Notes under the pieces: generated by a model
The model's input: the letters and a program-made list of their open reading frames with translations, nothing else
Told to the model about the DNA's origin: nothing
The model's database searches: none
Shown: positions 1 through 64,000 of the stretch, piece after piece
Position numbering within the stretch: the first letter of the stretch is position 1
How the letters are laid out: each line of letters starts with the position of its first letter
Source of the DNA: a virus
Taxonomy: Duplodnaviria; Caudoviricetes
Direction: 5' to 3' (one strand)
Virus record (IMG/VR): IMGVR_UViG_3300025706_000001
Coordinates: 1-64,000 of that record
DNA: 64,000 nucleotides
Position numbers and translations under genes: made by a program

Positions 1-55
1 CGGTTTCCTTGTCTCAGGATGTCAAAAGTTCAGGTTAGCCTTTTGCCGGTCGTCC

Positions 56-98
56 CAAGGGGCGAGTCAAGCATCTCGCCATGCGGACTCGCCCCTTG
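56..98. terminator. GC-rich hairpin (13-bp inverted repeat), possible terminator or RNA-processing stem
   Basis: caaggggcgagtc (56-68) is the exact reverse complement of gactcgccccttg (86-98); intergenic, just downstream of the minus-strand ORF ending at 108; no clear U-tract. Confidence 0.45.
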
Positions 99-107
99 AA
101 ACGACCG

Positions 108-416
108 TCAGCCGTAGGTTGACTCCAGTTGCCGAGGGCGGTCCCTCGAAGCCGTGACGGTGGCCAGCCGTCGGTGCGGCCGTTCCCAATAGACGGGCCT
201 CTCGCCCGTGTCCTGTTCGTCCTGCTCTTGCGCAGGCTCGTCGATTTTGGTTTCGCTGGAGACGATTGCGTCGCTGCTGACTTCCTGCCAGCCGTCTCCG
301 CCGTAAGTGACAGTGTAGGCTGCGTTCGATGTGTCGTCCGTCGCGTCGGTTACATTGGACGAGGCATTGCTCGTCCAGTAGTAGAGTTTCGAGTTGTATC
401 CTTGGCGATAGAGCAT
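108..416 (-). CDS. hypothetical protein
   Basis: 102-aa ORF co-oriented with neighbours; no recognisable motif. Confidence 0.5.
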   Translation of the reverse strand: MLYRQGYNSKLYYWTSNASSNVTDATDDTSNAAYTVTYGGDGWQEVSSDAIVSSETKIDEPAQEQDEQDTGERPVYWERPHRRLATVTASRDRPRQLESTYG

Positions 417-448
417 GTGGCGTTTACTTGCGGATCGTCACATAGTAG

Positions 449-919
449 TCAGCGTTCAACCAGTTCCCATCCAAACAGTGGCTGCAAGCAGTCAGGGCAC
501 CGCCTAGGAGTGTGCTTGTTCAGAATGTTGGCGCAGTTCTGTCCAGGGCACCTCAGTTGGCCGTTTGGTCCCTGGCGTGGCGGGAGTGGCTTGGCATCCC
601 TGTTGTCGGTGAACACTGGAGCCGGTTGTTTTTCAGCTTCATCGCGAATGATCCATTGACTTTGGCAGTCGGGGCACAGCCACGTTGGAGGCGTGGACAG
701 GATAGCTTGCAGTCTGTCGTTTTCGGCCTCTGCCTTCGCCAGTTCAGCTTGCAATTGTTCCTGGCCGGCACAGGCTAGTTTTGCGATTAACCCCAGGCGT
801 TCGATCTCATCAATCGCGCACGACTCGCAAAACCGCACGTCTTCGTCCAGTGGGTCCATTCCATCAGGAACGCACATGCTTTGGTGGCACTTGCGGAATT
901 CGTAGTCTTCTGGGGTCAT
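449..919 (-). CDS. hypothetical protein with Cys pairs (putative Zn-binding) and a coiled coil
   Basis: CESC, CPDC, CPGQNC and CPDC motifs; probable start MTPEDY at 919. Confidence 0.6.
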   Translation of the reverse strand: MTPEDYEFRKCHQSMCVPDGMDPLDEDVRFCESCAIDEIERLGLIAKLACAGQEQLQAELAKAEAENDRLQAILSTPPTWLCPDCQSQWIIRDEAEKQPAPVFTDNRDAKPLPPRQGPNGQLRCPGQNCANILNKHTPRRCPDCLQPLFGWELVER

Positions 920-947
920 GGCTAAGGTTCTTTCTGGACTTTTGCTT

Positions 948-1565
948 CTACGCGAGTTTCCCACCGTGACGGATCGGGCGCGTTTGGTTGTAGGCGTGCT
1001 TGAGTTCAATCAGAGACCACAAGTCCACTCCACATTGCCTCGCAAATGCGCAGCAGACGATTATCGTCTCTGACAGAGTCACGGCCGCATCGTCCTGGAA
1101 CACGTTTTCCTTGCAGTCGTAGATTACTGCGATTGCTGTGTGCAGAGTCGCAGTGAACCTTGGTGTGTCAGCGGCATGTTCGCTGCTGATTACGAACTCA
1201 GTCTCTTGGTCTTGGTCTTGGCATTGCCACTGGTACGCCCCCATTGTGTCGGCGATGCGGATCAGCAGGTCCGCGATCTCGACCCAGAAGCCTTCGGGCT
1301 TTGGCTCAGCATTTGTAAATGCTTTCCGGTTGGCTATGACGCAATCGTCTCTGTCTTGATGGTAAAATCCCTCACAGTCGGACCACCACATGCCCATTCT
1401 ATCCGCCCGGTACTCTTCCCACGCTTCTGAGATTTCGCTGTGGAAGTTGGCGACGATCTCAGCGACGCTGCGGTTCTCGATGCCGTCTTGCCACCAGCCC
1501 TTTTCCAGGGCAAGTTCGTGGATTCGTTGTGACCACTCGGTGATTTTCTGTACGTCAGTGCTCAC
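948..1565 (-). CDS. MazG-like / all-alpha NTP pyrophosphohydrolase
   Basis: HSEISEAWEEYR...PEGFWVEIADLLIRIAD (ExxE..ExAD acidic motif) and C-terminal KHAYNQTRPIRHGGK typical of phage MazG-like proteins; GGAGG RBS before GTG at 1565. Confidence 0.8.
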   Translation of the reverse strand: MSTDVQKITEWSQRIHELALEKGWWQDGIENRSVAEIVANFHSEISEAWEEYRADRMGMWWSDCEGFYHQDRDDCVIANRKAFTNAEPKPEGFWVEIADLLIRIADTMGAYQWQCQDQDQETEFVISSEHAADTPRFTATLHTAIAVIYDCKENVFQDDAAVTLSETIIVCCAFARQCGVDLWSLIELKHAYNQTRPIRHGGKLA

Positions 1566-1603
1566 GTTACCTCCTGTTGTGTGTTTGTAAAGATCGGGAA
1601 TTT

Positions 1604-1810
1604 TCACTCAAGTCCCTTCGGCATCCAGTTGTTCTTCTTGTCTTTTCCGTGGTGTTTACGATCTTCACGGGTGATCTTGATGTTTTTAGGGCAATCCAGA
1701 CCAATTCTGACCATAGCTGAGTTGTACATTCCATCCACCTTTAGGACGGTGATCCAGATATCTTCGCCAATCCGTATGCGTTCGCCAACCTTTCGACTCA
1801 GCACAAGCAT
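1604..1810 (-). CDS. csrA: carbon storage regulator CsrA/RsmA homologue
   Basis: MLVLSRKVGERIRIGEDIWITVLKV...VRIGLDCPKNIKITRE matches the CsrA consensus. Confidence 0.9.
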   Translation of the reverse strand: MLVLSRKVGERIRIGEDIWITVLKVDGMYNSAMVRIGLDCPKNIKITREDRKHHGKDKKNNWMPKGLE

Positions 1811-1847
1811 TTTCAGGCCCTACTTTAAGCGAGACATTTGGTTGTTG

Positions 1848-2102
1848 TTAGTCCGGCATCTTCGCGCCATGTTGCCGTTGCCACGCCCGCATTTCCGCCG
1901 CCAAGTGCATGGCGCGTTCACCCTTGGCCCGTGTTGCAGCCAGGGCCTCGGACTTTTCTGGGTTCGTCGAGTTCTGTGACATGCACATGGCTGCCCAGCA
2001 CTGTACGGCTGCGGGGGCAAAGGCGTCCCGGCTTCGGAAGACCATGACGGGTTCGTCGGTTGGGATGGATTGTAGGTATTCGATGCCTTCAGTTGGTGCC
2101 AT
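1848..2102 (-). CDS. hypothetical phage protein
   Basis: 84 aa; DEPVMVFRSRDAFAPAAV motif; GGAG RBS. Confidence 0.7.
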   Translation of the reverse strand: MAPTEGIEYLQSIPTDEPVMVFRSRDAFAPAAVQCWAAMCMSQNSTNPEKSEALAATRAKGERAMHLAAEMRAWQRQHGAKMPD

Positions 2103-2325
2103 GCTGTTCCAGCTCCTTCTGGTCGCTCGGTTTCTCGAAGTGGATCTGTCGCTCAGCTGGAGTACATCCCATGAAGACCTCCCATCGTGTCATTTCGACA
2201 TTCTGGCGACGGTAGACTTCGACTTGGATTCCGGCCTGATACCAAGCGAGCCACACGAAACCAAGAATAAAAAATGCCAGGAATGTCGTCGCAAGACATC
2301 CGATAATGTTTCTGTCTGAGTCCAT
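2089..2325 (-). CDS. small membrane protein
   Basis: one hydrophobic segment IIGCLATTFLAFFILGFVWLAWY; GGAG RBS. Confidence 0.65.
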   Translation of the reverse strand: MDSDRNIIGCLATTFLAFFILGFVWLAWYQAGIQVEVYRRQNVEMTRWEVFMGCTPAERQIHFEKPSDQKELEQHGTN

Positions 2326-2365
2326 TGTACGGGCTCCGCCTGTTGTCAAAAGTTCATTGGTTGGG

Positions 2366-2593
2366 TTAATGTAGGCTCGCCACTGCTCGCTGATCTAGGG
2401 CCTGCATCAAGGCAGTGGCCTGCTCGCCTGCAAGATAATACTTGCGTCCTTCGCTACAATATACAGTGATTGTCTCGCCTTCTACTGGTGTTCCAGTGAC
2501 GTATAGGATCGCGTCCAGGTTAAACCAAGTCGGCGTTTCCTTGCCGTCAGGCTGCCATCCATTATCCATGATCTTGATAAATTGAGCCGGCAT
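2366..2593 (-). CDS. hypothetical protein
   Basis: 75-aa ORF with GAGG RBS. Confidence 0.65.
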   Translation of the reverse strand: MPAQFIKIMDNGWQPDGKETPTWFNLDAILYVTGTPVEGETITVYCSEGRKYYLAGEQATALMQALDQRAVASLH

Positions 2594-2613
2594 TGAGAGC
2601 CTCTCTAGTGAAA

Positions 2614-2642
2614 CAAAAGTTCAAGTTGGACCACTGAGAATC
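2614..2642 (-). repeat. intergenic direct repeat copy 1 containing the TGAACTTTTG box
   Basis: caaaagttcaagttggaccactgagaatc vs caaaagttcaaattggatcactgaggatc at 2950-2978 (26/29 identical). Confidence 0.8.
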
Positions 2643-2644
2643 AG

Positions 2645-2929
2645 CTACGTGAACATACACAGCGAGTCAATGCCACTGTCGTATCCGACGCCGCATCGCA
2701 CGAGGTCGCGGACTTCATTGTCGGTCAGTTGTGCGATTTGTTCGCTGGTGACATCCAGATAGATCTCGTCGTGTTCAGACGCACTGACGATATCGCCTTT
2801 GCCACCAGGAAATCGACGGTCGAGCCACATGAAAGCGTGCAAGTCCGGCCTTTGGCTCATCTTGCTCTTCACGTCCTCAAACTTGAGGTAGTCGTCGCTG
2901 AATTGTTTCCACTGCGCATGAGTGTTCAT
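2645..2929 (-). CDS. hypothetical phage protein
   Basis: 94-aa ORF (RPDLHAF...SASEHDEIYL...LVRCGV) flanked by the direct repeats. Confidence 0.7.
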   Translation of the reverse strand: MNTHAQWKQFSDDYLKFEDVKSKMSQRPDLHAFMWLDRRFPGGKGDIVSASEHDEIYLDVTSEQIAQLTDNEVRDLVRCGVGYDSGIDSLCMFT

Positions 2930-2949
2930 TTCGCATCCCCGTTTGTTAG

Positions 2950-2978
2950 CAAAAGTTCAAATTGGATCACTGAGGATC
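2950..2978 (-). repeat. intergenic direct repeat copy 2 containing the TGAACTTTTG box
   Basis: near-identical to 2614-2642; box lies 21 nt upstream of the ATG in both copies. Confidence 0.8.
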
Positions 2979-2985
2979 GGTTGCA

Positions 2986-3258
2986 TCACCGTGCCGCGTT
3001 GTGTGTGTCGCAGATGTTTTGCGCCAGTTCCTTGTACGGCAAGTCGCCGACGATCAGCACCACCTGCTTGCCGACCTTTGCCGACACGCCGTAGTCGCCG
3101 TGACCCATGCCGCGATCTCTGGAGCAGACTTGCCACTTCGCCTTGACCACACGCTCAATGCACTTGTTGATGAAGTCAATAAGCTCTACTCGATGCGAGC
3201 TTTTCTTGCGTTTTGCCCAGTCACTTACCTGCCCGTGAATCCATAGCGTCACACTCAT
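2986..3258 (-). CDS. hypothetical protein
   Basis: 90-aa ORF, GGAAGG RBS. Confidence 0.6.
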   Translation of the reverse strand: MSVTLWIHGQVSDWAKRKKSSHRVELIDFINKCIERVVKAKWQVCSRDRGMGHGDYGVSAKVGKQVVLIVGDLPYKELAQNICDTHNAAR

Positions 3259-3314
3259 TGCGCACCTTCCTCTTTGTTTGTTGATTTCGACTTCATTTTC
3301 ATCCCAAATGAAGG

Positions 3315-4223
3315 CTATGTCACCGCGCCGACGAGGTACGGATCTGGTTCTTCGTCAGGAAATCCGCGCCAGTAAGCTAGTTCCCAGGTCGCGGTGTCCG
3401 AATCGTTATTGAACTCACTTTTGTCAGAGGGCATGTGGTTTCGGATTGAGTTTGCCAGTTTGTCACACAGGGCGTCCATTGCTGTTGTTTCACCATGACA
3501 GATGGTCATGTCAATGCCGTTGATGACGCGGTTGGCGAAGTGAACGCCCATTGCAGTGGCGAGTTCTTGGACTTGCGCGGGTGTTGGTCCGACAGCAATC
3601 TTGGTCCAGCCTGTAGGGTGATGTTGAGGCAGTGACCAGGCATGGCTGCTGGACACTGGGTTGCCGCCGCGTCCGTCGTGGATTGAATTTACCCACCCAG
3701 TGAACCGCTTGACAGCTTTGTCAACCGTCACGACTTCAACCTCGAACGGGATCTCGTCAAAGGGCACAGGTGATCCCAACACAACCCCATAGCCCCTGGC
3801 CAACAACCGCGCCTTCATGTGCTTCAGACCATACTTGCGTGTACGGCGCGAAAACGAGGCCCACTTCTCAAGTGGTACAAAGACAATCCCCAGGTGAAGA
3901 CCGCAGGTTCCCAGAACGTGCGTGGCGTGGTTAATCCACTTGCGCCGCAAGCGTGGCCGACATTCTCGACAGTGCCAGCACATGCAGTCGGGGGCAAAAC
4001 TTGCCGAGCGGTCGTCCTTGCGGTAGGTGTGGCATCGGTTGCGATAACACATCGGTCGATCCTCCGTTGCTGGGACCGATTCCGGGTCGCACCCAAGAAT
4101 GCAAGCAGCCGCCGCTAAACAGCCGTCCCCACGCACCCGACGAAGAGAAGTGGGAAAACTGCCTAGCGACGGCTGTTTGAATTCTTGGATTCCGTCGCAG
4201 CTTCGTCGGGTGCGTTCGGTCAT
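3315..4223 (-). CDS. hypothetical protein with a CxCWxCxxC Zn motif (faint resemblance to Rep-type initiators)
   Basis: DCMCWHCRECRPRLRRKW; no clear HUH motif. Confidence 0.55.
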   Translation of the reverse strand: MTERTRRSCDGIQEFKQPSLGSFPTSLRRVRGDGCLAAAACILGCDPESVPATEDRPMCYRNRCHTYRKDDRSASFAPDCMCWHCRECRPRLRRKWINHATHVLGTCGLHLGIVFVPLEKWASFSRRTRKYGLKHMKARLLARGYGVVLGSPVPFDEIPFEVEVVTVDKAVKRFTGWVNSIHDGRGGNPVSSSHAWSLPQHHPTGWTKIAVGPTPAQVQELATAMGVHFANRVINGIDMTICHGETTAMDALCDKLANSIRNHMPSDKSEFNNDSDTATWELAYWRGFPDEEPDPYLVGAVT

Positions 4224-4267
4224 GGCTCATCATCCTTGTTTCAGGCTGCCGTGTCAACACCAAAATC

Positions 4268-4639
4268 TCAATATCGACCATCTTCCGCCTGCCTCGGACT
4301 CTGGTCCTGCTGACGGCGTTGCCACACGACCCAGCCGTTGTCTGGCAGGTAATTGCCATCTCGGTCCTTGTGTTTGGCAAACAGTGTGCCACCAGTGCGA
4401 TGCTGGCCGAAGTCTAGTTTTGCCCCACACGCCGCGCAAGACAGCGAGTAGTAGTCGTTGCCTTCCTTATCTTGGCGGTGAAATGCAGTGAGTCGCTGGC
4501 CTTTGCACTTGCCGCACTCGGTTTGTCCGAAGACTTCCTGAAGTTCGGACATAGCCTTGACGGCGGACTTCACGTCGTCGGCTTCCACTTCGATTTGGTA
4601 GCCAGTGCCTGTGTTATATCGGACTGTCGCCTTAGCCAT
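4268..4639 (-). CDS. conserved phage Zn-ribbon protein
   Basis: CGKC...CAAC-GAKLDFGQ; AAAGG RBS before MAKATV. Confidence 0.7.
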   Translation of the reverse strand: MAKATVRYNTGTGYQIEVEADDVKSAVKAMSELQEVFGQTECGKCKGQRLTAFHRQDKEGNDYYSLSCAACGAKLDFGQHRTGGTLFAKHKDRDGNYLPDNGWVVWQRRQQDQSPRQAEDGRY

Positions 4640-4655
4640 CGTCTTGGCACCCTTT

Positions 4656-5069
4656 CTACTGAATCCACGAACAATTCGTCTTGATTTCCTCACGGCTCGC
4701 GTGCGCCACCACGGGGTCGATGTACTGCTCGCCCGTCTTGAAGGTCAACAGTTCTGGCGTGAACCATCGTCGAATCGGGATCTGGTCTTCGTAGGCGTCG
4801 AGCCAGGACAGGTCGGCCAGCAGGCGGTCGCCATCGACCCAGACGCGATCGACGTAGCCAAGAACGTCAGGTTCTGGCCGATCGTCGTTTGGTCCCCTGG
4901 TGTTTCCTGATGTCACTGCGGCTCGCCAACCAGTTAATTCGACCATTCTTCGCGTCATCGTGTCCGCGATCCGCTGCAAGGCATCGCGGTCGATCGGCGC
5001 AGGTGTCCCATCGGCTCGGTGGGCGTTTAGGTCGATTCCAAAGATCGGTACGTTAGTGGTTTTCTTCAT
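4656..5069 (-). CDS. paralogue of the prohead protease domain, catalytic residues apparently substituted
   Basis: aligns by eye to the 47118-48977 protein: GNT..EPDVLGY vs GHT..EPPILGY; RRWFTPELLTFKTGEQYIDPV vs RRSVELWTFKDGRAHFDPI. Confidence 0.7.
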   Translation of the reverse strand: MKKTTNVPIFGIDLNAHRADGTPAPIDRDALQRIADTMTRRMVELTGWRAAVTSGNTRGPNDDRPEPDVLGYVDRVWVDGDRLLADLSWLDAYEDQIPIRRWFTPELLTFKTGEQYIDPVVAHASREEIKTNCSWIQ

Positions 5070-5134
5070 CGTCTTGTTCCTTGATCCCCGGTTTTGACCA
5101 GTTGCTCTCAACCTTGCGATCAAATTATCGTCCG

Positions 5135-5578
5135 TTACGACGTTATTTCAGCAGCACGCCCGGCCAACTCCAGAACTTTGTCATGTGCCATGCGGCACTC
5201 ATTCTCGCTCAGTCCTCCCTGGGTTCCTCCGTAGTGCAACTGTTTGAGGACGTACTCGACGAGCTTCGTTTCCGCAGCGGTCTTCTCAATACTCCATTTC
5301 TTCGCGGCTTTGAGGAACGAATCCTCGCCGTAGTCGCCGCTCATCAGCCATTCCACATCCCGCGCCGCATTAGCAGCACCTTCCAGGGCCGCAGCACAGC
5401 GTCTCATTGCGTCCAGGACGGGCCGGGGGAATGCTGTGATCGTTTCACCGTAGTCGTCGGTGAACGTCTTACTGTGCTTCTCTACGTCGCCGCAAATGGC
5501 ATCCGCAAGGTCCCGGACCTGTCCGTATCGGTCGTCGTAGTGTCCGCCGCTCATGCTTGAACCTGCCGTTTTTTCCAT
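5135..5578 (-). CDS. hypothetical phage protein
   Basis: MSGGHYD...DVEWLMSGDYGEDSF motif. Confidence 0.65.
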   Translation of the reverse strand: MEKTAGSSMSGGHYDDRYGQVRDLADAICGDVEKHSKTFTDDYGETITAFPRPVLDAMRRCAAALEGAANAARDVEWLMSGDYGEDSFLKAAKKWSIEKTAAETKLVEYVLKQLHYGGTQGGLSENECRMAHDKVLELAGRAAEITS

Positions 5579-5740
5579 GCGTCAACGGCCGCAACGACTT
5601 CCTGTTCAAATCCGTCGTCGCAAAGCTGTTCAATTAGGGTTGCCGGTGACTCATCAATGAACAAGTGCAAGTCAGTTCCACACGGTTCGACTTTGATTTC
5701 AGACACGGTGAATTCGACCATCTCTATGTGCCTTTCTGCT

Positions 5741-6223
5741 TTACGGCTTATCGGCCTTCATGGCTTTCAGCGTGGCATGAATCGTCTTTAATTCATCCAG
5801 GATCGCATTTAGCAGGTCGTTCCGCATCATACCGATGCCGTCTGACTGGCTTTCTTGCCGCTGTTCCGCCTGTTTTTCTCGGCGGACATGTGGCTTGATC
5901 TCTCGCATTCGGTCCTCGATTGCATGAAGTTTTGCAGTCAACTCGACCTGCTTCTTTTCCATCGGACCTTTGATGCGCATCCATGCGGCATAGCTTTCGG
6001 CTTCCGGAAGATCTTTGGCGCGGATTGCAGCATGGTGTTTCCCGAAGTCCCGGCCGATCAAAGTAAGCTGATGCTGGATTGTTTGTTTGTCCGAAACGAG
6101 GCTGTCCCATTCGTCGCAGTAGGACGCGAACTTGGCCGATGGCGGTCGAGCGTCTTCGCGGCTTGCCTGCGACACGTTAACTTGCTTCACGTCGTCAATT
6201 GGTCGCTGTCTCGTAATCGCCAT
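5741..6223 (-). CDS. coiled-coil hypothetical protein
   Basis: 160 aa, helical and charged; GGAGG upstream. Confidence 0.6.
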   Translation of the reverse strand: MAITRQRPIDDVKQVNVSQASREDARPPSAKFASYCDEWDSLVSDKQTIQHQLTLIGRDFGKHHAAIRAKDLPEAESYAAWMRIKGPMEKKQVELTAKLHAIEDRMREIKPHVRREKQAEQRQESQSDGIGMMRNDLLNAILDELKTIHATLKAMKADKP

Positions 6224-6227
6224 CGAC

Positions 6228-6575
6228 TTATTTTTCCTCCTGTGCCAGAAACCCGGCCGTCACGCCATTGGCAGCAAGTTCAATGACACGAGCACGCACT
6301 TCCTGTTTTGTGGCGTACTCCTCGATGCGGATGCCATAGATTGAAAATGGGTCGGATGCTAACTCAGGACAATCTGGCAACAATCCGCGAGATTTGCATT
6401 CATCCTTTAGGCACTGCATTTCTTCGTGCGTCAGAATCCATGTGTCAGGCCCACGTTCCATGCGTATTCGACGAAATTCACGCATGGCGCGGCGAACGTC
6501 TTCGGTCGTCGGCATCGCGTTCGTGCTCGTTGGGCCGGCAGTCGTTCCAGCCCAGTCGTCGCTCCAAGAGTTCAT
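6228..6575 (-). CDS. hypothetical protein
   Basis: 115-aa ORF tightly packed in the operon. Confidence 0.6.
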   Translation of the reverse strand: MNSWSDDWAGTTAGPTSTNAMPTTEDVRRAMREFRRIRMERGPDTWILTHEEMQCLKDECKSRGLLPDCPELASDPFSIYGIRIEEYATKQEVRARVIELAANGVTAGFLAQEEK

Positions 6576-6582
6576 TTTGTCA

Positions 6583-7086
6583 CTATTCGGATTTCTTTTT
6601 GAGTTTCTCGATCTGGTCTTGTGTCAGGTTCAGCGGCGCGAATACCTTCGCAGATCGGCTACCAGACTTACTGACCACGCAGGCAACGACTTCCAGATCG
6701 CACGGCTTCGTTTCCCGTGTGGCTGTGCCCACGACCCTGTACATCGCCTCGTCAATCTGGTAGACCGTGACACGTTCTTTTGCGACTACGCCCAGGTTGC
6801 AAACAGTTCTTGTGATAGCGCCGAGCTTGACGGCGACCGGCAGGGATTCTTTCCAGCGACTGGTTAACACAGCCTTACTGGGGTTGTCTCGCCTTTGGTA
6901 TGCCGACCTAATGAGACTTGCTTGTTCTTTAGTAACCGGAATTAGCTTGCCGTGGAAGTATTTTTCGCCACAAGCCAAGTTGTGTCCATCGGTTGTCAGG
7001 TACAGTGGTCCATTGCACGGCTTGCCGTCAACAAGGACCTGGCAGCGGGGGATGCCGTCCAAGTCGTGTGCTAAGAAGGTGGTCAT
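6583..7086 (-). CDS. hypothetical protein
   Basis: 167-aa ORF with AGGA RBS. Confidence 0.6.
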   Translation of the reverse strand: MTTFLAHDLDGIPRCQVLVDGKPCNGPLYLTTDGHNLACGEKYFHGKLIPVTKEQASLIRSAYQRRDNPSKAVLTSRWKESLPVAVKLGAITRTVCNLGVVAKERVTVYQIDEAMYRVVGTATRETKPCDLEVVACVVSKSGSRSAKVFAPLNLTQDQIEKLKKKSE

Positions 7087-7179
7087 GGTTGATCCTGGGG
7101 TTCGTTCTCGCTATCAAGAGTGCAGTCTTCGTCTACGACTTGCGCCACCCGGCCACAAAAGTTTTGTTTGGACGTTTGC

Positions 7180-7401
7180 TTAAAACTGGTCACTTAGTCC
7201 TTCGTCAGGGCCGGCTCCGCCACTTGCCAGGATGTGCGACTGAAGCCACTCCAGAAGATTCAGTTTGATCTCCTCTGCGTCGAATTCGCTGTCAACGCGA
7301 AAGATGAACGGCTCTTCCCGATCTGGAAAGCCCAGTGCAATATCTTGTTTTCCGACTTGCACGATGTTGTCATTCCAGACGATCTTAGTGGCTTTCCACA
7401 T
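7180..7401 (-). CDS. hypothetical protein
   Basis: 73-aa ORF with AAGGA RBS. Confidence 0.6.
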   Translation of the reverse strand: MWKATKIVWNDNIVQVGKQDIALGFPDREEPFIFRVDSEFDAEEIKLNLLEWLQSHILASGGAGPDEGLSDQF

Positions 7402-7426
7402 GGCATGATTCCTTTTTGACCTTTTG

Positions 7427-7867
7427 TTAGAACGGCAGGTTGTTGTCGTCGTAGGTCTCAGCCCCGGAAGGTTCCGGGGCCTCGCTGGGGTCTCGTGGCG
7501 GTGCCGAGTCGGCTTCTCGTCGCTGACCTCCGCCGTCGCCCTTGCTGCCTACCATCTGCATTCGCTCACACACGACGCGCAGCTTGGAACGCTTCTGGCC
7601 GTCCTTCTCCCACTTGTCTAGCTTCAGACGGCCTTCAATGAGCACTGGCGACCCCTTATGCAGGTATTCAGCCAAGATCTCGGCCGTCTTGCTCCAGAAG
7701 GTCACGTCCACGAAGGTCGCCTCTTCTACCCATTCTCCGGCCGCGTTCTTGCGTTTGTCGTTGACTGCAATGCTGACATCGCAGACTTTGGTGCCACTTG
7801 GGATGGACTTCAATTCGGGGTCGGCGCATAGATTCCCAAGGATGATGACTTTGTTGAAACTCGCCAC
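7427..7867 (-). CDS. ssb: single-stranded DNA-binding protein
   Basis: MASFNKVIILGNL..DPEL, YLHKGSPVLIEGRLKLDKWEKDGQKRSKL, acidic tail ending DDNNLPF. Confidence 0.95.
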   Translation of the reverse strand: MASFNKVIILGNLCADPELKSIPSGTKVCDVSIAVNDKRKNAAGEWVEEATFVDVTFWSKTAEILAEYLHKGSPVLIEGRLKLDKWEKDGQKRSKLRVVCERMQMVGSKGDGGGQRREADSAPPRDPSEAPEPSGAETYDDNNLPF

Positions 7868-7903
7868 TTTGGGTTACTCCTTCAGTTCTTGTTTTGTGCT
7901 GGG

Positions 7904-8296
7904 TCAGAACGGCTGGTCATCCTGCTCGGCCTTTGGCTCGTCCTGGACGGCTGGGGCTGGCTCGTCCGGAATGAGCGTCTGTTGCACCGGAGTCTGATTC
8001 TTCGGTCCCCTCTTCGTGTTCTTGTCTTTCCTGGTCTTTCGGCTCTTAGTGGCGCTGCACGCATCGGCCACCGTTTCGGCCGCTGCGAGCTTTGCCTGCG
8101 CGTCGTCACGAATCAGCTTCAGATTGTCCAGGTACGCCTTCTCTGCCTCATCCAGCGTGTCCTGGGCCTCTTTGGCGATGCGTCGCAGGTTCTTCAGGTA
8201 CTCGGAGTACTCTACGCCTTCACTGGCAGCGTTGGCGGCCTCATTGATGACGGCGGCCAGGGTGTCGAGAGATGGTTGGATTGCTTGTTCTGCCAC
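7904..8296 (-). CDS. hypothetical coiled-coil/basic protein ending in DDQPF
   Basis: AGGAG RBS; SSB-like acidic-PF tail. Confidence 0.65.
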   Translation of the reverse strand: MAEQAIQPSLDTLAAVINEAANAASEGVEYSEYLKNLRRIAKEAQDTLDEAEKAYLDNLKLIRDDAQAKLAAAETVADACSATKSRKTRKDKNTKRGPKNQTPVQQTLIPDEPAPAVQDEPKAEQDDQPF

Positions 8297-8388
8297 TGGG
8301 AACTCCTTGGTTTTAGTTGTTGCAAACTAGCCCGTTATCTACGCGACGGCAACGGGCCGAATCCGTCCACACAACATTAAACGACAGA

Positions 8389-8543
8389 GGGACCGGCAGG
8401 ACTTGAACCTGCAAGAGCCGTCATGCTTTCATCGTTACTCCGCAATACGTTTTTGGTTTCCCTCACGTACTCGCGGAACGTCAGCCTTGACACCACGCCC
8501 TGCTGCTTGTGGCAAGCACACATCTCCGATCTGTCACGGTCCC
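8389..8543 (-). ncRNA. tRNA-like RNA with a ~90-nt variable arm
   Basis: acceptor GGGACCG/CGGUCCC, D arm ACA-GAUCGGAGA-UGU, anticodon-like hairpin UGCUU-GCCAC-AAGCA, T arm GCAGG-UUCAAGU-CCUGC; no encoded CCA. Confidence 0.7.
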
Positions 8544-8546
8544 AAA

Positions 8547-8760
8547 ACCCGGCTTTCGCCGGGCCACGCAGACGACCTACCTGACAATCTCGGTTTGGGC
8601 CGCACGATTTCGCGGCTCGATTCCCGGTCGAGTACAGGCACGTCGGTATCCAGCCGCGCGTGCTTCACCCCGTGCTTATCGACGCCTCTTTGGTTAAGTG
8701 AGGGCCTCTGGATAGGTTTGCCCCATCTCCACCATACCCACGTCGCCGGTTGTCGTCTTA
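8547..8760 (-). ncRNA. putative structured RNA domain upstream of the tRNA-like element
   Basis: no convincing ORF; closing stem AGACGAC(8758-8752)/GUCGUCU(8576-8570), internal hairpins, CCCGGC-GAAA-GCCGGG GNRA hairpin. Confidence 0.45.
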
Positions 8761-8779
8761 GGCGGACTTTCTCAGTGTT

Positions 8780-9709
8780 TCAAAACAGTCGATCAATCAA
8801 TTCGACAAGATACGTCGTATCCACCCGCGACGGATCTCGCTCTTTCAGCTTCGCCAATATCTCCTGGAAGTATGCGGTGTCAACGCCGGTCAGTTGTTCT
8901 TCCAAAACCGACGGATCTTTCAGGTCGAGTTCGTTTAGCTGCATGGCCATCTTCAGGTATTGGCCGGCAGTGATGGACCAATTCCTCTTGATGAACTTTC
9001 TCGTTCGGATGATGGAACACAGCGGATACTTGCTTCCGACGTAGCGAAGTTCACGAGCAAGCAGTGCTTCCAAAGCCTCCGGACGCAAGACAAGATTTTT
9101 GTCCCAGCTTGTCCAGTAGTTCGTACAATGCACGAAATCGTAGTTGGCGTGGATCTCGTCTGGGTTGCCAAAAAACCGCGTCACCAGTTGAATTTGATGG
9201 CTCAGCGTGATCGCGTTCGTCGAAAGAAAGACGGGGCGGTACTTCGGCTTCTTCTCTTCTTCGGCCTGCTCCTTGTCCTTCAGCACGTTCGTCGCTGCGT
9301 CAACGCAATCGGCCGCGTCCGTGCTACCGGGGTCCATGTCGCCCTCGAAATACTTGTAGCCTTCGTCACCGTTTTCGCTTGCAACGCCAGCAGACTTGAC
9401 GATCGTTCTTATGCGATCCGGAAGTGTATCATCAACGAAGACCTCCACGCTTTTGCCGTTCTTGAATCTTGGCGGCGGGTTGTCTCTGAATTTGGCGACA
9501 AAGTATCGCGCCACTGCCAGTGTCGCTTTTCTTGTTCGGAAGTACAAATCAAAGTCGTTCACGTCTTCACGCAGCAGCATCGAAGCAATCGCGCCGCCCG
9601 TGACGATGGTGTTTTGCTCGACAAGCGACCGAACGGACTTGTCTTCGATGTGTTCTGCGAAATCCGCAATTTTGCGACTAAGCACTGACTTGATGTTTTT
9701 GGCTTTCAT
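8780..9709 (-). CDS. nucleotidyltransferase (Pol-beta superfamily; CCA/poly(A) polymerase head-like)
   Basis: VTGGAIASMLLREDVNDFDLYF (GG..DxD), YDFVHC, ALLARELRYVG, YPLCSIIRTRKF echo class II NTase motifs. Confidence 0.7.
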   Translation of the reverse strand: MKAKNIKSVLSRKIADFAEHIEDKSVRSLVEQNTIVTGGAIASMLLREDVNDFDLYFRTRKATLAVARYFVAKFRDNPPPRFKNGKSVEVFVDDTLPDRIRTIVKSAGVASENGDEGYKYFEGDMDPGSTDAADCVDAATNVLKDKEQAEEEKKPKYRPVFLSTNAITLSHQIQLVTRFFGNPDEIHANYDFVHCTNYWTSWDKNLVLRPEALEALLARELRYVGSKYPLCSIIRTRKFIKRNWSITAGQYLKMAMQLNELDLKDPSVLEEQLTGVDTAYFQEILAKLKERDPSRVDTTYLVELIDRLF

Positions 9710-9759
9710 GTCGAAACCTGCTGTGATTTAAGAGGTTGTCCCGAGTATTTGAGTTGTGT

Positions 9760-9960
9760 TCAAAATGTCGTGCAGTCCTTCCGTAGCCCGCTGCCACGGC
9801 AGTTTGGGCACGGACCTGGCTCTTCAGTGTCCCATCCATGACGACCGGACGATTCTGCAACGGAATCAACCCATCCTTCGCCGCCACACGTATGGCATGG
9901 CGGCTCGAACTCTTCGTCGAAGTCCTCGTCTTCGTCCAAGTCTTGACAGTCAATGCTCAT
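9760..9960 (-). CDS. small DnaJ-type zinc-finger protein
   Basis: two CxxCxGxG motifs (CHTCGGEG, CPNCRGSG). Confidence 0.65.
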   Translation of the reverse strand: MSIDCQDLDEDEDFDEEFEPPCHTCGGEGWVDSVAESSGRHGWDTEEPGPCPNCRGSGLRKDCTTF

Positions 9961-10351
9961 TGGGTTGCTCTTGGGTCAAAGGTTCAGTCTGGACTTCTGC
10001 TGGCACACCCGCGACTTCACTCGCGGTCGGCGTGGGTACGGGGGTGTTGTCGAGGACCAAGTTGAAGTCGCGAACGTCACGCCACTCGAACTCGTCCGAC
10101 CGCCGTTTGCGCCACATCTGCTTGATGCCGGTGATACCCCCATTGTCGTCACGAACCATTCGGATCTCAAGTGTCGGGTGAAATCCGCTTTGTTCAATGC
10201 CGTTGAACATCCGCAGCTTGTGGCGGAACGGGTCTTTCTTCTTGGCCGGGTCCTTTGGGGGCTTGGGCTTCTGTTTCTTCGCCTGTTTCTGCGGCTCGGG
10301 CGGCGGTGTTTCCTTTTTCGCCTGGATTCGTGCGGTAAGTGGTCCAGCCAC
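9950..10351 (-). CDS. hypothetical basic protein
   Basis: AGGAG RBS before GTG; K/P-rich N-terminus. Confidence 0.6.
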   Translation of the reverse strand: MAGPLTARIQAKKETPPPEPQKQAKKQKPKPPKDPAKKKDPFRHKLRMFNGIEQSGFHPTLEIRMVRDDNGGITGIKQMWRKRRSDEFEWRDVRDFNLVLDNTPVPTPTASEVAGVPAEVQTEPLTQEQPNEH

Positions 10352-10446
10352 GGCGGTGCTCCTGATGATCTTGTTTTATCGGCCTCTCTACTGGTATGAT
10401 AGTAGGGCATGAATGCTGTCCTCAACCAGATTCCGAGGTATTTGCG

Positions 10447-12033
10447 ATGGACGACGAAGAATTCCTGGAAAGCGATCTCGACGGCGACGATCTTGACGGC
10501 GAAGTTGATGGCGTGCGATCGAACGTCATCAAGATTTACCCAAAGCAGCAGCTTTTCTACGAACTGGACTGCGGTATCCAGGGCTTCGTCGGCGGGCGTG
10601 GCATCGGCAAGACGAAGATCGGCTGCATCAAGATGATCTACTTGGCTCGCAATAAGCAGCCGTGGATGGTCATCTCGCCTGACGCGAACGTGATCGAGGA
10701 TACGACGTGGCCGTGCTTTGAGGAGACGGCGCAGGAGTTGGGGGTGTGGATTCGCGGGGTCAGGTCGCCGGTTCACCGCGCATGGATCAAAACATTCGAT
10801 GGGGGCGAAACAAACATCCTGTTCCGAGGTGCCGAGAAGCCTGAAAAGTTGCGTGGTCCTAGCAAGGCCGGGATCTGGTTCGACGAAGCCTCGATCATGG
10901 CCAGAGAAGCGTACCTGTATGCGATCCCTTGCTTGCGGTGCATGACGCCCACTGGCCCGAAGATGGGTCCGTGCTTGATGACCTTCACCCCCAAGGGACG
11001 AACGCATTGGACGTTCGACGTGTTCTTCGAGCCGGTAGACTTGGCCGAGGTGACGATCTTTGGGGAAGGACAGAAGAGGACGCCCGGCTTGTACGCCCCA
11101 GGGGATTATGTCGAGATCAGTGGTTCTTGGTACAAGGTCAGGGAAAAGTCGTCGCTGGTCACGGCAGCTACAACGGAAAGTCCGTTTCTTCCTCCAGAGT
11201 TCTACGAGACGTTGCGTGGTCAGTACAGTTCTGTTTTGGCGGCGCAAGAGCTTGGCGGTGAGTTTGTTGACATCCAAGGTTTGATGTTCCGTCGCGAGTG
11301 GTTCAGGTATTACGACACTGTTCCTGCGGACTGCATTCGGGTTCGATATTGGGATCTGGCAGGATCAGAGGCCGGTGGCGACTGGACAGTTGGGACATTG
11401 CTTGCGAAGTCGCCGGACGGACGGTTCTTCATCGAAGATGTCATTTCAGGCCAATGGTCGGCACTGGAACGCGACAGAAGGATGCAGGCCACGGCTGATC
11501 GAGACGCGATCATGTACAGCCCAGAGCCGATCATCTACATCGAGCAGGAAGGTGCAGGGGCAGGAAAGAGTCAGGTTCATCAGCAAATCCGCATGTTGGC
11601 GGGACATCCGGTTTACAAGGACATCCCAACTCGCGCCCGGACAGCTCAACAAAAAGAAGGCCAGAAAGTCCCAGGGTTTGCGAAGATCGTTCGCGCCAGA
11701 AATGTTAGTGCCCAGGTTGAAGCGGGCAATGTCTACCTACCGAAGAACGCACGGTGGTCCGAGCAATCTTTATCGGACATCGTTAGCTTTTATTGCGGAT
11801 TCCCAGAGACGAACCGTTGGGATGAGGTCGATTCACTGGCTGGCGCGTTCAACCGGATTCAAGAGCGAGCTGTCGCAAACCCAGATTCAATCATTGCCAT
11901 GTCTGGCAAGTCACGGATCGGCGACAAGTATGGTCAGGGCCTTGGTGGTGGGTTGGACATGCCGGGCTTCTTTGATGGGACGACGTTTCGGAAAACGCAT
12001 CCGGTGATCAACTTTGCGAGGCATCGGAACTGA
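10447..12033 (+). CDS. terL: terminase large subunit
   Basis: Walker A GGRGIGKT, LRGP, Walker B IWFDEAS, TFTPKG, nuclease RYWDLAGS..DWTVG and WDEVDSLAGAF; GAGG RBS. Confidence 0.93.
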   Translation: MDDEEFLESDLDGDDLDGEVDGVRSNVIKIYPKQQLFYELDCGIQGFVGGRGIGKTKIGCIKMIYLARNKQPWMVISPDANVIEDTTWPCFEETAQELGVWIRGVRSPVHRAWIKTFDGGETNILFRGAEKPEKLRGPSKAGIWFDEASIMAREAYLYAIPCLRCMTPTGPKMGPCLMTFTPKGRTHWTFDVFFEPVDLAEVTIFGEGQKRTPGLYAPGDYVEISGSWYKVREKSSLVTAATTESPFLPPEFYETLRGQYSSVLAAQELGGEFVDIQGLMFRREWFRYYDTVPADCIRVRYWDLAGSEAGGDWTVGTLLAKSPDGRFFIEDVISGQWSALERDRRMQATADRDAIMYSPEPIIYIEQEGAGAGKSQVHQQIRMLAGHPVYKDIPTRARTAQQKEGQKVPGFAKIVRARNVSAQVEAGNVYLPKNARWSEQSLSDIVSFYCGFPETNRWDEVDSLAGAFNRIQERAVANPDSIIAMSGKSRIGDKYGQGLGGGLDMPGFFDGTTFRKTHPVINFARHRN

Positions 12034-12040
12034 CTGTTCA

Positions 12041-12080
12041 AATAAAAAACGCCTGCCGAGATTACCCTATCTCAGCAGGC
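12041..12080 (-). terminator. rho-independent terminator (possibly bidirectional)
   Basis: GCCUGCUGAGAU-AGGGUA-AUCUCGGCAGGC followed by GUUUUUUAUU on the minus strand, between convergent units. Confidence 0.85.
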
Positions 12081-12086
12081 TTTGGT

Positions 12087-12424
12087 GAACGTCGGGGATC
12101 ATCAAGGGACCAACGCTTTCCGTTTAATCCGCCGTTTCAGTCTTACACACAACGTCTTACGATTTGACCACGGGCGCGATGTTGTCCCAAGAGCGCCCGC
12201 CCCGAATTGCACGGGGATCTTTGTGTCATCAATCAGCGGAGTTCGATTTGGTCCGCGACGCTCGGTTTTCAATCTGTAGCAAGAGCTTCGTACTGATCGC
12301 GCCTTGACTGCCGCTCTTCTTTTGGCGTACCCGGCCCAAAGGTGAAAGTGGCCGGCGCAGGACTTAAACCTACATCCACAGTCGTGGCATTGTCAGTCTG
12401 ACTCTGAAGCTAAGATTGTGCTAC
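12087..12424 (-). ncRNA. two-armed structured RNA carrying two circularly permuted tRNA-like modules (Y-RNA/YrlA-like topology)
   Basis: module 1 at 12306-12383, module 2 at 12147-12226; each reads anticodon-stem strand, variable loop, T arm, loop-closed acceptor stem, D arm, anticodon-stem strand; both sit on long multi-stem arms. Confidence 0.8.
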
Positions 12425-13146
12425 TCTCCTTTGAATACGAAATCGAGGATTCTCTTGCCGATGTGCTGTTCGGCCACGTCGGCGGAATTTGCTGCCTCAC
12501 GGGCTTTGACGACGGCCTCGTGAAGTTGCCGCACGCGGTCAAGCATGGCGGCCTTGTCGGCAGCCTTCAACGCACCAGAGAACTTGATCGTCTTCCAGTT
12601 GCCGACGACCACATCCTCAGTGAACATCTCGACCTGTGCAGGGTGTTCCTTGGTGGCCTCGTACTTCACGAATGCCTTCGGGATCTTTTTGGACTTGACG
12701 CTTTCCGACGGCGCGGATGCGTAGCAGTTGGCGCTGTCATCCCAGTGCCACTGTTCTGCCGGGTCCAGGACTGGCAACTTGCTGACAAATGTCGTCAGGT
12801 CGGTCAGTTGCTTCTCCAGAAACAGCAGGTAGGTAACTGGCACACCCGGCGCAATGTCCCCGACGTTGCTGTTGGCAAGCGTGTTGGCCACGTCCTGCGT
12901 CAGAACGGTGTCGAACATCTCGGTCAGAGGCCCGGTGACAGATTCCAAGATTGCTGTCACGCTGGCTTGGGCCGTCTTGGATTCTGACGGGAATCGCTCG
13001 CCTTCATCGTCTCGCGGCGTGTACGTCCGGCTGATACCATTGAACAGCTCGGCTTTCTGAATGGCGTGATAGGCGTTGGTGATCGCCTCGGTCGCCAATT
13101 TCTTTTTGGCGGCCACAACCGCCACGACCTGATTCAGTTTCCCCAT
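12421..13146 (-). CDS. uncharacterised conserved protein (MxKLNQ.. type) directly upstream of the ncRNA
   Basis: 241-aa helical protein: GISRTYTPRDDEGERFPSESK, PVTYLLFLEKQL, YEATKEHPAQV, FSGAL; AAAGG RBS. Confidence 0.8.
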   Translation of the reverse strand: MGKLNQVVAVVAAKKKLATEAITNAYHAIQKAELFNGISRTYTPRDDEGERFPSESKTAQASVTAILESVTGPLTEMFDTVLTQDVANTLANSNVGDIAPGVPVTYLLFLEKQLTDLTTFVSKLPVLDPAEQWHWDDSANCYASAPSESVKSKKIPKAFVKYEATKEHPAQVEMFTEDVVVGNWKTIKFSGALKAADKAAMLDRVRQLHEAVVKAREAANSADVAEQHIGKRILDFVFKGE

Positions 13147-13257
13147 GCTGCACCTTTCGTAAGATTGAACTTGATTCTTCCGGCCATGTCATCGGCCGTC
13201 ACGTCCTCGTACAACAGGATTGTAGTCGTCATGTTGTCAGGCTGAAACCAGAAAACC

Positions 13258-13533
13258 TCAAAAATCCAGCCGTCTCTGGCGATCCCGTGAGTCCAACTTC
13301 GTCGGCTCGTTAGCAACAGGCGAAACCGCCTGCTTCGCTTTGGCCAGATTGTCCCATCGTGTCAAAAGCAGCCATTCGCCAATCTTCACTACCACCGCGC
13401 CTTTTCCCTTATTCATTTCCTCGCCAACCGCTTCCTTCCTGGTAACATACTGTTTCCAAACCCGATGCGGGTCATTGGCCCGGCAGATGGAACACTCCAG
13501 GTTCTTCGGGATAGTGATTTGCTGGCGAGCCAT
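13258..13533 (-). CDS. small Zn-ribbon hypothetical protein
   Basis: CSIC motif; probable start MARQQ. Confidence 0.5.
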   Translation of the reverse strand: MARQQITIPKNLECSICRANDPHRVWKQYVTRKEAVGEEMNKGKGAVVVKIGEWLLLTRWDNLAKAKQAVSPVANEPTKLDSRDRQRRLDF

Positions 13534-13537
13534 TGGT

Positions 13538-13723
13538 TCACCTTGGACTTTTGTTCGGCAGCGAGCCAATCTTCGGCAGGTGCAGAGGGTTTTCGGCCCA
13601 AGAGAGCTTCATTCGTCTTGGTACACACTGACGACAGGCTGGGACAATCTTTCCGTCCGATGTACGAATCAAGACGATCTGTGGTGGATGTCCACAAAAG
13701 ACACACTTGTCGGCTCGCGTCAC
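13538..13723 (-). CDS. small Zn-binding hypothetical protein
   Basis: CVFC...CRQC; overlapping stop/start with the upstream gene. Confidence 0.5.
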   Translation of the reverse strand: MTRADKCVFCGHPPQIVLIRTSDGKIVPACRQCVPRRMKLSWAENPLHLPKIGSLPNKSPR

Positions 13724-14373
13724 TTCGTCTTCTCCTTCCTAAGTACGGCAATCTCGTCCAGTAATTCTGCAACTGTTTCGTTTACCCATCCAGAGACCCC
13801 TGGGGCAGACCAGTTATTTCCGTATCGAGCGTAGATATGCCCATTGATTTGAAACTGAGTGTCTGGCGTCTTGCCTTTGGTTCGCTCGATCTTATTGCAT
13901 TTGTGAGTCCCGATAATGCAGTCGGCAAAGAAAGTAAAGACAACCAAAAGCAGATGGGCTTGTTTGATCGAATCGACATTGTGCGGAAGGAGGACGGCCC
14001 CATTTTTTGGTCGCACAAAGTCGCGATCGTCGAGGTCGAGTCCGCAGGCGTCCCCAGGAACGTCGATGTGTTCTGATCCCCACTCGCCCCATTTGACACG
14101 AAGTGCTGTTCTCGGCTCGTATAACGGCCGTGCGTTCGGTCCCATCTTCTTCTTGTTGAAGCGATCATCTGGCGACTGGTCTGGATCGTACATGGCATTG
14201 AACCCGCAGCCGTCAAGCCACGCCCGACCCACGTTCTCGATTGCTGTGTTGCATTTCTCTTGCGTCAATCCCGATTCGGCAACGAGCACCTTCCATTCCG
14301 GCCAAAGCTGGATATGAAATCCTGCGCCGCTCATCTGGCCAGTCGGGCACAGTCCTTTGATGTGATAGTACAT
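13720..14373 (-). CDS. hypothetical protein
   Basis: 217-aa ORF in the operon. Confidence 0.65.
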   Translation of the reverse strand: MYYHIKGLCPTGQMSGAGFHIQLWPEWKVLVAESGLTQEKCNTAIENVGRAWLDGCGFNAMYDPDQSPDDRFNKKKMGPNARPLYEPRTALRVKWGEWGSEHIDVPGDACGLDLDDRDFVRPKNGAVLLPHNVDSIKQAHLLLVVFTFFADCIIGTHKCNKIERTKGKTPDTQFQINGHIYARYGNNWSAPGVSGWVNETVAELLDEIAVLRKEKTK

Positions 14374-14376
14374 GAC

Positions 14377-15246
14377 TTATTCAAGTCCTTTCAGTTGATT
14401 CCCAATCCACCACTGCCGCACATCCTTGAACTCGTCTGGTGGCATCAGGGTCTCGACCTTTCGATTCAGTGACTTGGCCAGCCGAGAGGCGGTAATGAGG
14501 CATCCTGCGAGTCCTGGCCAGCACACCAAGCATCCATTGCAGTTTGACGGGCACTGCTGGATCGACCCACGCTTCTCTGGCTTCAGGTCATTTTCCCCTA
14601 TCACGACGATTCGTTTTGGGTCGCGACGCTTCAAGTAGGCCGTCAGCACCGCAAGACCGCCGATGCAGGAAGGGCGGCCAAGGACAGACAAGCCGGCGTC
14701 GATTAGGGCCGCCACATCACTTGCGCCTTCCACAATGTACACCGTACCGTTTCCAATCCACCACCACTGCTTGCAGAAGACGCCAGCGTTACTGGTCCCG
14801 GCAAGAGTCTTTTTTGAACCATTGTCGTAGCGCCTGGTGATTCCTACGATTTCACCATTGATACCCCTGGACGGAAAGGACGCCCATTCAGTTCCATCAC
14901 AATCCCAGCCTATCCCGACGTACAAGTCGGCAAGAACATCTTTTGACACGCCAAGGACAGACGCCAGGGCGATTCGTTTGTCGGCAGCGCGTTTGTTCGT
15001 ACAGCACGTTTTGGCGATAGCTGCGGCATCTTTGCGTGGTCGTGGCGGCTTATCTGGTATATTGACGTGCGGCAGGGGCTCGGAAAGACGATGAATCCAA
15101 CCGCCAGACTCGACGGGACGATTGCTTTCCACCCTCATACAATGAACCAGATCGTCGGTGCGAGTACACCACGTTTCGTTTTGGCAAAGGGGACACTTAT
15201 GCCGTTTGGATACGCGGACCCACTTTGTCTTGTCGAACTGTCTCAT
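14377..15246 (-). CDS. primase-like protein (Zn finger + TOPRIM)
   Basis: CPLCQNETWC..HCMR Zn finger; YIVEGASDVAAL and IVVIGEND TOPRIM motifs; KDVRQW. Confidence 0.8.
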   Translation of the reverse strand: MRQFDKTKWVRVSKRHKCPLCQNETWCTRTDDLVHCMRVESNRPVESGGWIHRLSEPLPHVNIPDKPPRPRKDAAAIAKTCCTNKRAADKRIALASVLGVSKDVLADLYVGIGWDCDGTEWASFPSRGINGEIVGITRRYDNGSKKTLAGTSNAGVFCKQWWWIGNGTVYIVEGASDVAALIDAGLSVLGRPSCIGGLAVLTAYLKRRDPKRIVVIGENDLKPEKRGSIQQCPSNCNGCLVCWPGLAGCLITASRLAKSLNRKVETLMPPDEFKDVRQWWIGNQLKGLE

Positions 15247-15258
15247 GCCGATGCCCAA

Positions 15259-15573
15259 TCATGACTTGGTGCCTGCCAAGTAGTCGGCAATGGTTTGGAT
15301 CGCCTGACGGTATAGGGTCCGCTCTTCAGAAGTAAGGCAAATGTCAGTCGCGGACTGCAACTCGACAGGTCGCATCTCCTGAATGAGTGGCATCACGACC
15401 TGGGCATGTGGGTCCTTTAGTTTGTCAAGAAGGGCTTCGTTCGCCGCATCATTACTGGCCGGGTACTTCAAGATCATCGGGAAGCCGCTTCCTCGCTTGG
15501 TGACGGCCCGCGACAAGATGTCTATCACGCCAATGGCTAAGGAAACTTGGTTCGAGACGGTTTCGCTGGGCAT
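15259..15573 (-). CDS. hypothetical protein
   Basis: AAGGAG RBS. Confidence 0.6.
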   Translation of the reverse strand: MPSETVSNQVSLAIGVIDILSRAVTKRGSGFPMILKYPASNDAANEALLDKLKDPHAQVVMPLIQEMRPVELQSATDICLTSEERTLYRQAIQTIADYLAGTKS

Positions 15574-15615
15574 GTTGGCTCCCTTTTATTATCTGTGGTC
15601 CAGAAAGAACTTTTG

Positions 15616-15876
15616 CTATCCGGCAGATACGGCAAGGCCCAATTGCACGAGCCGACGAATCACGGTCTCGCCAGTAATGTGGTCGTAGTTCTCTGGTATG
15701 GACCGTGCGACTCCTCCACAATCGAAACACACGAACTTGTAGATGAACGGCCTGTTTGCTTCCAACAATCGCGTGCCCTCATTGGTTATCGCAGTCGGCG
15801 TGCAAATGCCCCACGAGGGCGACTCGCACTGACACGGCCGGATAACAGGCTGTTGCACGCCATCGTCCTCGATCAT
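15616..15876 (-). CDS. Cys-containing hypothetical protein
   Basis: CQC, CFDC; AAGGAG RBS. Confidence 0.6.
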   Translation of the reverse strand: MIEDDGVQQPVIRPCQCESPSWGICTPTAITNEGTRLLEANRPFIYKFVCFDCGGVARSIPENYDHITGETVIRRLVQLGLAVSAG

Positions 15877-15915
15877 GGTTGGCTCCTTTCGCCGCCGAGG
15901 CGTGAACCTCCGGCG

Positions 15916-16275
15916 TTATTCTGGCTGTTCGACAGGTCCCTTCGGCGGGGTTGAAAACAGATGCTCGAAGCTGAGGATATTGTCTTGGTTCAGGCCGTTT
16001 AGTGCTGCCAAATGATTCTCGTTCAGCTTACACAGCCCCATTGCTTCTGGAGCGTACCAAGAGTACCGGTGGGCGATTCGTGCGATCCACCGCAGGTCAT
16101 TGGAAGTCGGGGCAGAGTAGTCGTGCTTTTCCAGCCACCTGTCGAGCAAACTTAAAAAGATCTTGACCATCACGTCCGCGTGGACGCTCATGGCGATCTG
16201 TTTCATTTCTTCTGCGGAATTAGTGCCGATGATACGTGCTTTCATCTCGGCGGCGGCGAGTTCCTGTGGGGTCAT
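15916..16275 (-). CDS. hypothetical protein
   Basis: GAGG RBS. Confidence 0.65.
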   Translation of the reverse strand: MTPQELAAAEMKARIIGTNSAEEMKQIAMSVHADVMVKIFLSLLDRWLEKHDYSAPTSNDLRWIARIAHRYSWYAPEAMGLCKLNENHLAALNGLNQDNILSFEHLFSTPPKGPVEQPE

Positions 16276-16284
16276 GTTGTATCC

Positions 16285-16668
16285 TCAGTTAAGGAAGATG
16301 GATGGCATCCGTTCCCTCGCGGTAAGAATGGCATCGCAGTCCCAAAGGTGCTGAATGAGATGTTGAGAAATGAGGTTGTGCAGCGAGTCGTCTTGTGCGG
16401 CATCGAGTTGCTGATTGCACCACGCGCAGACACCACACCCCATGACCCTTGATTGGCCAAATGGTGTATGCAGTTCATTTAGGACAGCTTGGCTTGGAAT
16501 CCAGCACATGGCAACCGTGGCCTGCCGGCCGCAGATGGTGCAGCGAGCCTTGCCGCTTGATACCTGTTGAAGCGTCATCAGCTGGCAAACGGCAAGGGCT
16601 TGCGGGTCTGGGTACATGGGAATCTCCTCTGCCATGATTGTAGCCTGGTTGAGGATTTCCTGCATCAC
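16285..16668 (-). CDS. Zn-binding hypothetical protein
   Basis: CTIC...CAWC. Confidence 0.55.
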   Translation of the reverse strand: MMQEILNQATIMAEEIPMYPDPQALAVCQLMTLQQVSSGKARCTICGRQATVAMCWIPSQAVLNELHTPFGQSRVMGCGVCAWCNQQLDAAQDDSLHNLISQHLIQHLWDCDAILTARERMPSIFLN

Positions 16669-16802
16669 GAGCCGTAGAATTCTTGGTAAAAACCTTGGAT
16701 TCCGGATTGATCAAAAGGGTTTCCAGGACGTAAAATCGGGCTGCTGGCGGCGTGCGGCCGTCCAGCAGCCCTACCACAATCACCTTAACAAGGAAGGCGA
16801 TC

Positions 16803-17591
16803 ATGTCTGAAACCAATTCTACCGAAGTCTGGCGTCCAGTTGTAGGCTACGAGGGACTTTATGAAGTCTCGAACCTGGGGCGAGTCAGAAGCCTTGATGT
16901 CAGGGTTAATTGTGCCAACAATGCAACTCGGGTAAAGCGTGGCAAAGTGATCTATCAGCACGAAGATGACGATGGCCGCATGAGTGTCCACTTATGCAAG
17001 CTAAATCGTTCAAAAACAGTGCGAGTTCATCGACTTGTGCTTGAGGCGTTTGTGGGTTCGTGCCCAGATGGACTCCAATGCTGTCACTGGGACGGCAATG
17101 CCAGCAACAATCGGGTCGAAAATCTGCGATGGGGTACGCAAAAAGAGAACGAAAAAGATAAAGACCGGCACAAGAAAAGGCCACTTGGCGAGAAAGATGT
17201 TCATGCAAAATTAAAAAATTGGCAGGCCGCAGAGATACTTAATGGAATCGGAAAGACAACGGTAGTTAGCTTAGCAAGGAAGTTTGGGATTAGCGGGAGT
17301 ACTGTGTGTGGAATACAGACAGGTCAGATATGGAAGCATCTTCCCCGCCCAAGTGACCTTGAAAAAAGAAAGAAAATCTACCAGAATCACAAGTTAAATG
17401 AACAAAAGGCACAGGAAATTCGCAGCTTGCGAGGAGCCATGTCAGTGCATGAGATTGCGAGCATGTATGGAATTAGCAAGTGGAATGTATATCACATTTG
17501 GTCTTGCACTACGTGGAAGAATGCTGAAGAGGATTCAGGGACTTCCACGAATCCATCCACAGTTCGCGAGAAAGCTGATGCGAAGCTATGA
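16803..17591 (+). CDS. NUMOD4-HNH homing endonuclease with C-terminal HTH repeats
   Basis: EVWRPVVGYEGLYEVSNLGRVRS (NUMOD4), VHRLVLEAF..CCHWDGNASNNRVENLRW (HNH); opposite strand and more AT-rich than its surroundings. Confidence 0.92.
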   Translation: MSETNSTEVWRPVVGYEGLYEVSNLGRVRSLDVRVNCANNATRVKRGKVIYQHEDDDGRMSVHLCKLNRSKTVRVHRLVLEAFVGSCPDGLQCCHWDGNASNNRVENLRWGTQKENEKDKDRHKKRPLGEKDVHAKLKNWQAAEILNGIGKTTVVSLARKFGISGSTVCGIQTGQIWKHLPRPSDLEKRKKIYQNHKLNEQKAQEIRSLRGAMSVHEIASMYGISKWNVYHIWSCTTWKNAEEDSGTSTNPSTVREKADAKL

Positions 17592-18141
17592 TGTCATTCT
17601 CTGGAAGTGGCCGGCGAGTTTGATTCCCCCACGGCACAAATCGGCGATCCTTGAACAGACTAACGCGGTGCTGCCTTGCGATTGCTCCAACAAGTACGTC
17701 TTCTGGACCACTCGGCGCGGTTAGCTCACTGGATATAAGCTGTGCAAGGCTGCGGTCTACAAAATACATCGCCCCGCCACTTGCGTATCCGCGCCATCTG
17801 CCGCCTGGTTCGCATCCGACGTACCGTTTGTCTGTGAAGTCATACTGAACAAGGCGGTCTGGGATAAGCAGCGAGTCATTGTCGCCCTTTCCGATGTAGT
17901 CTGCATCAGTGTTTTCGACTGCCCATTCCATCCAAGCCCTTGTCTTCTGGGGCAGGCAAGTGTAGGTGTCTGGGACCGGGAAGTAGAGCGTGTCTTGTTC
18001 TTGTCGAAACTCGACCACACCACCGCGCAGGAAGTAAACTGGGATCGCCAGTTCCGTGGCTGTCTTCAGCCATGTTTGACGAACAAGCTCGTCCCTGTCG
18101 TCGTGTTTAGCACAAGATAGTAGGCCGATGACGAGCTTCAT
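17509..18141 (-). CDS. GT31/fringe-like galactosyltransferase-family glycosyltransferase
   Basis: RQTW, DTYTCLPQKT, YIGKGDNDS (DxD-like), ASGGAMY, PEDVLVG motifs. Confidence 0.8.
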   Translation of the reverse strand: MKLVIGLLSCAKHDDRDELVRQTWLKTATELAIPVYFLRGGVVEFRQEQDTLYFPVPDTYTCLPQKTRAWMEWAVENTDADYIGKGDNDSLLIPDRLVQYDFTDKRYVGCEPGGRWRGYASGGAMYFVDRSLAQLISSELTAPSGPEDVLVGAIARQHRVSLFKDRRFVPWGNQTRRPLPENDIIASHQLSRELWMDSWKSLNPLQHSST

Positions 18142-18145
18142 GGTT

Positions 18146-18370
18146 TCAGTCTCGTCCCCATACAAAAGGAAGCCAATAAGCAAACCGCCACCAGAACCCT
18201 TTGGCGACATGGTAGTAGCAGTCGCTACCATGCGGAATATCAGGCTTCAAGCGGAAAATCCCGATGTTCACGCGACGCCACCCGAACGGAAGTTCGTGGT
18301 ATCCTGGCTCGACGGTAAACCACCAGTTCCAGCTCTTGAAGTCCAGGCGTTTTGGGTATCGCATTGTCAT
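18146..18370 (-). CDS. small Trp-rich hypothetical protein
   Basis: 74-aa ORF filling an operon gap. Confidence 0.45.
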   Translation of the reverse strand: MTMRYPKRLDFKSWNWWFTVEPGYHELPFGWRRVNIGIFRLKPDIPHGSDCYYHVAKGFWWRFAYWLPFVWGRD

Positions 18371-18448
18371 TTACCCCCGAAGATAAACATGGCTCCTCCA
18401 ATAACCGTTAGGGCATATAGTACGACCATAAATGTCCAACATGCCCAA

Positions 18449-18850
18449 TCAGCAGATGGTGAATCGTTTCCGGAATTCAGTTCCACTCCAGTCCGGCCGC
18501 CGCTTGGCGTAGAACACCGGGATCGGCAGGTCGTCTCCGACATAGGCTTGTCCAATGTAGTCCTCTCCCAAGATTCGCACGGCCGGTCGCACGGCGCAGA
18601 TCAAGTCGTACAGGTCTTCTTCGGTGTTGTAGGGAATCACTTCAACAATCTGCCGAAGCGATGACAGAAGGTATCCACGTTCCTCTACTGTGAGTGTAGG
18701 GCGCGGCTTGCCTCGCTGCAACGATGGATCGGTGTGAAGTGCGGCGATGATGCCTGTGCAGACTCCAGCTTCGATGGCTTGGTCCATTGCCCAAATCGCA
18801 CCAGGATGCGGAAATGGGCAGAACGAGCTGGCGAGCAGGCCGAGGGTCAT
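18449..18850 (-). CDS. cytidylyltransferase-like (HxGH superfamily) sugar-phosphate nucleotidyltransferase
   Basis: SSFCPFPHPGA (variant of FDxxHxGH), TVEERGYLL, YNTEEDL, RILGEDY. Confidence 0.75.
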   Translation of the reverse strand: MTLGLLASSFCPFPHPGAIWAMDQAIEAGVCTGIIAALHTDPSLQRGKPRPTLTVEERGYLLSSLRQIVEVIPYNTEEDLYDLICAVRPAVRILGEDYIGQAYVGDDLPIPVFYAKRRPDWSGTEFRKRFTIC

Positions 18851-19557
18851 AGCGTGAATCCCGATGAAGCGGCGTCGCCCATGAACATCTGGACGGTTTC
18901 CCGACTGAACTCGTCGAGCGACTTGCCAAATAATTTCAGCTTCAACAGGAACGTCGGAAACACGGTGATTATGTGGCACCCCACGGCGTCGGCCTGGAGT
19001 ACGTTGTAGGGTTCTCGCACGCTCGCCCAAATGACTTGATGCGGCGTTCCTTCGGTTTCGTGGATGGCGTGCTGGACGTAGGGCAAGGGGCACTGTCCGG
19101 CGTCTGCGATGCGTCCCGCGAACACAGAAACGTACCCGGCAGAGCCCCCGTCCAGGGCTTCGCAGACGGTCGCGATCTGTTTGTGTGTGAAGATGGCCGT
19201 AACGTTGATATGGATTCCGGCCTGGGATAACTCCCGAATCAAGGCGGCGTTGCTCTCGCCGGTGGTTCGCACCACGGGAATCTTGACGAAGATGTTGGTG
19301 CCAAGGCTGGCCAGCTGCCGAACTTGTCTACGGATGCCATCAGGTTCGTCGGCCAGTACCTCCAAGGACAAAGGCATGTGGGGAAATTCGGCGGCAGCTT
19401 CGCGGCAGAAGTCAAGGTAGTTTGCGACTCCCGCTTTTTTGGCAAGGCTAGGATTCGACGTGTATCCACAGACGAGACCGGCAGCGGTCATCTCGCGCAT
19501 CTGCCCGAGATCGGCAGAATCACAGTAAATTTTCACTCGGAGTTTTTCAAGATCCAT
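18847..19557 (-). CDS. tal: transaldolase (TalC/Fsa type)
   Basis: YCDSAD, GYTSNPSL, FVKIP Schiff-base Lys, INVTAIF, SVFAGRIAD, WASVRE. Confidence 0.92.
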   Translation of the reverse strand: MDLEKLRVKIYCDSADLGQMREMTAAGLVCGYTSNPSLAKKAGVANYLDFCREAAAEFPHMPLSLEVLADEPDGIRRQVRQLASLGTNIFVKIPVVRTTGESNAALIRELSQAGIHINVTAIFTHKQIATVCEALDGGSAGYVSVFAGRIADAGQCPLPYVQHAIHETEGTPHQVIWASVREPYNVLQADAVGCHIITVFPTFLLKLKLFGKSLDEFSRETVQMFMGDAASSGFTL

Positions 19558-20042
19558 TCGACGATCTCCTTTTGTATTCCGCAGTTGGTGTTAAGTTTTA
19601 CTGCTCGTCGCTGTGGTATGACGGCATTGATTGCGGCAGTAATGTCGGTCCAGCGATCACCGATCATTGCGCATAGCGGTAGCCTAAGGTCATGCTCATA
19701 CGCTGCTGTAAAAAGCATTCCTGGGCTTGGCTTTCTGCACGAACATCCATCGTTCTGGTCGTGGCAGCAGATGTAGTATGCGTCGAGTGGAATGGAATAC
19801 ACAATTTCTCGGCATATCGCTTCAGTGTCTTGCCTGCTAATGGCTCCTCTTGCTACATCGGGTTGGTTCGTGACCATGATGAGCTTGTATCCCGCCTGTC
19901 GCAGTCTTTGACATGACTCTTGCACGTCTGGAAGGTACTCGATTTCTTCGATTGTTCGCGGCCCTCGTGTCGTTTCGCCTTCTGGAAAGGCGCGGACGAG
20001 AACTCCATCGCGATCGAAAAACACGGCCTTGGCAAGTGTCAT
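19533..20042 (-). CDS. gmhB: D-glycero-D-manno-heptose-1,7-bisphosphate phosphatase
   Basis: FFDRDGVL, VTNQPDV, CCHDQNDGCSCRKPSPGM, MIGDRWTD. Confidence 0.9.
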   Translation of the reverse strand: MTLAKAVFFDRDGVLVRAFPEGETTRGPRTIEEIEYLPDVQESCQRLRQAGYKLIMVTNQPDVARGAISRQDTEAICREIVYSIPLDAYYICCHDQNDGCSCRKPSPGMLFTAAYEHDLRLPLCAMIGDRWTDITAAINAVIPQRRAVKLNTNCGIQKEIVEWILKNSE

Positions 20043-20437
20043 GGCACTGGTCCATTTGGTGCTGGCTGTTCGATGACAACAGGAATTCCGAAAATCGTAT
20101 CTGGCAGCCCAAAGTTGGCTGGCAGGTCGCCTGGTGGTGGCCCATACGTTTCAAGAATCAGAAGACCCTTTTCTGTAATCTCGAAATCGCCACGACACCC
20201 GCAGGTGCAGCCGTTTACAAGTCCGCGTCTGATAAGCGTCGCCATTTTCGCGAGGGCCAGCTTTGGTGGCGTTCCCGGTGGCATTGCGCGAAGCACGCTG
20301 TTGTCTGGTTGGTAATCATCGGTCCAGAACCACGTTCCCCACTTAGGCAGTCCAGGTTGCCATTCCGGCATGTGGGCCAGGAAATGCAGGATGGGCCAAT
20401 CGGGGATGTCTTTGCACTGAAGGTGGTTGTGCTTCAT
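20039..20437 (-). CDS. conserved hypothetical phage protein
   Basis: QCKDIPD...KLALAKM..LIRRGLVNGCTCGCRGDF; GGAGG RBS. Confidence 0.7.
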   Translation of the reverse strand: MKHNHLQCKDIPDWPILHFLAHMPEWQPGLPKWGTWFWTDDYQPDNSVLRAMPPGTPPKLALAKMATLIRRGLVNGCTCGCRGDFEITEKGLLILETYGPPPGDLPANFGLPDTIFGIPVVIEQPAPNGPVP

Positions 20438-20646
20438 CGCTTTCCTCCAAGCAGCCCCTTGAAAAAGTCCGGTATGCTGTCGTGGTGCTCCAGGTGGGCC
20501 TGTTCGTCCGCGTCCTGTCGGCCCCGCTGACATGCTCGCCGCACTGCCTCCTTGAATGACAGCACCCCGATCCGCATCGTGCCCTCGGGGCGTCGCAGCC
20601 CTGGGGTCGCGTCCTGGAGTTGCTGCCAGTAGGCGTCGAAGGTCAT
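20434..20646 (-). CDS. hypothetical protein
   Basis: MTFDAYW.. ORF with ATGA coupling to neighbours. Confidence 0.55.
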   Translation of the reverse strand: MTFDAYWQQLQDATPGLRRPEGTMRIGVLSFKEAVRRACQRGRQDADEQAHLEHHDSIPDFFKGLLGGKR

Positions 20647-21449
20647 GGCGGGGCTCCGGTCGTTTTCCATGTTTCGCCGAGCACTATGGATTCTACCGTT
20701 CGCAAATGAACACCAAACAGTTTGGCGACTTCCGTCCGCTTCATTGACTTGGCAGCGTCTCGAATTCGTTCCGCATCTGCTGCGCACAGCTTCTTCCCGA
20801 CATGTACCTTGGGTCTATTAAGTGCGTCATCGACCGTCCATCCTCTCCTGAGTCGCCCGATCACTAAAGAGCAGCTGGTGCCTGCCAGTTCACACGCTTC
20901 TGCGAGGCACATCCGTTTTCCTCGATACTCGACGACATGATTTTGCCGCGTGTTTCTGGATTGCTCGGTCTTGGTCGCCCACCTGACATTTCCTGGTTCG
21001 TAGTTCCCATTGGTGTCGATTCGGTCAATGCTGTGGTTCTTTGATGGGCGTTTGCCTATATAGTCAAAGAATGTCTGAAACGAGTTTCGCCACTCGTCGC
21101 ATACCCGAATTCCTCGGCCGCCGTAGTATTCGTACTGCGAAGCTCCCGGTCGCTCGCACCTCGCTATCATGCGTTTCCACGTTTCGTGTTCTGCGGTGTT
21201 TGACATGCCATGTGTGAGGTTTTGTCGTATTCGATGGTCACGCCTCCAGCATCCACATGACTTAGAATTATTACTGACCAAACTTTCGGTGGTTACTCTC
21301 CCAAGTGCTCCGCATTCACACCGACAAAGCCACACCGCCTGTCCGCGCTGAGTGTTTTCTAAACGACGAATGACCGTCCATCTATTAAATGTTTGGTCGG
21401 TGAGGTCCTTGAAAAACGGCGAAATTCGTTTAGACTTACCAGTAGCCAC
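20643..21449 (-). CDS. HNH homing endonuclease
   Basis: WLCRCECG, SKSCGC, YGGRGIRVCDEW, SIDRIDTNGNYEPGNVRWAT..QSRN. Confidence 0.9.
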   Translation of the reverse strand: MATGKSKRISPFFKDLTDQTFNRWTVIRRLENTQRGQAVWLCRCECGALGRVTTESLVSNNSKSCGCWRRDHRIRQNLTHGMSNTAEHETWKRMIARCERPGASQYEYYGGRGIRVCDEWRNSFQTFFDYIGKRPSKNHSIDRIDTNGNYEPGNVRWATKTEQSRNTRQNHVVEYRGKRMCLAEACELAGTSCSLVIGRLRRGWTVDDALNRPKVHVGKKLCAADAERIRDAAKSMKRTEVAKLFGVHLRTVESIVLGETWKTTGAPP

Positions 21450-21529
21450 GACGGTATCTCCTTACCGATTGAGGTTAGAACAGCCTGTGACGCACCAACG
21501 TCCAGTCTGTTCGTATTGTATTCCTGTAT

Positions 21530-22123
21530 CTATTCTGTTGCAAGGCTTTCCCACTTTGCTGGCTTCACTGCGACTGCCGACACTATCGCATGGAGAACAA
21601 CTGCCTGTACGCCTTCTACAACAAATGTCACAAGTTCGGGCGCGTCGCACGGGACCAGGACTGTCACGTCGGAATACTTGCCCGTGAATCCACCGTCCCG
21701 ACCCACGATCGCCAGCGTGGTAGCGTCGAGTTGGTTGGCGTGGTCCATCGCGTAGACGAGGTTTTCCGACACGGGTGGCTCCAGTGAACCTCCCCCGACG
21801 CTCACGATCAGCAGGGCGTCGCTGTCGCTAAAACGTGAACCTCGAAGCCACTCTAAGTAAGCGGTCGGCCAGCCGTCGTCGTTCACTCGTGCCGTCAGTT
21901 CGGCCGCGTTGTCGCTGGGACAGTACGCTTCAAGGCCACAGAGCTTGCGGAAGTCCGCTGCCCCGTGACTGGCGTGTGCGGCCCCGCCTCCTGATCCGAC
22001 AAGAAAGAGACGACCACCTTGCTGTCGAGTTTTCACAATCGCATCAGCCATGCGGTCGATGGCCTCTGTGTCAATGGCCTGAATGCTTCGTACTGTCGCA
22101 GCCAAAACGTCCTGGGTGGTCAT
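21530..22123 (-). CDS. gmhA: phosphoheptose isomerase (SIS domain)
   Basis: LVGSGGGAAHASH, ELTARVNDDGW, SVGGGS, VGRDGG. Confidence 0.88.
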   Translation of the reverse strand: MTTQDVLAATVRSIQAIDTEAIDRMADAIVKTRQQGGRLFLVGSGGGAAHASHGAADFRKLCGLEAYCPSDNAAELTARVNDDGWPTAYLEWLRGSRFSDSDALLIVSVGGGSLEPPVSENLVYAMDHANQLDATTLAIVGRDGGFTGKYSDVTVLVPCDAPELVTFVVEGVQAVVLHAIVSAVAVKPAKWESLATE

Positions 22124-23019
22124 TGGACGATTCTCGCTCCTTCGTTAGTGAATTGAAACGGCGTCTCGACTAGTCCTGCTGCGGTCATGGTTTCGACAAG
22201 ATTCTGGCGGTTTGGCGGTTCAACGACGAACAGAAAATAGCCTCCACCACCCGCCCCACATACTTTTGCCCCACTGGCCCCTTTCTCGCGGGCGAGAGCG
22301 TACCACGCATCAATCGCAGGGTTGGACATCATTCTCGTCGTAGCTCGCTTCTTCTGCCAGTGCAAGTCTGTCAATTCACCGAATCGCCGCCCCTCGTTCT
22401 CCAGCAGATCCTGGTAGATCTCGCGCCCGATCGCAGCAATCTCTTCCATCAGTCCCGCCGAGCCGCCAGACAGGATGCAGGCAGCCTGCTCGCCAAGGAC
22501 TTGGCCTGCCTCCCGCTGGATACCCGTTCCCATGAGTAGTAGCGTAGCGCCAAAGCGTGCAGGAAGCCAAACTGGATCTACTCGCACATGACCGCCCTCG
22601 TCGATTGTGAGTGCCATACTGCCACCGTATGCCGCTGCGTAGCAGTCCTGATAGCCGATTGGATTGTGCAAACTGTACCTCTCCAAAGAATAGGCGGCTT
22701 GTGCCAGTTCGTACTTGGTCATGTCGTGGTATCTGGCCTTGAGCAGGGCCACCATCAGCGACCCGCTGCCGCCCAGGCCACTGCCGCTTGGAACGTCTGA
22801 TTCGATCTGGACAAGATCGTAATCGCCCCAGCCAGCCGCCTTGGCATAACGCAACTGCGGACAGGTGTTCAGGCGGTTGCCGATTTCGACCTTGACGGTC
22901 AGCGACAGGCTGATCGTGGCGGTCACGACAAAGCCTTGGTGGCCGGAACGCCAGTATGCGGCGCAATCGCTGCCGCCACCTGCTAGGCACAATCGTAGGG
23001 GGGCGCGGACTGTAATCAT
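22120..23019 (-). CDS. hddA: GHMP kinase, D-glycero-alpha-D-manno-heptose-7-phosphate kinase-like
   Basis: RAPLRLCLAGGGSD, PSGSGLGGSG, GYQDCYAAAYGG, GAKVCGAGGGG. Confidence 0.88.
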   Translation of the reverse strand: MITVRAPLRLCLAGGGSDCAAYWRSGHQGFVVTATISLSLTVKVEIGNRLNTCPQLRYAKAAGWGDYDLVQIESDVPSGSGLGGSGSLMVALLKARYHDMTKYELAQAAYSLERYSLHNPIGYQDCYAAAYGGSMALTIDEGGHVRVDPVWLPARFGATLLLMGTGIQREAGQVLGEQAACILSGGSAGLMEEIAAIGREIYQDLLENEGRRFGELTDLHWQKKRATTRMMSNPAIDAWYALAREKGASGAKVCGAGGGGYFLFVVEPPNRQNLVETMTAAGLVETPFQFTNEGARIVQ

Positions 23020-23966
23020 GTTTCATGCCTCCACGCCGATTCTATCATGGATTCCAGCGTCTTGTACTTGGGTCGCCAGCCGAGTTCTAACTGAGCTTTG
23101 TCCGAGTTGGCAATCAGCGCCCGTGGGTCTCCTGGGCGACGAGGCCCTTCAATGACCTTGACCTGCTTCCCGGTCACCCGCTCGACCGTGGCGATGACTT
23201 CCCTGTTACTGTACCACGTTCCGATGCCCAAATTGAAGACGCCTTTGATGTTGGGATTTTCCAGTGCCAAGCAATGGGCCGTCGCGATGTCGTCAACGTG
23301 GACGTAATCACGAAGAGGCGTGCCATCTGACGTGTCAAAGTCAGTGCCGTTAAGGGTCATTTCCGGCCGGACGCCCCTGGCGGTGTCCATTGCCACGGAA
23401 ATCAACCTTGATCGGTGGATAGGCCGCTCCCAAACGCGCTCCGTGGCACCGCAGACGTTGAAGTACCGAAACGCCACCCATTGAAGCCCTGGCATCCATC
23501 GCAGTGATTGCTCAAAAGCCAGCTTCGACGCACCATACGGTGATTCGGCGGACAATTTCGAGTCTTCAGTCAGAGGCATCTGGTTGTCGTGAGCGTAGAC
23601 TGCGGCGGTGCTGCTGTAGACGAGCCTATGGACACCAGCGCGGTACATGGACTTCAGCAGCATTAAGCCGCCAGTCACGTTGACTCGGTAGGCGAGCAAT
23701 GGGTCATTCTGGCATACTGGAATTTCGCTTTCGGCCGCTAGGTGGCAAACGGCTTCGATCTTGTTTGATTCCAGGGCGAACAAAATTGCGTGTTGATCGT
23801 TGTGGTCCGTAAGGTCGCGCCGAATCAAGGTTGTTCCTGGCGGAAGCGAGTCCCTTGACCCGTATTTCAGGTTGTCGATCACAACAACCTTGTGCTCACG
23901 TTCAGTAAGTTTCCAGCAGACAGCACTTCCGATGTAGCCGGCCCCGCCAGTGACCAAGACTTTCAT
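23016..23966 (-). CDS. galE: UDP-glucose 4-epimerase-like SDR
   Basis: VTGGAGYIGS, SSTAAVY, SPYGASK, RYFNVCG, DGTPLRDYVHV, RRPGDP. Confidence 0.9.
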   Translation of the reverse strand: MKVLVTGGAGYIGSAVCWKLTEREHKVVVIDNLKYGSRDSLPPGTTLIRRDLTDHNDQHAILFALESNKIEAVCHLAAESEIPVCQNDPLLAYRVNVTGGLMLLKSMYRAGVHRLVYSSTAAVYAHDNQMPLTEDSKLSAESPYGASKLAFEQSLRWMPGLQWVAFRYFNVCGATERVWERPIHRSRLISVAMDTARGVRPEMTLNGTDFDTSDGTPLRDYVHVDDIATAHCLALENPNIKGVFNLGIGTWYSNREVIATVERVTGKQVKVIEGPRRPGDPRALIANSDKAQLELGWRPKYKTLESMIESAWRHET

Positions 23967-26236
23967 TGAGACACCTTCTTTCCTGACTTGACTCTGGCTT
24001 CTACTCGTTTTTTCCAATCACTGTTTCGAGTGTAATGATGCAAGAATACCGGGACAATCCCGCTTTCAACAGTGCAAAATCCGTTTCTGTCAAGGGTGGC
24101 TAATGATTCAGTGGCAAACGCTTCGCCCTTGTCTTTGGGCTCGATGACCGTGGCGGCGATATTGGCACACCAGCCCTCTCGCTGCAAGGCGAACTTTGTT
24201 CGGCTTCGGTATTTGTCTGAGTGAAGCAGGATATTAAAAGCGTCCTGGTCGTTTGGTTTCGTGTAGGGCTTTGAGCAGCACATGTTCCATGTGTCGCTTG
24301 CAAGCTCTCGCATGGCCCCTGCTTTTGCTGCAAAAGAACCGGCGTTGTACAAAAGTCGCTTTGAAGCGATGTCGTAGTGTTCTGGAAAGGTATCCTTCAA
24401 GTTCTGTCGGACCCACCATTGGTCGCAAATGTGAATACACTCGCTGCCGACAACGATTTCGTAGCCTTCAGCGTCTCGTCGTAGCCAACTGATTGGATTG
24501 GCTTGAAGGACGATATCGGTCGTGTCGAGCATGATTACCCAGGCGTTGTCTCTGGTAAAGGTAGCTAGCCTTGCAAGGTCCCGGAAGCGGTCAACAACAA
24601 CATGCCGCTCTAGCTTACAAGGAACTGGAATGAATCCATGCTGCCTGAGTCGCCGAGTTGAACAGTCGTCGATTCGGTAAGTCAGGACACACACATGGCC
24701 GTCAAACGACGTAAGATGAATAGAGTTGGCCCATGTCTCAAACTGTGTCCATCGGAGCTTATCGACAGCTCCGACGATGACGGGGCGACCGTCTCGTAGA
24801 GGAAACAGCACGCTTTCAAATTCGTCAATCTTCAGTTCAACGGGCTGCTGCTTATTGACAATTGTCGGTCTGGTCGGGATATGCGCTGCGGGAATGTTTC
24901 GTGCAGCTTCAAGTCGCATGTGGCCAGGAAAGGTCTTCCTGAGAAATGGTTCGGCCAAGTGGATTTGTCGAGCAGCGTAGCGGGCAACTTCGAGTCGCCC
25001 GTCAAATGAGTCGCAGGGAACGTCTTGAAGCAGTTTGCCAAACGTCTTGTGATACGACTCAACCAAACCCATGTCATATTCATTGGATTGGTCAAGTATT
25101 GGGCTTCCGGATTCGTCAACGTCTGCAACGTGCCAATGAGGGGCGTAATTCAGCATCTCAAGATAGCTGTTGTTGATCTTATGGTCTCGCTGATTGAGAA
25201 GGTACGAGAATGTGAGCTTGCTTACGTTTTCGTCCGTAGACGGAATAAAGAACATCGTGAATATGTGCGGAACCTGTCGCAGGTGAGGCAGTAAGATCGC
25301 AAACGACCTAAGCGACCCCGCCAGGTCAACGACTACAGAATCAGAGGTAATGTGCTCGTTGGCGTAAGCAACATAAGTCTCTGTGTGATTGCGCATACAC
25401 TCCCGGCTGCAATACAAGTACAGCGATGCGGTCTCCGGGTAGATGGTGGACCATAGCTTCTGTGGGAGATAGCCGTCACGGGAGAGAAAGATGACCTTAT
25501 TTGCGCGATTTGCGTCCACGAACTCCCGAAGCTCGTGCAGGAAGGCAAGGAGCATGGGCATGTTGAACTGGATCTGCATGTCGGAGAGCTTGCCACTCAC
25601 TCCAGTTCGCACTTCGCTTAGTCGATGGTAACGAACCCACCATGCCAAGGATTCACTGTATTGGGCATAAGTCTGCTCGTGGGTATCTAGCCCAGTCGAA
25701 GCAAGTTCGGTGCGGATATGGAGCTGCCTGGGCGTCTTAACGTCATTGTTGCGATTGTCGTCGACGTGGACTGAGACTGCGTGCTTGGATTTCACGTCAC
25801 TCCAAATCGCACCTTTCGCTTTGCCGTGGCAAGTCACGTAAATCGTCAGGTCTTTCTCAATTCCTGCCGCATCAAGGATAGTCCTAATCTGAGCGGCGGA
25901 AAGGTACATGTCACTGACGGCTATGTCTCCAGGTTTGACACGACTTGCGTACTGTGCAATCGGGAACGCCTGCTCACATTCGACGGTAAGTTCACGTTGA
26001 CATAGATCGTCGGCTTGGGCGTCCGAGAATCCGCTGTGATTGGCAAGTTGTTTGTAGATGTCATGGATGGTGTAATCTTGCCATCCGGTCTGGACGACGG
26101 TCTCAGCATTGCGACGCATTTCGACGAATCCTTCGATGCCTGCCAGCGCGCCGACGAGCGACCATAGCCTTGCGGGCGTGCCGCACTTACGGCCAATGAT
26201 AGTGTCAAAGATATCCCAGCTACGAACAGTGTTCAT
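23963..26236 (-). CDS. HAD-like hydrolase fused to a glycosyltransferase-like C-terminal domain
   Basis: SWDIFDTIIGR, VSDMYL, FLSRDG; C-terminal MLDTTDIVLQANP, YNAGSF, NDQDAFN. Confidence 0.75.
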   Translation of the reverse strand: MNTVRSWDIFDTIIGRKCGTPARLWSLVGALAGIEGFVEMRRNAETVVQTGWQDYTIHDIYKQLANHSGFSDAQADDLCQRELTVECEQAFPIAQYASRVKPGDIAVSDMYLSAAQIRTILDAAGIEKDLTIYVTCHGKAKGAIWSDVKSKHAVSVHVDDNRNNDVKTPRQLHIRTELASTGLDTHEQTYAQYSESLAWWVRYHRLSEVRTGVSGKLSDMQIQFNMPMLLAFLHELREFVDANRANKVIFLSRDGYLPQKLWSTIYPETASLYLYCSRECMRNHTETYVAYANEHITSDSVVVDLAGSLRSFAILLPHLRQVPHIFTMFFIPSTDENVSKLTFSYLLNQRDHKINNSYLEMLNYAPHWHVADVDESGSPILDQSNEYDMGLVESYHKTFGKLLQDVPCDSFDGRLEVARYAARQIHLAEPFLRKTFPGHMRLEAARNIPAAHIPTRPTIVNKQQPVELKIDEFESVLFPLRDGRPVIVGAVDKLRWTQFETWANSIHLTSFDGHVCVLTYRIDDCSTRRLRQHGFIPVPCKLERHVVVDRFRDLARLATFTRDNAWVIMLDTTDIVLQANPISWLRRDAEGYEIVVGSECIHICDQWWVRQNLKDTFPEHYDIASKRLLYNAGSFAAKAGAMRELASDTWNMCCSKPYTKPNDQDAFNILLHSDKYRSRTKFALQREGWCANIAATVIEPKDKGEAFATESLATLDRNGFCTVESGIVPVFLHHYTRNSDWKKRVEARVKSGKKVSQ

Positions 26237-27144
26237 GACTTGCGAAAGATGATGTTCAGGAATTGCCGACTCCAACCACGGGACAGCGGAAGATTGACGG
26301 ACTGCATGTACTGCCACAGCAGGTTGGTTTCGAGGTCGTCCCGATACCATGCCATCATTTCCGGGCCGAGTCCATCGTCGGCGACCAAAGATTGGATGTC
26401 CCGTGTTCCGAAGGCGATCTCAAAGTCATGGAAACTGAGTCCGGTTCCAAATCCGTGACGCATTTCAATCAGTTTCGCTTCTGACTGTGCCGCCGCCCAT
26501 TTCATGGATTCCCGATAGGCGTCATGCGGGGCGCGGCCGAAGTAGCGAATGGCGATTTGGTCGGGTAGCATGTGACCGAACGGCATTCGCGTGGCGTGCA
26601 GATCGTGATACGTCAACCGGTTCGGAGTGTGGGCGACGATGAACAGTCCGCCCGGCCGCAAGAGGTTCCAGAAACATCGCATGAGTTCCAGTCGCGGAAC
26701 TTCGGGGATGTGTTCCAGGATGCCGATGCAGGGAATCGCGTCCACGCCGTCGGGGAATCGTCGCGGAAGGTCGTCTACGGCGTCGTCGGCAGAGACATGG
26801 AAAACGGCAGGGCCTTGCAATCCGAGTATGGATAACCTGGCACTTGCGGCGCGTACCATGATCGGGTCGATTTCGTAACTGGCTAGGCTACAGCCGGTTT
26901 TTGCCAGGGCGCACGTCATCGGCCCCATTCCGCATCCGGGTTCCAGCACGGAAAGTCCTCGCAACGAACGAGTCCGCTGAATCCACGGAATGACAAGCGT
27001 TTCCATTGTCGCCTGCCTTGCCCAGACAAGTTCTTCCATGTCCTTCTGGATTGCCGCCGTACTGACATTGGTCGTGTCTCGTCTGGCAAGATGTTCTGCC
27101 AATGACTCAAGTATCAATGTTTTCTGGTGTTTGCTGATGTTCAT
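26233..27144 (-). CDS. class I SAM-dependent methyltransferase
   Basis: VLEPGCGMG, ILEHIP, LLRPGG, TPNR. Confidence 0.85.
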   Translation of the reverse strand: MNISKHQKTLILESLAEHLARRDTTNVSTAAIQKDMEELVWARQATMETLVIPWIQRTRSLRGLSVLEPGCGMGPMTCALAKTGCSLASYEIDPIMVRAASARLSILGLQGPAVFHVSADDAVDDLPRRFPDGVDAIPCIGILEHIPEVPRLELMRCFWNLLRPGGLFIVAHTPNRLTYHDLHATRMPFGHMLPDQIAIRYFGRAPHDAYRESMKWAAAQSEAKLIEMRHGFGTGLSFHDFEIAFGTRDIQSLVADDGLGPEMMAWYRDDLETNLLWQYMQSVNLPLSRGWSRQFLNIIFRKS

Positions 27145-27644
27145 GGGACATTCGGAAACGGGGTGTCGGGAACGTCTTTGTCAAGGAATTTGCACAATGG
27201 ACCCCATCCATCGCCGTCGCAGATTCGCAAGATCAAAAGGTCGTCTGCCGGGACGGTGTTCAGGATGCTTGCGGCGTGCTTGCGGAACATGGCGGTCCAG
27301 CGACGGCGATTGGGGCATCCGCAACTCCAAAGGGTCATATTGGACTCTCGTGTTCCGCCGCCATGCCGTGCTTGATGTGCGGAAAGTGAATCAAACCAGC
27401 GATCGGCATCTCGGGTAGTGAGAATCAACTTGCAATGGTGCTGCTGATAGATTTCCCGCCAGAAAAACCAGAACGGCTCGAACACACATTCGATCTCACC
27501 GAAAATGTCCCAGTTGTCGGGCGGGTTGTAGAAGTCGATCAGCGATTGCGCAGAATGGACAGAGTTGTAGCCAAGCGTCTCTAGTGCGACGTGAAGCGAG
27601 CTAGTCCCCGTCCGGTTCATTCCGCAGCAGAGGATTTTGAGCAT
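27141..27644 (-). CDS. sulfotransferase-family protein
   Basis: CGMNRTGTSSLHVALETLGY, ILTTRDADRWFDS, GWGPLCKFL..PFPN. Confidence 0.85.
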   Translation of the reverse strand: MLKILCCGMNRTGTSSLHVALETLGYNSVHSAQSLIDFYNPPDNWDIFGEIECVFEPFWFFWREIYQQHHCKLILTTRDADRWFDSLSAHQARHGGGTRESNMTLWSCGCPNRRRWTAMFRKHAASILNTVPADDLLILRICDGDGWGPLCKFLDKDVPDTPFPNVP

Positions 27645-29011
27645 TAGTCTGATTCGTAGCAAGGAAGCATTGGTTCTTCTTGGACTTTTGGTTCGATCGT
27701 CTGGTCTGTCAAGCACTTTGGACAAGTCAGTCCATTTCTGGCATTTGCTTCTTCGCAGGCAGACGATCCGCCGTGCTGAAAGCATAGCATTGGGTGCGGC
27801 TCTTCGCTTGGCAGAAGTTCTTCTTGATCTACTGGTTCTTCCACTTGGTCGGCCGCGTCTTGAAGAGCCTGCATGTCGCGGCAGGTTGGCAGGGCGTTCT
27901 GAACTGGCGAAAGTTCTTTCTGAACTTTTGGCATGACCGAAGCCTCGTCAAACCATGTCCTGTCGGCTGAAGTGCCGTAGGCTGTCTCACAGGGCAGGCC
28001 AAGGACCTCGCGCCACTGCTCCCAAACGAGGTCTGGGTTGGAAATTTCGGTCTCCAGCCGTCGCCGGGCCTGGGTGGCAATCGTCATGCGCAGGTCTTCG
28101 TCCCTGGACAGCTTGGCAGCTTGTCGCCCGATGTCCTGTGGTGAGTTTCCGAGCATTCCCGTGACTTCGTGTTCGAGCATTTCAGTCCAGCCGCCACGGT
28201 TCTCGGCGCATGTCGGCACCCCGTAGGCCATGCACTCCAATCCGGTGCGGGGCCAGTTCTCCATATCCATGTCGTTGCAGGTGACGTGGGCGTGAAGCTG
28301 CGGCCAGAATGATTCAATTGGAACTGCGCCGGGAGGGGAAGCCTTGGCCCAGGATGGGGCGAGGCCAATCTGTCTTGTGGTTTCCTGTGTAACCCCAAGC
28401 AGAATGGCCTGTCGGTCGGGAACTTCCTCGTACATCTTCCACCAATGTTTGCTCCACTTGGAAGCTCTGCCGCGAGAAGCTCTGCCGATGTTAAACGGCT
28501 CACCCTTCGCGTGCGAACGAGGGGCGAACTTGATCTTCTCCCAGTCGATATATCCTCGCACGAGATGAAACTTGTCGAGTCCGTATCGTTGGACTTGAGG
28601 AAGAAGAACGGACTTCTGGTACTCGGACTGAAAGATGATATCGCTGATCAGTCGCTCTCTGAGAGCACCGGTCACCGTTTGCCGAAGGAAGCACATGAGC
28701 GGGGCCACGATGAACCGACAGCCCATCTTGGCAAGCTGCCGCTTAGCCATGAAGGCGTTGTCGTTACAGAATGTGATGACCGTGGAACCAGCGAATCCTT
28801 GGATCGTGTGAAGCAGCCTGGGGCCGGGAAGGTAAACACTGCAGCCCATGCCTTCCAACTGGTCGGTAATTTGCTTGCCGGGGCCGTTCCAGGTGGGGAT
28901 CACGCCCACGTCGAGGCCATGTTTTAGCCACAGAGACACCGCGCCAAGCATTTCGCCGTTGGCACCGCCAACCTTGCCTGGGGATGGACATCCCAGAACG
29001 AAAACCTTCAT
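27644..29011 (-). CDS. GT-B (GT4-like) glycosyltransferase
   Basis: ENWPRTGLECMAYGVP..GGWTEMLEHEVTGML. Confidence 0.85.
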   Translation of the reverse strand: MKVFVLGCPSPGKVGGANGEMLGAVSLWLKHGLDVGVIPTWNGPGKQITDQLEGMGCSVYLPGPRLLHTIQGFAGSTVITFCNDNAFMAKRQLAKMGCRFIVAPLMCFLRQTVTGALRERLISDIIFQSEYQKSVLLPQVQRYGLDKFHLVRGYIDWEKIKFAPRSHAKGEPFNIGRASRGRASKWSKHWWKMYEEVPDRQAILLGVTQETTRQIGLAPSWAKASPPGAVPIESFWPQLHAHVTCNDMDMENWPRTGLECMAYGVPTCAENRGGWTEMLEHEVTGMLGNSPQDIGRQAAKLSRDEDLRMTIATQARRRLETEISNPDLVWEQWREVLGLPCETAYGTSADRTWFDEASVMPKVQKELSPVQNALPTCRDMQALQDAADQVEEPVDQEELLPSEEPHPMLCFQHGGSSACEEANARNGLTCPKCLTDQTIEPKVQEEPMLPCYESD

Positions 29012-29190
29012 GTCGGCTCCTTTGACTTGTGGACGATGCGGTACTCCGTGGACGGGTCGTTCTTATGGGCCTCAATGTACAAATCAATTGCCCGCCGTAC
29101 AAGCTCAGCCACGGGCGCACCTGTCCGCTTTGATTCTGCTGATAGTTTGGCCCTGCGGTCTTCGTCGAGACAAATGCTTGTTCGGATCAT
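29008..29190 (-). CDS. ribbon-helix-helix (CopG-like) DNA-binding protein
   Basis: MIRTSICLDE..KLSAESKRTGAPVAELVRRAIDLY. Confidence 0.8.
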   Translation of the reverse strand: MIRTSICLDEDRRAKLSAESKRTGAPVAELVRRAIDLYIEAHKNDPSTEYRIVHKSKEPT

Positions 29191-29273
29191 GTACTCACCA
29201 TTGGGCCAACCTGAACTTTTGGCACGAATCACATGCGCCAGTGCATGATTATGGCAAAGTGCATCAACTGGCG

Positions 29274-29747
29274 TCAACCGCAATTTCTGCAGTTTTTCCC
29301 TGGCGTTCCCTTGAAGCGTTTTCCGGTTGGCCAAAGGCTCTGCGGGCAGGAGGCCGATTCCGGGCCACTGCACGTCACGGGCAGGCCCTTGGCGTCGATC
29401 CTTGGGCAGTTAGAGCAAATCGCCGCCAGTGCGTTCTGAAGCGATTCTGAACGCACTGGCGGGCTAGGGTTTGGCGGTGGCTCCTGACGGACAAGAAGAT
29501 CTGTTAATTCAGGAGGAGCGTCTGGTCGATGATGGCACAGGACGCAGACGGGCAGCTTGAGTGATGGGATCTCGTCGGTCGAGCCATCGTTCAGGCGGAC
29601 TCGTTTGCGTTTGATGGGGGTGGCGTGGATGGTGACGTAGCCGGAGATCTGGGGCAGGTCGCACCAATGGACGGGCTTGGTGACGCCTGCGCAGCCGCAA
29701 TAGATGGTGCCGATTGGTTCAGGTGATCGGTGGTGACATTTGCACAT
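29274..29747 (-). CDS. Cys-rich hypothetical protein
   Basis: CKCHHR..CGC..HWC; C-terminal CRNCG. Confidence 0.55.
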   Translation of the reverse strand: MCKCHHRSPEPIGTIYCGCAGVTKPVHWCDLPQISGYVTIHATPIKRKRVRLNDGSTDEIPSLKLPVCVLCHHRPDAPPELTDLLVRQEPPPNPSPPVRSESLQNALAAICSNCPRIDAKGLPVTCSGPESASCPQSLWPTGKRFKGTPGKNCRNCG

Positions 29748-29792
29748 TTTGCGCCGATGTTGCGGACAATTAAGTGAGCGGAGACCTGCAGG

Positions 29793-30290
29793 TCAGGATG
29801 GTGCGGTGATGTGGTACAGCAACACGGCCCGCGCCGGCTTGCCGACGATCCGTTGTAGCGTCGGCTTCCTGTGCGTCCACGCCACCAGTTTTTCGCCGTC
29901 AACAGGGTCTTGCCGGTGACCCGGCTCGTTGCCTGCCGGCCACATCCACGGGACGGAGACAATCACCGCGTGCCGCGCAGCCGCGAATAGTGCCGCGCAG
30001 AACGGCTTCGGCTCGTCCAGGTGCTCCAAGACCTGCAGGCACGTCACCACGTCACAGAGCGGCAGCAGGGCCGCGCAATCGGGCCAGGAGCCGACGATCT
30101 GCCGGACGCTGGACAGCGCCGGCCGCTCGCGGTGGTCAACTGTGTACCGCTGGTCGAAATCTCCCCAGGTTGCGACGGGTGTGTCCCAGGAGCCGATGTC
30201 AGCCAACGAGCCGAGCGGGCCGAGACTCTCCAGCAGTGAGCGGACAACGGCATAGTATTCGAGCCCAGCGCGCGGCTTCCAGTAGCTCAT
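29793..30290 (-). CDS. methyltransferase-like protein
   Basis: LADIGS, CDVVTCLQVLEHL, IVSVPWMW. Confidence 0.75.
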   Translation of the reverse strand: MSYWKPRAGLEYYAVVRSLLESLGPLGSLADIGSWDTPVATWGDFDQRYTVDHRERPALSSVRQIVGSWPDCAALLPLCDVVTCLQVLEHLDEPKPFCAALFAAARHAVIVSVPWMWPAGNEPGHRQDPVDGEKLVAWTHRKPTLQRIVGKPARAVLLYHITAPS

Positions 30291-31621
30291 TCGTCTTCCT
30301 TCCGTCCAAGCATGTACTCTCGGACTCCGTCACGCAACGATTTCGGTGCCGCTGCCGACCATCGCAATGTTCCGTTTTCGGCGTACTCCAGATGTAGTTG
30401 TGGATCGTAGCCGACTTCGCCAAGAATCTCATTGCGTCGCGAATACTGACGATGTTTCAAGGTTCCGTGGTACAGATGGACGCCACGGGCCTGCACGTAG
30501 CCGACGCCTGTGATTTGCGGCTTTGCCGCCGCCGCCCAGCGACGAACGTCCGCAACTAATGCTTGAGACCATTGCTTGGTGTAGTTGGGTCGCAGGTCTC
30601 CCCACATACCACAGCACCACGCAACATCACCCCCGCCCGTAATTACGCGGTCGTAGATGCCGCCAATGTTGGCCAACAACTCACGTCTCGCCGCCCAAGC
30701 GAGTCCGGGATAGCCTTCCTTTGGTTCGGCTACGGAGGTTTTGTTCTTTGCGTTGATGTATCCTATCGAGCTTCGCCAATCAGTCTGCCATCCTCCGTCC
30801 CGCGAGATGTAGCGCAGTTCCTGAAACGCTTGTACGACAGGACTTTTCTCTAGCGATTGCGACAATCTGTCAACATAGTCATGGTTCAGCATCAATACGT
30901 CAGAATCAATCCACACGACGTGGTCGAACCGATCCGGCAGCCGCGCGATGGCAAGGTTGATCAGGTTCTCTTTCGCGAACAGACACGCCTCCGGGTCAAT
31001 GTCGTATCGCCACGCTCCCGGTATTTCCCACCGGTCGTCAAGGCTTCCTTCCGCCGCAAACATGACAAGCCCGATGCGAGGGAACTGGCGAGCGAACTGC
31101 TCGTAACACCGGATGCGCGACTGCGACCGCTGCGGGTTGTAATGGCACGACACGGCGGCGATATTGCCGACGATCGGGTGATACGGCAGCGCAGAAAAGT
31201 GTTTGTCGGTGTCGAACCGGTCGTTCTTTGGTTGCGACTTAACCGGCTCTCTTGGCACCTCGCACTCTCGGCACGTCCGGCCCGTGTAACCGGGCACCTT
31301 GGCCTTGATCTTGTCCAGGCATCGTGAGGCGGCTTGCTTCAGGACTGGCTCGTTGTTGAATCGTCGGCACTGATAAACCTTGACCTCAGACGATGAACAG
31401 CCATAGCCAGCTATATTACCATTGACGGTTGCCAATGTGATGCCACGGTGGGAGCAAACTAGATAGGCGGACAACTGCGGTTCGTTTGCCGCCTGCGAGA
31501 GCCGACATCGCCGATGTGGTTCAGCGGCGGCAGCTTTCGTAATAAATCCGCATGCCGTACATCGCCATGTCCATGTCGTGCCGTCTACGGCACCGTATTT
31601 AACGAAGGTACACTGTTTCAT
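30287..31621 (-). CDS. Cys-rich N-terminal domain fused to a GT-A-like glycosyltransferase domain
   Basis: FAKENLINLA, VVWIDSDVLM (DxD), PGLAWAARR, ITGGGD, HLYHG. Confidence 0.7.
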   Translation of the reverse strand: MKQCTFVKYGAVDGTTWTWRCTACGFITKAAAAEPHRRCRLSQAANEPQLSAYLVCSHRGITLATVNGNIAGYGCSSSEVKVYQCRRFNNEPVLKQAASRCLDKIKAKVPGYTGRTCRECEVPREPVKSQPKNDRFDTDKHFSALPYHPIVGNIAAVSCHYNPQRSQSRIRCYEQFARQFPRIGLVMFAAEGSLDDRWEIPGAWRYDIDPEACLFAKENLINLAIARLPDRFDHVVWIDSDVLMLNHDYVDRLSQSLEKSPVVQAFQELRYISRDGGWQTDWRSSIGYINAKNKTSVAEPKEGYPGLAWAARRELLANIGGIYDRVITGGGDVAWCCGMWGDLRPNYTKQWSQALVADVRRWAAAAKPQITGVGYVQARGVHLYHGTLKHRQYSRRNEILGEVGYDPQLHLEYAENGTLRWSAAAPKSLRDGVREYMLGRKEDE

Positions 31622-31631
31622 CTTGCTGTGG

Positions 31632-33068
31632 TCAGAAATCTACTATTGCTGCAGATCCGTCATACGTGCAAAAAGCGTCGCCTGAATAGATACCTAATCC
31701 GGCTATCGTGCAAGCGCCAACGTAAGGCACGGTGTATGAATCTTCTAATTCATTGCAAAACACTCCTGCGTATACTTCAACGCCACCGAAAGTCCCAGTG
31801 TAAACTCCTATATTTGTCGGCGATGTCCAATATGGTTCATTGAGGACGCCTAGTTCTCGCGAGATACACCACTGTGATCCACCGGTGTCGTAGAATAGAT
31901 AGAAAGGATCTGTTCCCCAGTACCATGTGTTATGATTTGGATAAAGTTCATAGTAGTCTTGTCCATTAAATGTTCCTGCCCGATCGCCTATGTCGTCGCC
32001 AACAAAGAAGTCTGCTGCGACACGCTTTGGATGTTGAGTAAGTTCGAGGCTCCATAGATGGGTTACCGAAAAACTGATTCCATCACCGTACTGCAGCAGT
32101 ACGATTAAATGCACGTTCGGGTCAAGAACATGCAATGGAAATCCTGGGCACTGCTGAAAAATCTGTGTATATCCAGCTTGTAAATACACCGTAACAGTCA
32201 CAGCGAAAGTGCTGATGCCAATGCTGAATCTAAACGTCTCGCTAATATCGCATGGTGAACATCCAGAAATATAGTACAAACCACCAATGCGAGAGCATAG
32301 CGTGCCAGAGCCGAAGCTGCCAGTTTGAACAGTAGCCGATGCTGGAGTGCGACCTTCCAGCTTGCATGTCTCACATAACGGTGTCTCACATGTAAAGCAG
32401 TATTTTCTTGCAGGGATATCATAATAGTAATCGTCAGTGGAGCAGTCAGTTGTGTAAGGAGGAGGTCCGCAATACCACAGTCTCCAATATCTAAATCGCC
32501 TGACAAACATATTAGAGACGTGATCTGGACCAGTCCCAAAGGCGGCATAACTGCCAATGGGCAATGAGTTGTTATACACGGCGCACGCTGAGCACCTTGC
32601 TGTTCCAGTCGCGGCGTCGGCAAGCTCGCCTTTGGCAACTCCAGTGTCTGGGTCGTAGCAAACAGTTAGTCGATACCATTCGTCAACGACAACGCCGCTA
32701 CAAGTAACGGTTTCGCATAGCTCGGAATCATCTGACAAGTCGATGATATCAAGACTTGCTGTTCCTGCTTCAATAGTAACTTGAATACATATTGAACCAC
32801 CAAGAATAACTCGTACCTGTCCGCCAATTGCATCAGCTAGAAAATCAATCTGAACTCGCGGAGGATATGGCGATTGCGGATGAGGTGTATTGGCTGTCGC
32901 AGTCTGGCTGACGGCTGAGATTTCAATTCCACCGGGAGAGGCCGCGTAGTTGAAGTTAGCTGCTTCGTCGAGAGTGAAGTTGGTGGTTAGGTCCGCCAGA
33001 CTCATCAGGTTACTGGACTGAATTAAACAACAGCATGGGCACCCAGGATTTCCTTTCTTGCGGGCCAT
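31632..33068 (-). CDS. putative tail tip/fibre-associated Cys-rich protein
   Basis: follows the tail genes; NPGCPCCC start; beta-rich; more AT-rich than its neighbours. Confidence 0.6.
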   Translation of the reverse strand: MARKKGNPGCPCCCLIQSSNLMSLADLTTNFTLDEAANFNYAASPGGIEISAVSQTATANTPHPQSPYPPRVQIDFLADAIGGQVRVILGGSICIQVTIEAGTASLDIIDLSDDSELCETVTCSGVVVDEWYRLTVCYDPDTGVAKGELADAATGTARCSACAVYNNSLPIGSYAAFGTGPDHVSNMFVRRFRYWRLWYCGPPPYTTDCSTDDYYYDIPARKYCFTCETPLCETCKLEGRTPASATVQTGSFGSGTLCSRIGGLYYISGCSPCDISETFRFSIGISTFAVTVTVYLQAGYTQIFQQCPGFPLHVLDPNVHLIVLLQYGDGISFSVTHLWSLELTQHPKRVAADFFVGDDIGDRAGTFNGQDYYELYPNHNTWYWGTDPFYLFYDTGGSQWCISRELGVLNEPYWTSPTNIGVYTGTFGGVEVYAGVFCNELEDSYTVPYVGACTIAGLGIYSGDAFCTYDGSAAIVDF

Positions 33069-34813
33069 TAGCCTGTGCCTCCCGTGTCGCAGCACTCGAC
33101 AATGACGCGTCTAGCGCAACACTGGAACGGCCCGGTGTCGATGTACACTTCTTCGGCCACGTCGCCGCAGATTGGCTGGTACACCATGACCATGTAGTCG
33201 TTGCCGCTATGCACAGAGTCGATGGCCGTGATCTTTTCTCGCGTTAATGTTCCACAGGCTATATCTCCTGCGACTCGATAGGCAGTGCAAAGTTCGCCGT
33301 AGATTGTGTCGCCGTCTGGTCCGGCGATCCCGCCTTCCGGGGTTTTGCAAATTAGGTGCCCAGGTAGTTCCAGGGCGTTCGTGCTATGCAGCTGACAGTC
33401 TACGCCAACATTAAGAGGCAGGCTCTGGATTCGTGAAGTGATGTCTCGTCGGTAGTTCTGGCGGAAGACGACTTCACTGGTCGTGGATTTGTCGCTTGGT
33501 GCCGCGACTACGCCAGTCTGCCCGTCTTCATGCTCGATGCCGAACTTGTGGATGATGCAGTCGTCGTAGCCACAGGGGTCCCAGGCCGTGGGGCCGACCG
33601 TCGTGAAGTCGTACTGTCGCCTGTGGTAGTTGAACCAGTCGCTGGCGATTTGATTGGCCAGGGTGACCAGTTCGGCGTTGTTCATTGGATAAGAGTCGCC
33701 GCAGACTCCCATGTCGGCCCAACCGCGAATGTGGATTGTCTTCGAGGTTGCCGCAACTGGACAGTTGACCGTCGTGTCCAGGTATTCAGTAATGGCGTGG
33801 TCGATGACGTGGTACGATTCGTGGCAGTCTTCTTCGGTTAAGTCATCCCCCTTGTCACATTGGCCGCAGAGCATTCCGAAGCGGGATTTAGGAAAGGCGA
33901 CATTGACGTAGGTAGGCATGGCGTGCGTCCATGCCTCAGTGCATTCTGTGCCGGCGAGCTGTTCGTGGGCTAGGTTGCCTAAGTTATCCAAGAAGCATTG
34001 TTCAGCGCCGAGGTGGCTTGAAATCTCAAAGCCGTAATCGAGTCCAGCAATGAGGCGGCAGCCAATACTGGCGAGCGCGGCGTCGAGAAGCTGTGCAGCG
34101 TTGTAGTTGGCCCGCATCCATTCGCCTTGGTGTGGACCCGTGCTGTAGCCAGACTGAACTCCGGTGTCCGGCAGTGCCCACGGCAGATTTCCAACACCCA
34201 GTTCGCCTGTCAGGTAGTTGATGAGATCAAGCCAGCTTGTGAGATGTTCGCAGATGTCTGGCGCATCGACGAACTGCCACCAATATCGCTGGTCAACGAG
34301 ATGGAGCAAGTACAGGTCGTAATCATTGGCGTCGGCGGCTACAAGCAGTTTGTCGGGGTCGTAGGTCTCGCCTTCCCGGCATCCTGAGACGCGACGAAAT
34401 GCGAGCGGATACATGGTCCACTCGCTATTTCGATATGGTTTGCCGAGAAGCTCGTTCTCTTGCGGATTGTAGTCGGTGTCCCAGCGAAGTTTGGCACCAC
34501 TGGCGGCCAGGGTGCATGAGTCTATGGCGTTTTTGGCTTGACCGTTACAGAGGAAAAGACCTTCTGCCCAACGAGTGGCACCTGTGCATGGCCAGTAAAG
34601 CTGATTCAGCCGAAGCGGTGGCGGCTTGGGCCAATTAGTAAGTGGCAGACCGATGTTTGTTTCATCCATCGGGTTGCCTTGCCACGTTCGTGACGGCCCG
34701 AACTCGCCATTTAGGATTGCGTCATCAAGTCGCTGGTATCTCTCCAGGAAGCCATTGGCTTCCATGTTGAAGTCGTGCAACAGCGCCTGGTCCGCAAACG
34801 TCAGGGTCGTCAT
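33068..34813 (-). CDS. putative tail/baseplate hub protein
   Basis: 581 aa in the tail module, TAATG-coupled to neighbours. Confidence 0.55.
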   Translation of the reverse strand: MTTLTFADQALLHDFNMEANGFLERYQRLDDAILNGEFGPSRTWQGNPMDETNIGLPLTNWPKPPPLRLNQLYWPCTGATRWAEGLFLCNGQAKNAIDSCTLAASGAKLRWDTDYNPQENELLGKPYRNSEWTMYPLAFRRVSGCREGETYDPDKLLVAADANDYDLYLLHLVDQRYWWQFVDAPDICEHLTSWLDLINYLTGELGVGNLPWALPDTGVQSGYSTGPHQGEWMRANYNAAQLLDAALASIGCRLIAGLDYGFEISSHLGAEQCFLDNLGNLAHEQLAGTECTEAWTHAMPTYVNVAFPKSRFGMLCGQCDKGDDLTEEDCHESYHVIDHAITEYLDTTVNCPVAATSKTIHIRGWADMGVCGDSYPMNNAELVTLANQIASDWFNYHRRQYDFTTVGPTAWDPCGYDDCIIHKFGIEHEDGQTGVVAAPSDKSTTSEVVFRQNYRRDITSRIQSLPLNVGVDCQLHSTNALELPGHLICKTPEGGIAGPDGDTIYGELCTAYRVAGDIACGTLTREKITAIDSVHSGNDYMVMVYQPICGDVAEEVYIDTGPFQCCARRVIVECCDTGGTG

Positions 34814-35364
34814 TAGGTGAAACTCAATTCTTGATCGAAGCTGAATGAAAGGCTTAGGCTCATTCCGAGATATTGGTGGTCGTCACGCCGGACGTACCTG
34901 GGTGCTGACCAGCCACGGGGAATGAATCCTCGTTCAACCAGGAAGTGGCCGTCAGCCCCACTGGGAGCAAACTGGTCGGCGTATCCTTCACAGGATTGCG
35001 TGTCAGAAAGCAGTAAGGCGCTGAGGATCGGTCGTTTGAACACCAGTAGTCCACGGGCGGTGTGCATCAGTGCTTCACGAGCTTTGGGCGGCGGGTCCAA
35101 GACGACACGGTTCAGTACCGTGATGATGACTGTTGACTGCTCGCAAAGAGCATTTGGGCCGGCTCCCATGTATGTTGCTTCGTCGTACTGTGAGTCCCCA
35201 AGGCAGATCGTGACGATGGGCGACTGAGAGGGCAAAACGTCGGGAACAGGGGTGTCACAGATGAAGCAGTTGGCGGCCGAAAGCTCAGTCACCTTGGTGA
35301 TCAGGCGGTGCTCGACATGGGACAGGACGAATTCTTCTGCGCCGTAAAGGGACTTTTCAGACAC
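34813..35364 (-). CDS. putative tail completion/terminator protein
   Basis: 183 aa; size and position in the tail module. Confidence 0.5.
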   Translation of the reverse strand: MSEKSLYGAEEFVLSHVEHRLITKVTELSAANCFICDTPVPDVLPSQSPIVTICLGDSQYDEATYMGAGPNALCEQSTVIITVLNRVVLDPPPKAREALMHTARGLLVFKRPILSALLLSDTQSCEGYADQFAPSGADGHFLVERGFIPRGWSAPRYVRRDDHQYLGMSLSLSFSFDQELSFT

Positions 35365-35398
35365 TTCATCACCTTCAGTTGTTCTTTCTGACCTTTTG

Positions 35399-37057
35399 CT
35401 AGGCTATCAAGCTGTCGTCGAGCGTTGGAACGGCTGCCGTCGGGATCAGAAGATCCTTTGATCGCAGGTCAAGTAGGCGGTTTAGCCATTCGTGCAAAAG
35501 ACCCTGGCGTCCGTTACTCACGGCAATCGTCACCTCGTCCTCCAGCTCGAACTCAAGTGGCCCACAGAAGCACGCCAAGTAAGGTCCGCCGACGTACAGC
35601 CGCGTGGCCGCAATCATGCACAATTCGTCCAGGAATAACGACGTTCCGGTGCTCAAGGCCGTGGTGAGCGACACCCGCAGGTACACGGCGCGGGGTAGGG
35701 TGGTTGGGGTGTGAAAGAAGCCGTTGCAAGCCGTGTGCGAAGCGTCCAGGGTGGTCAGGTCCGTTGTGAACGAATTGGACGTGCCTTGGTCGTCTTCCAC
35801 GTTGTCGCCTGAATCGCCGTCAATCAGGTCCACCTGAAGCACTCCGGCCGCAGGAGTCACGTCAACGCAGGCCCAGAGATTGAAGGCGTAGCAGGTCTTA
35901 GCGGAGAGCGAGACTGGCACCAGCAGGGACGTTAGTTCCGAGCTGTTGCCGGTAATTTTTAGGCACCTCGCGCCTCTGGCTACATAGGCACTTCCAGGGG
36001 TTGGCGTGGCGATGGTGATCGTTGGCGTCCCACCTGTCAGCTTGGACGTGTAGGTCAGCGTAGTTGGGTTGGTAACGCCCACGAAGGTGACGGAATGCGT
36101 CAGGTTTGGGCTGGTCCCTGTGGATGACACGGTGACACTGGCCAGGAACGGGAGGGTTCGCAAGGCCGTCTGCACGGCAGAGGCCGTAGCGTTGTAGGCC
36201 AAGGGCGCGGTTGTGTGGCTTCGGCCGTACTTGTCGGTGAACGTCAACGTGTAGTGCCCGGCCGTTGGCGTGCCGTTAATCGTGACGATCTGGATTTCCA
36301 CGTCCGTCAATTGGATCGTCGTGCCCAGCGTGCCCGTTTCGACAACCCATCCGTATGGCAGGTAGTCGGCGACGGTGCTTTCGGTTTCCATGTCGCCGGT
36401 CGTGATTTTGTTACCGGACGCAGCCGTAGATGTAGTGACCGTGGCGGTCGCCCCCGATCCGCCCGGCCATGTCGGATCAAGCAGCGACTTACTCGGTTCG
36501 CACGTAATCGTCCAGGTTGCCGTGCCGGACGTATTAGCAGAAGTGCATCTAGCACGAATGGTCTCGGCGTAGATGAACTCGTTGACACGCCCATCACCGC
36601 GCTGATCGCAGAACACGAACTTCCCGTTGCCGGTGTTGTCGCCAGAGGTTCCAGAACTACTGCCAACGCCTTCGCCGTAGGTGATCGAGTAGCCAATCGT
36701 GGATGCTTCAACGGACTCGCCGTTTTCGATCATCTGTTCGATCAGTTCTTCCAAGGAAGCGTTGATCGTTTTGGCGATGGACGAGTTGTCTGCGTAGACC
36801 GTTTCGATGATCAGGTTCGTGATCGGGTCGGCGACCAAGGTCGAGAGCACTCCGCCGATGGTTGTCAGTGCGTTGTCGATGGAGTCTTCAAGACTGCCGA
36901 TGACCGCTTGTCGAAAGTCGCGGGCTTCGGTATCGAGTTCGTCCTCGAATGCACGGATGTCGGCGAGCACTTCCGTATCTACGGAAGCAATCAGATCGTC
37001 GGCAGCGTTGATGGCCTTGCCGAGGCGAGTAAACAGGGTGGTGAAGTTTATGGTCAT
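35399..37057 (-). CDS. virion structural protein (Thr-rich, tail-associated)
   Basis: EIQIVTINGTPTAGHYTLTF..TTAPLAYNATASAVQTAL motif seen in phage tail structural proteins. Confidence 0.65.
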   Translation of the reverse strand: MTINFTTLFTRLGKAINAADDLIASVDTEVLADIRAFEDELDTEARDFRQAVIGSLEDSIDNALTTIGGVLSTLVADPITNLIIETVYADNSSIAKTINASLEELIEQMIENGESVEASTIGYSITYGEGVGSSSGTSGDNTGNGKFVFCDQRGDGRVNEFIYAETIRARCTSANTSGTATWTITCEPSKSLLDPTWPGGSGATATVTTSTAASGNKITTGDMETESTVADYLPYGWVVETGTLGTTIQLTDVEIQIVTINGTPTAGHYTLTFTDKYGRSHTTAPLAYNATASAVQTALRTLPFLASVTVSSTGTSPNLTHSVTFVGVTNPTTLTYTSKLTGGTPTITIATPTPGSAYVARGARCLKITGNSSELTSLLVPVSLSAKTCYAFNLWACVDVTPAAGVLQVDLIDGDSGDNVEDDQGTSNSFTTDLTTLDASHTACNGFFHTPTTLPRAVYLRVSLTTALSTGTSLFLDELCMIAATRLYVGGPYLACFCGPLEFELEDEVTIAVSNGRQGLLHEWLNRLLDLRSKDLLIPTAAVPTLDDSLIA

Positions 37058-37067
37058 TGCGTTTTCC

Positions 37068-38993
37068 CTATGGTACGGCCGCTGCGAGTAAATCAGATGG
37101 GTTTAAGAAAAATTGTTCATCAATGGCAGAGCCATCCGGGTCGGGGTGATTTCCTGGAGAACCAGCGGGAGTGTATGCGCCAAGCACCAACGAATTTTTT
37201 GTTACATAAGGAAGGCGTCCGACTGCCAGCTTATATCCTGGGCCAACGTTGTATGGCCTGTCAAGGTAGTACCAGTATGTTGCAATAACTTCGTGCATGG
37301 CATCACGTCCATCTGCTGAAAGCTGCACTGGCGAAGGATCTATGGTGTAATGCTTTAGGACATGCACGATGTTTGTATTTGGGTCTTTCCAGTGAACTGG
37401 TTTGATAAGTTCTGGCCATGCGTTAACACGGCTAGCATGAATCGTCACCTTGCGAATTTGTATTGGACAATGAAGATGAGCAAACGCTACGGTGGCTTCA
37501 GACGATGAAGCACTACATTGTTTTCCTAGCGGAAATCCTCTCCATCCAGTGTCGGACGACAAGCTAGACGACATTTTGTAAAACGAATATGCCGCCTTCT
37601 GGTGAGATTCTGAATATCGGGCAGATGTGAATTGCTCTAATTGCGTGGCGTCAACTTGCGGTGTCGTGGTGTATGCAGGAATATCCGCTCCAGTTACTCC
37701 CGTTGGCGGTTGAGAGAGGTTTTTTGGGCAGCATGGATTCTGAAGGATCGACAAAAGTATGGACGCAGCAGCCGAAAGGTTTTTTGGCACAACAACCAGT
37801 TCTTTGTCATACATCCTGTCCCTGGGGTTTACTATTCCTCGCGTCCAATGAGACACGTCAGGTCTTAGCGGGCTTCCGAAGTCAAAGCCACCACCACTGC
37901 CTTTGAACTTGCTGACGTTCATGACCCAGGCATTGGCATCAATGGAGATTACTCTAGCATTGAATCTAATTTCGTTTTCGGCAAGATTTTCCTGCAGGGT
38001 GGACGATTGCAGGAAAATCGTCCCTGGAGAATTTGTGCGAATCCATTCCCAGTGTACTTTAGCTTCCAGTATGTACATTGCCAACGTTACAAGAAGTCTC
38101 TTGCTGACACTTTTATCTGAGCGAAGCAGAAGATTCAGTTCTTGCTCGCAAGAGACTCCGTATTGCGGGAAACTCATCGTGTATGTGCCTTCCCACGATG
38201 TAGCAGGCGCTGGTGCAGCAGCCCACGTTTCTTGGTCAATAATCGAAAACGTTAGCTCAAGCGCGTTGGGGTCTTCGTGATAGCTGACGCTTTCTCTTTT
38301 GAATCCTCGAAGAATCGGAGGAAACGCAAAGTTACGGGCTAGTACGTGCGGGTTAATGGATAATGCTCGGCTGCGAAAGCGAATTCTCCCTTGATACATT
38401 CTGCGAGTGAGCCAGCTTTTGCAATCTATGTCATCCGCGACAACCCATCGCATGTTCAGAATGTCTCCAATGCCAACAGGGTCTGTCCCGCATCGCATGA
38501 GCGCAACAAACTCGACTGTAAACCGGCATTTTGCAGTTCGCGTTCCCTTAATGGCTAGGATTTGACACTTCGTTCGCGGTCCATGCGAAATGTCATAGCC
38601 CTCAATTACACCCAAGGTAGTCATTCCGCCTTCAGAGTCGCGTTTGCCACTGGGCTCTCCGCATGGCGCAGTGGCGTCAGGTGAAATCAAAAACAAGACC
38701 TCGTCGTTGATGGTCATCTTGAATTCATGTCGCGGCTGCAAGAACTTGCGAAGCGTGTCGTGCAGTCCTGGTGCTAAACCGACTCCATCTGCCTTGCTCC
38801 AGTTGACGCGAGAACCATGTATTTCTTGATCGACATCAGAAGTATGCAGGTCGCCAGTAAACACGACAGTAGTGTGAATGCCAACTGGATCGACGTTGGT
38901 TGAGTCGTATGTTGGCGACATTTCAACGGACTCTGTGAGAACATTCCGTATGGTAACTTCGTTGTATGTTATGTCGGTTTGGCAAAGTGACAT
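37068..38993 (-). CDS. putative distal tail protein
   Basis: directly follows the tape-measure-position gene. Confidence 0.55.
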   Translation of the reverse strand: MSLCQTDITYNEVTIRNVLTESVEMSPTYDSTNVDPVGIHTTVVFTGDLHTSDVDQEIHGSRVNWSKADGVGLAPGLHDTLRKFLQPRHEFKMTINDEVLFLISPDATAPCGEPSGKRDSEGGMTTLGVIEGYDISHGPRTKCQILAIKGTRTAKCRFTVEFVALMRCGTDPVGIGDILNMRWVVADDIDCKSWLTRRMYQGRIRFRSRALSINPHVLARNFAFPPILRGFKRESVSYHEDPNALELTFSIIDQETWAAAPAPATSWEGTYTMSFPQYGVSCEQELNLLLRSDKSVSKRLLVTLAMYILEAKVHWEWIRTNSPGTIFLQSSTLQENLAENEIRFNARVISIDANAWVMNVSKFKGSGGGFDFGSPLRPDVSHWTRGIVNPRDRMYDKELVVVPKNLSAAASILLSILQNPCCPKNLSQPPTGVTGADIPAYTTTPQVDATQLEQFTSARYSESHQKAAYSFYKMSSSLSSDTGWRGFPLGKQCSASSSEATVAFAHLHCPIQIRKVTIHASRVNAWPELIKPVHWKDPNTNIVHVLKHYTIDPSPVQLSADGRDAMHEVIATYWYYLDRPYNVGPGYKLAVGRLPYVTKNSLVLGAYTPAGSPGNHPDPDGSAIDEQFFLNPSDLLAAAVP

Positions 38994-38994
38994 G

Positions 38995-41900
38995 TTATGG
39001 TGCCATTGGTCCAGGTTTGGTGCTTCTGTAGCTAAATTCGCCAGTCTGCCAGCTTCGGGCAAACGCATCGAAGAAGGTTTGATCTTTTTGCTGTTTGCCT
39101 TCAAGTGCTTTGGCTATTGCCACAAGTGGCGCGATCCCAGGGAGGTATTCTAGGTATTTTGCATACCGAACAATTTCCTTGATGTCCCACAAAAGCCCGG
39201 CCAGAACGGTAGAGATAGTGTTGGTTAGTGCATCCTTTATTGGACGGACCTCGTCAAGGAGGTCTTGGTATGCAGTGCTCATTTCGGATAAATTGCCGCC
39301 AGTGGCTTGTGCAGACTGAATTCCCCTAGTTATTTCTCGAACCTGCGCTTGAGCAAACATGGTTCCGATGGTTCCGGAAAACTGTCGAAGTCCTTCTGTG
39401 CTGTGCAAAAGAGCTTCAGTCCAGTCAGTGACGTGACGCGGAAGAGACGCCATTGTCGCCAATACTTTGTCTGGTCTCGTGGCAAGCGATGCTGGGCTAC
39501 TATTGTTTGCCAAGTCGTACCCGAATTCCGCCGCGTCTCCAGCGATTTTACTTTGTGTCTGCCCAATAAACGGAGAGGCGTTTTCAGTAGTGGAGTGGAT
39601 TCCGCCTCGAACGGCTTGGTCTGCGCGGCTTCCTGCGTAAGTTGCAGCGGCGACAATGGCCGCTGGTCCAGCAGCGCCACCAATGCCCAGTAAAGACAGA
39701 AGTGCATTGGATGTTTCGTTTTGGTCTCCTGCAGCATCGTCAGTTGGGCCAGTTGGACTTACTGGACTCGCTGGGCTAGTTTGCGCTGACTGCAGGTGCT
39801 TCCCGGTAACCGCCCCTAAGCTGTTGATGTGATCTACAAGCTGAAGCTGACCGCCATCAACCCAAACGTGCATTACGTCTCGCGACCCACCTCCTGCTCC
39901 TCCTTGTGAGCCGCCTTGTCCGCCAGTGAGGGCGTCAAAAATGCCGCCAGCAATTCCGCCGCGCCCAGCTCGGCCTCTCCTTCGTTGGGCTCCGGTTGCA
40001 ACTGGCGGCAAGGCGGACCAAAAATCATCGTCGTCAGGCGGTGAAGACAGTGGCTCTTCTTCGTCAGGCTGATCAAAGACAGATCGTGGTTGATCCCTGG
40101 TTCCTTCGGAAAAACTGGCAGGATCTAATCGTCGAGGTTGTGTTGCAAATGGAGTAGTTGGCGGGTGAAATGTTTGCTGAAATGCCTGCTTAGCTCGCCG
40201 CGCCATTTTTGTCCACATGGACGTAGGAACGGCTTCGACAGATGCTTCCTCTGGGCCGTGGACTGGCAATCCTGATTCTGGTGCCGCCGTAGCTCCAATC
40301 TGTTCAAATTGTGCTGCTTCAGACAGTGCGTCACTGGCAAGATTGCCGCGATACTTTTCGGGGATCGTAGCCAAGGCAACTTGCGGCGGTGATTCTGGCG
40401 GCGGCTCTGTCCAGTCTGCAACGAATTCCGCAGGAGCAGTAGCGGACTGTATTCTTTGTAGTCGCGCTTGTTCAGCGGCCCCCCCTATCCGGACTCCTGC
40501 TTCATGCCAAAATGGTGTCGATGCTGCGGCAGGACGTGGGACAGCAAACAGGCTCTCGGTTTCAATTGGTCTTTCTGAACCAAAGGCAGGGGGTGAAGGC
40601 GGTGGCGGTGGTTGTGGTCCTTGCACTGGACCTTGAGTAACGTCTAAAACTAGGCTCTTGTATGCTTCTTTTGTTTTGCGGATCTGTTTCGCTTGCTGCC
40701 GCTGCTCTGGCGTCCAGAACTGACGTGGGGTGGACCGAAGTGATTCGATAACCTCTGCGTTTTCTTCGAGAAACCGCTGGTGTGCTTGGTACTCGATGGC
40801 AAGAGGCCATTCATGTGTGTCGTCAAATCGCGTGCCCAGATCAAAGTCAGGAAGAGAACTTAGTGATTGAGGCTTCTGTGTGTCTCCGTCATTGACTGCA
40901 ATTGGCGGAGGCGTTTCGGCTGTTTGCGGTTCGGGGCCGGACTCAAGGGCATCACTGGAAATACCTGGGGCTGGCTGGCCTTCTAGTACGGCAGGAAGCT
41001 CTTCTTCTGCGGCACGCGACCAGTCATAGTCAAATCGCCTACTCAGGCTGTATTCGTTGGACGTTTGGCTTGGCGATGAAGGGGTTTGCGATTCGCCGAC
41101 ACTAGCTACAGCAGGTTGTGGCGGCTCCGGTGGCTTAACAGGGGCCGGGCTGACGGCGGGCTGTGGTCCTGGTGCGGCGATATTGGCTACAGCGGGTGGT
41201 GTCTTAGCCGACTGGGAACCAACGTCCGGCTTGAGAACTTCAGCGGAATCGCTTGAGTCTAGCTTGTTTTCTGATACAGCTGGTGGTTGTACTGGCGGGG
41301 CAACTGGTGCTGGTGGTTGCGATGTCGTGTCGAGTGGCGGTGGTGTCTCAGCAGTCGTGCTCGGTGCGATGATGGATGTCGGGCTGGCAGCGGGCGGTGG
41401 TCCTGGTGCGGCGACATTGTCCGGGCTAACGGCAGCGGAGGGCGGAGTAACAGGTTCTCCGGCTGGCGAATTGACGACAGAATCGACGCCCTTTGGCTTA
41501 CCAACGTTGACGGCAGGTAGCTGGACAACAGGTGCTGGAGAATGCGGTGGCGCAGTGGTCGTCGGAGGCGTCGGTGTGGCTGGTGCTTGGACTGTGGATG
41601 GCGATGCGGCGACGGATGCCGGACTGGTTGTGGGCGACGGTACGACAATCGCTTCTGCACTAGGCGGGCGTGCTGGATGGCCAAAGACAGCGATGCTTTC
41701 AGGAACTTGAGATAGCGATGATTCAGCTTGCTGCTGACCAAAGGTGAAGATTGCTTCCGTGCTTGGATAACCCTCGGGCCGGGCGATAGGAGCGTCTTCA
41801 GTATCTAAAGCGAACGGTTGCGATCTGGCTGGTGGAGAAGTCGCGGTGACGATCTCTTCAGCGGCTGGTGCGTCTGGCGGCCGGGCGGCAGGGGCTTGCG

Positions 41901-43107
41901 GTTCGGGAATCGTGACGTTCGGCGTCGGTGGGGCGGCGTTCTCGAACGTCGGGGATTGCTGCGACTCAGCTTGCTTTGGCTTAAAAGTGACAACTGGGCT
42001 TGCACTATCCGAGTCGGGCGAAGCGACGGCAGGCTTGTTCTCAAGGATCGGTGCGAGATGTTGCGATTCGACTGGCGGAGAGGCGGTGACGATCTCTTCA
42101 GCGGCTGGTGCGTCTGGCGGCCGAGTGGCAAGGGCAGGCAGTAGTTCAAAAGGCGTAACGTTCGGCGTTGGCGTCAATGTCGGAGCGTTCTCGATAGCCG
42201 CAGGTTCTGGCGACTTAGCCGGCTGCTGACCAAAGGTGAAAAGCGAGCTTATGTCCGATGGGCTAGTTTGTGGAGCGACAGCAGGTTGACTTGGCTCAAA
42301 TACGATTGGCTCTGGATTGACTACAGCAGGAGCGTTCTCAGCGGCTGGGATGAGTGGCTGCAATTTTGCTTGCGAATTGGCGTCAATAACGGCTCCGCCA
42401 GTGTCCAGCGGATTTGTCGATTGAGCTACAAAGGCAGGCGGCGGTTCGGGAAACGTGACAGCCAGAGTCTGTTTGACATCACTCTCAGCGGTCGTGATTT
42501 TGGGCGTCTCAACCTGCTGTGGTTCAAAAGTGACAATTGGATTTGTGCCCGAAAGTTCTGGCGTGACAGAGGCGGAACCATTCTCAATAATCGAAGGGAA
42601 TGGCTGCGGCTCGACTGGCGGAGGGGCAGTAGCAACGACTCTTCCAATGTCCGGTGAGCTTGCCGGTGGGGCAGCAAGAACGGCTTGTGGTTCTGGAAAC
42701 GTAATATCCGGCTGCGGCTCGTTTTTGATGTCTGGCTTCGCGACTGAAACAACCGCTGGCGATGTAGGCTGCTGTGTTTCAGTGGCAAGACCAAAAGCCT
42801 GCTCAATGATTTCTGATTTGGATTGATCGCCAAAGATGGCAGGACGCTTGACTTCAGGTTCAGCAGCCGAAGTAGTTGCTGAGACGGGCGAAACAGGATT
42901 GGCAGGTTCACCCGTTTCTTGCAGTGCGGCAGGCGGCTCGTTGCCAAGCAGACCACCCTGCTCTGAAACGCTAAACGCATCGGGGTTGGCGGCGAAGCTA
43001 ACCTTCTCGCCTTCGCCTGCCTCGGTCTCAGAGGCAGTGGCAAGACCCTTCATTAGTTCCGCCACCATCCTGACAATCAGAGCGTCTTGGATTGGGCCTT
43101 CGTCCAT
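38995..43107 (-). CDS. protein in tape-measure position with a ~900-aa Pro/Ala/Ser/Thr-rich repeat region
   Basis: immediately downstream of the frameshifted chaperones; C-terminal ~250 aa helical with Gly/Ala-rich hydrophobic segments. Confidence 0.65.
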   Translation of the reverse strand: MDEGPIQDALIVRMVAELMKGLATASETEAGEGEKVSFAANPDAFSVSEQGGLLGNEPPAALQETGEPANPVSPVSATTSAAEPEVKRPAIFGDQSKSEIIEQAFGLATETQQPTSPAVVSVAKPDIKNEPQPDITFPEPQAVLAAPPASSPDIGRVVATAPPPVEPQPFPSIIENGSASVTPELSGTNPIVTFEPQQVETPKITTAESDVKQTLAVTFPEPPPAFVAQSTNPLDTGGAVIDANSQAKLQPLIPAAENAPAVVNPEPIVFEPSQPAVAPQTSPSDISSLFTFGQQPAKSPEPAAIENAPTLTPTPNVTPFELLPALATRPPDAPAAEEIVTASPPVESQHLAPILENKPAVASPDSDSASPVVTFKPKQAESQQSPTFENAAPPTPNVTIPEPQAPAARPPDAPAAEEIVTATSPPARSQPFALDTEDAPIARPEGYPSTEAIFTFGQQQAESSLSQVPESIAVFGHPARPPSAEAIVVPSPTTSPASVAASPSTVQAPATPTPPTTTAPPHSPAPVVQLPAVNVGKPKGVDSVVNSPAGEPVTPPSAAVSPDNVAAPGPPPAASPTSIIAPSTTAETPPPLDTTSQPPAPVAPPVQPPAVSENKLDSSDSAEVLKPDVGSQSAKTPPAVANIAAPGPQPAVSPAPVKPPEPPQPAVASVGESQTPSSPSQTSNEYSLSRRFDYDWSRAAEEELPAVLEGQPAPGISSDALESGPEPQTAETPPPIAVNDGDTQKPQSLSSLPDFDLGTRFDDTHEWPLAIEYQAHQRFLEENAEVIESLRSTPRQFWTPEQRQQAKQIRKTKEAYKSLVLDVTQGPVQGPQPPPPPSPPAFGSERPIETESLFAVPRPAAASTPFWHEAGVRIGGAAEQARLQRIQSATAPAEFVADWTEPPPESPPQVALATIPEKYRGNLASDALSEAAQFEQIGATAAPESGLPVHGPEEASVEAVPTSMWTKMARRAKQAFQQTFHPPTTPFATQPRRLDPASFSEGTRDQPRSVFDQPDEEEPLSSPPDDDDFWSALPPVATGAQRRRGRAGRGGIAGGIFDALTGGQGGSQGGAGGGSRDVMHVWVDGGQLQLVDHINSLGAVTGKHLQSAQTSPASPVSPTGPTDDAAGDQNETSNALLSLLGIGGAAGPAAIVAAATYAGSRADQAVRGGIHSTTENASPFIGQTQSKIAGDAAEFGYDLANNSSPASLATRPDKVLATMASLPRHVTDWTEALLHSTEGLRQFSGTIGTMFAQAQVREITRGIQSAQATGGNLSEMSTAYQDLLDEVRPIKDALTNTISTVLAGLLWDIKEIVRYAKYLEYLPGIAPLVAIAKALEGKQQKDQTFFDAFARSWQTGEFSYRSTKPGPMAP
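41843..42123. repeat. 41-bp exact intragenic direct repeat, period 240 bp
   Basis: gcggtgacgatctcttcagcggctggtgcgtctggcggccg at 41843-41883 and 42083-42123 (RPPDAPAAEEIVTA). Confidence 0.9.
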
Positions 43108-43111
43108 GTGT

Positions 43112-43722
43112 CTACCGCATCTGTTGCATCATTCGCCTCGACTCCATCATGAACCGGTCCTTCTCGAACTGGTACTCGGCTTCTTCTGGAGTCCTTGCCA
43201 TCGCGTCAAACCAGGACTTGTCTAGGCCGGTGCCGCCGAAGCAGCTTCCGATGGCTCCAGCGACGGATTGAAGGTTGTGGTAGGCTCGACGCTTGGCGAT
43301 TCGTTCGGCGTGGATGACGAGCCCGAACCGGGTTTCGGCGTCGAGGGGCTCCCAGGGAGCGGTCGTCCCAAGAGACGCAAAGGCATCGGCAACTGGCCTC
43401 GTTTTTTTTTGAGTTCCACGACGAAACTGAGCCACTGCCACCACACCCGGCAGAATTCCAAATCGGTCAGGCCGGTGCCGTCGGCTTCGTTGAATTCGGG
43501 GATGCCAATCCAAATCCTGGCCCTGCCGATGAGTTCCTGCACGGCCTCCATTTCGTTGTTCTCAAACCGCTTGATTGCGCTTTCAAGGTCGATCGTTTCG
43601 TCTGCCCACATGGCAAACCAGATCTTCATGGGGTCGGCGGCGCGATCTTTGGTGCCGTCGTGGAAGCGAAAGATGTCTCGTTCGGTGGTGGTTTCTGGCG
43701 TTCCGTCTTTGGTTTCTGCCAT
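43112..43722 (-). CDS. tail assembly chaperone pair (gpG/gpGT-like) with programmed -1 frameshift
   Basis: ORF 43222-43722 overlaps -1-frame ORF ending at 43112; A9 slippery run at 43402-43410; lies between tail-tube-like and tape-measure-position genes. Confidence 0.75.
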
Positions 43723-43724
43723 TG

Positions 43725-44318
43725 TTAGGTCCTTGGGTGGGTTAGTGCGTAAAGAGTTTGGTGAGATTCAGTCCACGGATACGGGTAGGCTGGATCGCAG
43801 GGATCTTCCCCGTCGCCGTACTCAAGGATCTTGCAGTCACAGGCGTTGTCAATGTGACACTCAAACAGCAAGATGAATGCTTGATGTCGCGTGCCCATTG
43901 TCCATTTTCGACCCTGGCGAAGAACGGCCTTGGCGAACGTGACGATGTATTCTTTACTGGTTAGAACCAGTTCTTCCAACCCGTCGTCCTGCCGCATGTA
44001 CCAGCCAGCACGAGGCATGATTCCAGGCGCAGTAATGCGAGCATCTTCAGTCGCAATACTACTGAGGTTTTTAAGAGTCGTCTGGTTGAACCGATTCAGC
44101 GAGCAGCGGACGTAGATAAGCGATCCAAGATACTGCACGTCACAGGGCGGCCCTTCAGAGCCACCGAATCCATCGCTCTTGACTTCGTGGAAGAAGGGCG
44201 TTTCGTCGATTTGGATTCGGTCCTCGGAGTAGCCCAGATTGTAGCCGTGGAATTGGACCAACGTCGGCCCAGTGGCGAAGTGCGGAAACGACTGGGGTAC
44301 TACTCCGAGGAAAGGCAT
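43725..44318 (-). CDS. tail-tube-like protein, paralogue B
   Basis: LGYSEDRIQIDE..FGG..DVQYLGS..LNRFN; position before the chaperones. Confidence 0.6.
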   Translation of the reverse strand: MPFLGVVPQSFPHFATGPTLVQFHGYNLGYSEDRIQIDETPFFHEVKSDGFGGSEGPPCDVQYLGSLIYVRCSLNRFNQTTLKNLSSIATEDARITAPGIMPRAGWYMRQDDGLEELVLTSKEYIVTFAKAVLRQGRKWTMGTRHQAFILLFECHIDNACDCKILEYGDGEDPCDPAYPYPWTESHQTLYALTHPRT

Positions 44319-44362
44319 AGTGGCAACTCGCGGCTTTGCTTACGTGCCAAGTGGGATGTCAA

Positions 44363-44986
44363 TTAGGTACAGGGGTTTGTACCGGCTGCGATTTCGTACA
44401 ACTCCAGGTCGCACGGGCTGTAGATGTGGCACTCAAACACGAGCATCACCTGCTGGTGCCGAACACCCATGTTAAACCGCTTTCCTTGCCGCAGAAATGC
44501 CTTGTGGAAAGTCAAGTTTTCTGTAGCAGACGACAGTCGTAGGGTTTCCATGTAGGTGATCGTCGCGTTGTCACCCTGTCGCATGAACGCGCCCATCGGC
44601 CCACTAACGACATCGCCAGTCGTTCCAGTCATCTGATTGGCCACTTCTGCGCCAACGACCTGAGAAAGTGACGGGTGAATAGAGGACAACTTCTTGATGT
44701 GGTAGTCATTGAACCGATTCAGGTTGCAATGGACGTAGACGACAGACCCGAGGTACTGGACCTCCGAAGGAATCCCGGCCATGCCGCCGAAGATGTCGTT
44801 CCTGATGTCTTCCCACTGAGGTCTCTCGTCGATCTGAACTCGGTCTTCGCAGTAGCCAAGTTTCAGCATCGTAGCGTCGTCACCGGAACCTGTATCTGCG
44901 GCACTGCCAAACTCAACGAGCGTTGCGCCGGTACTGCGATGCGGGAATCCCATCGGAAGAATGCCGCTAAAAACGCCAGCTGCCAT
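44363..44986 (-). CDS. tail-tube-like protein, paralogue A
   Basis: LGYCEDRVQIDE..FGG..EVQYLGS..LNRFN; GGAG RBS. Confidence 0.6.
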   Translation of the reverse strand: MAAGVFSGILPMGFPHRSTGATLVEFGSAADTGSGDDATMLKLGYCEDRVQIDERPQWEDIRNDIFGGMAGIPSEVQYLGSVVYVHCNLNRFNDYHIKKLSSIHPSLSQVVGAEVANQMTGTTGDVVSGPMGAFMRQGDNATITYMETLRLSSATENLTFHKAFLRQGKRFNMGVRHQQVMLVFECHIYSPCDLELYEIAAGTNPCT

Positions 44987-45001
44987 GTTCGTTCTCCTTC
45001 T

Positions 45002-45511
45002 TTAACGTCCTGCGGGCAAACGGTTCCATCTGGGAACGAGGTGCCTGCCCATCTGTTCTGGGTAAAAGTTCAGGTTTGTGTAATCAACAACCGTCGGAGC
45101 AGTTGTGTCTGGGTTTGCGGCGTTGATGTGGTCGTCCAGGTTGAACAGGTTCTCGCCGTTTCGCAGTGCTTTCAGATAGGCTTGCGCCAGTTCTGTGTAA
45201 GCCTTGGCCTGTTCCATGTGGTAGCCCGGCCGACGTTCGTAAAGGTCGGCCATCGCAATCGTACAGACGATCTTCTTCAGGAACCCCAGCGAGTTGCCCG
45301 TCAGTGATTCCAGGTCGGCAGGCAGATACCGCTTGCCGGATAGCATCGCAGACTCGACTTGGCCGGACGCATCCACGAGCAGCTCACTCAACACATCGCT
45401 GGCAAGCAGCTCTGCGTCAGTGGGCGTGTCGTTCATGTCCCCCATTAACTCGCCGATGAGCCGTTTGTCACGGCGAGTTATGAGGTCCGAAATGGATGCG
45501 TAGGCGGCCAC
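45002..45511 (-). CDS. head-tail connector (Mu gp36-like)
   Basis: MAAYASISDL..LVDASGQVES..RY..LKKIVCTIA..LYERR..AYLKALRNG; follows the capsid gene. Confidence 0.75.
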   Translation of the reverse strand: MAAYASISDLITRRDKRLIGELMGDMNDTPTDAELLASDVLSELLVDASGQVESAMLSGKRYLPADLESLTGNSLGFLKKIVCTIAMADLYERRPGYHMEQAKAYTELAQAYLKALRNGENLFNLDDHINAANPDTTAPTVVDYTNLNFYPEQMGRHLVPRWNRLPAGR

Positions 45512-45514
45512 AGA

Positions 45515-46600
45515 TTAGTCTCCGCTGCTGCTGTCGGTCGTCTCGGTGACGCCACGGAACAGGAAGCCGCTGACTGGTGCGGTCATGATCGGATCAAAGT
45601 GATCGACCACGCGGTGATCCCACCTGCGGTTGTCCACGTCCTTCTTGGTTTCCACGGTCATTTCTTCTTTGAAGAAGATCGTGATCGTGGAGAACGACGG
45701 GCCACCACCAGCGACGGCTTCGATTCCTCCCGGCCGGGCCAGAACGAACACGTTGCCTTCGGTCATCGCCCAGTCGTCCGTCGTGGTGGTCGCACCGCGT
45801 TCGCTTGTGACCTTCACGGCGTCTTCGATGACCACGGGCAGGCCGTAGAGCGTCGGGGGCATCCCGTAGAAGTCCAGGCCCCACTTCGCGCCTTCGGTGA
45901 TCTGCGGCGCGCTGGCCTGCTGCTTCACGAAGTCGATGATCTCTTGCGAGAGAGCGATCTTCGCAGCCGTGGCCGGGGACATGACCAGCATGAGGTCCTT
46001 GTGCGTCACGACGCCACGAGTACCCTTCTGGATGACCTGCACGGCGTAGGTGATCGACCGCTTGATGTCCATCAGCGAGGTCGTGGAGGCTTCCCAGCTG
46101 TAGCTGGTGTTTCCAGAAATCTCGTTGGTCCACTTGACGTGGGTCGAGTCCCAGTTGGCGACCGTTTCCAGCTGCTGGATGGTCTTCACCGTCCGCGCCG
46201 TCATGGCCTTCTGGGCGTTGAACATCTTGTGGACGCCCTCGATGTCCCAGTCGGCCTCCTCCATCGCCAGCTCGCCCAATTGCATAGGGTAGGCGTACCG
46301 AGTGGCCCGGTAGGACTCGTAACGAAACTGCTCCGTGTGGGTTCGCTTGGGGGCGTCGCCGCCGTCGGGCCACACGTAGTCGTTCAAGTCGGCGTCCAGG
46401 ATGCGGGCACATTCATCTGCCTTGATCCGCAAGAACAGGCCCGCGCTTTTGGTCACGGGTCGGTACTGGGCGTATCGCGGCAGGGCGAACTTCGACGGGT
46501 CGCGACTGAACGTGATGATCAGGTTGCCCGTAGCGTCGGGGTTCTGCACATAGGTGTTATATGCACCGGGCAGGGCGTAAGTTCCGGTCGAGAGCGGCAT
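45515..46600 (-). CDS. major capsid protein
   Basis: 361 aa, strong GC3 codon bias, AGGAG RBS, order protease-decoration-capsid-connector; LVMSP..PPTLYGLPVVI HK97-like segment. Confidence 0.8.
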   Translation of the reverse strand: MPLSTGTYALPGAYNTYVQNPDATGNLIITFSRDPSKFALPRYAQYRPVTKSAGLFLRIKADECARILDADLNDYVWPDGGDAPKRTHTEQFRYESYRATRYAYPMQLGELAMEEADWDIEGVHKMFNAQKAMTARTVKTIQQLETVANWDSTHVKWTNEISGNTSYSWEASTTSLMDIKRSITYAVQVIQKGTRGVVTHKDLMLVMSPATAAKIALSQEIIDFVKQQASAPQITEGAKWGLDFYGMPPTLYGLPVVIEDAVKVTSERGATTTTDDWAMTEGNVFVLARPGGIEAVAGGGPSFSTITIFFKEEMTVETKKDVDNRRWDHRVVDHFDPIMTAPVSGFLFRGVTETTDSSSGD

Positions 46601-46666
46601 GGTAAATCTCCTTGGTTCCGGACATGCACCCCGTTCTTTGGCTACGGCACGTCGCGTTGCAGTGGG

Positions 46667-47074
46667 TTAGGCGTTCTTCTGGTAGATCATGACGTGAATC
46701 CAGGCTTTCTCGCCGGACGAATATGCGACACCTCGCTGGCAGATGCCAACGACGTAGTTGCCGGCAGTCGCAATCATCGCCACGCCATTGGTGCCGGCCA
46801 TGACTTCACAGCCATCCGTCAGCGTTTCGCCGATCTCAACTTCCGCCACATCGCCTGGACCGTGAACGCGAACAGGTTCTTGGTCCAGCGCCGCATAGGC
46901 GGTCGTGACAGACGGGATCGGTGCCTCGCGAGTTCCGTTGAAAACGACGCCAACAGGTACTGCCGAGCCGTCGTCAGCCATCAGAACTGCGTTGTTTTCG
47001 TCGGTGGCTCGTTTGACGATCCGAGCAGGATACAGGTTTTCACCGGCCACATAATTCGGGTTCAAGAGCGGCAT
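46667..47074 (-). CDS. capsid decoration/cement protein
   Basis: 135-aa beta-rich protein between scaffold and capsid (YVAGENL..ARIV..VGV..VVGI). Confidence 0.7.
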   Translation of the reverse strand: MPLLNPNYVAGENLYPARIVKRATDENNAVLMADDGSAVPVGVVFNGTREAPIPSVTTAYAALDQEPVRVHGPGDVAEVEIGETLTDGCEVMAGTNGVAMIATAGNYVVGICQRGVAYSSGEKAWIHVMIYQKNA

Positions 47075-47117
47075 AGTTCTTCTCCTTCAAGTAACCGGAC
47101 GGAAGCCGGTGGTTGAG

Positions 47118-48977
47118 TTACTTCGTCAGTTCCTCGCGAGCGATCCGCTTCGCTTCCTCGTAGGCCATGACCTTGCCGGGGTTCTTGCTCGCGTAGTCGG
47201 TCGCGATCTTGACGGCTCGCTGGTTGATCTTCTGGGACATCGCGTACTTCTCCGGCGATCCCAAATCTTCTTCCGTCTTCGGGGCGTCCCCGGTCGGGAT
47301 ATAGACGCTGGCCTTGGCGTGCTTCTCGGCGTAACGCTCAACGTCGGCGATGTGTTTCTCGAACTCCGCATCCGTCATGCTGCCCTTCTGGCTATACAGG
47401 CATCGTTCCAGTTCTTCACTGGCGTCGATGAACGTCGGGAAGCGGCTTTGCAAGTCCGAGATTTTGGCGCGGCGAGCGTGATTGGCGTTAACTCGCTCCA
47501 ACTGCTGAATGCGAGCGTGCATGGTGGCCATGTCCTTCAGGGCCTCGTTGTGCGAGCGCTGAAGTTGGGTGTACTTTTCGACAACGGCATTGCCTGAAGT
47601 GCTCATGGATCGTTTCTCCGGTTCGGGTTCCTCTTCGGTTGGTGCCTCACCGGACGGTTCGCCTTCCGGTCCAGGCGTGGGTTCGGGTTCTTCTCCTCCG
47701 CCAAGGTCATCGCCTTCTCCGCTTCCAAGGGCGTCCAAGTCTCCCAGGTCGTCGCCTTCGGGCGCGATTCCGAGGCCCTGGTCCATCGCTTCGTCGCCGC
47801 CCTGGTCGAGTCCGCCTTCTAGGCCCTCGTCACCTCCCAAGCCCGCGCCACCGCCCTGAATGGCCTCAATGAGTCCATCGGGCGTCTTGAATGCTTCGAG
47901 CAGCTTGGTCAGGAAGTCGAACTGGGGAGTCTGCGAGATTGCGTGAATGACCTGCTGAAGGTCTTGCGGTGCCAGCATGGGCATGGCGTTATCTCCTGTT
48001 GATTGGGTAATGGGAGTCGCCTTGCCAGCCGGCTCGGCGGCGTAACGGTCTTTGGATTTGGGCGGTGGAATCGGGGGGCCAGCGGATGCTGTTGGAATGC
48101 GAGAGGTGACATTCGATCGAGGCGATGAAACGCTGCCGATTTTCTGCTTTTGCGTTATGGCGTTGCGAGCGATGACTGGAGGCTGTTCGTCTGTTTCCTG
48201 ATGCGGATCATGCCCCCAAGCATACTTTCCTTCCGGCTGTTTTTTAGGCTTGCGCTGATCGCCAATCATCGACGGCACAAACGTGTTCCCGCCCGGCGAA
48301 GCATAGTTGCCGGCAAAGGTGTACTTCTCCACCGTGGCGTCTTGGTAGGCGAACTGAGTGAATCGCTGCGGAAGCGGAAGCCGAGGTGCCTCAGAGCCAA
48401 TGGCCGCGATTGGGTCAAAATGCGCCCGGCCATCCTTGAACGTCCAAAGCTCGACCGATCGGCGGGGCTTCTCTTCCCGAAGCGTCTTGACGTGCTCTTT
48501 CTTCTGGTACTCGTCGTGAAAGACGGCCCAGCGAGGCTTCTTGTGGCCGATCAGACCGAGCCGATAGTTCCCGGCGTACCCAAGGATCGGCGGTTCACGC
48601 TGAGTGGGGTCTTCCGGGTTCGATGTGTGACCGTCGGAAATGGCTGGGAACGCGCCCACGTCGGAAATGCGGTCGTTGTTCCCCCGAACGATCTTGGCAA
48701 GCTCTTTCAGGTCGTACTTGCGGTGCTCGCCCTTGGCGGTGGTTGTCTCGTGCTCGGAGAATACGCAGATGCCCTTGTCGAGTTCGTACCGATCGGGGTT
48801 GAACTTGCGGGCGGCCATCTTCTCAGCGTCGGTCGGCCCCCGGTACTGCCCCCACATCGACCAGACCGCTTCGTTGAACTCTTCCGGATCAACGCCCTTG
48901 GCGAACTTGGCACAGCGAACGGTGTAGCGTTCGAGTGATTCGTTCTGTTCGGGAATCGGTAACTTGATCGTTGACAT
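47118..48977 (-). CDS. Mu gpI-like prohead protease fused to scaffold
   Basis: N-terminal domain with candidate catalytic His (DGHT) and Ser (RRSVEL); acidic Gly-rich linker; coiled-coil C-terminus; upstream of the capsid gene. Confidence 0.75.
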   Translation of the reverse strand: MSTIKLPIPEQNESLERYTVRCAKFAKGVDPEEFNEAVWSMWGQYRGPTDAEKMAARKFNPDRYELDKGICVFSEHETTTAKGEHRKYDLKELAKIVRGNNDRISDVGAFPAISDGHTSNPEDPTQREPPILGYAGNYRLGLIGHKKPRWAVFHDEYQKKEHVKTLREEKPRRSVELWTFKDGRAHFDPIAAIGSEAPRLPLPQRFTQFAYQDATVEKYTFAGNYASPGGNTFVPSMIGDQRKPKKQPEGKYAWGHDPHQETDEQPPVIARNAITQKQKIGSVSSPRSNVTSRIPTASAGPPIPPPKSKDRYAAEPAGKATPITQSTGDNAMPMLAPQDLQQVIHAISQTPQFDFLTKLLEAFKTPDGLIEAIQGGGAGLGGDEGLEGGLDQGGDEAMDQGLGIAPEGDDLGDLDALGSGEGDDLGGGEEPEPTPGPEGEPSGEAPTEEEPEPEKRSMSTSGNAVVEKYTQLQRSHNEALKDMATMHARIQQLERVNANHARRAKISDLQSRFPTFIDASEELERCLYSQKGSMTDAEFEKHIADVERYAEKHAKASVYIPTGDAPKTEEDLGSPEKYAMSQKINQRAVKIATDYASKNPGKVMAYEEAKRIAREELTK

Positions 48978-48992
48978 GGAGTTACGCAAGCA

Positions 48993-50204
48993 TTAACAGA
49001 GCACCAATGAACAACTCTCGTCTTTGGGTCGGGTAGTGTCCCGGATCGTTTTTCGCGAGCCGGTCGATCCCGTTGCACGCTCGCCGTAGCCGGCCACGTT
49101 AGGCAACGCCGGGCGCACTACCGCCCGGTGCAGAATGTTCAAGGCAGCGTTGTGATCGCGGCCCAGAACAAGCCCACAACTTTGACAAGAATGAACTCGT
49201 TCGGAGAGCGACTTTGGAACCCGATCTCCGCAGCGCGAACAGTCCTGTGACGTATAACGAGCATCGACTGAGACCAACTGACCACCGGCGCATTCTGCCT
49301 TGTAAGCCAGCATAAATCGCAATCGACCCCAGGCCGCGTCGTTGATTGACTTCGACAAATGCGACCGAGTGAGGCCTTTGATGTTCAAGTCTTCGACGGC
49401 AATCAAGTTGAATCGACGTACCAAGTCCGCCGATACTTGATGCAGGTACGTGCTTCGCGTATTGCGGATTGTCTCGTGAATTCGCTGGACTTTCGCCTTG
49501 GCTTTCGTGCGGCCGTTACTGCCTTTCTGACATCGCGAGAAGGCACGGTGGGCAACTCGCAAGCACTTCTCTGCACGAGCTGTCGGTCGAACGTTCGGGA
49601 TGCTTTCACCAGTCGAAAGCGTCGCTAACGATGTCAGCCCCACATCAATGCCAACCTTTGTCACAATCGGCTTTTTTTCTGGCGATGGAACCCGCAAAAC
49701 CAGGGCAACTTCCCACTTGTTGTTCGCTTTTCGCTTGAACGAACACGACAAGATTTTTTCGTACTCGGGAAGCGGACGGTGAAGATTGACTCTCAATCCA
49801 CCGCTAATGCCTTTGACTCTCAACTGCTTGCTAGTCAAGCGAACTCCAATGAATTCATTGAAGGCAAACGTTCTAAAGCGGTGATGACTACGAAAACGAG
49901 GATATCCAGCCTTGTCATGGCGGTTGACTCGACTGAAGAATCCGGAAAATGCACGATCCAAGAGCTTTAATGTTCCTCGCTGAATACTGAGTGGAAGCGA
50001 CGCCATTTTGCTGTCATTGGATCGCAGGTAGGTTAGCCACCGGCTTTGATCGACATACGAAACGTACACGCCGTAAGTTTCGTAGGCAAAAGTTCTCCAA
50101 CTTAACGCTTCGTTGTACAGCCACCGTTGCTGGGACAGGATTGAGTCAAGCTCAGATCGCTGTTTTACGGTGGTTCGGAGTTGGTAACGGTACGTAATGA
50201 TCAT
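48993..50204 (-). mobile_element. tnpB: IS200/IS605-family TnpB RNA-guided nuclease, no tnpA
   Basis: YRYQL HTH, GYPRFRS, RuvC GIDVG / AVEDL / RDHNAALNI, CSRCG..CQSCG Zn finger; hairpin aggtcgcc/ggcgacct at 50226-50257 upstream. Confidence 0.93.
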
Positions 50205-50303
50205 TGTTTGGGCGTCAAAAACGAAAGGTCGCCGCACGTTTTTACATGGGGCGACCTCTCGTCTATGAGTCGGTCTGTAAGTTGAATGGCAGCTTCGCGC
50301 CGC

Positions 50304-50558
50304 CTAGCCTACGGGAACGTGTTCCTTGATTCTGAACCGGTCAGTGAACTCCACGCCGTCGTGCTTCTCGGTCGCGTTGGCATTCATCACGCGGCCACGG
50401 ATGACCTGAAACTGGATGTTGGCGTCCAGGTAAAGCTCAGGGTTGCGGTCGATGCGGCTCAAAAGTTCTTTTCGGAACAATGCCCATCGCTCGTCCAACA
50501 GGGATTCGTTGGCCAGTCGTTGCGTTGCTCGGTGACCGTTTCCGTTGTTTCCATTCAT
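50304..50558 (-). CDS. hypothetical protein
   Basis: 84-aa ORF between the polyprotein and tnpB. Confidence 0.55.
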   Translation of the reverse strand: MNGNNGNGHRATQRLANESLLDERWALFRKELLSRIDRNPELYLDANIQFQVIRGRVMNANATEKHDGVEFTDRFRIKEHVPVG

Positions 50559-50592
50559 ACTTCTGGTAATATCGCTATCTACGGATAGTGAG

Positions 50593-53500
50593 TCAATGGA
50601 CTTTTGACCTCTTGGGGGCACTATTTTTGCGTGCTACCCGTTGGGGTGGAGAAGTCACTTTGTGGTAGTAGGCGGCGTGAACGGCGCTGTAAAGCTCGAC
50701 GGCGGCGTCGTGGCGTCTGGCTGTAAACAGGGTTGGCGACTTTGCTTGTGCAGACTTTCGTTTCTGTTCCTCGGCTTTCAGTCGCTCGACCTCCTCGGTC
50801 TTTCGTCGTGCCTTATGAACAGCACCGATTACGTCATCGAGCCAGGATGTTTCGGGCTCTCCCAGCAATGATCGTCCGCCAATGTCTCGCCGTCGATCGG
50901 ACGCTGCTTTGGCGATCTCGTGGAAGAGTGTTCTAGTGGCTGGTGAGCTGAAGCCTCCAGTCTTGTTTTTGGAGGCATACATCTCTTCCAGTAGTTTTTG
51001 CGTAACTCTGTCCACCTCTTTCCCGGTCTCAAAAAGCGCCCCCTGCCTTTTCGTTGCGTCGCGAAGCTGCTCCAGACTCTTTACGCCAGGATTGTTGGCG
51101 ATAAATTCAAACGCCTTTTCTAGCGGCTCAGTGATTTGAGATCCGATGCGAATAAGGTGCGGAAGAGCGGTGCCAATCGCATTTTTCAGGCTCCGGGTCT
51201 CGGACCCCTTCTCAAGCACTTGTGGACGAATGAAGCGACTGAGAATCATGTCTTCCACAAGGTCTCGTCCCGATTCGTGTAGTTGGCCGTTCGTTCCAAA
51301 GAACTTGTGGTAGCCAGCAGTGTTTTCAAGGCGATCTCGTAACTTCTGCACAATGGGGTGATTCTTTGCTTTCAGTACCTGTCCAATCGTTGTCTCACCA
51401 GAGACTTGGCCAGCAAGGTCGTTTAGGTCATCTTGGCTCAGGACCGTTTTGCCAATGGACGCAGCCTCACGAATAGGCATCTCAGTTTGCCGTGTTTCCT
51501 TGTTGCCAATGGCGGCGAACTTAGCGAACTCGTCACTCCCAGATCGGATGCCTGGATGGACCCGAACCAAGTATGGATGCTCCATTTGTTCCATCTGCTT
51601 GATCTGTTGGTCATCGAATCCATACTGCTTAGCCTTGGCAATGACGGCATCTTTGAGCCACTTGTAGTCACCTTTTTGCGCTGCGATTAGGGCAGTGACT
51701 GCCCTTCCATTGCCGTTACTTACTTGGCCGTGTTCATCTACGGTGGATGGCCCAGCGAGCGCGTCTGGGTTGTCTGTGGTCCAGTAGGCAGAAACCTTAT
51801 CGTCGAGGTGACGTAGGACTTTCCTGTGGTTCTCGCTGCCAGGGCTGTAGTCTCGTGGCTGCGCGTCCGGGTGCTTGTACTTCGGGTTTGGTGAGATCAC
51901 TCCTTGCGCGTCGGCAATGTGCGACGGCTGTAAGTCTCCAATGTTTACGACGGCGTAATGGGCGACTACCGGATTGATTCCTTCTCCGTGGATTTGCGTG
52001 GCACCTCCGGTGACCATAGGAATCGGCTGTCCTTCAGGTGTTCCACTTGATTTCAGAGTTACTCTCGCTTGGGTTGTTTCCGTCGGAACCGATTGCGACT
52101 TCTTCTGCCTAGATCTTGGCGGGGCTTCGCCTCGCTCAATCGCCTCAGCCCGCTCCCGGCTCTGCTTTGCCCGCAATGACTTGGCGATGGCGGTGTCACG
52201 ACGTGTTTGGGCTTCTCGTTCAATGTCTTCCTGAGACTTAGTTTGCGCAGCAGTCCGTCCAGTCTTTGGCGGCTTCACTGTGGGCGTCCTGCGCTGTTCT
52301 GCCCCTGCGGACAAATCCGGGTAGTCGATCATCCCGGCCGCTCCGGGTTTCGTGCGAGTTATTCGCCCGGCGTTGTCGGCCTTAACACGCGACTGGACCA
52401 TCTCATTGCCAAGTTGGTCGGCTTCAGATGCCGTCAAGGCTCTCGGTGGGGCCGGGGGCCTTGGGCCGGCAGGCTGACGAGTCTGTTTGGGCGTCGCAAC
52501 CGCGCGGGCCGTCTTTGCCCCGCCACGACGACCGCCAACCAGACCGGATGCGATCGCGCCCAGCACGTCAGATCCGACCGAAGGTGCTTTCTGACCCGAT
52601 GGCATCTCGGTCCCGCCGTAGGTTCGGTGAGGGGATACGTCTATGGCCAAGCCGTACTTTTCCGGTCGGCCTCGTTGAGTGAACCGCTGCTTCCACTTGG
52701 CAGGCGTGAAGGTGAACCAGCGAATGGACTCCATCTGCTGCTTACCGGTTGAACGTGGCGGCATCTTGATTTTGAAGATCAGACCGTGTTTGGTGGCAAC
52801 GGCGTGGAGCTTCTTGAGTTCGTTGATGTCACTGGATTCCCCGGTGTCCAATGCCCATCGTTCATTGCCTTCAAGCGGCGGTTGTCGTGGAGGGGCAGGG
52901 TGACCTGTTGGGGAGTCAGGGATGGTTTGCAGTTGTTCGACGGGTGCGGTGAGGGCGTTCTTGCTTTCCAGTTGAAGCAATGGTCTTGGAGCGAGCTTGG
53001 CCCGCTTGGTTGCAGCCCTTTTTTCTGCAGCTTGACGTGATTTGATTTCCTTGATGGCTTTGTCTCTGGCGATTAAGTCGGCCTCAGAAAGTCGCTCAGG
53101 CTCGGCCTGCGGCTTCGGCTGCGGGAAAAGATGCGGGAACATCACTTTCATCACGTCGTCAGCGAACCTCTCGGCGGCATCGCGTAGGTCTGGGTTCTCT
53201 CGCTTCTGTCGAATCTTGGAGAACGTCGGATTTTCGCGGAGCGTATCGGTAAGCCAACGAATTTTCATTGCCACCGTTTCAGGTGTTGGTCTCCACGGAA
53301 GAGACTTGACTACATTGGACCTAAATTCATCATCTACAATTGATCTGAGTTTCTTGTTTTTGTGCCTAGACATGAACTTCAGTTGATCGCTCCCTAAGTC
53401 GGCCTGGAGTACAGAAGAGATGTCTTTTGGCTCCCAGCCGGCTAGGTGTGCTTCCATTATCCATTGGTCAGTGTCTGGCCATGTTTTCATTTCTTCGTGA

Positions 53501-56061
53501 ACCAAAAAAGACTCGCGATTCAATGCCTCCTGTTTCTGTTGGCGTCCACTTGGCTCTTCTTGCGCCAACAGAACGTCGGCTGGATCGGCTTCGCGTGAAA
53601 CAGCCTCTCGTCCTCGAATCGGCTCGTCGTCGCCAGTGTATTCTCCTATGCCTGTGTCCGAAGTTTTGTCGGTATCCCAGGGATGTCGCTCAACGTATTG
53701 TTTAACGTAGTTGTACAGGATGCCTTGGTGATGGGTTGAAAAACTTGCTGGCTTGCCGCTTTTCTTTCCAAGTTTCGTTGGATCGTAGCTGTCGGCCGCA
53801 ATCTCAAAAGTTCCAGGAAGTGGGCTGCCGTCTTCGCCTTCGCGTTTGGAGACCAGCCTGTCGATGGCATTTGTGTAGTTCGGGAACTTCTTCTTCATGT
53901 ACTCGATGCTAGGCTGGATCTTTTGCCAAAGGAATGTAGTCGCTGGCTTGTCGCCTTGACGATGTAGCCTGACGAGTTCAGCGTGCGGAATGGACTTTAG
54001 GTCACGCGGAGGCGTGAACATTTTTTGAAGCGGCGACGAAGCGGTTGCTGGTTGAGTTTGCGGATTTTCCGCTCTGGGTTTTGTGGTAACAGGTGCGAGT
54101 CCGATCGCGTCCAATGCTTTTACGTGCCAGTCTTTCCCAGGCGGCACAGATGCTGATGTAACTCCAAATGGCACATTATGCTCTGGCTTCGGAAGATCTG
54201 CGGACAGTGGGGCATCAAACAAACTCGTCTGTCCAGGGGTAGGAGCACGATCTTTTGTTTCCTTGACCTTGGTAGCGGCATACTTGTTTGCGCCGGACAA
54301 TGGATTTGGCGCAAATGTACCAGCCTTGGCCCCGGTCCCTCGTCCGTGGCGTGGCGGCCCATTCCCGACAGCGGACTGCAACTTCATCGGCTGCATCATG
54401 GTTGCGGCCGGAATGCCGTTGTTGAACCCCTCGAAGTCGATATGGTGTCCGGCCTGCTGACCTCCGTACCGCTCGACCTCGCCGTAGTAGGCTGCGGAGA
54501 ACCGTTGGAGTAGGTCGTCTACTTGGCAAATTTGGGTGTACTTCTCGACCACGGCGTCGGCGAACTGCTTGGCACTAGACGAGAGCGAGAACGGGCTGAA
54601 TCGCCGTGTTTTTGGATCGAGTTGCTGAGGTGGCGTGACGACTGGTCCCGTAGCAACCGGTAATTGAGGATAAACGGTTTCGTCTGCGCGTCCACCAATC
54701 ACTGGCTCTCTTGGCTCGGTGGGTGGTGTTGCTGTTGGCGGAGATGGCTTCAAGCCTTCCAGCTTGCCCTTTCCGACGCCTCGCTCAGGAAAAACGGCGT
54801 TGGCCAGGAATGATGCTCGCTTTCTGACGAGTTCTGGATCTACGCCGGCGCTGACGGCTCTTCTTACGCCCGTCTTCGTAGTCTTAGTGATATCCTTTGG
54901 GCCGTACATCATTTCAGACGCGAGTTCGACTAGCGGGTGATTCGCAGGGAGGTATTTCATCGCCTGACTTGTTTCTGGAGAGACCGCTTGCATCTCGACT
55001 CGCGTTCCACGACCTTGACGTGGCACGTCGGATGGGACGCCATGTTCAACATGGATGAAGCTGCCATGTTCCGGGTGATCCACATGGCTCAAGCGAAACA
55101 GTCGTCCTTCGTGCGCAAGATATTTGACAAGTTTCACGGCAGAGTCGGGTGGAAGGCCGTGAATGTCCTGGTTATGAATTCGGAACCAGTTTCCTAAGTC
55201 ATCTTGCAGTCCCTTGACGCGACGCTCGTCACTGAGTGGACGGGCCTTAGTGGTCTTGGTGACTGTTGTGGGTGCTTTCGTTGGAGGCGGAGCAATGGAT
55301 TCTCCGCCAGCAACAAGCGATTTCTGTGCAGTAGATGATGGCGTGTCTGCCGTCGTCACCGGGGCCATTTCCGGCATGTCCGGCAGTTTGTCTACCTTGA
55401 CGACGGCTGGCTCGGCTGGATTTTTGTCAAACCATGAGGTCTGGCCTTGCTGTGGTTTGCTTTTACGACTCGACTTACTGGCGTATTTTTGCTCACGCCC
55501 AGGATCGGACAGGTCGGGCAAACTGTCAAAGATCGACCTTGGCTTCTTCACGGCGTACTTGTCCATTGGTTGGGCACCTACTGCGTACTGGCTTTCGCCT
55601 GCCATCTCTGTAGCGATGGTCTCGTTTCTGGGGTCAATCTCTCTGTCCGGCGCAGGCGTCTCTGGCTTGGCCATCTCCCGTTCCCACTCTGCCTTCTGCC
55701 TATTGGACAGCATCTTGTGGCCTGTCCCCAGGTCGGTTTTGTGGGTTACGATGCCGGTGTCGTGGGCGTCTTCAAGGAACTTGGCAAGGCGGCCACCGTT
55801 GCGTCTGTGATTCAACGCGCCAAGCATGTTCACATGGTCGCCAAACAGGTACTCGATTCTTCGTCCATCAGGATACAGCATCTTGATGTACGGACGCTCT
55901 TTGCTCCCCGATGACAGGAGCTGGGGCGGCATGTCGGGGCGTTCTGGCTGCGGCTCTTCGACCTGACGGTAGCGTTCAGGTTGTCCGTAGTACGCACGAA
56001 ACACAGCGGTGCAGAAAGAACTTTTGGTCATGGCTTGCAACCTGAACATCAAGTGGGTCAA
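50593..56061 (-). CDS. large polyvalent protein with sigma-factor-like (~53250-54000) and ddrB-like ParB (~51480-51980) domains
   Basis: ELVRLHRQGD..AADSYDPTK..FSTH (sigma region 2-like); HYAVVNIGDLQPSH..QPRDY..VSNGNGR (ParB-like); long disordered linkers. Confidence 0.75.
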   Translation of the reverse strand: MTHLMFRLQAMTKSSFCTAVFRAYYGQPERYRQVEEPQPERPDMPPQLLSSGSKERPYIKMLYPDGRRIEYLFGDHVNMLGALNHRRNGGRLAKFLEDAHDTGIVTHKTDLGTGHKMLSNRQKAEWEREMAKPETPAPDREIDPRNETIATEMAGESQYAVGAQPMDKYAVKKPRSIFDSLPDLSDPGREQKYASKSSRKSKPQQGQTSWFDKNPAEPAVVKVDKLPDMPEMAPVTTADTPSSTAQKSLVAGGESIAPPPTKAPTTVTKTTKARPLSDERRVKGLQDDLGNWFRIHNQDIHGLPPDSAVKLVKYLAHEGRLFRLSHVDHPEHGSFIHVEHGVPSDVPRQGRGTRVEMQAVSPETSQAMKYLPANHPLVELASEMMYGPKDITKTTKTGVRRAVSAGVDPELVRKRASFLANAVFPERGVGKGKLEGLKPSPPTATPPTEPREPVIGGRADETVYPQLPVATGPVVTPPQQLDPKTRRFSPFSLSSSAKQFADAVVEKYTQICQVDDLLQRFSAAYYGEVERYGGQQAGHHIDFEGFNNGIPAATMMQPMKLQSAVGNGPPRHGRGTGAKAGTFAPNPLSGANKYAATKVKETKDRAPTPGQTSLFDAPLSADLPKPEHNVPFGVTSASVPPGKDWHVKALDAIGLAPVTTKPRAENPQTQPATASSPLQKMFTPPRDLKSIPHAELVRLHRQGDKPATTFLWQKIQPSIEYMKKKFPNYTNAIDRLVSKREGEDGSPLPGTFEIAADSYDPTKLGKKSGKPASFSTHHQGILYNYVKQYVERHPWDTDKTSDTGIGEYTGDDEPIRGREAVSREADPADVLLAQEEPSGRQQKQEALNRESFLVHEEMKTWPDTDQWIMEAHLAGWEPKDISSVLQADLGSDQLKFMSRHKNKKLRSIVDDEFRSNVVKSLPWRPTPETVAMKIRWLTDTLRENPTFSKIRQKRENPDLRDAAERFADDVMKVMFPHLFPQPKPQAEPERLSEADLIARDKAIKEIKSRQAAEKRAATKRAKLAPRPLLQLESKNALTAPVEQLQTIPDSPTGHPAPPRQPPLEGNERWALDTGESSDINELKKLHAVATKHGLIFKIKMPPRSTGKQQMESIRWFTFTPAKWKQRFTQRGRPEKYGLAIDVSPHRTYGGTEMPSGQKAPSVGSDVLGAIASGLVGGRRGGAKTARAVATPKQTRQPAGPRPPAPPRALTASEADQLGNEMVQSRVKADNAGRITRTKPGAAGMIDYPDLSAGAEQRRTPTVKPPKTGRTAAQTKSQEDIEREAQTRRDTAIAKSLRAKQSRERAEAIERGEAPPRSRQKKSQSVPTETTQARVTLKSSGTPEGQPIPMVTGGATQIHGEGINPVVAHYAVVNIGDLQPSHIADAQGVISPNPKYKHPDAQPRDYSPGSENHRKVLRHLDDKVSAYWTTDNPDALAGPSTVDEHGQVSNGNGRAVTALIAAQKGDYKWLKDAVIAKAKQYGFDDQQIKQMEQMEHPYLVRVHPGIRSGSDEFAKFAAIGNKETRQTEMPIREAASIGKTVLSQDDLNDLAGQVSGETTIGQVLKAKNHPIVQKLRDRLENTAGYHKFFGTNGQLHESGRDLVEDMILSRFIRPQVLEKGSETRSLKNAIGTALPHLIRIGSQITEPLEKAFEFIANNPGVKSLEQLRDATKRQGALFETGKEVDRVTQKLLEEMYASKNKTGGFSSPATRTLFHEIAKAASDRRRDIGGRSLLGEPETSWLDDVIGAVHKARRKTEEVERLKAEEQKRKSAQAKSPTLFTARRHDAAVELYSAVHAAYYHKVTSPPQRVARKNSAPKRSKVH

Positions 56062-56082
56062 AGAACTTCGTACCGAAGTCTA

Positions 56083-57669
56083 CTAGGACCAGGGCTTGTT
56101 GGATGGCGGAACCTTCTGTTGGGAATTATGCCGTTGCTGAATTCGCTGAGCCGCCATTCTCAATTCTTCGGGAATTCGTGGCTTGGAAGTTGCTGGCTTT
56201 GTCGCTGCTGGTGTTGGACTGGCTTGGGTTGGTGCGGCCGTTGTTTCGGAAGGCAGGAGATCTCTTAGGTGAATCCCGGTGCCTTGAAGCTGTTTGGCGG
56301 CTTTGGCTAAATCACCATAGGTGCCCTTGCCGGGCGGTGGAGGCGGAGGCGGGGGGGCGGCGGCGGCGTACTTGTCGTCAAATCTGTCTCCCGTGCCAGT
56401 CAGGGAATAGTCGATTTCTTCGTCTGGCAAGCTGTAGTTGAATTGTCCTGCAAATCCACCTTTCTTTTCCGCCGCGATCTGTTGCCCTGCAGATTCTTGT
56501 CTCTTTCGTTCTGCAGCACTAGGTGGCGGCGGCGGCGGAGACTTTCCTAGTTTCTGTAGTGTCTTGGTCGCCGGATACCTTGGCTTTGGCAGTGGTGGCG
56601 GCGGCAAAACGGTGCCCGTTCCGGTTAGGGAGTAGTCGATCTTTGGTGCCTGAACGGACACGCCCACTCCTGGCCCGCCTCCCGTCGCTTGTCTTGCCTT
56701 CATGCGGGCGACGTTATGCCTGGCATGTCGCAGCCGAGTCTGAACGTTGTTTTGTGCCGAATCGGTAAAGCCAGACGAGTCGGCCGTTGCAGCAGGTGGT
56801 GAAGCTGATTCAGGCTTGGCACATCCGCCGCCCATTGCCGACATGGCAATCCCCGCGCCCAGGGCCGCCTTCTTGGCCGCATCCATGATCCCGTAGTCTT
56901 CTTTGTCGGCAGTGACATGATCGCCTGTGCCGGTCTCGGAGTAGTCGGGTTTGGACGGATAGTCTCCAGCAAGCGTGATTCGAGTTCCAAAAGACGACAT
57001 CGGCCTTGGCTGCGCCGGGTACATTCCTGACGCTCCTTTTCGCTTCATCATGGGGTCGTCGTCAACGGAGCCCGTATTGGAATCACCAAGGGCGTACTCG
57101 AAATGCTTCTGCTCAGGGGTGTCTGGGATCGTTTCTGGCTGCGCAAACGTCGGCTTAACGTAACCTTTTGTTCCTGACGGAGCAGGCTGTCCTGCATGGA
57201 AATCTGCCTGATCTGAGTGATATTTGGCAAATCGCGCCGCTTCCAGGTCGTCCGTATTTTTGGCCAACGCGCCGAAATATCTTGCCAGTCCACTGTGCGC
57301 TTGTGCGGCATCCTTGTGCAAGCCTTTCTTAGACAGAAGCTCTGCCGCACGAAACAGATCGCCAGCGAGTGGGTTGTACTTTTGCAGAGACTTGCGGTTG
57401 ATGGCTGGCGTTGCTGTCGCCGGTGGTTTTTGTGCCACAGAAGGCTCGCTAACTGCTGGCGACGGTGCTGGTTCTGTCATCTTATTGAAAAGCGACGGCT
57501 GATCCTTCATCGGCTTGACGGCGTACTGGTCGGGCGCTACTGGGGCGTCGTCGCCGAGGGCGTATTTTGGCGGCGCATTCCCGCATGTTGCAATGTTGGC
57601 GAGGGTGTAGACCTCTGGCCCCACCCCATAGTACGCCCGCGCCGCGTCGTGAAAAAGATCGCTTGTCAT
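56083..57669 (-). CDS. low-complexity putative internal virion protein
   Basis: 528 aa; three DYS(L/E)TGTG repeats, poly-Pro tracts, N-terminal RAYYG motif; GGAG RBS. Confidence 0.7.
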   Translation of the reverse strand: MTSDLFHDAARAYYGVGPEVYTLANIATCGNAPPKYALGDDAPVAPDQYAVKPMKDQPSLFNKMTEPAPSPAVSEPSVAQKPPATATPAINRKSLQKYNPLAGDLFRAAELLSKKGLHKDAAQAHSGLARYFGALAKNTDDLEAARFAKYHSDQADFHAGQPAPSGTKGYVKPTFAQPETIPDTPEQKHFEYALGDSNTGSVDDDPMMKRKGASGMYPAQPRPMSSFGTRITLAGDYPSKPDYSETGTGDHVTADKEDYGIMDAAKKAALGAGIAMSAMGGGCAKPESASPPAATADSSGFTDSAQNNVQTRLRHARHNVARMKARQATGGGPGVGVSVQAPKIDYSLTGTGTVLPPPPLPKPRYPATKTLQKLGKSPPPPPPSAAERKRQESAGQQIAAEKKGGFAGQFNYSLPDEEIDYSLTGTGDRFDDKYAAAAPPPPPPPPGKGTYGDLAKAAKQLQGTGIHLRDLLPSETTAAPTQASPTPAATKPATSKPRIPEELRMAAQRIQQRHNSQQKVPPSNKPWS

Positions 57670-57680
57670 CGAAAAGCTCC

Positions 57681-58016
57681 TTATTCGTTTTGATCCTGGT
57701 AATAAGCAGTATACAACGAGGCGGCGAAGCTGCGAATAGCGTTCAGCGAGTGTTTTGACGGGCGGCCAGTGCTTCGCGAAGGTCGCGTGGGCTGGACTGA
57801 AGCCTCATCCTCGGACCCCTCCTGCTCTTGATCCTCGTCCGCGTCCTGGTCAGGCGTCTCCGACTCTTCTGAATCAGCATCGTCAGCCTCCATCTTTGAC
57901 AGCTTCGTATAGTACAGTGGGTCACTGGCTGAATGGTCGCGGGCGATTTCACTGGCCACGTCTTCGGATTCCGTGTGTTCCTTTTCGTGGCGTATTCCGT
58001 CTGTCAGTGCATTCAA
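57681..58016 (-). CDS. DUF5661-like protein, possibly 5'-truncated
   Basis: GIRHEKEH..ASEIARDH...DPLYYTKL; C-terminal FAASLYTAYY; TTG start without an RBS next to the tnpB end. Confidence 0.6.
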   Translation of the reverse strand: MNALTDGIRHEKEHTESEDVASEIARDHSASDPLYYTKLSKMEADDADSEESETPDQDADEDQEQEGSEDEASVQPTRPSRSTGRPSKHSLNAIRSFAASLYTAYYQDQNE

Positions 58017-58067
58017 ATCAAAAGTTCTTTCTGGCCTATTGTGTTGCCACTTTCATAGTCATTTATT

Positions 58068-59267
58068 TTAGGCTATCTCCAGTGCTTCCTGCTTCACAGA
58101 CCGCCCAACGGCAATCTCCACAGGCGTTAACCCTTGCGGATCGCTTCGGTCGGCAACCACCGCCCTAGCGTAGTTTTTAAGATTCAATGATGCGTTTACG
58201 TCTCTGTCGTGTACCGCACCACAATCGCACGTCCACTGACGAACCGATAGCGGCAACTTATCGCGTTTCAAGCCGCAAACGTTGCACGTTTTCGATGACG
58301 GAAACCATTGATCGGTAGCAACAACTGTTCCGCCACGCCACGCCGATTTATACTCGACTTGACGCCGAAATTCGCTCCATCCCGAATCGCTTATCGCCCG
58401 CGACAGATGTCGGTTTTTGAGCATCCCGGCAACGTGCAAGTCTTCAATTCCGATCAAACTGAAATTGGCCGTATAGTAATCACTTGCCTTGTGGATGAAG
58501 TCGGAGCGTTGGCAGGCGATATGGAAATGCAGCTTCGCAAGTTTGCCTGCTGACTTGCGACGGTTGTTTGATCCTTTCTGTTTGCGGGAATGACGGCGGG
58601 ACAGGCGACGCAATTTCTTCAATGAACGGCACAGTGGACGCGGCGGGTCAAGCCGAGAACCATCTGAACCAACACAGAAGTGAGATAGGCCCAAGTCGAT
58701 TCCAACCGCAGGCCCTTGGTTTTCAGGCACTACGATGTCTTCCTCGACCTGGACCGATACGAACCAGCGACCAGCACGCTGGCTGATTGTGGCGGAGTTG
58801 ATCTTGACGGTGGATGTTGGGATGTAGCCACAACGCATCAGGCGGACAAAACCAATTTTGGGAAGGCGTATGCGGTCATCACAAACAGTGACGACTTCAC
58901 CAGCAACACGATACTTCGGCGTTGACTTGTGTTTTGACTTGAACTTCGGAAAGCCGACCTTCTTACCGCTCTTGATACCTCTAAAGAAGTTCTTGAATGC
59001 CGCCTCGCAGTCTCGGATCGCTGCCTGATGCGACCACTTACTGACCGAGTTCGCCCACTCAAACTCGCCTCCAGGCCGCTTCTTCGCGTTGAACTCTGCG
59101 TCAACCTCGCGGTATGGCAGTGTCTTGCCTGTCTTTTCGTAGTGGGCGATTTTGCGTCCCAATGCGAAGTTGAAGGCAAATCGAGCCGTTCCACAATGCC
59201 GAGCCAGCGACTCCTGCTGCTCAGTTGTAGGTTGTAGCTCCGTCTTATAGGCTCGCTGGATCAACAT
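58068..59267 (-). mobile_element. tnpB: IS200/IS605(IS607)-family TnpB RNA-guided nuclease, no tnpA
   Basis: RAYKTEL, CGTARFAFN, GFPKFKSK, RuvC GIDLG / GIEDL / DRDVNASLN, PSSKTCNVCG; 3' end GCCTGTGGAG..GTGAAGCAGGAA typical of the omegaRNA region. Confidence 0.93.
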
Positions 59268-59373
59268 TGGACGCGAGTACGGAGCCCCGCCGCAGGTGTT
59301 AACAGAACGGCGGCAAGCAGCCGCAGAACTTACTGCGGGCGGGACGTGATCGAAATGTTCTGTTAACACCGTC

Positions 59374-59402
59374 ATCGTAGCATGACCTAAATCATCTGTC
59401 AA
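59374..59402 (-). promoter_or_regulatory. sigma70-type promoter upstream of tnpB
   Basis: TTGACA-17 nt-TACGAT with extended TG; followed by a 14-bp inverted repeat (59295-59308 / 59357-59370). Confidence 0.7.
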
Positions 59403-59460
59403 GCGATCAGTTGAGGTAGCTATCGACTGTGCGGAACTATTGGTTTAACGATCATTGGCG

Positions 59461-62400
59461 TTAGCTTTCGTAATAAGCCGCGTAGAGATTCGCTGCAAAT
59501 TCTCGCACTGCATTGATGTTGCTGACAGACGTAGCCGCTCTTTCCAGTCCTTTGTCCGCCTTGCCGCCGATCAGTTGCTCGGCTTCGCCGCCCTGTCCCA
59601 CCGCTCCTGAATCTCGCGGTCCCGCTCGTTCTCTTGTTTCCAGGTCTTGATCGGGCATTCCTTCGACTTCTGGGTCTTCTCCAGGGCCTTCTGAATCACG
59701 TCTTCCAGCGGCAGCTTTTGCGGCATCTTCACGTTCCTTCTGGGCTTGGTAATACTTGGTCGTGCGGTGGAATTTGAGCCAATCCTTGAATGGCATGGGC
59801 TTCGTCCCGCCGACTTTCAGGAAGTCAACGTAGTCGTCGTAGGTCTTGCGTTCACCGGGGGTCGGCGGCCGGTCGATGGTCTGGGCCAGGGTCAGGCTGG
59901 CGTGCTTTTCGATGAAACGCTTGTTTTGTTCGTGCCTTGGGTGAATGTCTGAGAAGTCGTACTTGGCGGCGTACTTACTCACCTGCTCGGCGATTCGCCC
60001 CTTGTCTGGCATTTCACTGAGCCACGCCCTGAACTGTTCTGATGTCATCGCGGTCGCAGGCCCAACTCGCCAGCCTGACGTGTAGGCAGAACGGTACAGG
60101 TCAACTGCTTCCTTTTTGCTGTTGCAGCCAATGATGACCTTCCATTCGTCAAACCTTCCACTCGGTGTTTCCTGGTCGATGACCACAACCAAGTCACTGG
60201 CTGGATTTGGGCCAATGAACACGTCGGGCTTGTCTCCGTCGCGGGCATCTTCACTGGCTTGATCGCCTACACGGGAGAAATATCCGTAGTGGGCGGGCAT
60301 CTCTGGCCATGCTGGGTTTCGCTTCTTGCCCTTGGGTGTCTCGATCTTGATGGTGAGGCCCTTCCAGGCAATTGTGGGCTTGGTGTAGTTCTCGGCCTCG
60401 ATCTGCGCCTTACTGGGTTCCTTCCATCCCTTCACTGCTTCGGCAATCTCGCCAGCAGTCATGGTGTAGCGTTCGGGGGTGCCGTCTTGGGTGTAACTCC
60501 GACGCTTGTATCCCTTGGGCGGCGGCCGGTGAGCCTCGCTTCCACCCCGTTTCCTGCGGCCAAGGTCCATACCCTCGAACAGCGGCTTTTGTTGGTCTTC
60601 CTCTCGTTGGATTTGGGGAAGGCCTGTCAGTTGACGCCACTCGTAAGGTTCGTCGAGTTGCGAACGGGCAATCTGGTCTCGATTGCTGGCAATCAGGTCT
60701 TCCATGCCTTCAGAGCCGATGTCGAACGGCAATTGTAGTTTCTCGACCTCGCCCTTGACGACCGCGCCAAGTGTGGCCATCTTCCCGGCGAGCAACTTGC
60801 GACCCCAGTCGTCAATCGGCGCGTTGGAGAAGAACCATGCCAACCTAGAATTGGACTTGCTGCTAAGCCGGATGGTTCGACTGACTGCCTGTACGTTTTG
60901 GTCGGCAGCAAGTGGTCCGGTCATCATAATGACAGTTCGTGGCCGATCACCGCGCAAGTCAGGAAGATCAACTCCTGTCCCGCCTGTTCCAAGAGTGGCC
61001 AACATGACCTGATGCTTTCCTTCTTGGAATCCTCTGATCGTGTCCCGATGCGGAACGGTAGAGCCGCCATGAAGATGCGCAATGCCGGAGATTCCGGCGC
61101 GAGCAAGAGCGTCTGCCAGCATCTTGATGGTCCCTTGGCTATAGTGAACCATCTCACCTGATTCACCTGTGACTTTGGACTCGTTGATCCGGTCAGCAAA
61201 GATGACAATTTGCCGATTGGGGTCATCGGCGAGTTCGTTTTGGACGTGCTCGATGATTGCCGGAATCTTGTAGGTTTCCTGGTGACGGCGCATCGCAAGA
61301 AGGGCACGCCCCTTGGCACCGCCAGTCATGTTTTTGATGCCTAATCCGTGGCTCAGATTGTCTTCCAAGTTGGCAAGCTCGTCGTAGGCGTAGTCCGGAA
61401 GTTCAACGGTCTTGAAGTGCGCCTCGGTGCCAGTGAGGTCAATCTCGTGCTTGACCATCAAACCTTCTTTGGTCATCCGGTTGAACAGGCCGTTTAACCG
61501 GCGATGCACTTCAATGCCGCCGATCTTTGGGTCAATCTTCCATTCTGACCATTGAGCGCCTGTTTCCTTGTCGGTGTGCCGACTTTCTTTCAGGCCAAGT
61601 TCCTTGTATGTCTCTTCTGGCGGGCGATTGCCGAACACCTTGGCGCGGAACATGTGAGCAATGTGCAGGGGTTTGTCGGCTGGGGTAGCCGTCGAGTACA
61701 TGACTGAATGCGCCTTATGTGCAGCTTCGTCCATGACATTCGACCGCATGGCAGTTTCGTTTTTGCCGGAATGGGATTCGTCAAACAAGATCACCGTGTC
61801 ATTATCGACGTGTTGAAGAAGCGACGGCAGCTTGTCATAGGTCGTAATGTAGCTGTTGCCGATTTCAGGGACTACTCGCTGGCCGTCCAGGAGTTTCGGC
61901 AGCGTTCCCGGCGCATCCGCATCCATGATGCTTCCGTCTTTGTGGAATGATCCGCCGTAGGTGAACATGTCCCAATTTGCACCAATGACCTGCTTGCGGG
62001 TGACGATGATGGCCTTCATGCCTTGATCGGCCCACATTTTGGCGGCAGCCAACTGGACGCGGCTGTTGTGCGTGACGATAAAGTCGTCCATGACATAGAG
62101 TCGAGACGGATGATCTATCGTGATGCACTGGCATTGTTTTTTTGCGACAAACTCAACATTGGTGATGTAGCGGGTTGGCGGGTACTTGCTTTTCGGAACA
62201 ACGCGAGCCACTTTTCGCTGAAGCCTAAATGGGACGATGCTGGGAGGCATTGCGATATTGACGATGTAACAGAGTTGACCGTACAGTCTTTGGCCGTTGT
62301 GTTGATACTTGGGGATTTTTGTTGTATGGGTTGCGATTCCGCCAAGCGACCTGACCAGAAAAATAACGCCATCCACAAGGGATTTTGACACAGAACAGTA

Positions 62401-64000
62401 GCTCACGCAGTATCCATTGGCAGATATTGTTCCGTCTGTATCCATCAGGCCCTGAAGGACCGCCAGTCGTTTCGTTGGTGAATTAAACAGATAGTCATCT
62501 GGAATGAACTTGTCGCGGGAACGCTTCCCAATGAGACCAAATGCCCTGAGCGATGAGACGAGTGGATTTGGAGTATGGGAATTTTTGATTATTTTTGTGA
62601 AGTAATAGGCTAGACTTGCTTCACTGCTTGCTCGCTTGAGTTGCATTCCTGGCGGACAGGAGATTGCCGCAGCGTCAGCGATCTCTTTGTCTGCTGTAGT
62701 GATGGAGACTGAAGAATGAGATACTAAGCATCCATCGCCAAGCAGTAATCCCATGAGATATGGGTCGATGGGAACCGGCTTGTCTGTGAATTGCACTGGA
62801 GACACAATCGGGATTTTGTGATTAAGTCTTTGGTCCTGCTTGGTTCGCACTGATTTCATGATTTCCAACAACGGCTTAACAGAGCCTTCTTTCCCAACCT
62901 TCCTGTTGCCGACCGTTTCAGTGAACCAAAGGTGCTCGTCGCACGTTTCAGCTGTTGCGCCGTCGCTCATGGTGATGCGGTATATGTCTCGAATTCCGCG
63001 AGGGTAAACGCCAGTAACCTCCGTTGGTGTACCATCCACTGAGATGATTGCGTCACCTACTTTCACGTCGCCCATTCGCTTCCAACCGTCTGGGGTTAGT
63101 AAAAGAGAATCAAGCGGTGCAGCTTTCCCGGTCCCAGGGCCAGATGCGTCTACGAACCCCCCATGAGTACGCATTGCCGTAAACGCCTTGGCGGTGCGTT
63201 GAAGCTGGTAATCCAACTTCACTGGCGATCCTGTCGCAGGGTCGATGGTTCCAGCATCTTCATAGGTCAGATGTCGTTGTAAGACCTCTGGAACGATCGA
63301 GGTATCGGCGGGATGGGTATATTCGGGTCGGGCCGTGCGAACGGATGGAGCGATCCAAGGCCGTCCAATATCGCTTCCCCCGTCAGGTACTCCAGATCCC
63401 AATCCTCCGGATTGTCCTGCTGACTCGTCTGTGTCTGATACTGATCCAAAGTCTGGTCCGTCATCGGGTCCACTTGGTTTCTCCTTTGGTGAAGGCATGA
63501 TTTGCGAACGAGGTGAGATGCGACGGGCTTCGTGCATCTCTTCGTCCGAGAACAGTGATTGTGGCTTTGGTGCTTCTGGCGGCAGGGTCTTTTCTCTGTC
63601 CTTTGCGCGGGGAACGGAAATTGTTCCTAGCGGCGAGGCTCCCGACTTCGCCTGCGACAATGGTTTCTGTACTGGCGGCTCGTAGAGCGGCTGATCTTCT
63701 GGCCTCGATGCTCCGCTTACTGGACGATCCAAAAGAGGTGTCGATGTTTTCTGTGGCAGCGGTGCTGCGGCCCTTGGCTGACTCTGCACCGGCGCATCGA
63801 ACATCGACAACTGCTTGGCTGCGTACTGCTCTGGTCGGTCAAGCTGGTACTCCCCCTTCTGCCCTTGCAAAGGGATCTTGTGCGCCTCGTGATTCCTATT
63901 CACGAACGTCAGACTGTCCACAATGACCGATTCGCCTTCCAAGCCGTCCCATCCAATCCATCGGTCTGCTGTCCCTGGCTGAACGTCGGCAACCCGCAGA
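59461..64000 (-). CDS. large polyvalent protein (open at the window edge): strawberry-notch-like SF2 helicase with intein plus InPase-like domain
   Basis: GPGTGK|S Walker A, VILFDESH, STATP, GGTGVDL; QIEAENYTK..IETPKG..HYGY..DGDKPDVFIG..FDEWKV InPase-like domain; frame stays open to 64000. Confidence 0.85.
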   Translation of the reverse strand, partial: LRVADVQPGTADRWIGWDGLEGESVIVDSLTFVNRNHEAHKIPLQGQKGEYQLDRPEQYAAKQLSMFDAPVQSQPRAAAPLPQKTSTPLLDRPVSGASRPEDQPLYEPPVQKPLSQAKSGASPLGTISVPRAKDREKTLPPEAPKPQSLFSDEEMHEARRISPRSQIMPSPKEKPSGPDDGPDFGSVSDTDESAGQSGGLGSGVPDGGSDIGRPWIAPSVRTARPEYTHPADTSIVPEVLQRHLTYEDAGTIDPATGSPVKLDYQLQRTAKAFTAMRTHGGFVDASGPGTGKAAPLDSLLLTPDGWKRMGDVKVGDAIISVDGTPTEVTGVYPRGIRDIYRITMSDGATAETCDEHLWFTETVGNRKVGKEGSVKPLLEIMKSVRTKQDQRLNHKIPIVSPVQFTDKPVPIDPYLMGLLLGDGCLVSHSSVSITTADKEIADAAAISCPPGMQLKRASSEASLAYYFTKIIKNSHTPNPLVSSLRAFGLIGKRSRDKFIPDDYLFNSPTKRLAVLQGLMDTDGTISANGYCVSYCSVSKSLVDGVIFLVRSLGGIATHTTKIPKYQHNGQRLYGQLCYIVNIAMPPSIVPFRLQRKVARVVPKSKYPPTRYITNVEFVAKKQCQCITIDHPSRLYVMDDFIVTHNSRVQLAAAKMWADQGMKAIIVTRKQVIGANWDMFTYGGSFHKDGSIMDADAPGTLPKLLDGQRVVPEIGNSYITTYDKLPSLLQHVDNDTVILFDESHSGKNETAMRSNVMDEAAHKAHSVMYSTATPADKPLHIAHMFRAKVFGNRPPEETYKELGLKESRHTDKETGAQWSEWKIDPKIGGIEVHRRLNGLFNRMTKEGLMVKHEIDLTGTEAHFKTVELPDYAYDELANLEDNLSHGLGIKNMTGGAKGRALLAMRRHQETYKIPAIIEHVQNELADDPNRQIVIFADRINESKVTGESGEMVHYSQGTIKMLADALARAGISGIAHLHGGSTVPHRDTIRGFQEGKHQVMLATLGTGGTGVDLPDLRGDRPRTVIMMTGPLAADQNVQAVSRTIRLSSKSNSRLAWFFSNAPIDDWGRKLLAGKMATLGAVVKGEVEKLQLPFDIGSEGMEDLIASNRDQIARSQLDEPYEWRQLTGLPQIQREEDQQKPLFEGMDLGRRKRGGSEAHRPPPKGYKRRSYTQDGTPERYTMTAGEIAEAVKGWKEPSKAQIEAENYTKPTIAWKGLTIKIETPKGKKRNPAWPEMPAHYGYFSRVGDQASEDARDGDKPDVFIGPNPASDLVVVIDQETPSGRFDEWKVIIGCNSKKEAVDLYRSAYTSGWRVGPATAMTSEQFRAWLSEMPDKGRIAEQVSKYAAKYDFSDIHPRHEQNKRFIEKHASLTLAQTIDRPPTPGERKTYDDYVDFLKVGGTKPMPFKDWLKFHRTTKYYQAQKEREDAAKAAAGRRDSEGPGEDPEVEGMPDQDLETRERAGPRDSGAVGQGGEAEQLIGGKADKGLERAATSVSNINAVREFAANLYAAYYES
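62065..63123 (-). mobile_element. class 3 intein (353 aa) with LAGLIDADG homing endonuclease
   Basis: starts Ala (AAPLDS), block B CDEHLW, block F QCITI, ends VTHN|S; LLLGDG and LMDTDG motifs; inserted in the P-loop. Confidence 0.9.

Follow-up and report, generated by a model that had tools for sequence, protein, structure and literature searches.

The gene cluster described here lies in a 64,000-nucleotide window, positions 1 to 64,000 of a wastewater phage genome (IMG/VR record IMGVR_UViG_3300025706_000001; 128,867 bp, a complete virus record with a 127-bp terminal repeat). Between 18449 and 23966, the minus strand codes for a GalE-type epimerase, an HddA-like kinase, a GmhA-like isomerase, a GmhB-like phosphatase, a transaldolase and a small nucleotidyltransferase (NT). 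A preliminary description of the sequence had named these six genes as one operon, and profile matches together with overlapping codons bear out the presence of all of them. The operon nevertheless exceeds this interval, with a GT4 gene as its upstream limit (29011) and a GT31-like gene as its downstream one (17509), and it is central to a glycan cluster of 11.5 kb (17509-29011) that also holds three glycosyltransferase-like genes, one methyltransferase and one sulfotransferase. Most junctions are start/stop codon overlaps of 1-4 bases: ATGA or TAATG overlaps join the GT4, sulfotransferase, methyltransferase, 757-aa protein, GalE, HddA-like and GmhA-like genes, and further down the gene of a 164-aa protein is joined to gmhB and the transaldolase gene to that of the NT, while gmhB and the transaldolase gene overlap by 25 bases. 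Every reading frame of the operon is intact. The operon stands between the terminase gene (10396-12033) and tail and head genes, and the GC content is 0.561 in the operon core and 0.559 in the whole genome; these flanks and equal composition, in a complete virus genome with a terminal repeat, exclude host-derived flanking DNA, which the preliminary description had named as a possible objection. Contigs of one metatranscriptome library match pieces of the NT, transaldolase, GmhB, GmhA, GalE and methyltransferase genes at ≥99% identity, a weak hint only of operon transcription because DNA carry-over is possible.

The HddA-like kinase (22120..23019, 299 aa), a putative heptose-7-phosphate 1-kinase, has both GHMP N and C domains and matches NF049969 at 4.5e-43 (148 bits, cut-off 600); its top solved relatives, WcbL 4usm (6.2e-33), 3k85 and 4n3o, are each heptose kinases. 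The GmhA-like SIS-domain protein (21530..22123, 197 aa), a putative sedoheptulose-7-phosphate isomerase, matches PF13580 with 34.1 bits (cut-off 27) and the NCBIfam GmhA models with 40-42 bits, far under their cut-offs of 209-320; 13 of its 15 solved matches are phosphoheptose isomerases (best 4.7e-08) and the other two are DiaA. The GmhB-like HAD-IIIA protein (19533..20042, 169 aa), a putative heptose-1,7-bisphosphate 7-phosphatase, passes TIGR01656 (99.3 bits, cut-off 84.15) and stays below the cut-off of the GmhB model NF006506 (98.1 bits, cut-off 178). The best four of its five solved matches are heptose bisphosphate phosphatases (1.4e-14), with which its C-x-H...C-x-C-R-K-P loop aligns. 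As judged by sequence comparison, the best characterised relatives of the kinase, the isomerase, the phosphatase and the NT all appear to be heptose-pathway enzymes, and none of them reaches the NCBIfam equivalog cut-off (148/600, 42/209-320, 98/178 and 32/181.5, respectively). The transaldolase (18847..19557, 236 aa) is a short, subfamily-5-like enzyme (PF00923 at 4.1e-36) that scores slightly under the cut-off of TIGR02134 (258.8 bits, cut-off 281.95); its closest solved relatives are housekeeping short transaldolases, with 3r8r at the top (7.4e-21) and the K-I-P Schiff-base segment aligned. The epimerase (23016..23966, start at M18), linked to its neighbours by ATGA overlaps at both ends, was rightly described as GalE-like: this NAD-dependent 4-epimerase scores 317.1 bits against TIGR01179 (cut-off 262.3) versus 134.4 bits against the ADP-heptose 6-epimerase model TIGR02197 (cut-off 274.6).

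The activating enzyme of the cassette is unusual. The NT (18449..18850, 133 aa; phrog_7878 at 1.8e-17), presumed to be a heptose-1-phosphate nucleotidyltransferase, starts at the ATG at 18850, which forms an ATGA overlap with the transaldolase stop; a 214-aa ORF from 19093 was rejected as upstream read-through. It falls below the cut-offs of TIGR02199 (32.3 bits, cut-off 181.5) and PF01467 (16.9 bits, cut-off 21), whereas its AF2 model (pLDDT 87.8) retrieves TagD 1coz as top Foldseek match (TM 0.78/0.82) and HldC at rank 19. Profile scores follow the same order (ECT 72 bits, TagD 57, HldC 42), so that in sequence and fold the NT is closer to the glycerol-3-phosphate and ethanolamine-phosphate cytidylyltransferases than to HldC, the choline-phosphate cytidylyltransferases being also among its closest solved relatives. 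Its signature loop, F-C-P-F-P-H-P-G-A, has one inserted residue and two substituted ones relative to the canonical F-D-x-x-H-x-G-H; missing are the HxGH motif's second His and the Asp ahead of it, both catalytically required in relatives. This agrees with the cytidylyltransferase fold and variant HPGA motif first described for this protein, though not with HPGA as an isolated oddity: among the 115 relatives spanning the motif, 102 have HPGY and only four have the second His, and orthologues from the same conserved cassette have HPGA, HPGH or HPGY. HPGA is thus not a lone defect, the second His being absent from the whole subfamily, whose signature is HPG[Y/x] and W-S-[T/G]-T. G4, H15, G17, D41, R46, K48, R58, R117, W121, S122 and T124 are invariant in a 25-sequence alignment, and in a census of 121 sequences, from which G4 was left out, the other ten each recur in no fewer than 119 of the sequences having a residue at that position, which shows the family to be under constraint.

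In the whole genome we found no GT-A-fold PF00483 gene, in line with the earlier remark that the HddA-type kinase lacks an HddC partner, nor any PF00294 (PfkB-type) or PF01075 (GT9) gene, nor any recognisable heptosyltransferase family member. No other nucleotidyltransferase or heptose kinase was found in the genome, which leaves the GHMP kinase and the small NT as sole candidates for their steps.

Around this core, a 455-aa GT-B enzyme of the GT4/GT1 family (27644..29011, minus strand, as are all genes of this paragraph; PF00534 at 9.1e-08, NCBIfam GT4 models up to 1.5e-08) heads the overlapping chain and is a candidate heptosyltransferase. Its TAA stop overlaps by one base the ATG of the sulfotransferase (27141..27644), whose start is probably M48 of the longest ORF, whose Sulfotransfer_4 domain (PF17784 at 1.3e-31) spans residues 50-213 of that ORF, and which is ATGA-coupled to the gene that follows. 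There come next a 303-aa SAM-dependent methyltransferase (26233..27144; PF13489, PF08242 and PF13649 at ~1e-10) and a two-domain protein of 757 aa (23963..26236; longest ORF 795 aa) with no Pfam, NCBIfam or PHROG match. For the latter, ESM Atlas offers leads only: feature searches place GT8/RgpF/HAD clusters nearest (0.82-0.89), and structure searches lead from residues 39-484 to HAD-hydrolase-containing clusters and from 521-788 to viral clusters, so the N-terminal half might be a HAD-like domain of the type found fused to glycosyltransferases and the C-terminal half a phage-typical GT-like domain. At the other end, downstream of the NT, lies a GT31-like GT-A enzyme of ~210 aa (17509..18141; PF01762 at 1.4e-10), found at the same position with 46-58% identity in five related contigs (L028, L029, L030, L150 and L151).

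Two genes inside the interval had been passed over in the preliminary description: an HNH homing endonuclease (20643..21449, minus strand; phrog_374 at 1.7e-67) inserted between gmhA and gmhB, and the 164-aa gene (20039..20533, minus strand; phrog_5135 at 1.3e-19, phrog_14052 at 7.8e-13), part of this insertion and ATGA-coupled to gmhB. In L150 and L031 gmhA directly adjoins gmhB, with no HNH gene between them, and tblastn gave no match to the 164-aa protein in any related locus. Three further runs, which belong to different studies, yielded contigs with near-identical copies in which the HNH insertion is also present.

The cassette is conserved in related phages, where a search for it had been proposed. 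The viral contig L150 has nine genes in unchanged order, from the methyltransferase through the 757-aa protein, GalE, HddA, GmhA, GmhB, transaldolase and NT to GT31 (84, 62, 60, 45, 48, 53, 50, 79 and 46% identity, respectively), with homologous phage genes at its flanks. The order GmhA-GmhB-transaldolase-NT-GT31 is kept in the short metagenome contigs L028-L031.

The gene set provides, as had been proposed, the complete logic for activating heptose, including a transaldolase of its own. In the pathway that we infer, the transaldolase would form sedoheptulose-7-phosphate from fructose-6-phosphate and erythrose-4-phosphate, the GmhA-like isomerase would convert it to D-glycero-D-manno-heptose-7-phosphate, the GHMP kinase would phosphorylate C1, and the GmhB-like phosphatase would take off the 7-phosphate, before the NT joins heptose-1-phosphate with an NTP. 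The product is most likely an NDP-heptose, probably the alpha anomer by analogy with HddA and WcbL. Known cytidylyltransferase-fold heptose enzymes act on the beta anomer, while alpha is expected from GHMP kinases, and we know of no characterised precedent for pairing the two. GalE would supply a 4-epimer, UDP-Gal(NAc) or possibly an NDP-heptose epimer, and the soluble GT4, GT31-like and 757-aa transferases, with the methyltransferase and sulfotransferase, would assemble and decorate the glycan. We therefore favour, with moderate confidence, a phage that in late infection produces a nucleotide-activated heptose by itself, which it builds with other sugars into a glycan, methylated, sulfated or both, attached to an acceptor in the cytoplasm. 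This acceptor may be virion or other proteins or, almost as probably, a host envelope glycoconjugate, is rather improbably DNA and only very improbably something else.

The NT might instead activate a polyol phosphate or terminal sugar phosphate, so that a CDP-linked ketose or alditol, for instance, would result, with the heptose branch stopping at heptose-1-phosphate or being completed by a host enzyme. Its nearest solved relatives fit such substrates, and in a heptose-making Campylobacter capsule locus a cytidylyltransferase is reported to act on fructose-6-phosphate, followed by a reductase, to give CDP-6-glucitol. Most NT relatives from viral contigs have no heptose genes in their neighbourhood, and when 76 more distant viral-contig loci of the NT were searched by tblastn, no match to HddA or GmhA lay within 10 kb, so the family overall is not tied to heptose. 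We consider this unlikely, however: the NT start overlaps the transaldolase stop, the place after GmhB-transaldolase is kept in four related contigs, and in Synechococcus phage SynMITS9220M01 the homologue forms a fusion with a HAD-like domain, encoded between gmhA and the epimerase gene. Shifting the phosphate from C7 to C1 is sensible only with later C1 activation, for which the genome encodes no other nucleotidyltransferase. Of 80 viral loci, 27 have an SDR sugar-nucleotide enzyme close to the NT, which also fits a sugar-1-phosphate better than a polyol phosphate, and where SDRs directly following distant relatives were tested, all five were RmlB-like NDP-sugar 4,6-dehydratases (300-336 bits), enzymes whose substrates are anomerically linked sugars. 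An octose or other higher-carbon sugar seems similarly unlikely: the transaldolase would join a C3 unit to a pentose phosphate, and the octulose-8-phosphate would pass through isomerase, GHMP kinase, phosphatase and NT to NDP-octose. The lincomycin pathway, as reported, uses the same enzyme types (LmbR transaldolase, with F6P or S7P as C3 donor and ribose-5-phosphate as acceptor, LmbN isomerase, LmbK phosphatase and LmbO nucleotidyltransferase) to make GDP-octose; the transaldolase gene is embedded with overlapping codons between gmhB and the NT gene, a place kept in L150, L028 and L031, and the need for a dedicated enzyme supplying an abundant pentose-phosphate-pathway intermediate is not obvious. 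Yet this transaldolase comes close to the ordinary equivalog cut-off, has housekeeping enzymes as best solved relatives, and is not listed in the stretches of Caulobacter phage Cr30 and SynMITS9220M01 carrying the homologous kinase, isomerase and NT, for which heptose derived from host S7P is simpler.

That the activated heptose hypermodifies phage DNA, in the manner of heptosylated 5-hydroxymethylcytosine (5hmC), evading host nucleases, is very unlikely, although a preprint describes mono- and di-heptose attached to 5hmC DNA in E. coli, for which a phage enzyme of HAD/kinase type was required together with a cytidylyltransferase and a GT-B, and the cluster likewise holds a cytidylyltransferase-fold NT and a GT-B enzyme and none of its enzymes has a predicted membrane segment. 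Six-frame searches of the complete genome (E<=1) gave no C5 cytosine methyltransferase (PF00145), TET/JBP dioxygenase (PF12851) or thymidylate-synthase-like hydroxymethylase (PF00303), hence no known route to a hydroxylated base for glycosylation, and a methyltransferase, a sulfotransferase and at least three transferases suggest a larger glycan than known on DNA; of the acceptors first proposed, DNA is thus disfavoured. Least likely of all, the cassette could be a decaying or inactive passenger whose NT no longer works for want of the second His and the Asp of the signature loop; the divergent loop and the homing endonuclease inside the operon would fit, but the frames are intact with neat overlaps, the diverged L150 keeps the cassette at 45-84% protein identity, the motif varies among the NT orthologues of the cassette while the ten counted positions hardly vary in the 121-sequence census, and the further runs carry near-identical copies, insertion included.

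Synthesis of an NDP-heptose, the reading we prefer, has viral counterparts, and functional viral heptose enzymes are already in the published literature. A GHMP kinase accompanied by GmhA, a small cytidylyltransferase-like NT and an SDR epimerase had been annotated before in Cr30 (gp006 GmhA, gp008 HddA-type kinase, gp009 glycosyltransferase, gp010 epimerase, gp178 NT) and in SynMITS9220M01 (genes 203-207: glycosyltransferase, kinase, isomerase, HAD-like::NT fusion, epimerase), so the novelty first attributed to the cassette was overstated. The glycosyltransferase beside HddA in both phages belongs to GT1/GT4, like the 455-aa enzyme here, and the heptosylated 5hmC system, as the preprint presents it, indicates that a cytidylyltransferase-fold enzyme can serve phage heptose activation.

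The six genes that the preliminary description had assigned to one heptose operon are all present, in the place and on the minus strand where it had put them: GalE (23016-23966), an HddA-like GHMP kinase (22120-23019), a GmhA-like SIS protein (21530-22123), a GmhB-like HAD-IIIA phosphatase (19533-20042), a transaldolase (18847-19557) and a 133-aa cytidylyltransferase-like nucleotidyltransferase (NT; 18449-18850). Two genes missing from that list lie between gmhA and gmhB and code for an HNH homing endonuclease (20643-21449) and a 164-aa PHROG-5135 protein (20039-20533). The cassette is the core of an 11.5-kb glycan cluster, which follows immediately downstream of the tail and head genes and is oriented as they are. 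A GT4 (GT-B) glycosyltransferase (27644-29011) heads an overlapping chain that continues with a Sulfotransfer_4 protein, a methyltransferase, a two-domain protein of 757 aa, GalE, the kinase and the isomerase, linked by ATGA or TAATG overlaps that were read at the junctions. Overlapping codons also couple the 164-aa gene to gmhB and the transaldolase gene to that of NT, and gmhB and the transaldolase gene overlap by 25 bases. A GT31-like transferase (17509-18141) lies downstream of NT, across a spacer of about 300 bases without a conserved ORF; a 74-aa ORF in this spacer (18146-18370) was rejected as a gene, having no tblastn match in the related loci. The cluster has a G+C content (0.550; 0.561 for the core) in line with the genome value of 0.559. 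A scan of positions 16500-31000 for promoters and terminators remained at chance level (5 sites resembling promoters and 14 resembling terminators, where shuffled sequence gave an expectation of 6.6 and 14.3), the top promoter-like site (29277-29248, 10/12) being upstream of GT4.

The HNH and 164-aa genes appear to be an insertion in this phage, since the isomerase gene directly abuts that of the phosphatase in two related loci, L150 and L031. The inserted stretch (20039-21449) looks mobile, leaves the operon undisrupted and was found in contigs of three other runs. An ESM Atlas search with the two-domain protein in its longest-ORF form (795 aa) gave feature scores that were all below 0.9 and are used as leads only. 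Just upstream of the cluster, a 444-aa protein (30287-31621) with a weak GT21/GT-A-like match (E 0.012) may be a further glycosyltransferase.

The virus record is complete (128,867 bp, with a 127-bp terminal repeat), the window being its first 64 kb. It is that of a tailed phage encoding a Mu-like portal, a Mu gp36-like adaptor, a large terminase (10396-12033), SSB, RecT, helicases, a sigma factor and a Dam methylase. No relative was detected in INPHARED, either by megablast of the cassette or by tblastn of a 361-aa structural protein. Beside the terminase, a 241-aa protein (12421-13146) matches DUF7873 from end to end with an unusually strong score (305.7 bits, 3.6e-91), and a 1,822-aa protein with a ddrB-like ParB domain (50593-56061; PF18763, 5.4e-07) is encoded among the structural genes. 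A 2,062-aa ORF that covers positions 59461-64000 of the window and extends to genome position 65649 combines terminase/primase-like P-loop matches with a domain resembling 2'-5' RNA ligases, a LAGLIDADG/Hom_end segment that may be an intein, and helicase C and InPase domains. Further along, a B12-binding radical SAM enzyme (genome 80737-82134) adjoins a pectate-lyase-like beta-helix protein (genome 79709-80740), which is probably a tail spike or depolymerase.

GalE scores 317.1 bits on TIGR01179, above the equivalog cut-off of 262.3 (303.1 bits for its L150 orthologue), and 134 bits on the HldD-type ADP-heptose 6-epimerase model TIGR02197, below the cut-off of 274.6. The transaldolase lies just below the TIGR02134 cut-off (258.8 against 281.95 bits) and aligns with solved short transaldolases through the K-I-P Schiff-base segment. 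For the kinase, the HddA model NF049969 is by far the best (148 bits, against 61 for the next, fucokinase; HddA cut-off 600), and the solved heptose kinases WcbL, 3k85 and 4n3o are matched at about 1e-32 (6e-33 at best), apart from a deletion of some 35 residues following the N-terminal motif. The phosphatase passes the histidinol-phosphatase and HAD-IIIA domain models TIGR01656 (99.3 bits, cut-off 84.15) and TIGR01662 (77.4 bits, cut-off 44.6) and stays below the cut-off of the GmhB equivalog (98 against 178 bits); its best solved relatives are GmhB proteins, with the Cys/His loop and the R-K-P motif aligned. Thirteen of the 15 solved matches of the isomerase are phosphoheptose isomerases, the best one being weak (E 4.7e-08); an Asp replaces the Glu of the A-A-E segment, and the NCBIfam GmhA equivalogs give 40-42 bits against cut-offs of 209-320. 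All four core enzymes (kinase, phosphatase, isomerase and NT) stay below the cut-offs of their NCBIfam equivalog models and are distant members of their families and not orthologues of characterized enzymes.

The absence of a GT-A-fold HddC, which the preliminary description had implied, holds for the whole 128,867-bp genome: a six-frame search gave no match to PF00483 at E<=1, the control being positive in 14 of 14 genomes. PfkB kinases (PF00294) likewise gave no match at E<=1 in the genome, and the GT9 heptosyltransferase family (PF01075) is absent from it.

The NT model (AF2; pLDDT 87.8, pTM 0.81) has the Rossmann-like cytidylyltransferase fold, with 104 PDB matches at E<=0.001, TagD (1coz) being the best by Foldseek (TM 0.78/0.82) and HldC only the 19th. 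With a family profile, the scores are 72 bits for ethanolamine-phosphate cytidylyltransferase, 57 for TagD and 42 for HldC. Since TagD and ethanolamine-phosphate cytidylyltransferase outrank HldC, sequence and fold alone do not say heptose. On TIGR02199 (HldC/RfaE-domain-II) NT scores 32.3 bits (7.3e-08; cut-off 181.5), and on PF01467 16.9 bits, below the cut-off of 21; most of its close relatives carry a precomputed PF01467 match.

The signature motif reads F-C-P-F-P-H-P-G-A, HPGA occupying the place of HxGH. Its variation was surveyed in NT itself and 120 listed sequences out of 161 relatives found at E<=1e-5 among 5.8 billion proteins, 115 of these sequences covering the motif. Among these 115, HPGY is largely predominant (102), followed by HPGH and HPGV (3 each), HPGA and HPGI (2 each), and HCGQ, HYGY and HAGH (1 each); the second histidine is thus present in only 4, and H15 and G17 in all. 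D41, R58 and W121 are kept in all 121 sequences, R46, K48, R117 and T124 in 120 each, and S122 in 119. These sequences form a distinct subfamily without a conserved second histidine. The segment R117...W121-S122-G123-T124, whose family form is W-S-[T/G]-T, aligns with R-T-E-G-I-S-T-T of TagD, an instance of the R-x-x-G-x-S-T-T nucleotide-binding motif, so that the "fifth residue" of (F/L)xxGxSTT corresponds to the invariant Trp. A commentary on Tang et al. 2024 ties an Arg at this position (the "STTR5" hallmark) to nucleotide promiscuity, whereas the present subfamily has Trp. The fourth motif position varies even among orthologues of the same cassette, with HPGA in this phage and the short metagenome contig L028, HPGH in L150 and L151, and HPGY in contigs L029-L031. 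In addition, the signature loop (18797-18826, residues 9-18) occurs in three or more forms in a group of proteins with an overall identity of 79-87% (P0002, P0003, P0005 and those of L028 and L150), one of them with a one-residue insertion and the fourth position being A, H or Y, which suggests fast evolution or exchange of this loop.

The cassette could be traced in related phages, as the preliminary description had envisaged, the full set being found in L150 and partial sets in L151 and L028-L031. In IMG/VR, 290 relatives of NT were confirmed after a profile scan, and the 80 loci kept were probed by local tblastn with the cassette proteins and with the kinases and isomerases of phages Cr30 and SynMITS9220M01. 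L150 harbors the whole set in the same order, methyltransferase, 757-aa protein, GalE, kinase, isomerase, phosphatase, transaldolase, NT and GT31 (84, 62, 60, 45, 48, 53, 50, 79 and 46% identity, respectively). L151, which ends at a contig edge, keeps transaldolase-NT-GT31, and L028-L031 keep isomerase-phosphatase-transaldolase-NT-GT31, the GT31-like gene being the most faithful neighbor of NT. L150 and L151 also have further phage genes in common with the window, such as SSB (64%) and a 293-aa protein (61%), and were recovered only by the profile scan. The 19 loci from a first NT scan of IMG/VR (33-40% identity) all had the canonical HAGH motif and no other part of the cassette except an SDR gene in three of them, and a kinase probe of IMG/VR gave 19 pattern matches, none of which was confirmed.

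In 76 of the 80 loci, where NT is more distant (39-45% identity), tblastn found no kinase or isomerase match within 10 kb, which argues against a general heptose role for the NT family. An SDR gene is found near NT in 27 of the 80 loci, and all five SDRs tested directly downstream of NT are RmlB-like NDP-sugar 4,6-dehydratases (300-336 bits on TIGR01181, cut-off 365). These neighborhoods suggest that the family activates sugar 1-phosphates in general. An HPGY-type NT with an RmlB-like dehydratase about 40-170 bases downstream forms a recurrent two-gene module (L158, L164, L172, L205 and L221), present in distant and mostly large viral contigs that lack the kinase and isomerase nearby.

De novo synthesis of an NDP-heptose is the best available reading of the cassette. 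The transaldolase would provide sedoheptulose-7-phosphate (S7P), the isomerase would convert it into heptose-7-phosphate, the GHMP kinase would produce heptose-1,7-bisphosphate, the phosphatase would release heptose-1-phosphate, and NT would transfer a nucleotide to give NDP-heptose. By moving the phosphate from C7 to C1, the kinase-phosphatase pair would be sensible only if C1 is then activated, and NT, the only activating enzyme of the genome, is assigned to that step. HddA/WcbL-type GHMP sugar kinases presumably give alpha-1-phosphates, as established for HddA, and the product is therefore probably an alpha-linked NDP-heptose whose nucleotide is not predictable. None of the transferases is recognizable as a heptosyltransferase; the strongest candidate for this role is the GT-B enzyme encoded first in the operon, by analogy with Cr30 and SynMITS9220M01, where a GT-B gene adjoins that of the kinase.

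A more specific version of this pathway can be put forward tentatively, and we regard it as possible more than as probable. HPG[Y/x] proteins with W-S-[T/G]-T may be a phage-rich class of cytidylyltransferase-fold sugar-1-phosphate nucleotidyltransferases that need no second histidine, and here NT may work with an alpha-specific GHMP kinase to make an undescribed ADP-, CDP- or UDP-alpha-heptose. The product would then be NDP-D-glycero-alpha-D-manno-heptose in which the nucleotide is not GDP. Which nucleotide is used would depend on the invariant Trp at the fifth position, which contacts the base, and the rapid changes of the fourth motif position between A, H, Y, V, I and Q among near relatives would be either tolerated or adaptive. 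That NT acts instead on a terminal or polyol phosphate, for which there is a Campylobacter precedent, seems improbable in view of its conserved overlap with pathway genes, of the HAD-like fusion found in one relative and of the dehydratase neighbors of others. We give an equally low chance to an octose route following the logic of lincosamide biosynthesis, in which the transaldolase would use a pentose phosphate as acceptor and form octulose-8-P, although the transaldolase built into the operon would fit it. Decay of the cassette is unlikely, the frames being intact and overlapping and the cassette being conserved.

No membrane segment was found in any transferase or modifier of the cluster with a 19-residue hydropathy window, values above 1.6 being reached only in the buried C-terminal helix of the GmhA-like protein; this absence does not separate protein, DNA and peripheral lipid-linked acceptors. 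Genes for a flippase, a polymerase or an initiating phosphoglycosyl transferase were not encountered either. In the complete genome, C5-methyltransferase (PF00145), TET/JBP (PF12851) and thymidylate-synthase-like (PF00303) profiles each gave no match at E<=1, and the known chemistry of sugar-modified DNA bases would thus lack a base to start from. The candidate acceptors left are virion or other proteins and host envelope glycans, which these data do not tell apart.

Near-identical DNA is present in contigs of runs labeled anaerobic digester, activated sludge and wastewater from several studies, two possible source runs being excluded from this count. The cassette, including the HNH insertion, is covered in three DNA runs, one of which represents a strain 90-95% identical over parts. 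One metatranscriptome library contains 14 contigs at >=99% identity (12 of 30 bins are uncovered, which is not evidence of silence), and the eight pieces listed from it fall on or beside NT, the transaldolase, the junction of the 164-aa gene and gmhB, the isomerase, GalE and the methyltransferase. These contigs, which give neither strand nor level and come without a silent control, are a weak hint that the cassette is transcribed.

The genome carries three TnpB/IS605 OrfB copies (window 48993-50237 and 58068-59402; genome 84664-85836), two of them between structural genes, and L151 has a copy 54% identical near its cassette. Host assignment through these elements was rejected: their best genome matches are only 34-48% identical and are distributed over Clostridia, Chloroflexota, Cyanobacteria, Actinomycetota, Proteobacteria and archaea.

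Bacteria use heptose nucleotides to build their envelopes, and the beta forms act as strong agonists of innate immunity. Two commentaries on Tang et al. 2024 describe functional NDP-heptose enzymes in viruses, and also in archaea and eukaryotes, mention monodomain nucleotidyltransferases and ask what viruses use these enzymes for. The present cluster offers a compact, complete and conserved test case, with five enzymes predicted to lead from central metabolites to an activated sugar, accompanied by transferases and decorating enzymes. Its route bears on the nucleotide and anomer obtained by pairing a GHMP kinase with a cytidylyltransferase-fold enzyme, NT on how the HxGH superfamily functions without the second histidine, and the cluster as a whole on the target of phage heptose glycosylation. 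A practical gain could be new enzymes for making rare nucleotide sugars.

Among bacterial systems, the GDP-D-glycero-alpha-D-manno-heptose pathway, which serves S-layer and capsule glycans, begins with the three enzyme types predicted here (GmhA, HddA, GmhB), its kinase likewise being of the GHMP (HddA/WcbL) type, but ends with the GT-A-fold HddC, whose place is taken here by a cytidylyltransferase-fold protein. No hybrid route of HddA plus cytidylyltransferase was described in the titles and abstracts searched. The ADP-L-glycero-beta-D-manno-heptose pathway (GmhA, HldE or HldA+HldC, GmhB, HldD) has GmhA- and GmhB-like proteins and the HldC-type nucleotidyltransferase fold in common with the phage, which lacks the PfkB kinase, an HldD-type epimerase above cut-off and a GT9 transferase. 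The lincosamide GDP-octose route relies on LmbR as transaldolase, LmbN as GmhA-like isomerase, LmbP as kinase, LmbK as phosphatase and LmbO as nucleotidyltransferase. The same enzyme types thus form one module in both cases, a likeness of types alone, and the octose product is an antibiotic precursor in Streptomyces. We take LmbP to be a GHMP kinase and LmbO not to be of the cytidylyltransferase fold.

Among viruses, the clusters of the bioRxiv preprint 10.1101/2023.12.21.572611 (contig 53) place heptose on 5hmC DNA by means of a phage HAD/kinase, a cytidylyltransferase and a GT-B. Phosphatase/kinase, cytidylyltransferase and GT-B are phage-encoded there as here, where heptose is the predicted substrate; however, the defining genes of those clusters, for a C5-methyltransferase and a 5mYOX dioxygenase, are both missing from this phage, and their kinase is described as APH-like and not GHMP. 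The commentaries on Tang et al. 2024 state that the phosphatase is absent from viruses, whereas a GmhB-like one does occur in this phage. Phage glycan clusters beside tail genes are an already recognized theme, and a pelagimyophage study reported rfaE and glycosyltransferases within the tail-fibre region, read as host O-chain modification.

This kind of system is already known in phages. Searched by tblastn, annotated phages contain the kinase in 9 records and NT in 23. In Cr30 (NC_025422.1), gp006 is a phosphoheptose isomerase, gp008 a D,D-heptose 7-phosphate kinase, gp009 a GT1-family transferase and gp010 an epimerase, and an NT with HPGH (gp178) lies across the ends of the linear record. 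Genes 203-207 of SynMITS9220M01 (MT408532.1) code for a GT4, a kinase, an isomerase, a 250-aa protein and an epimerase, the 250-aa protein being a HAD-like N-terminus (PF25109, E 8.4e-4, below cut-off) fused to an HPGY-type NT (PF01467, 45.8 bits). In its genome announcement, the genes for kinase, isomerase and epimerase appear among heptose/LPS genes acquired from the host, and no biochemical characterization of either cassette was found in the literature searched. Both phages, like the present one, bring together a GHMP kinase, a GmhA-like isomerase, an NT of the same subfamily, a GT-B and an SDR epimerase, their proteins being only 27-35% identical to those of this phage. In contrast to this phage, the stretches examined in both lack a cassette transaldolase and a GmhB-type HAD-IIIA phosphatase; both are T4-like, whereas this phage carries a Mu-like portal and matched nothing in the phage collection. 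What is new is the completeness of the set, five enzymes that include a transaldolase and GmhB, in a non-T4-like phage, the place of the cassette in a cluster with a sulfotransferase and a methyltransferase, and the assignment of NT to a large, uncharacterized and phage-rich HPGY subfamily without the second histidine, paired here with an alpha-type kinase.
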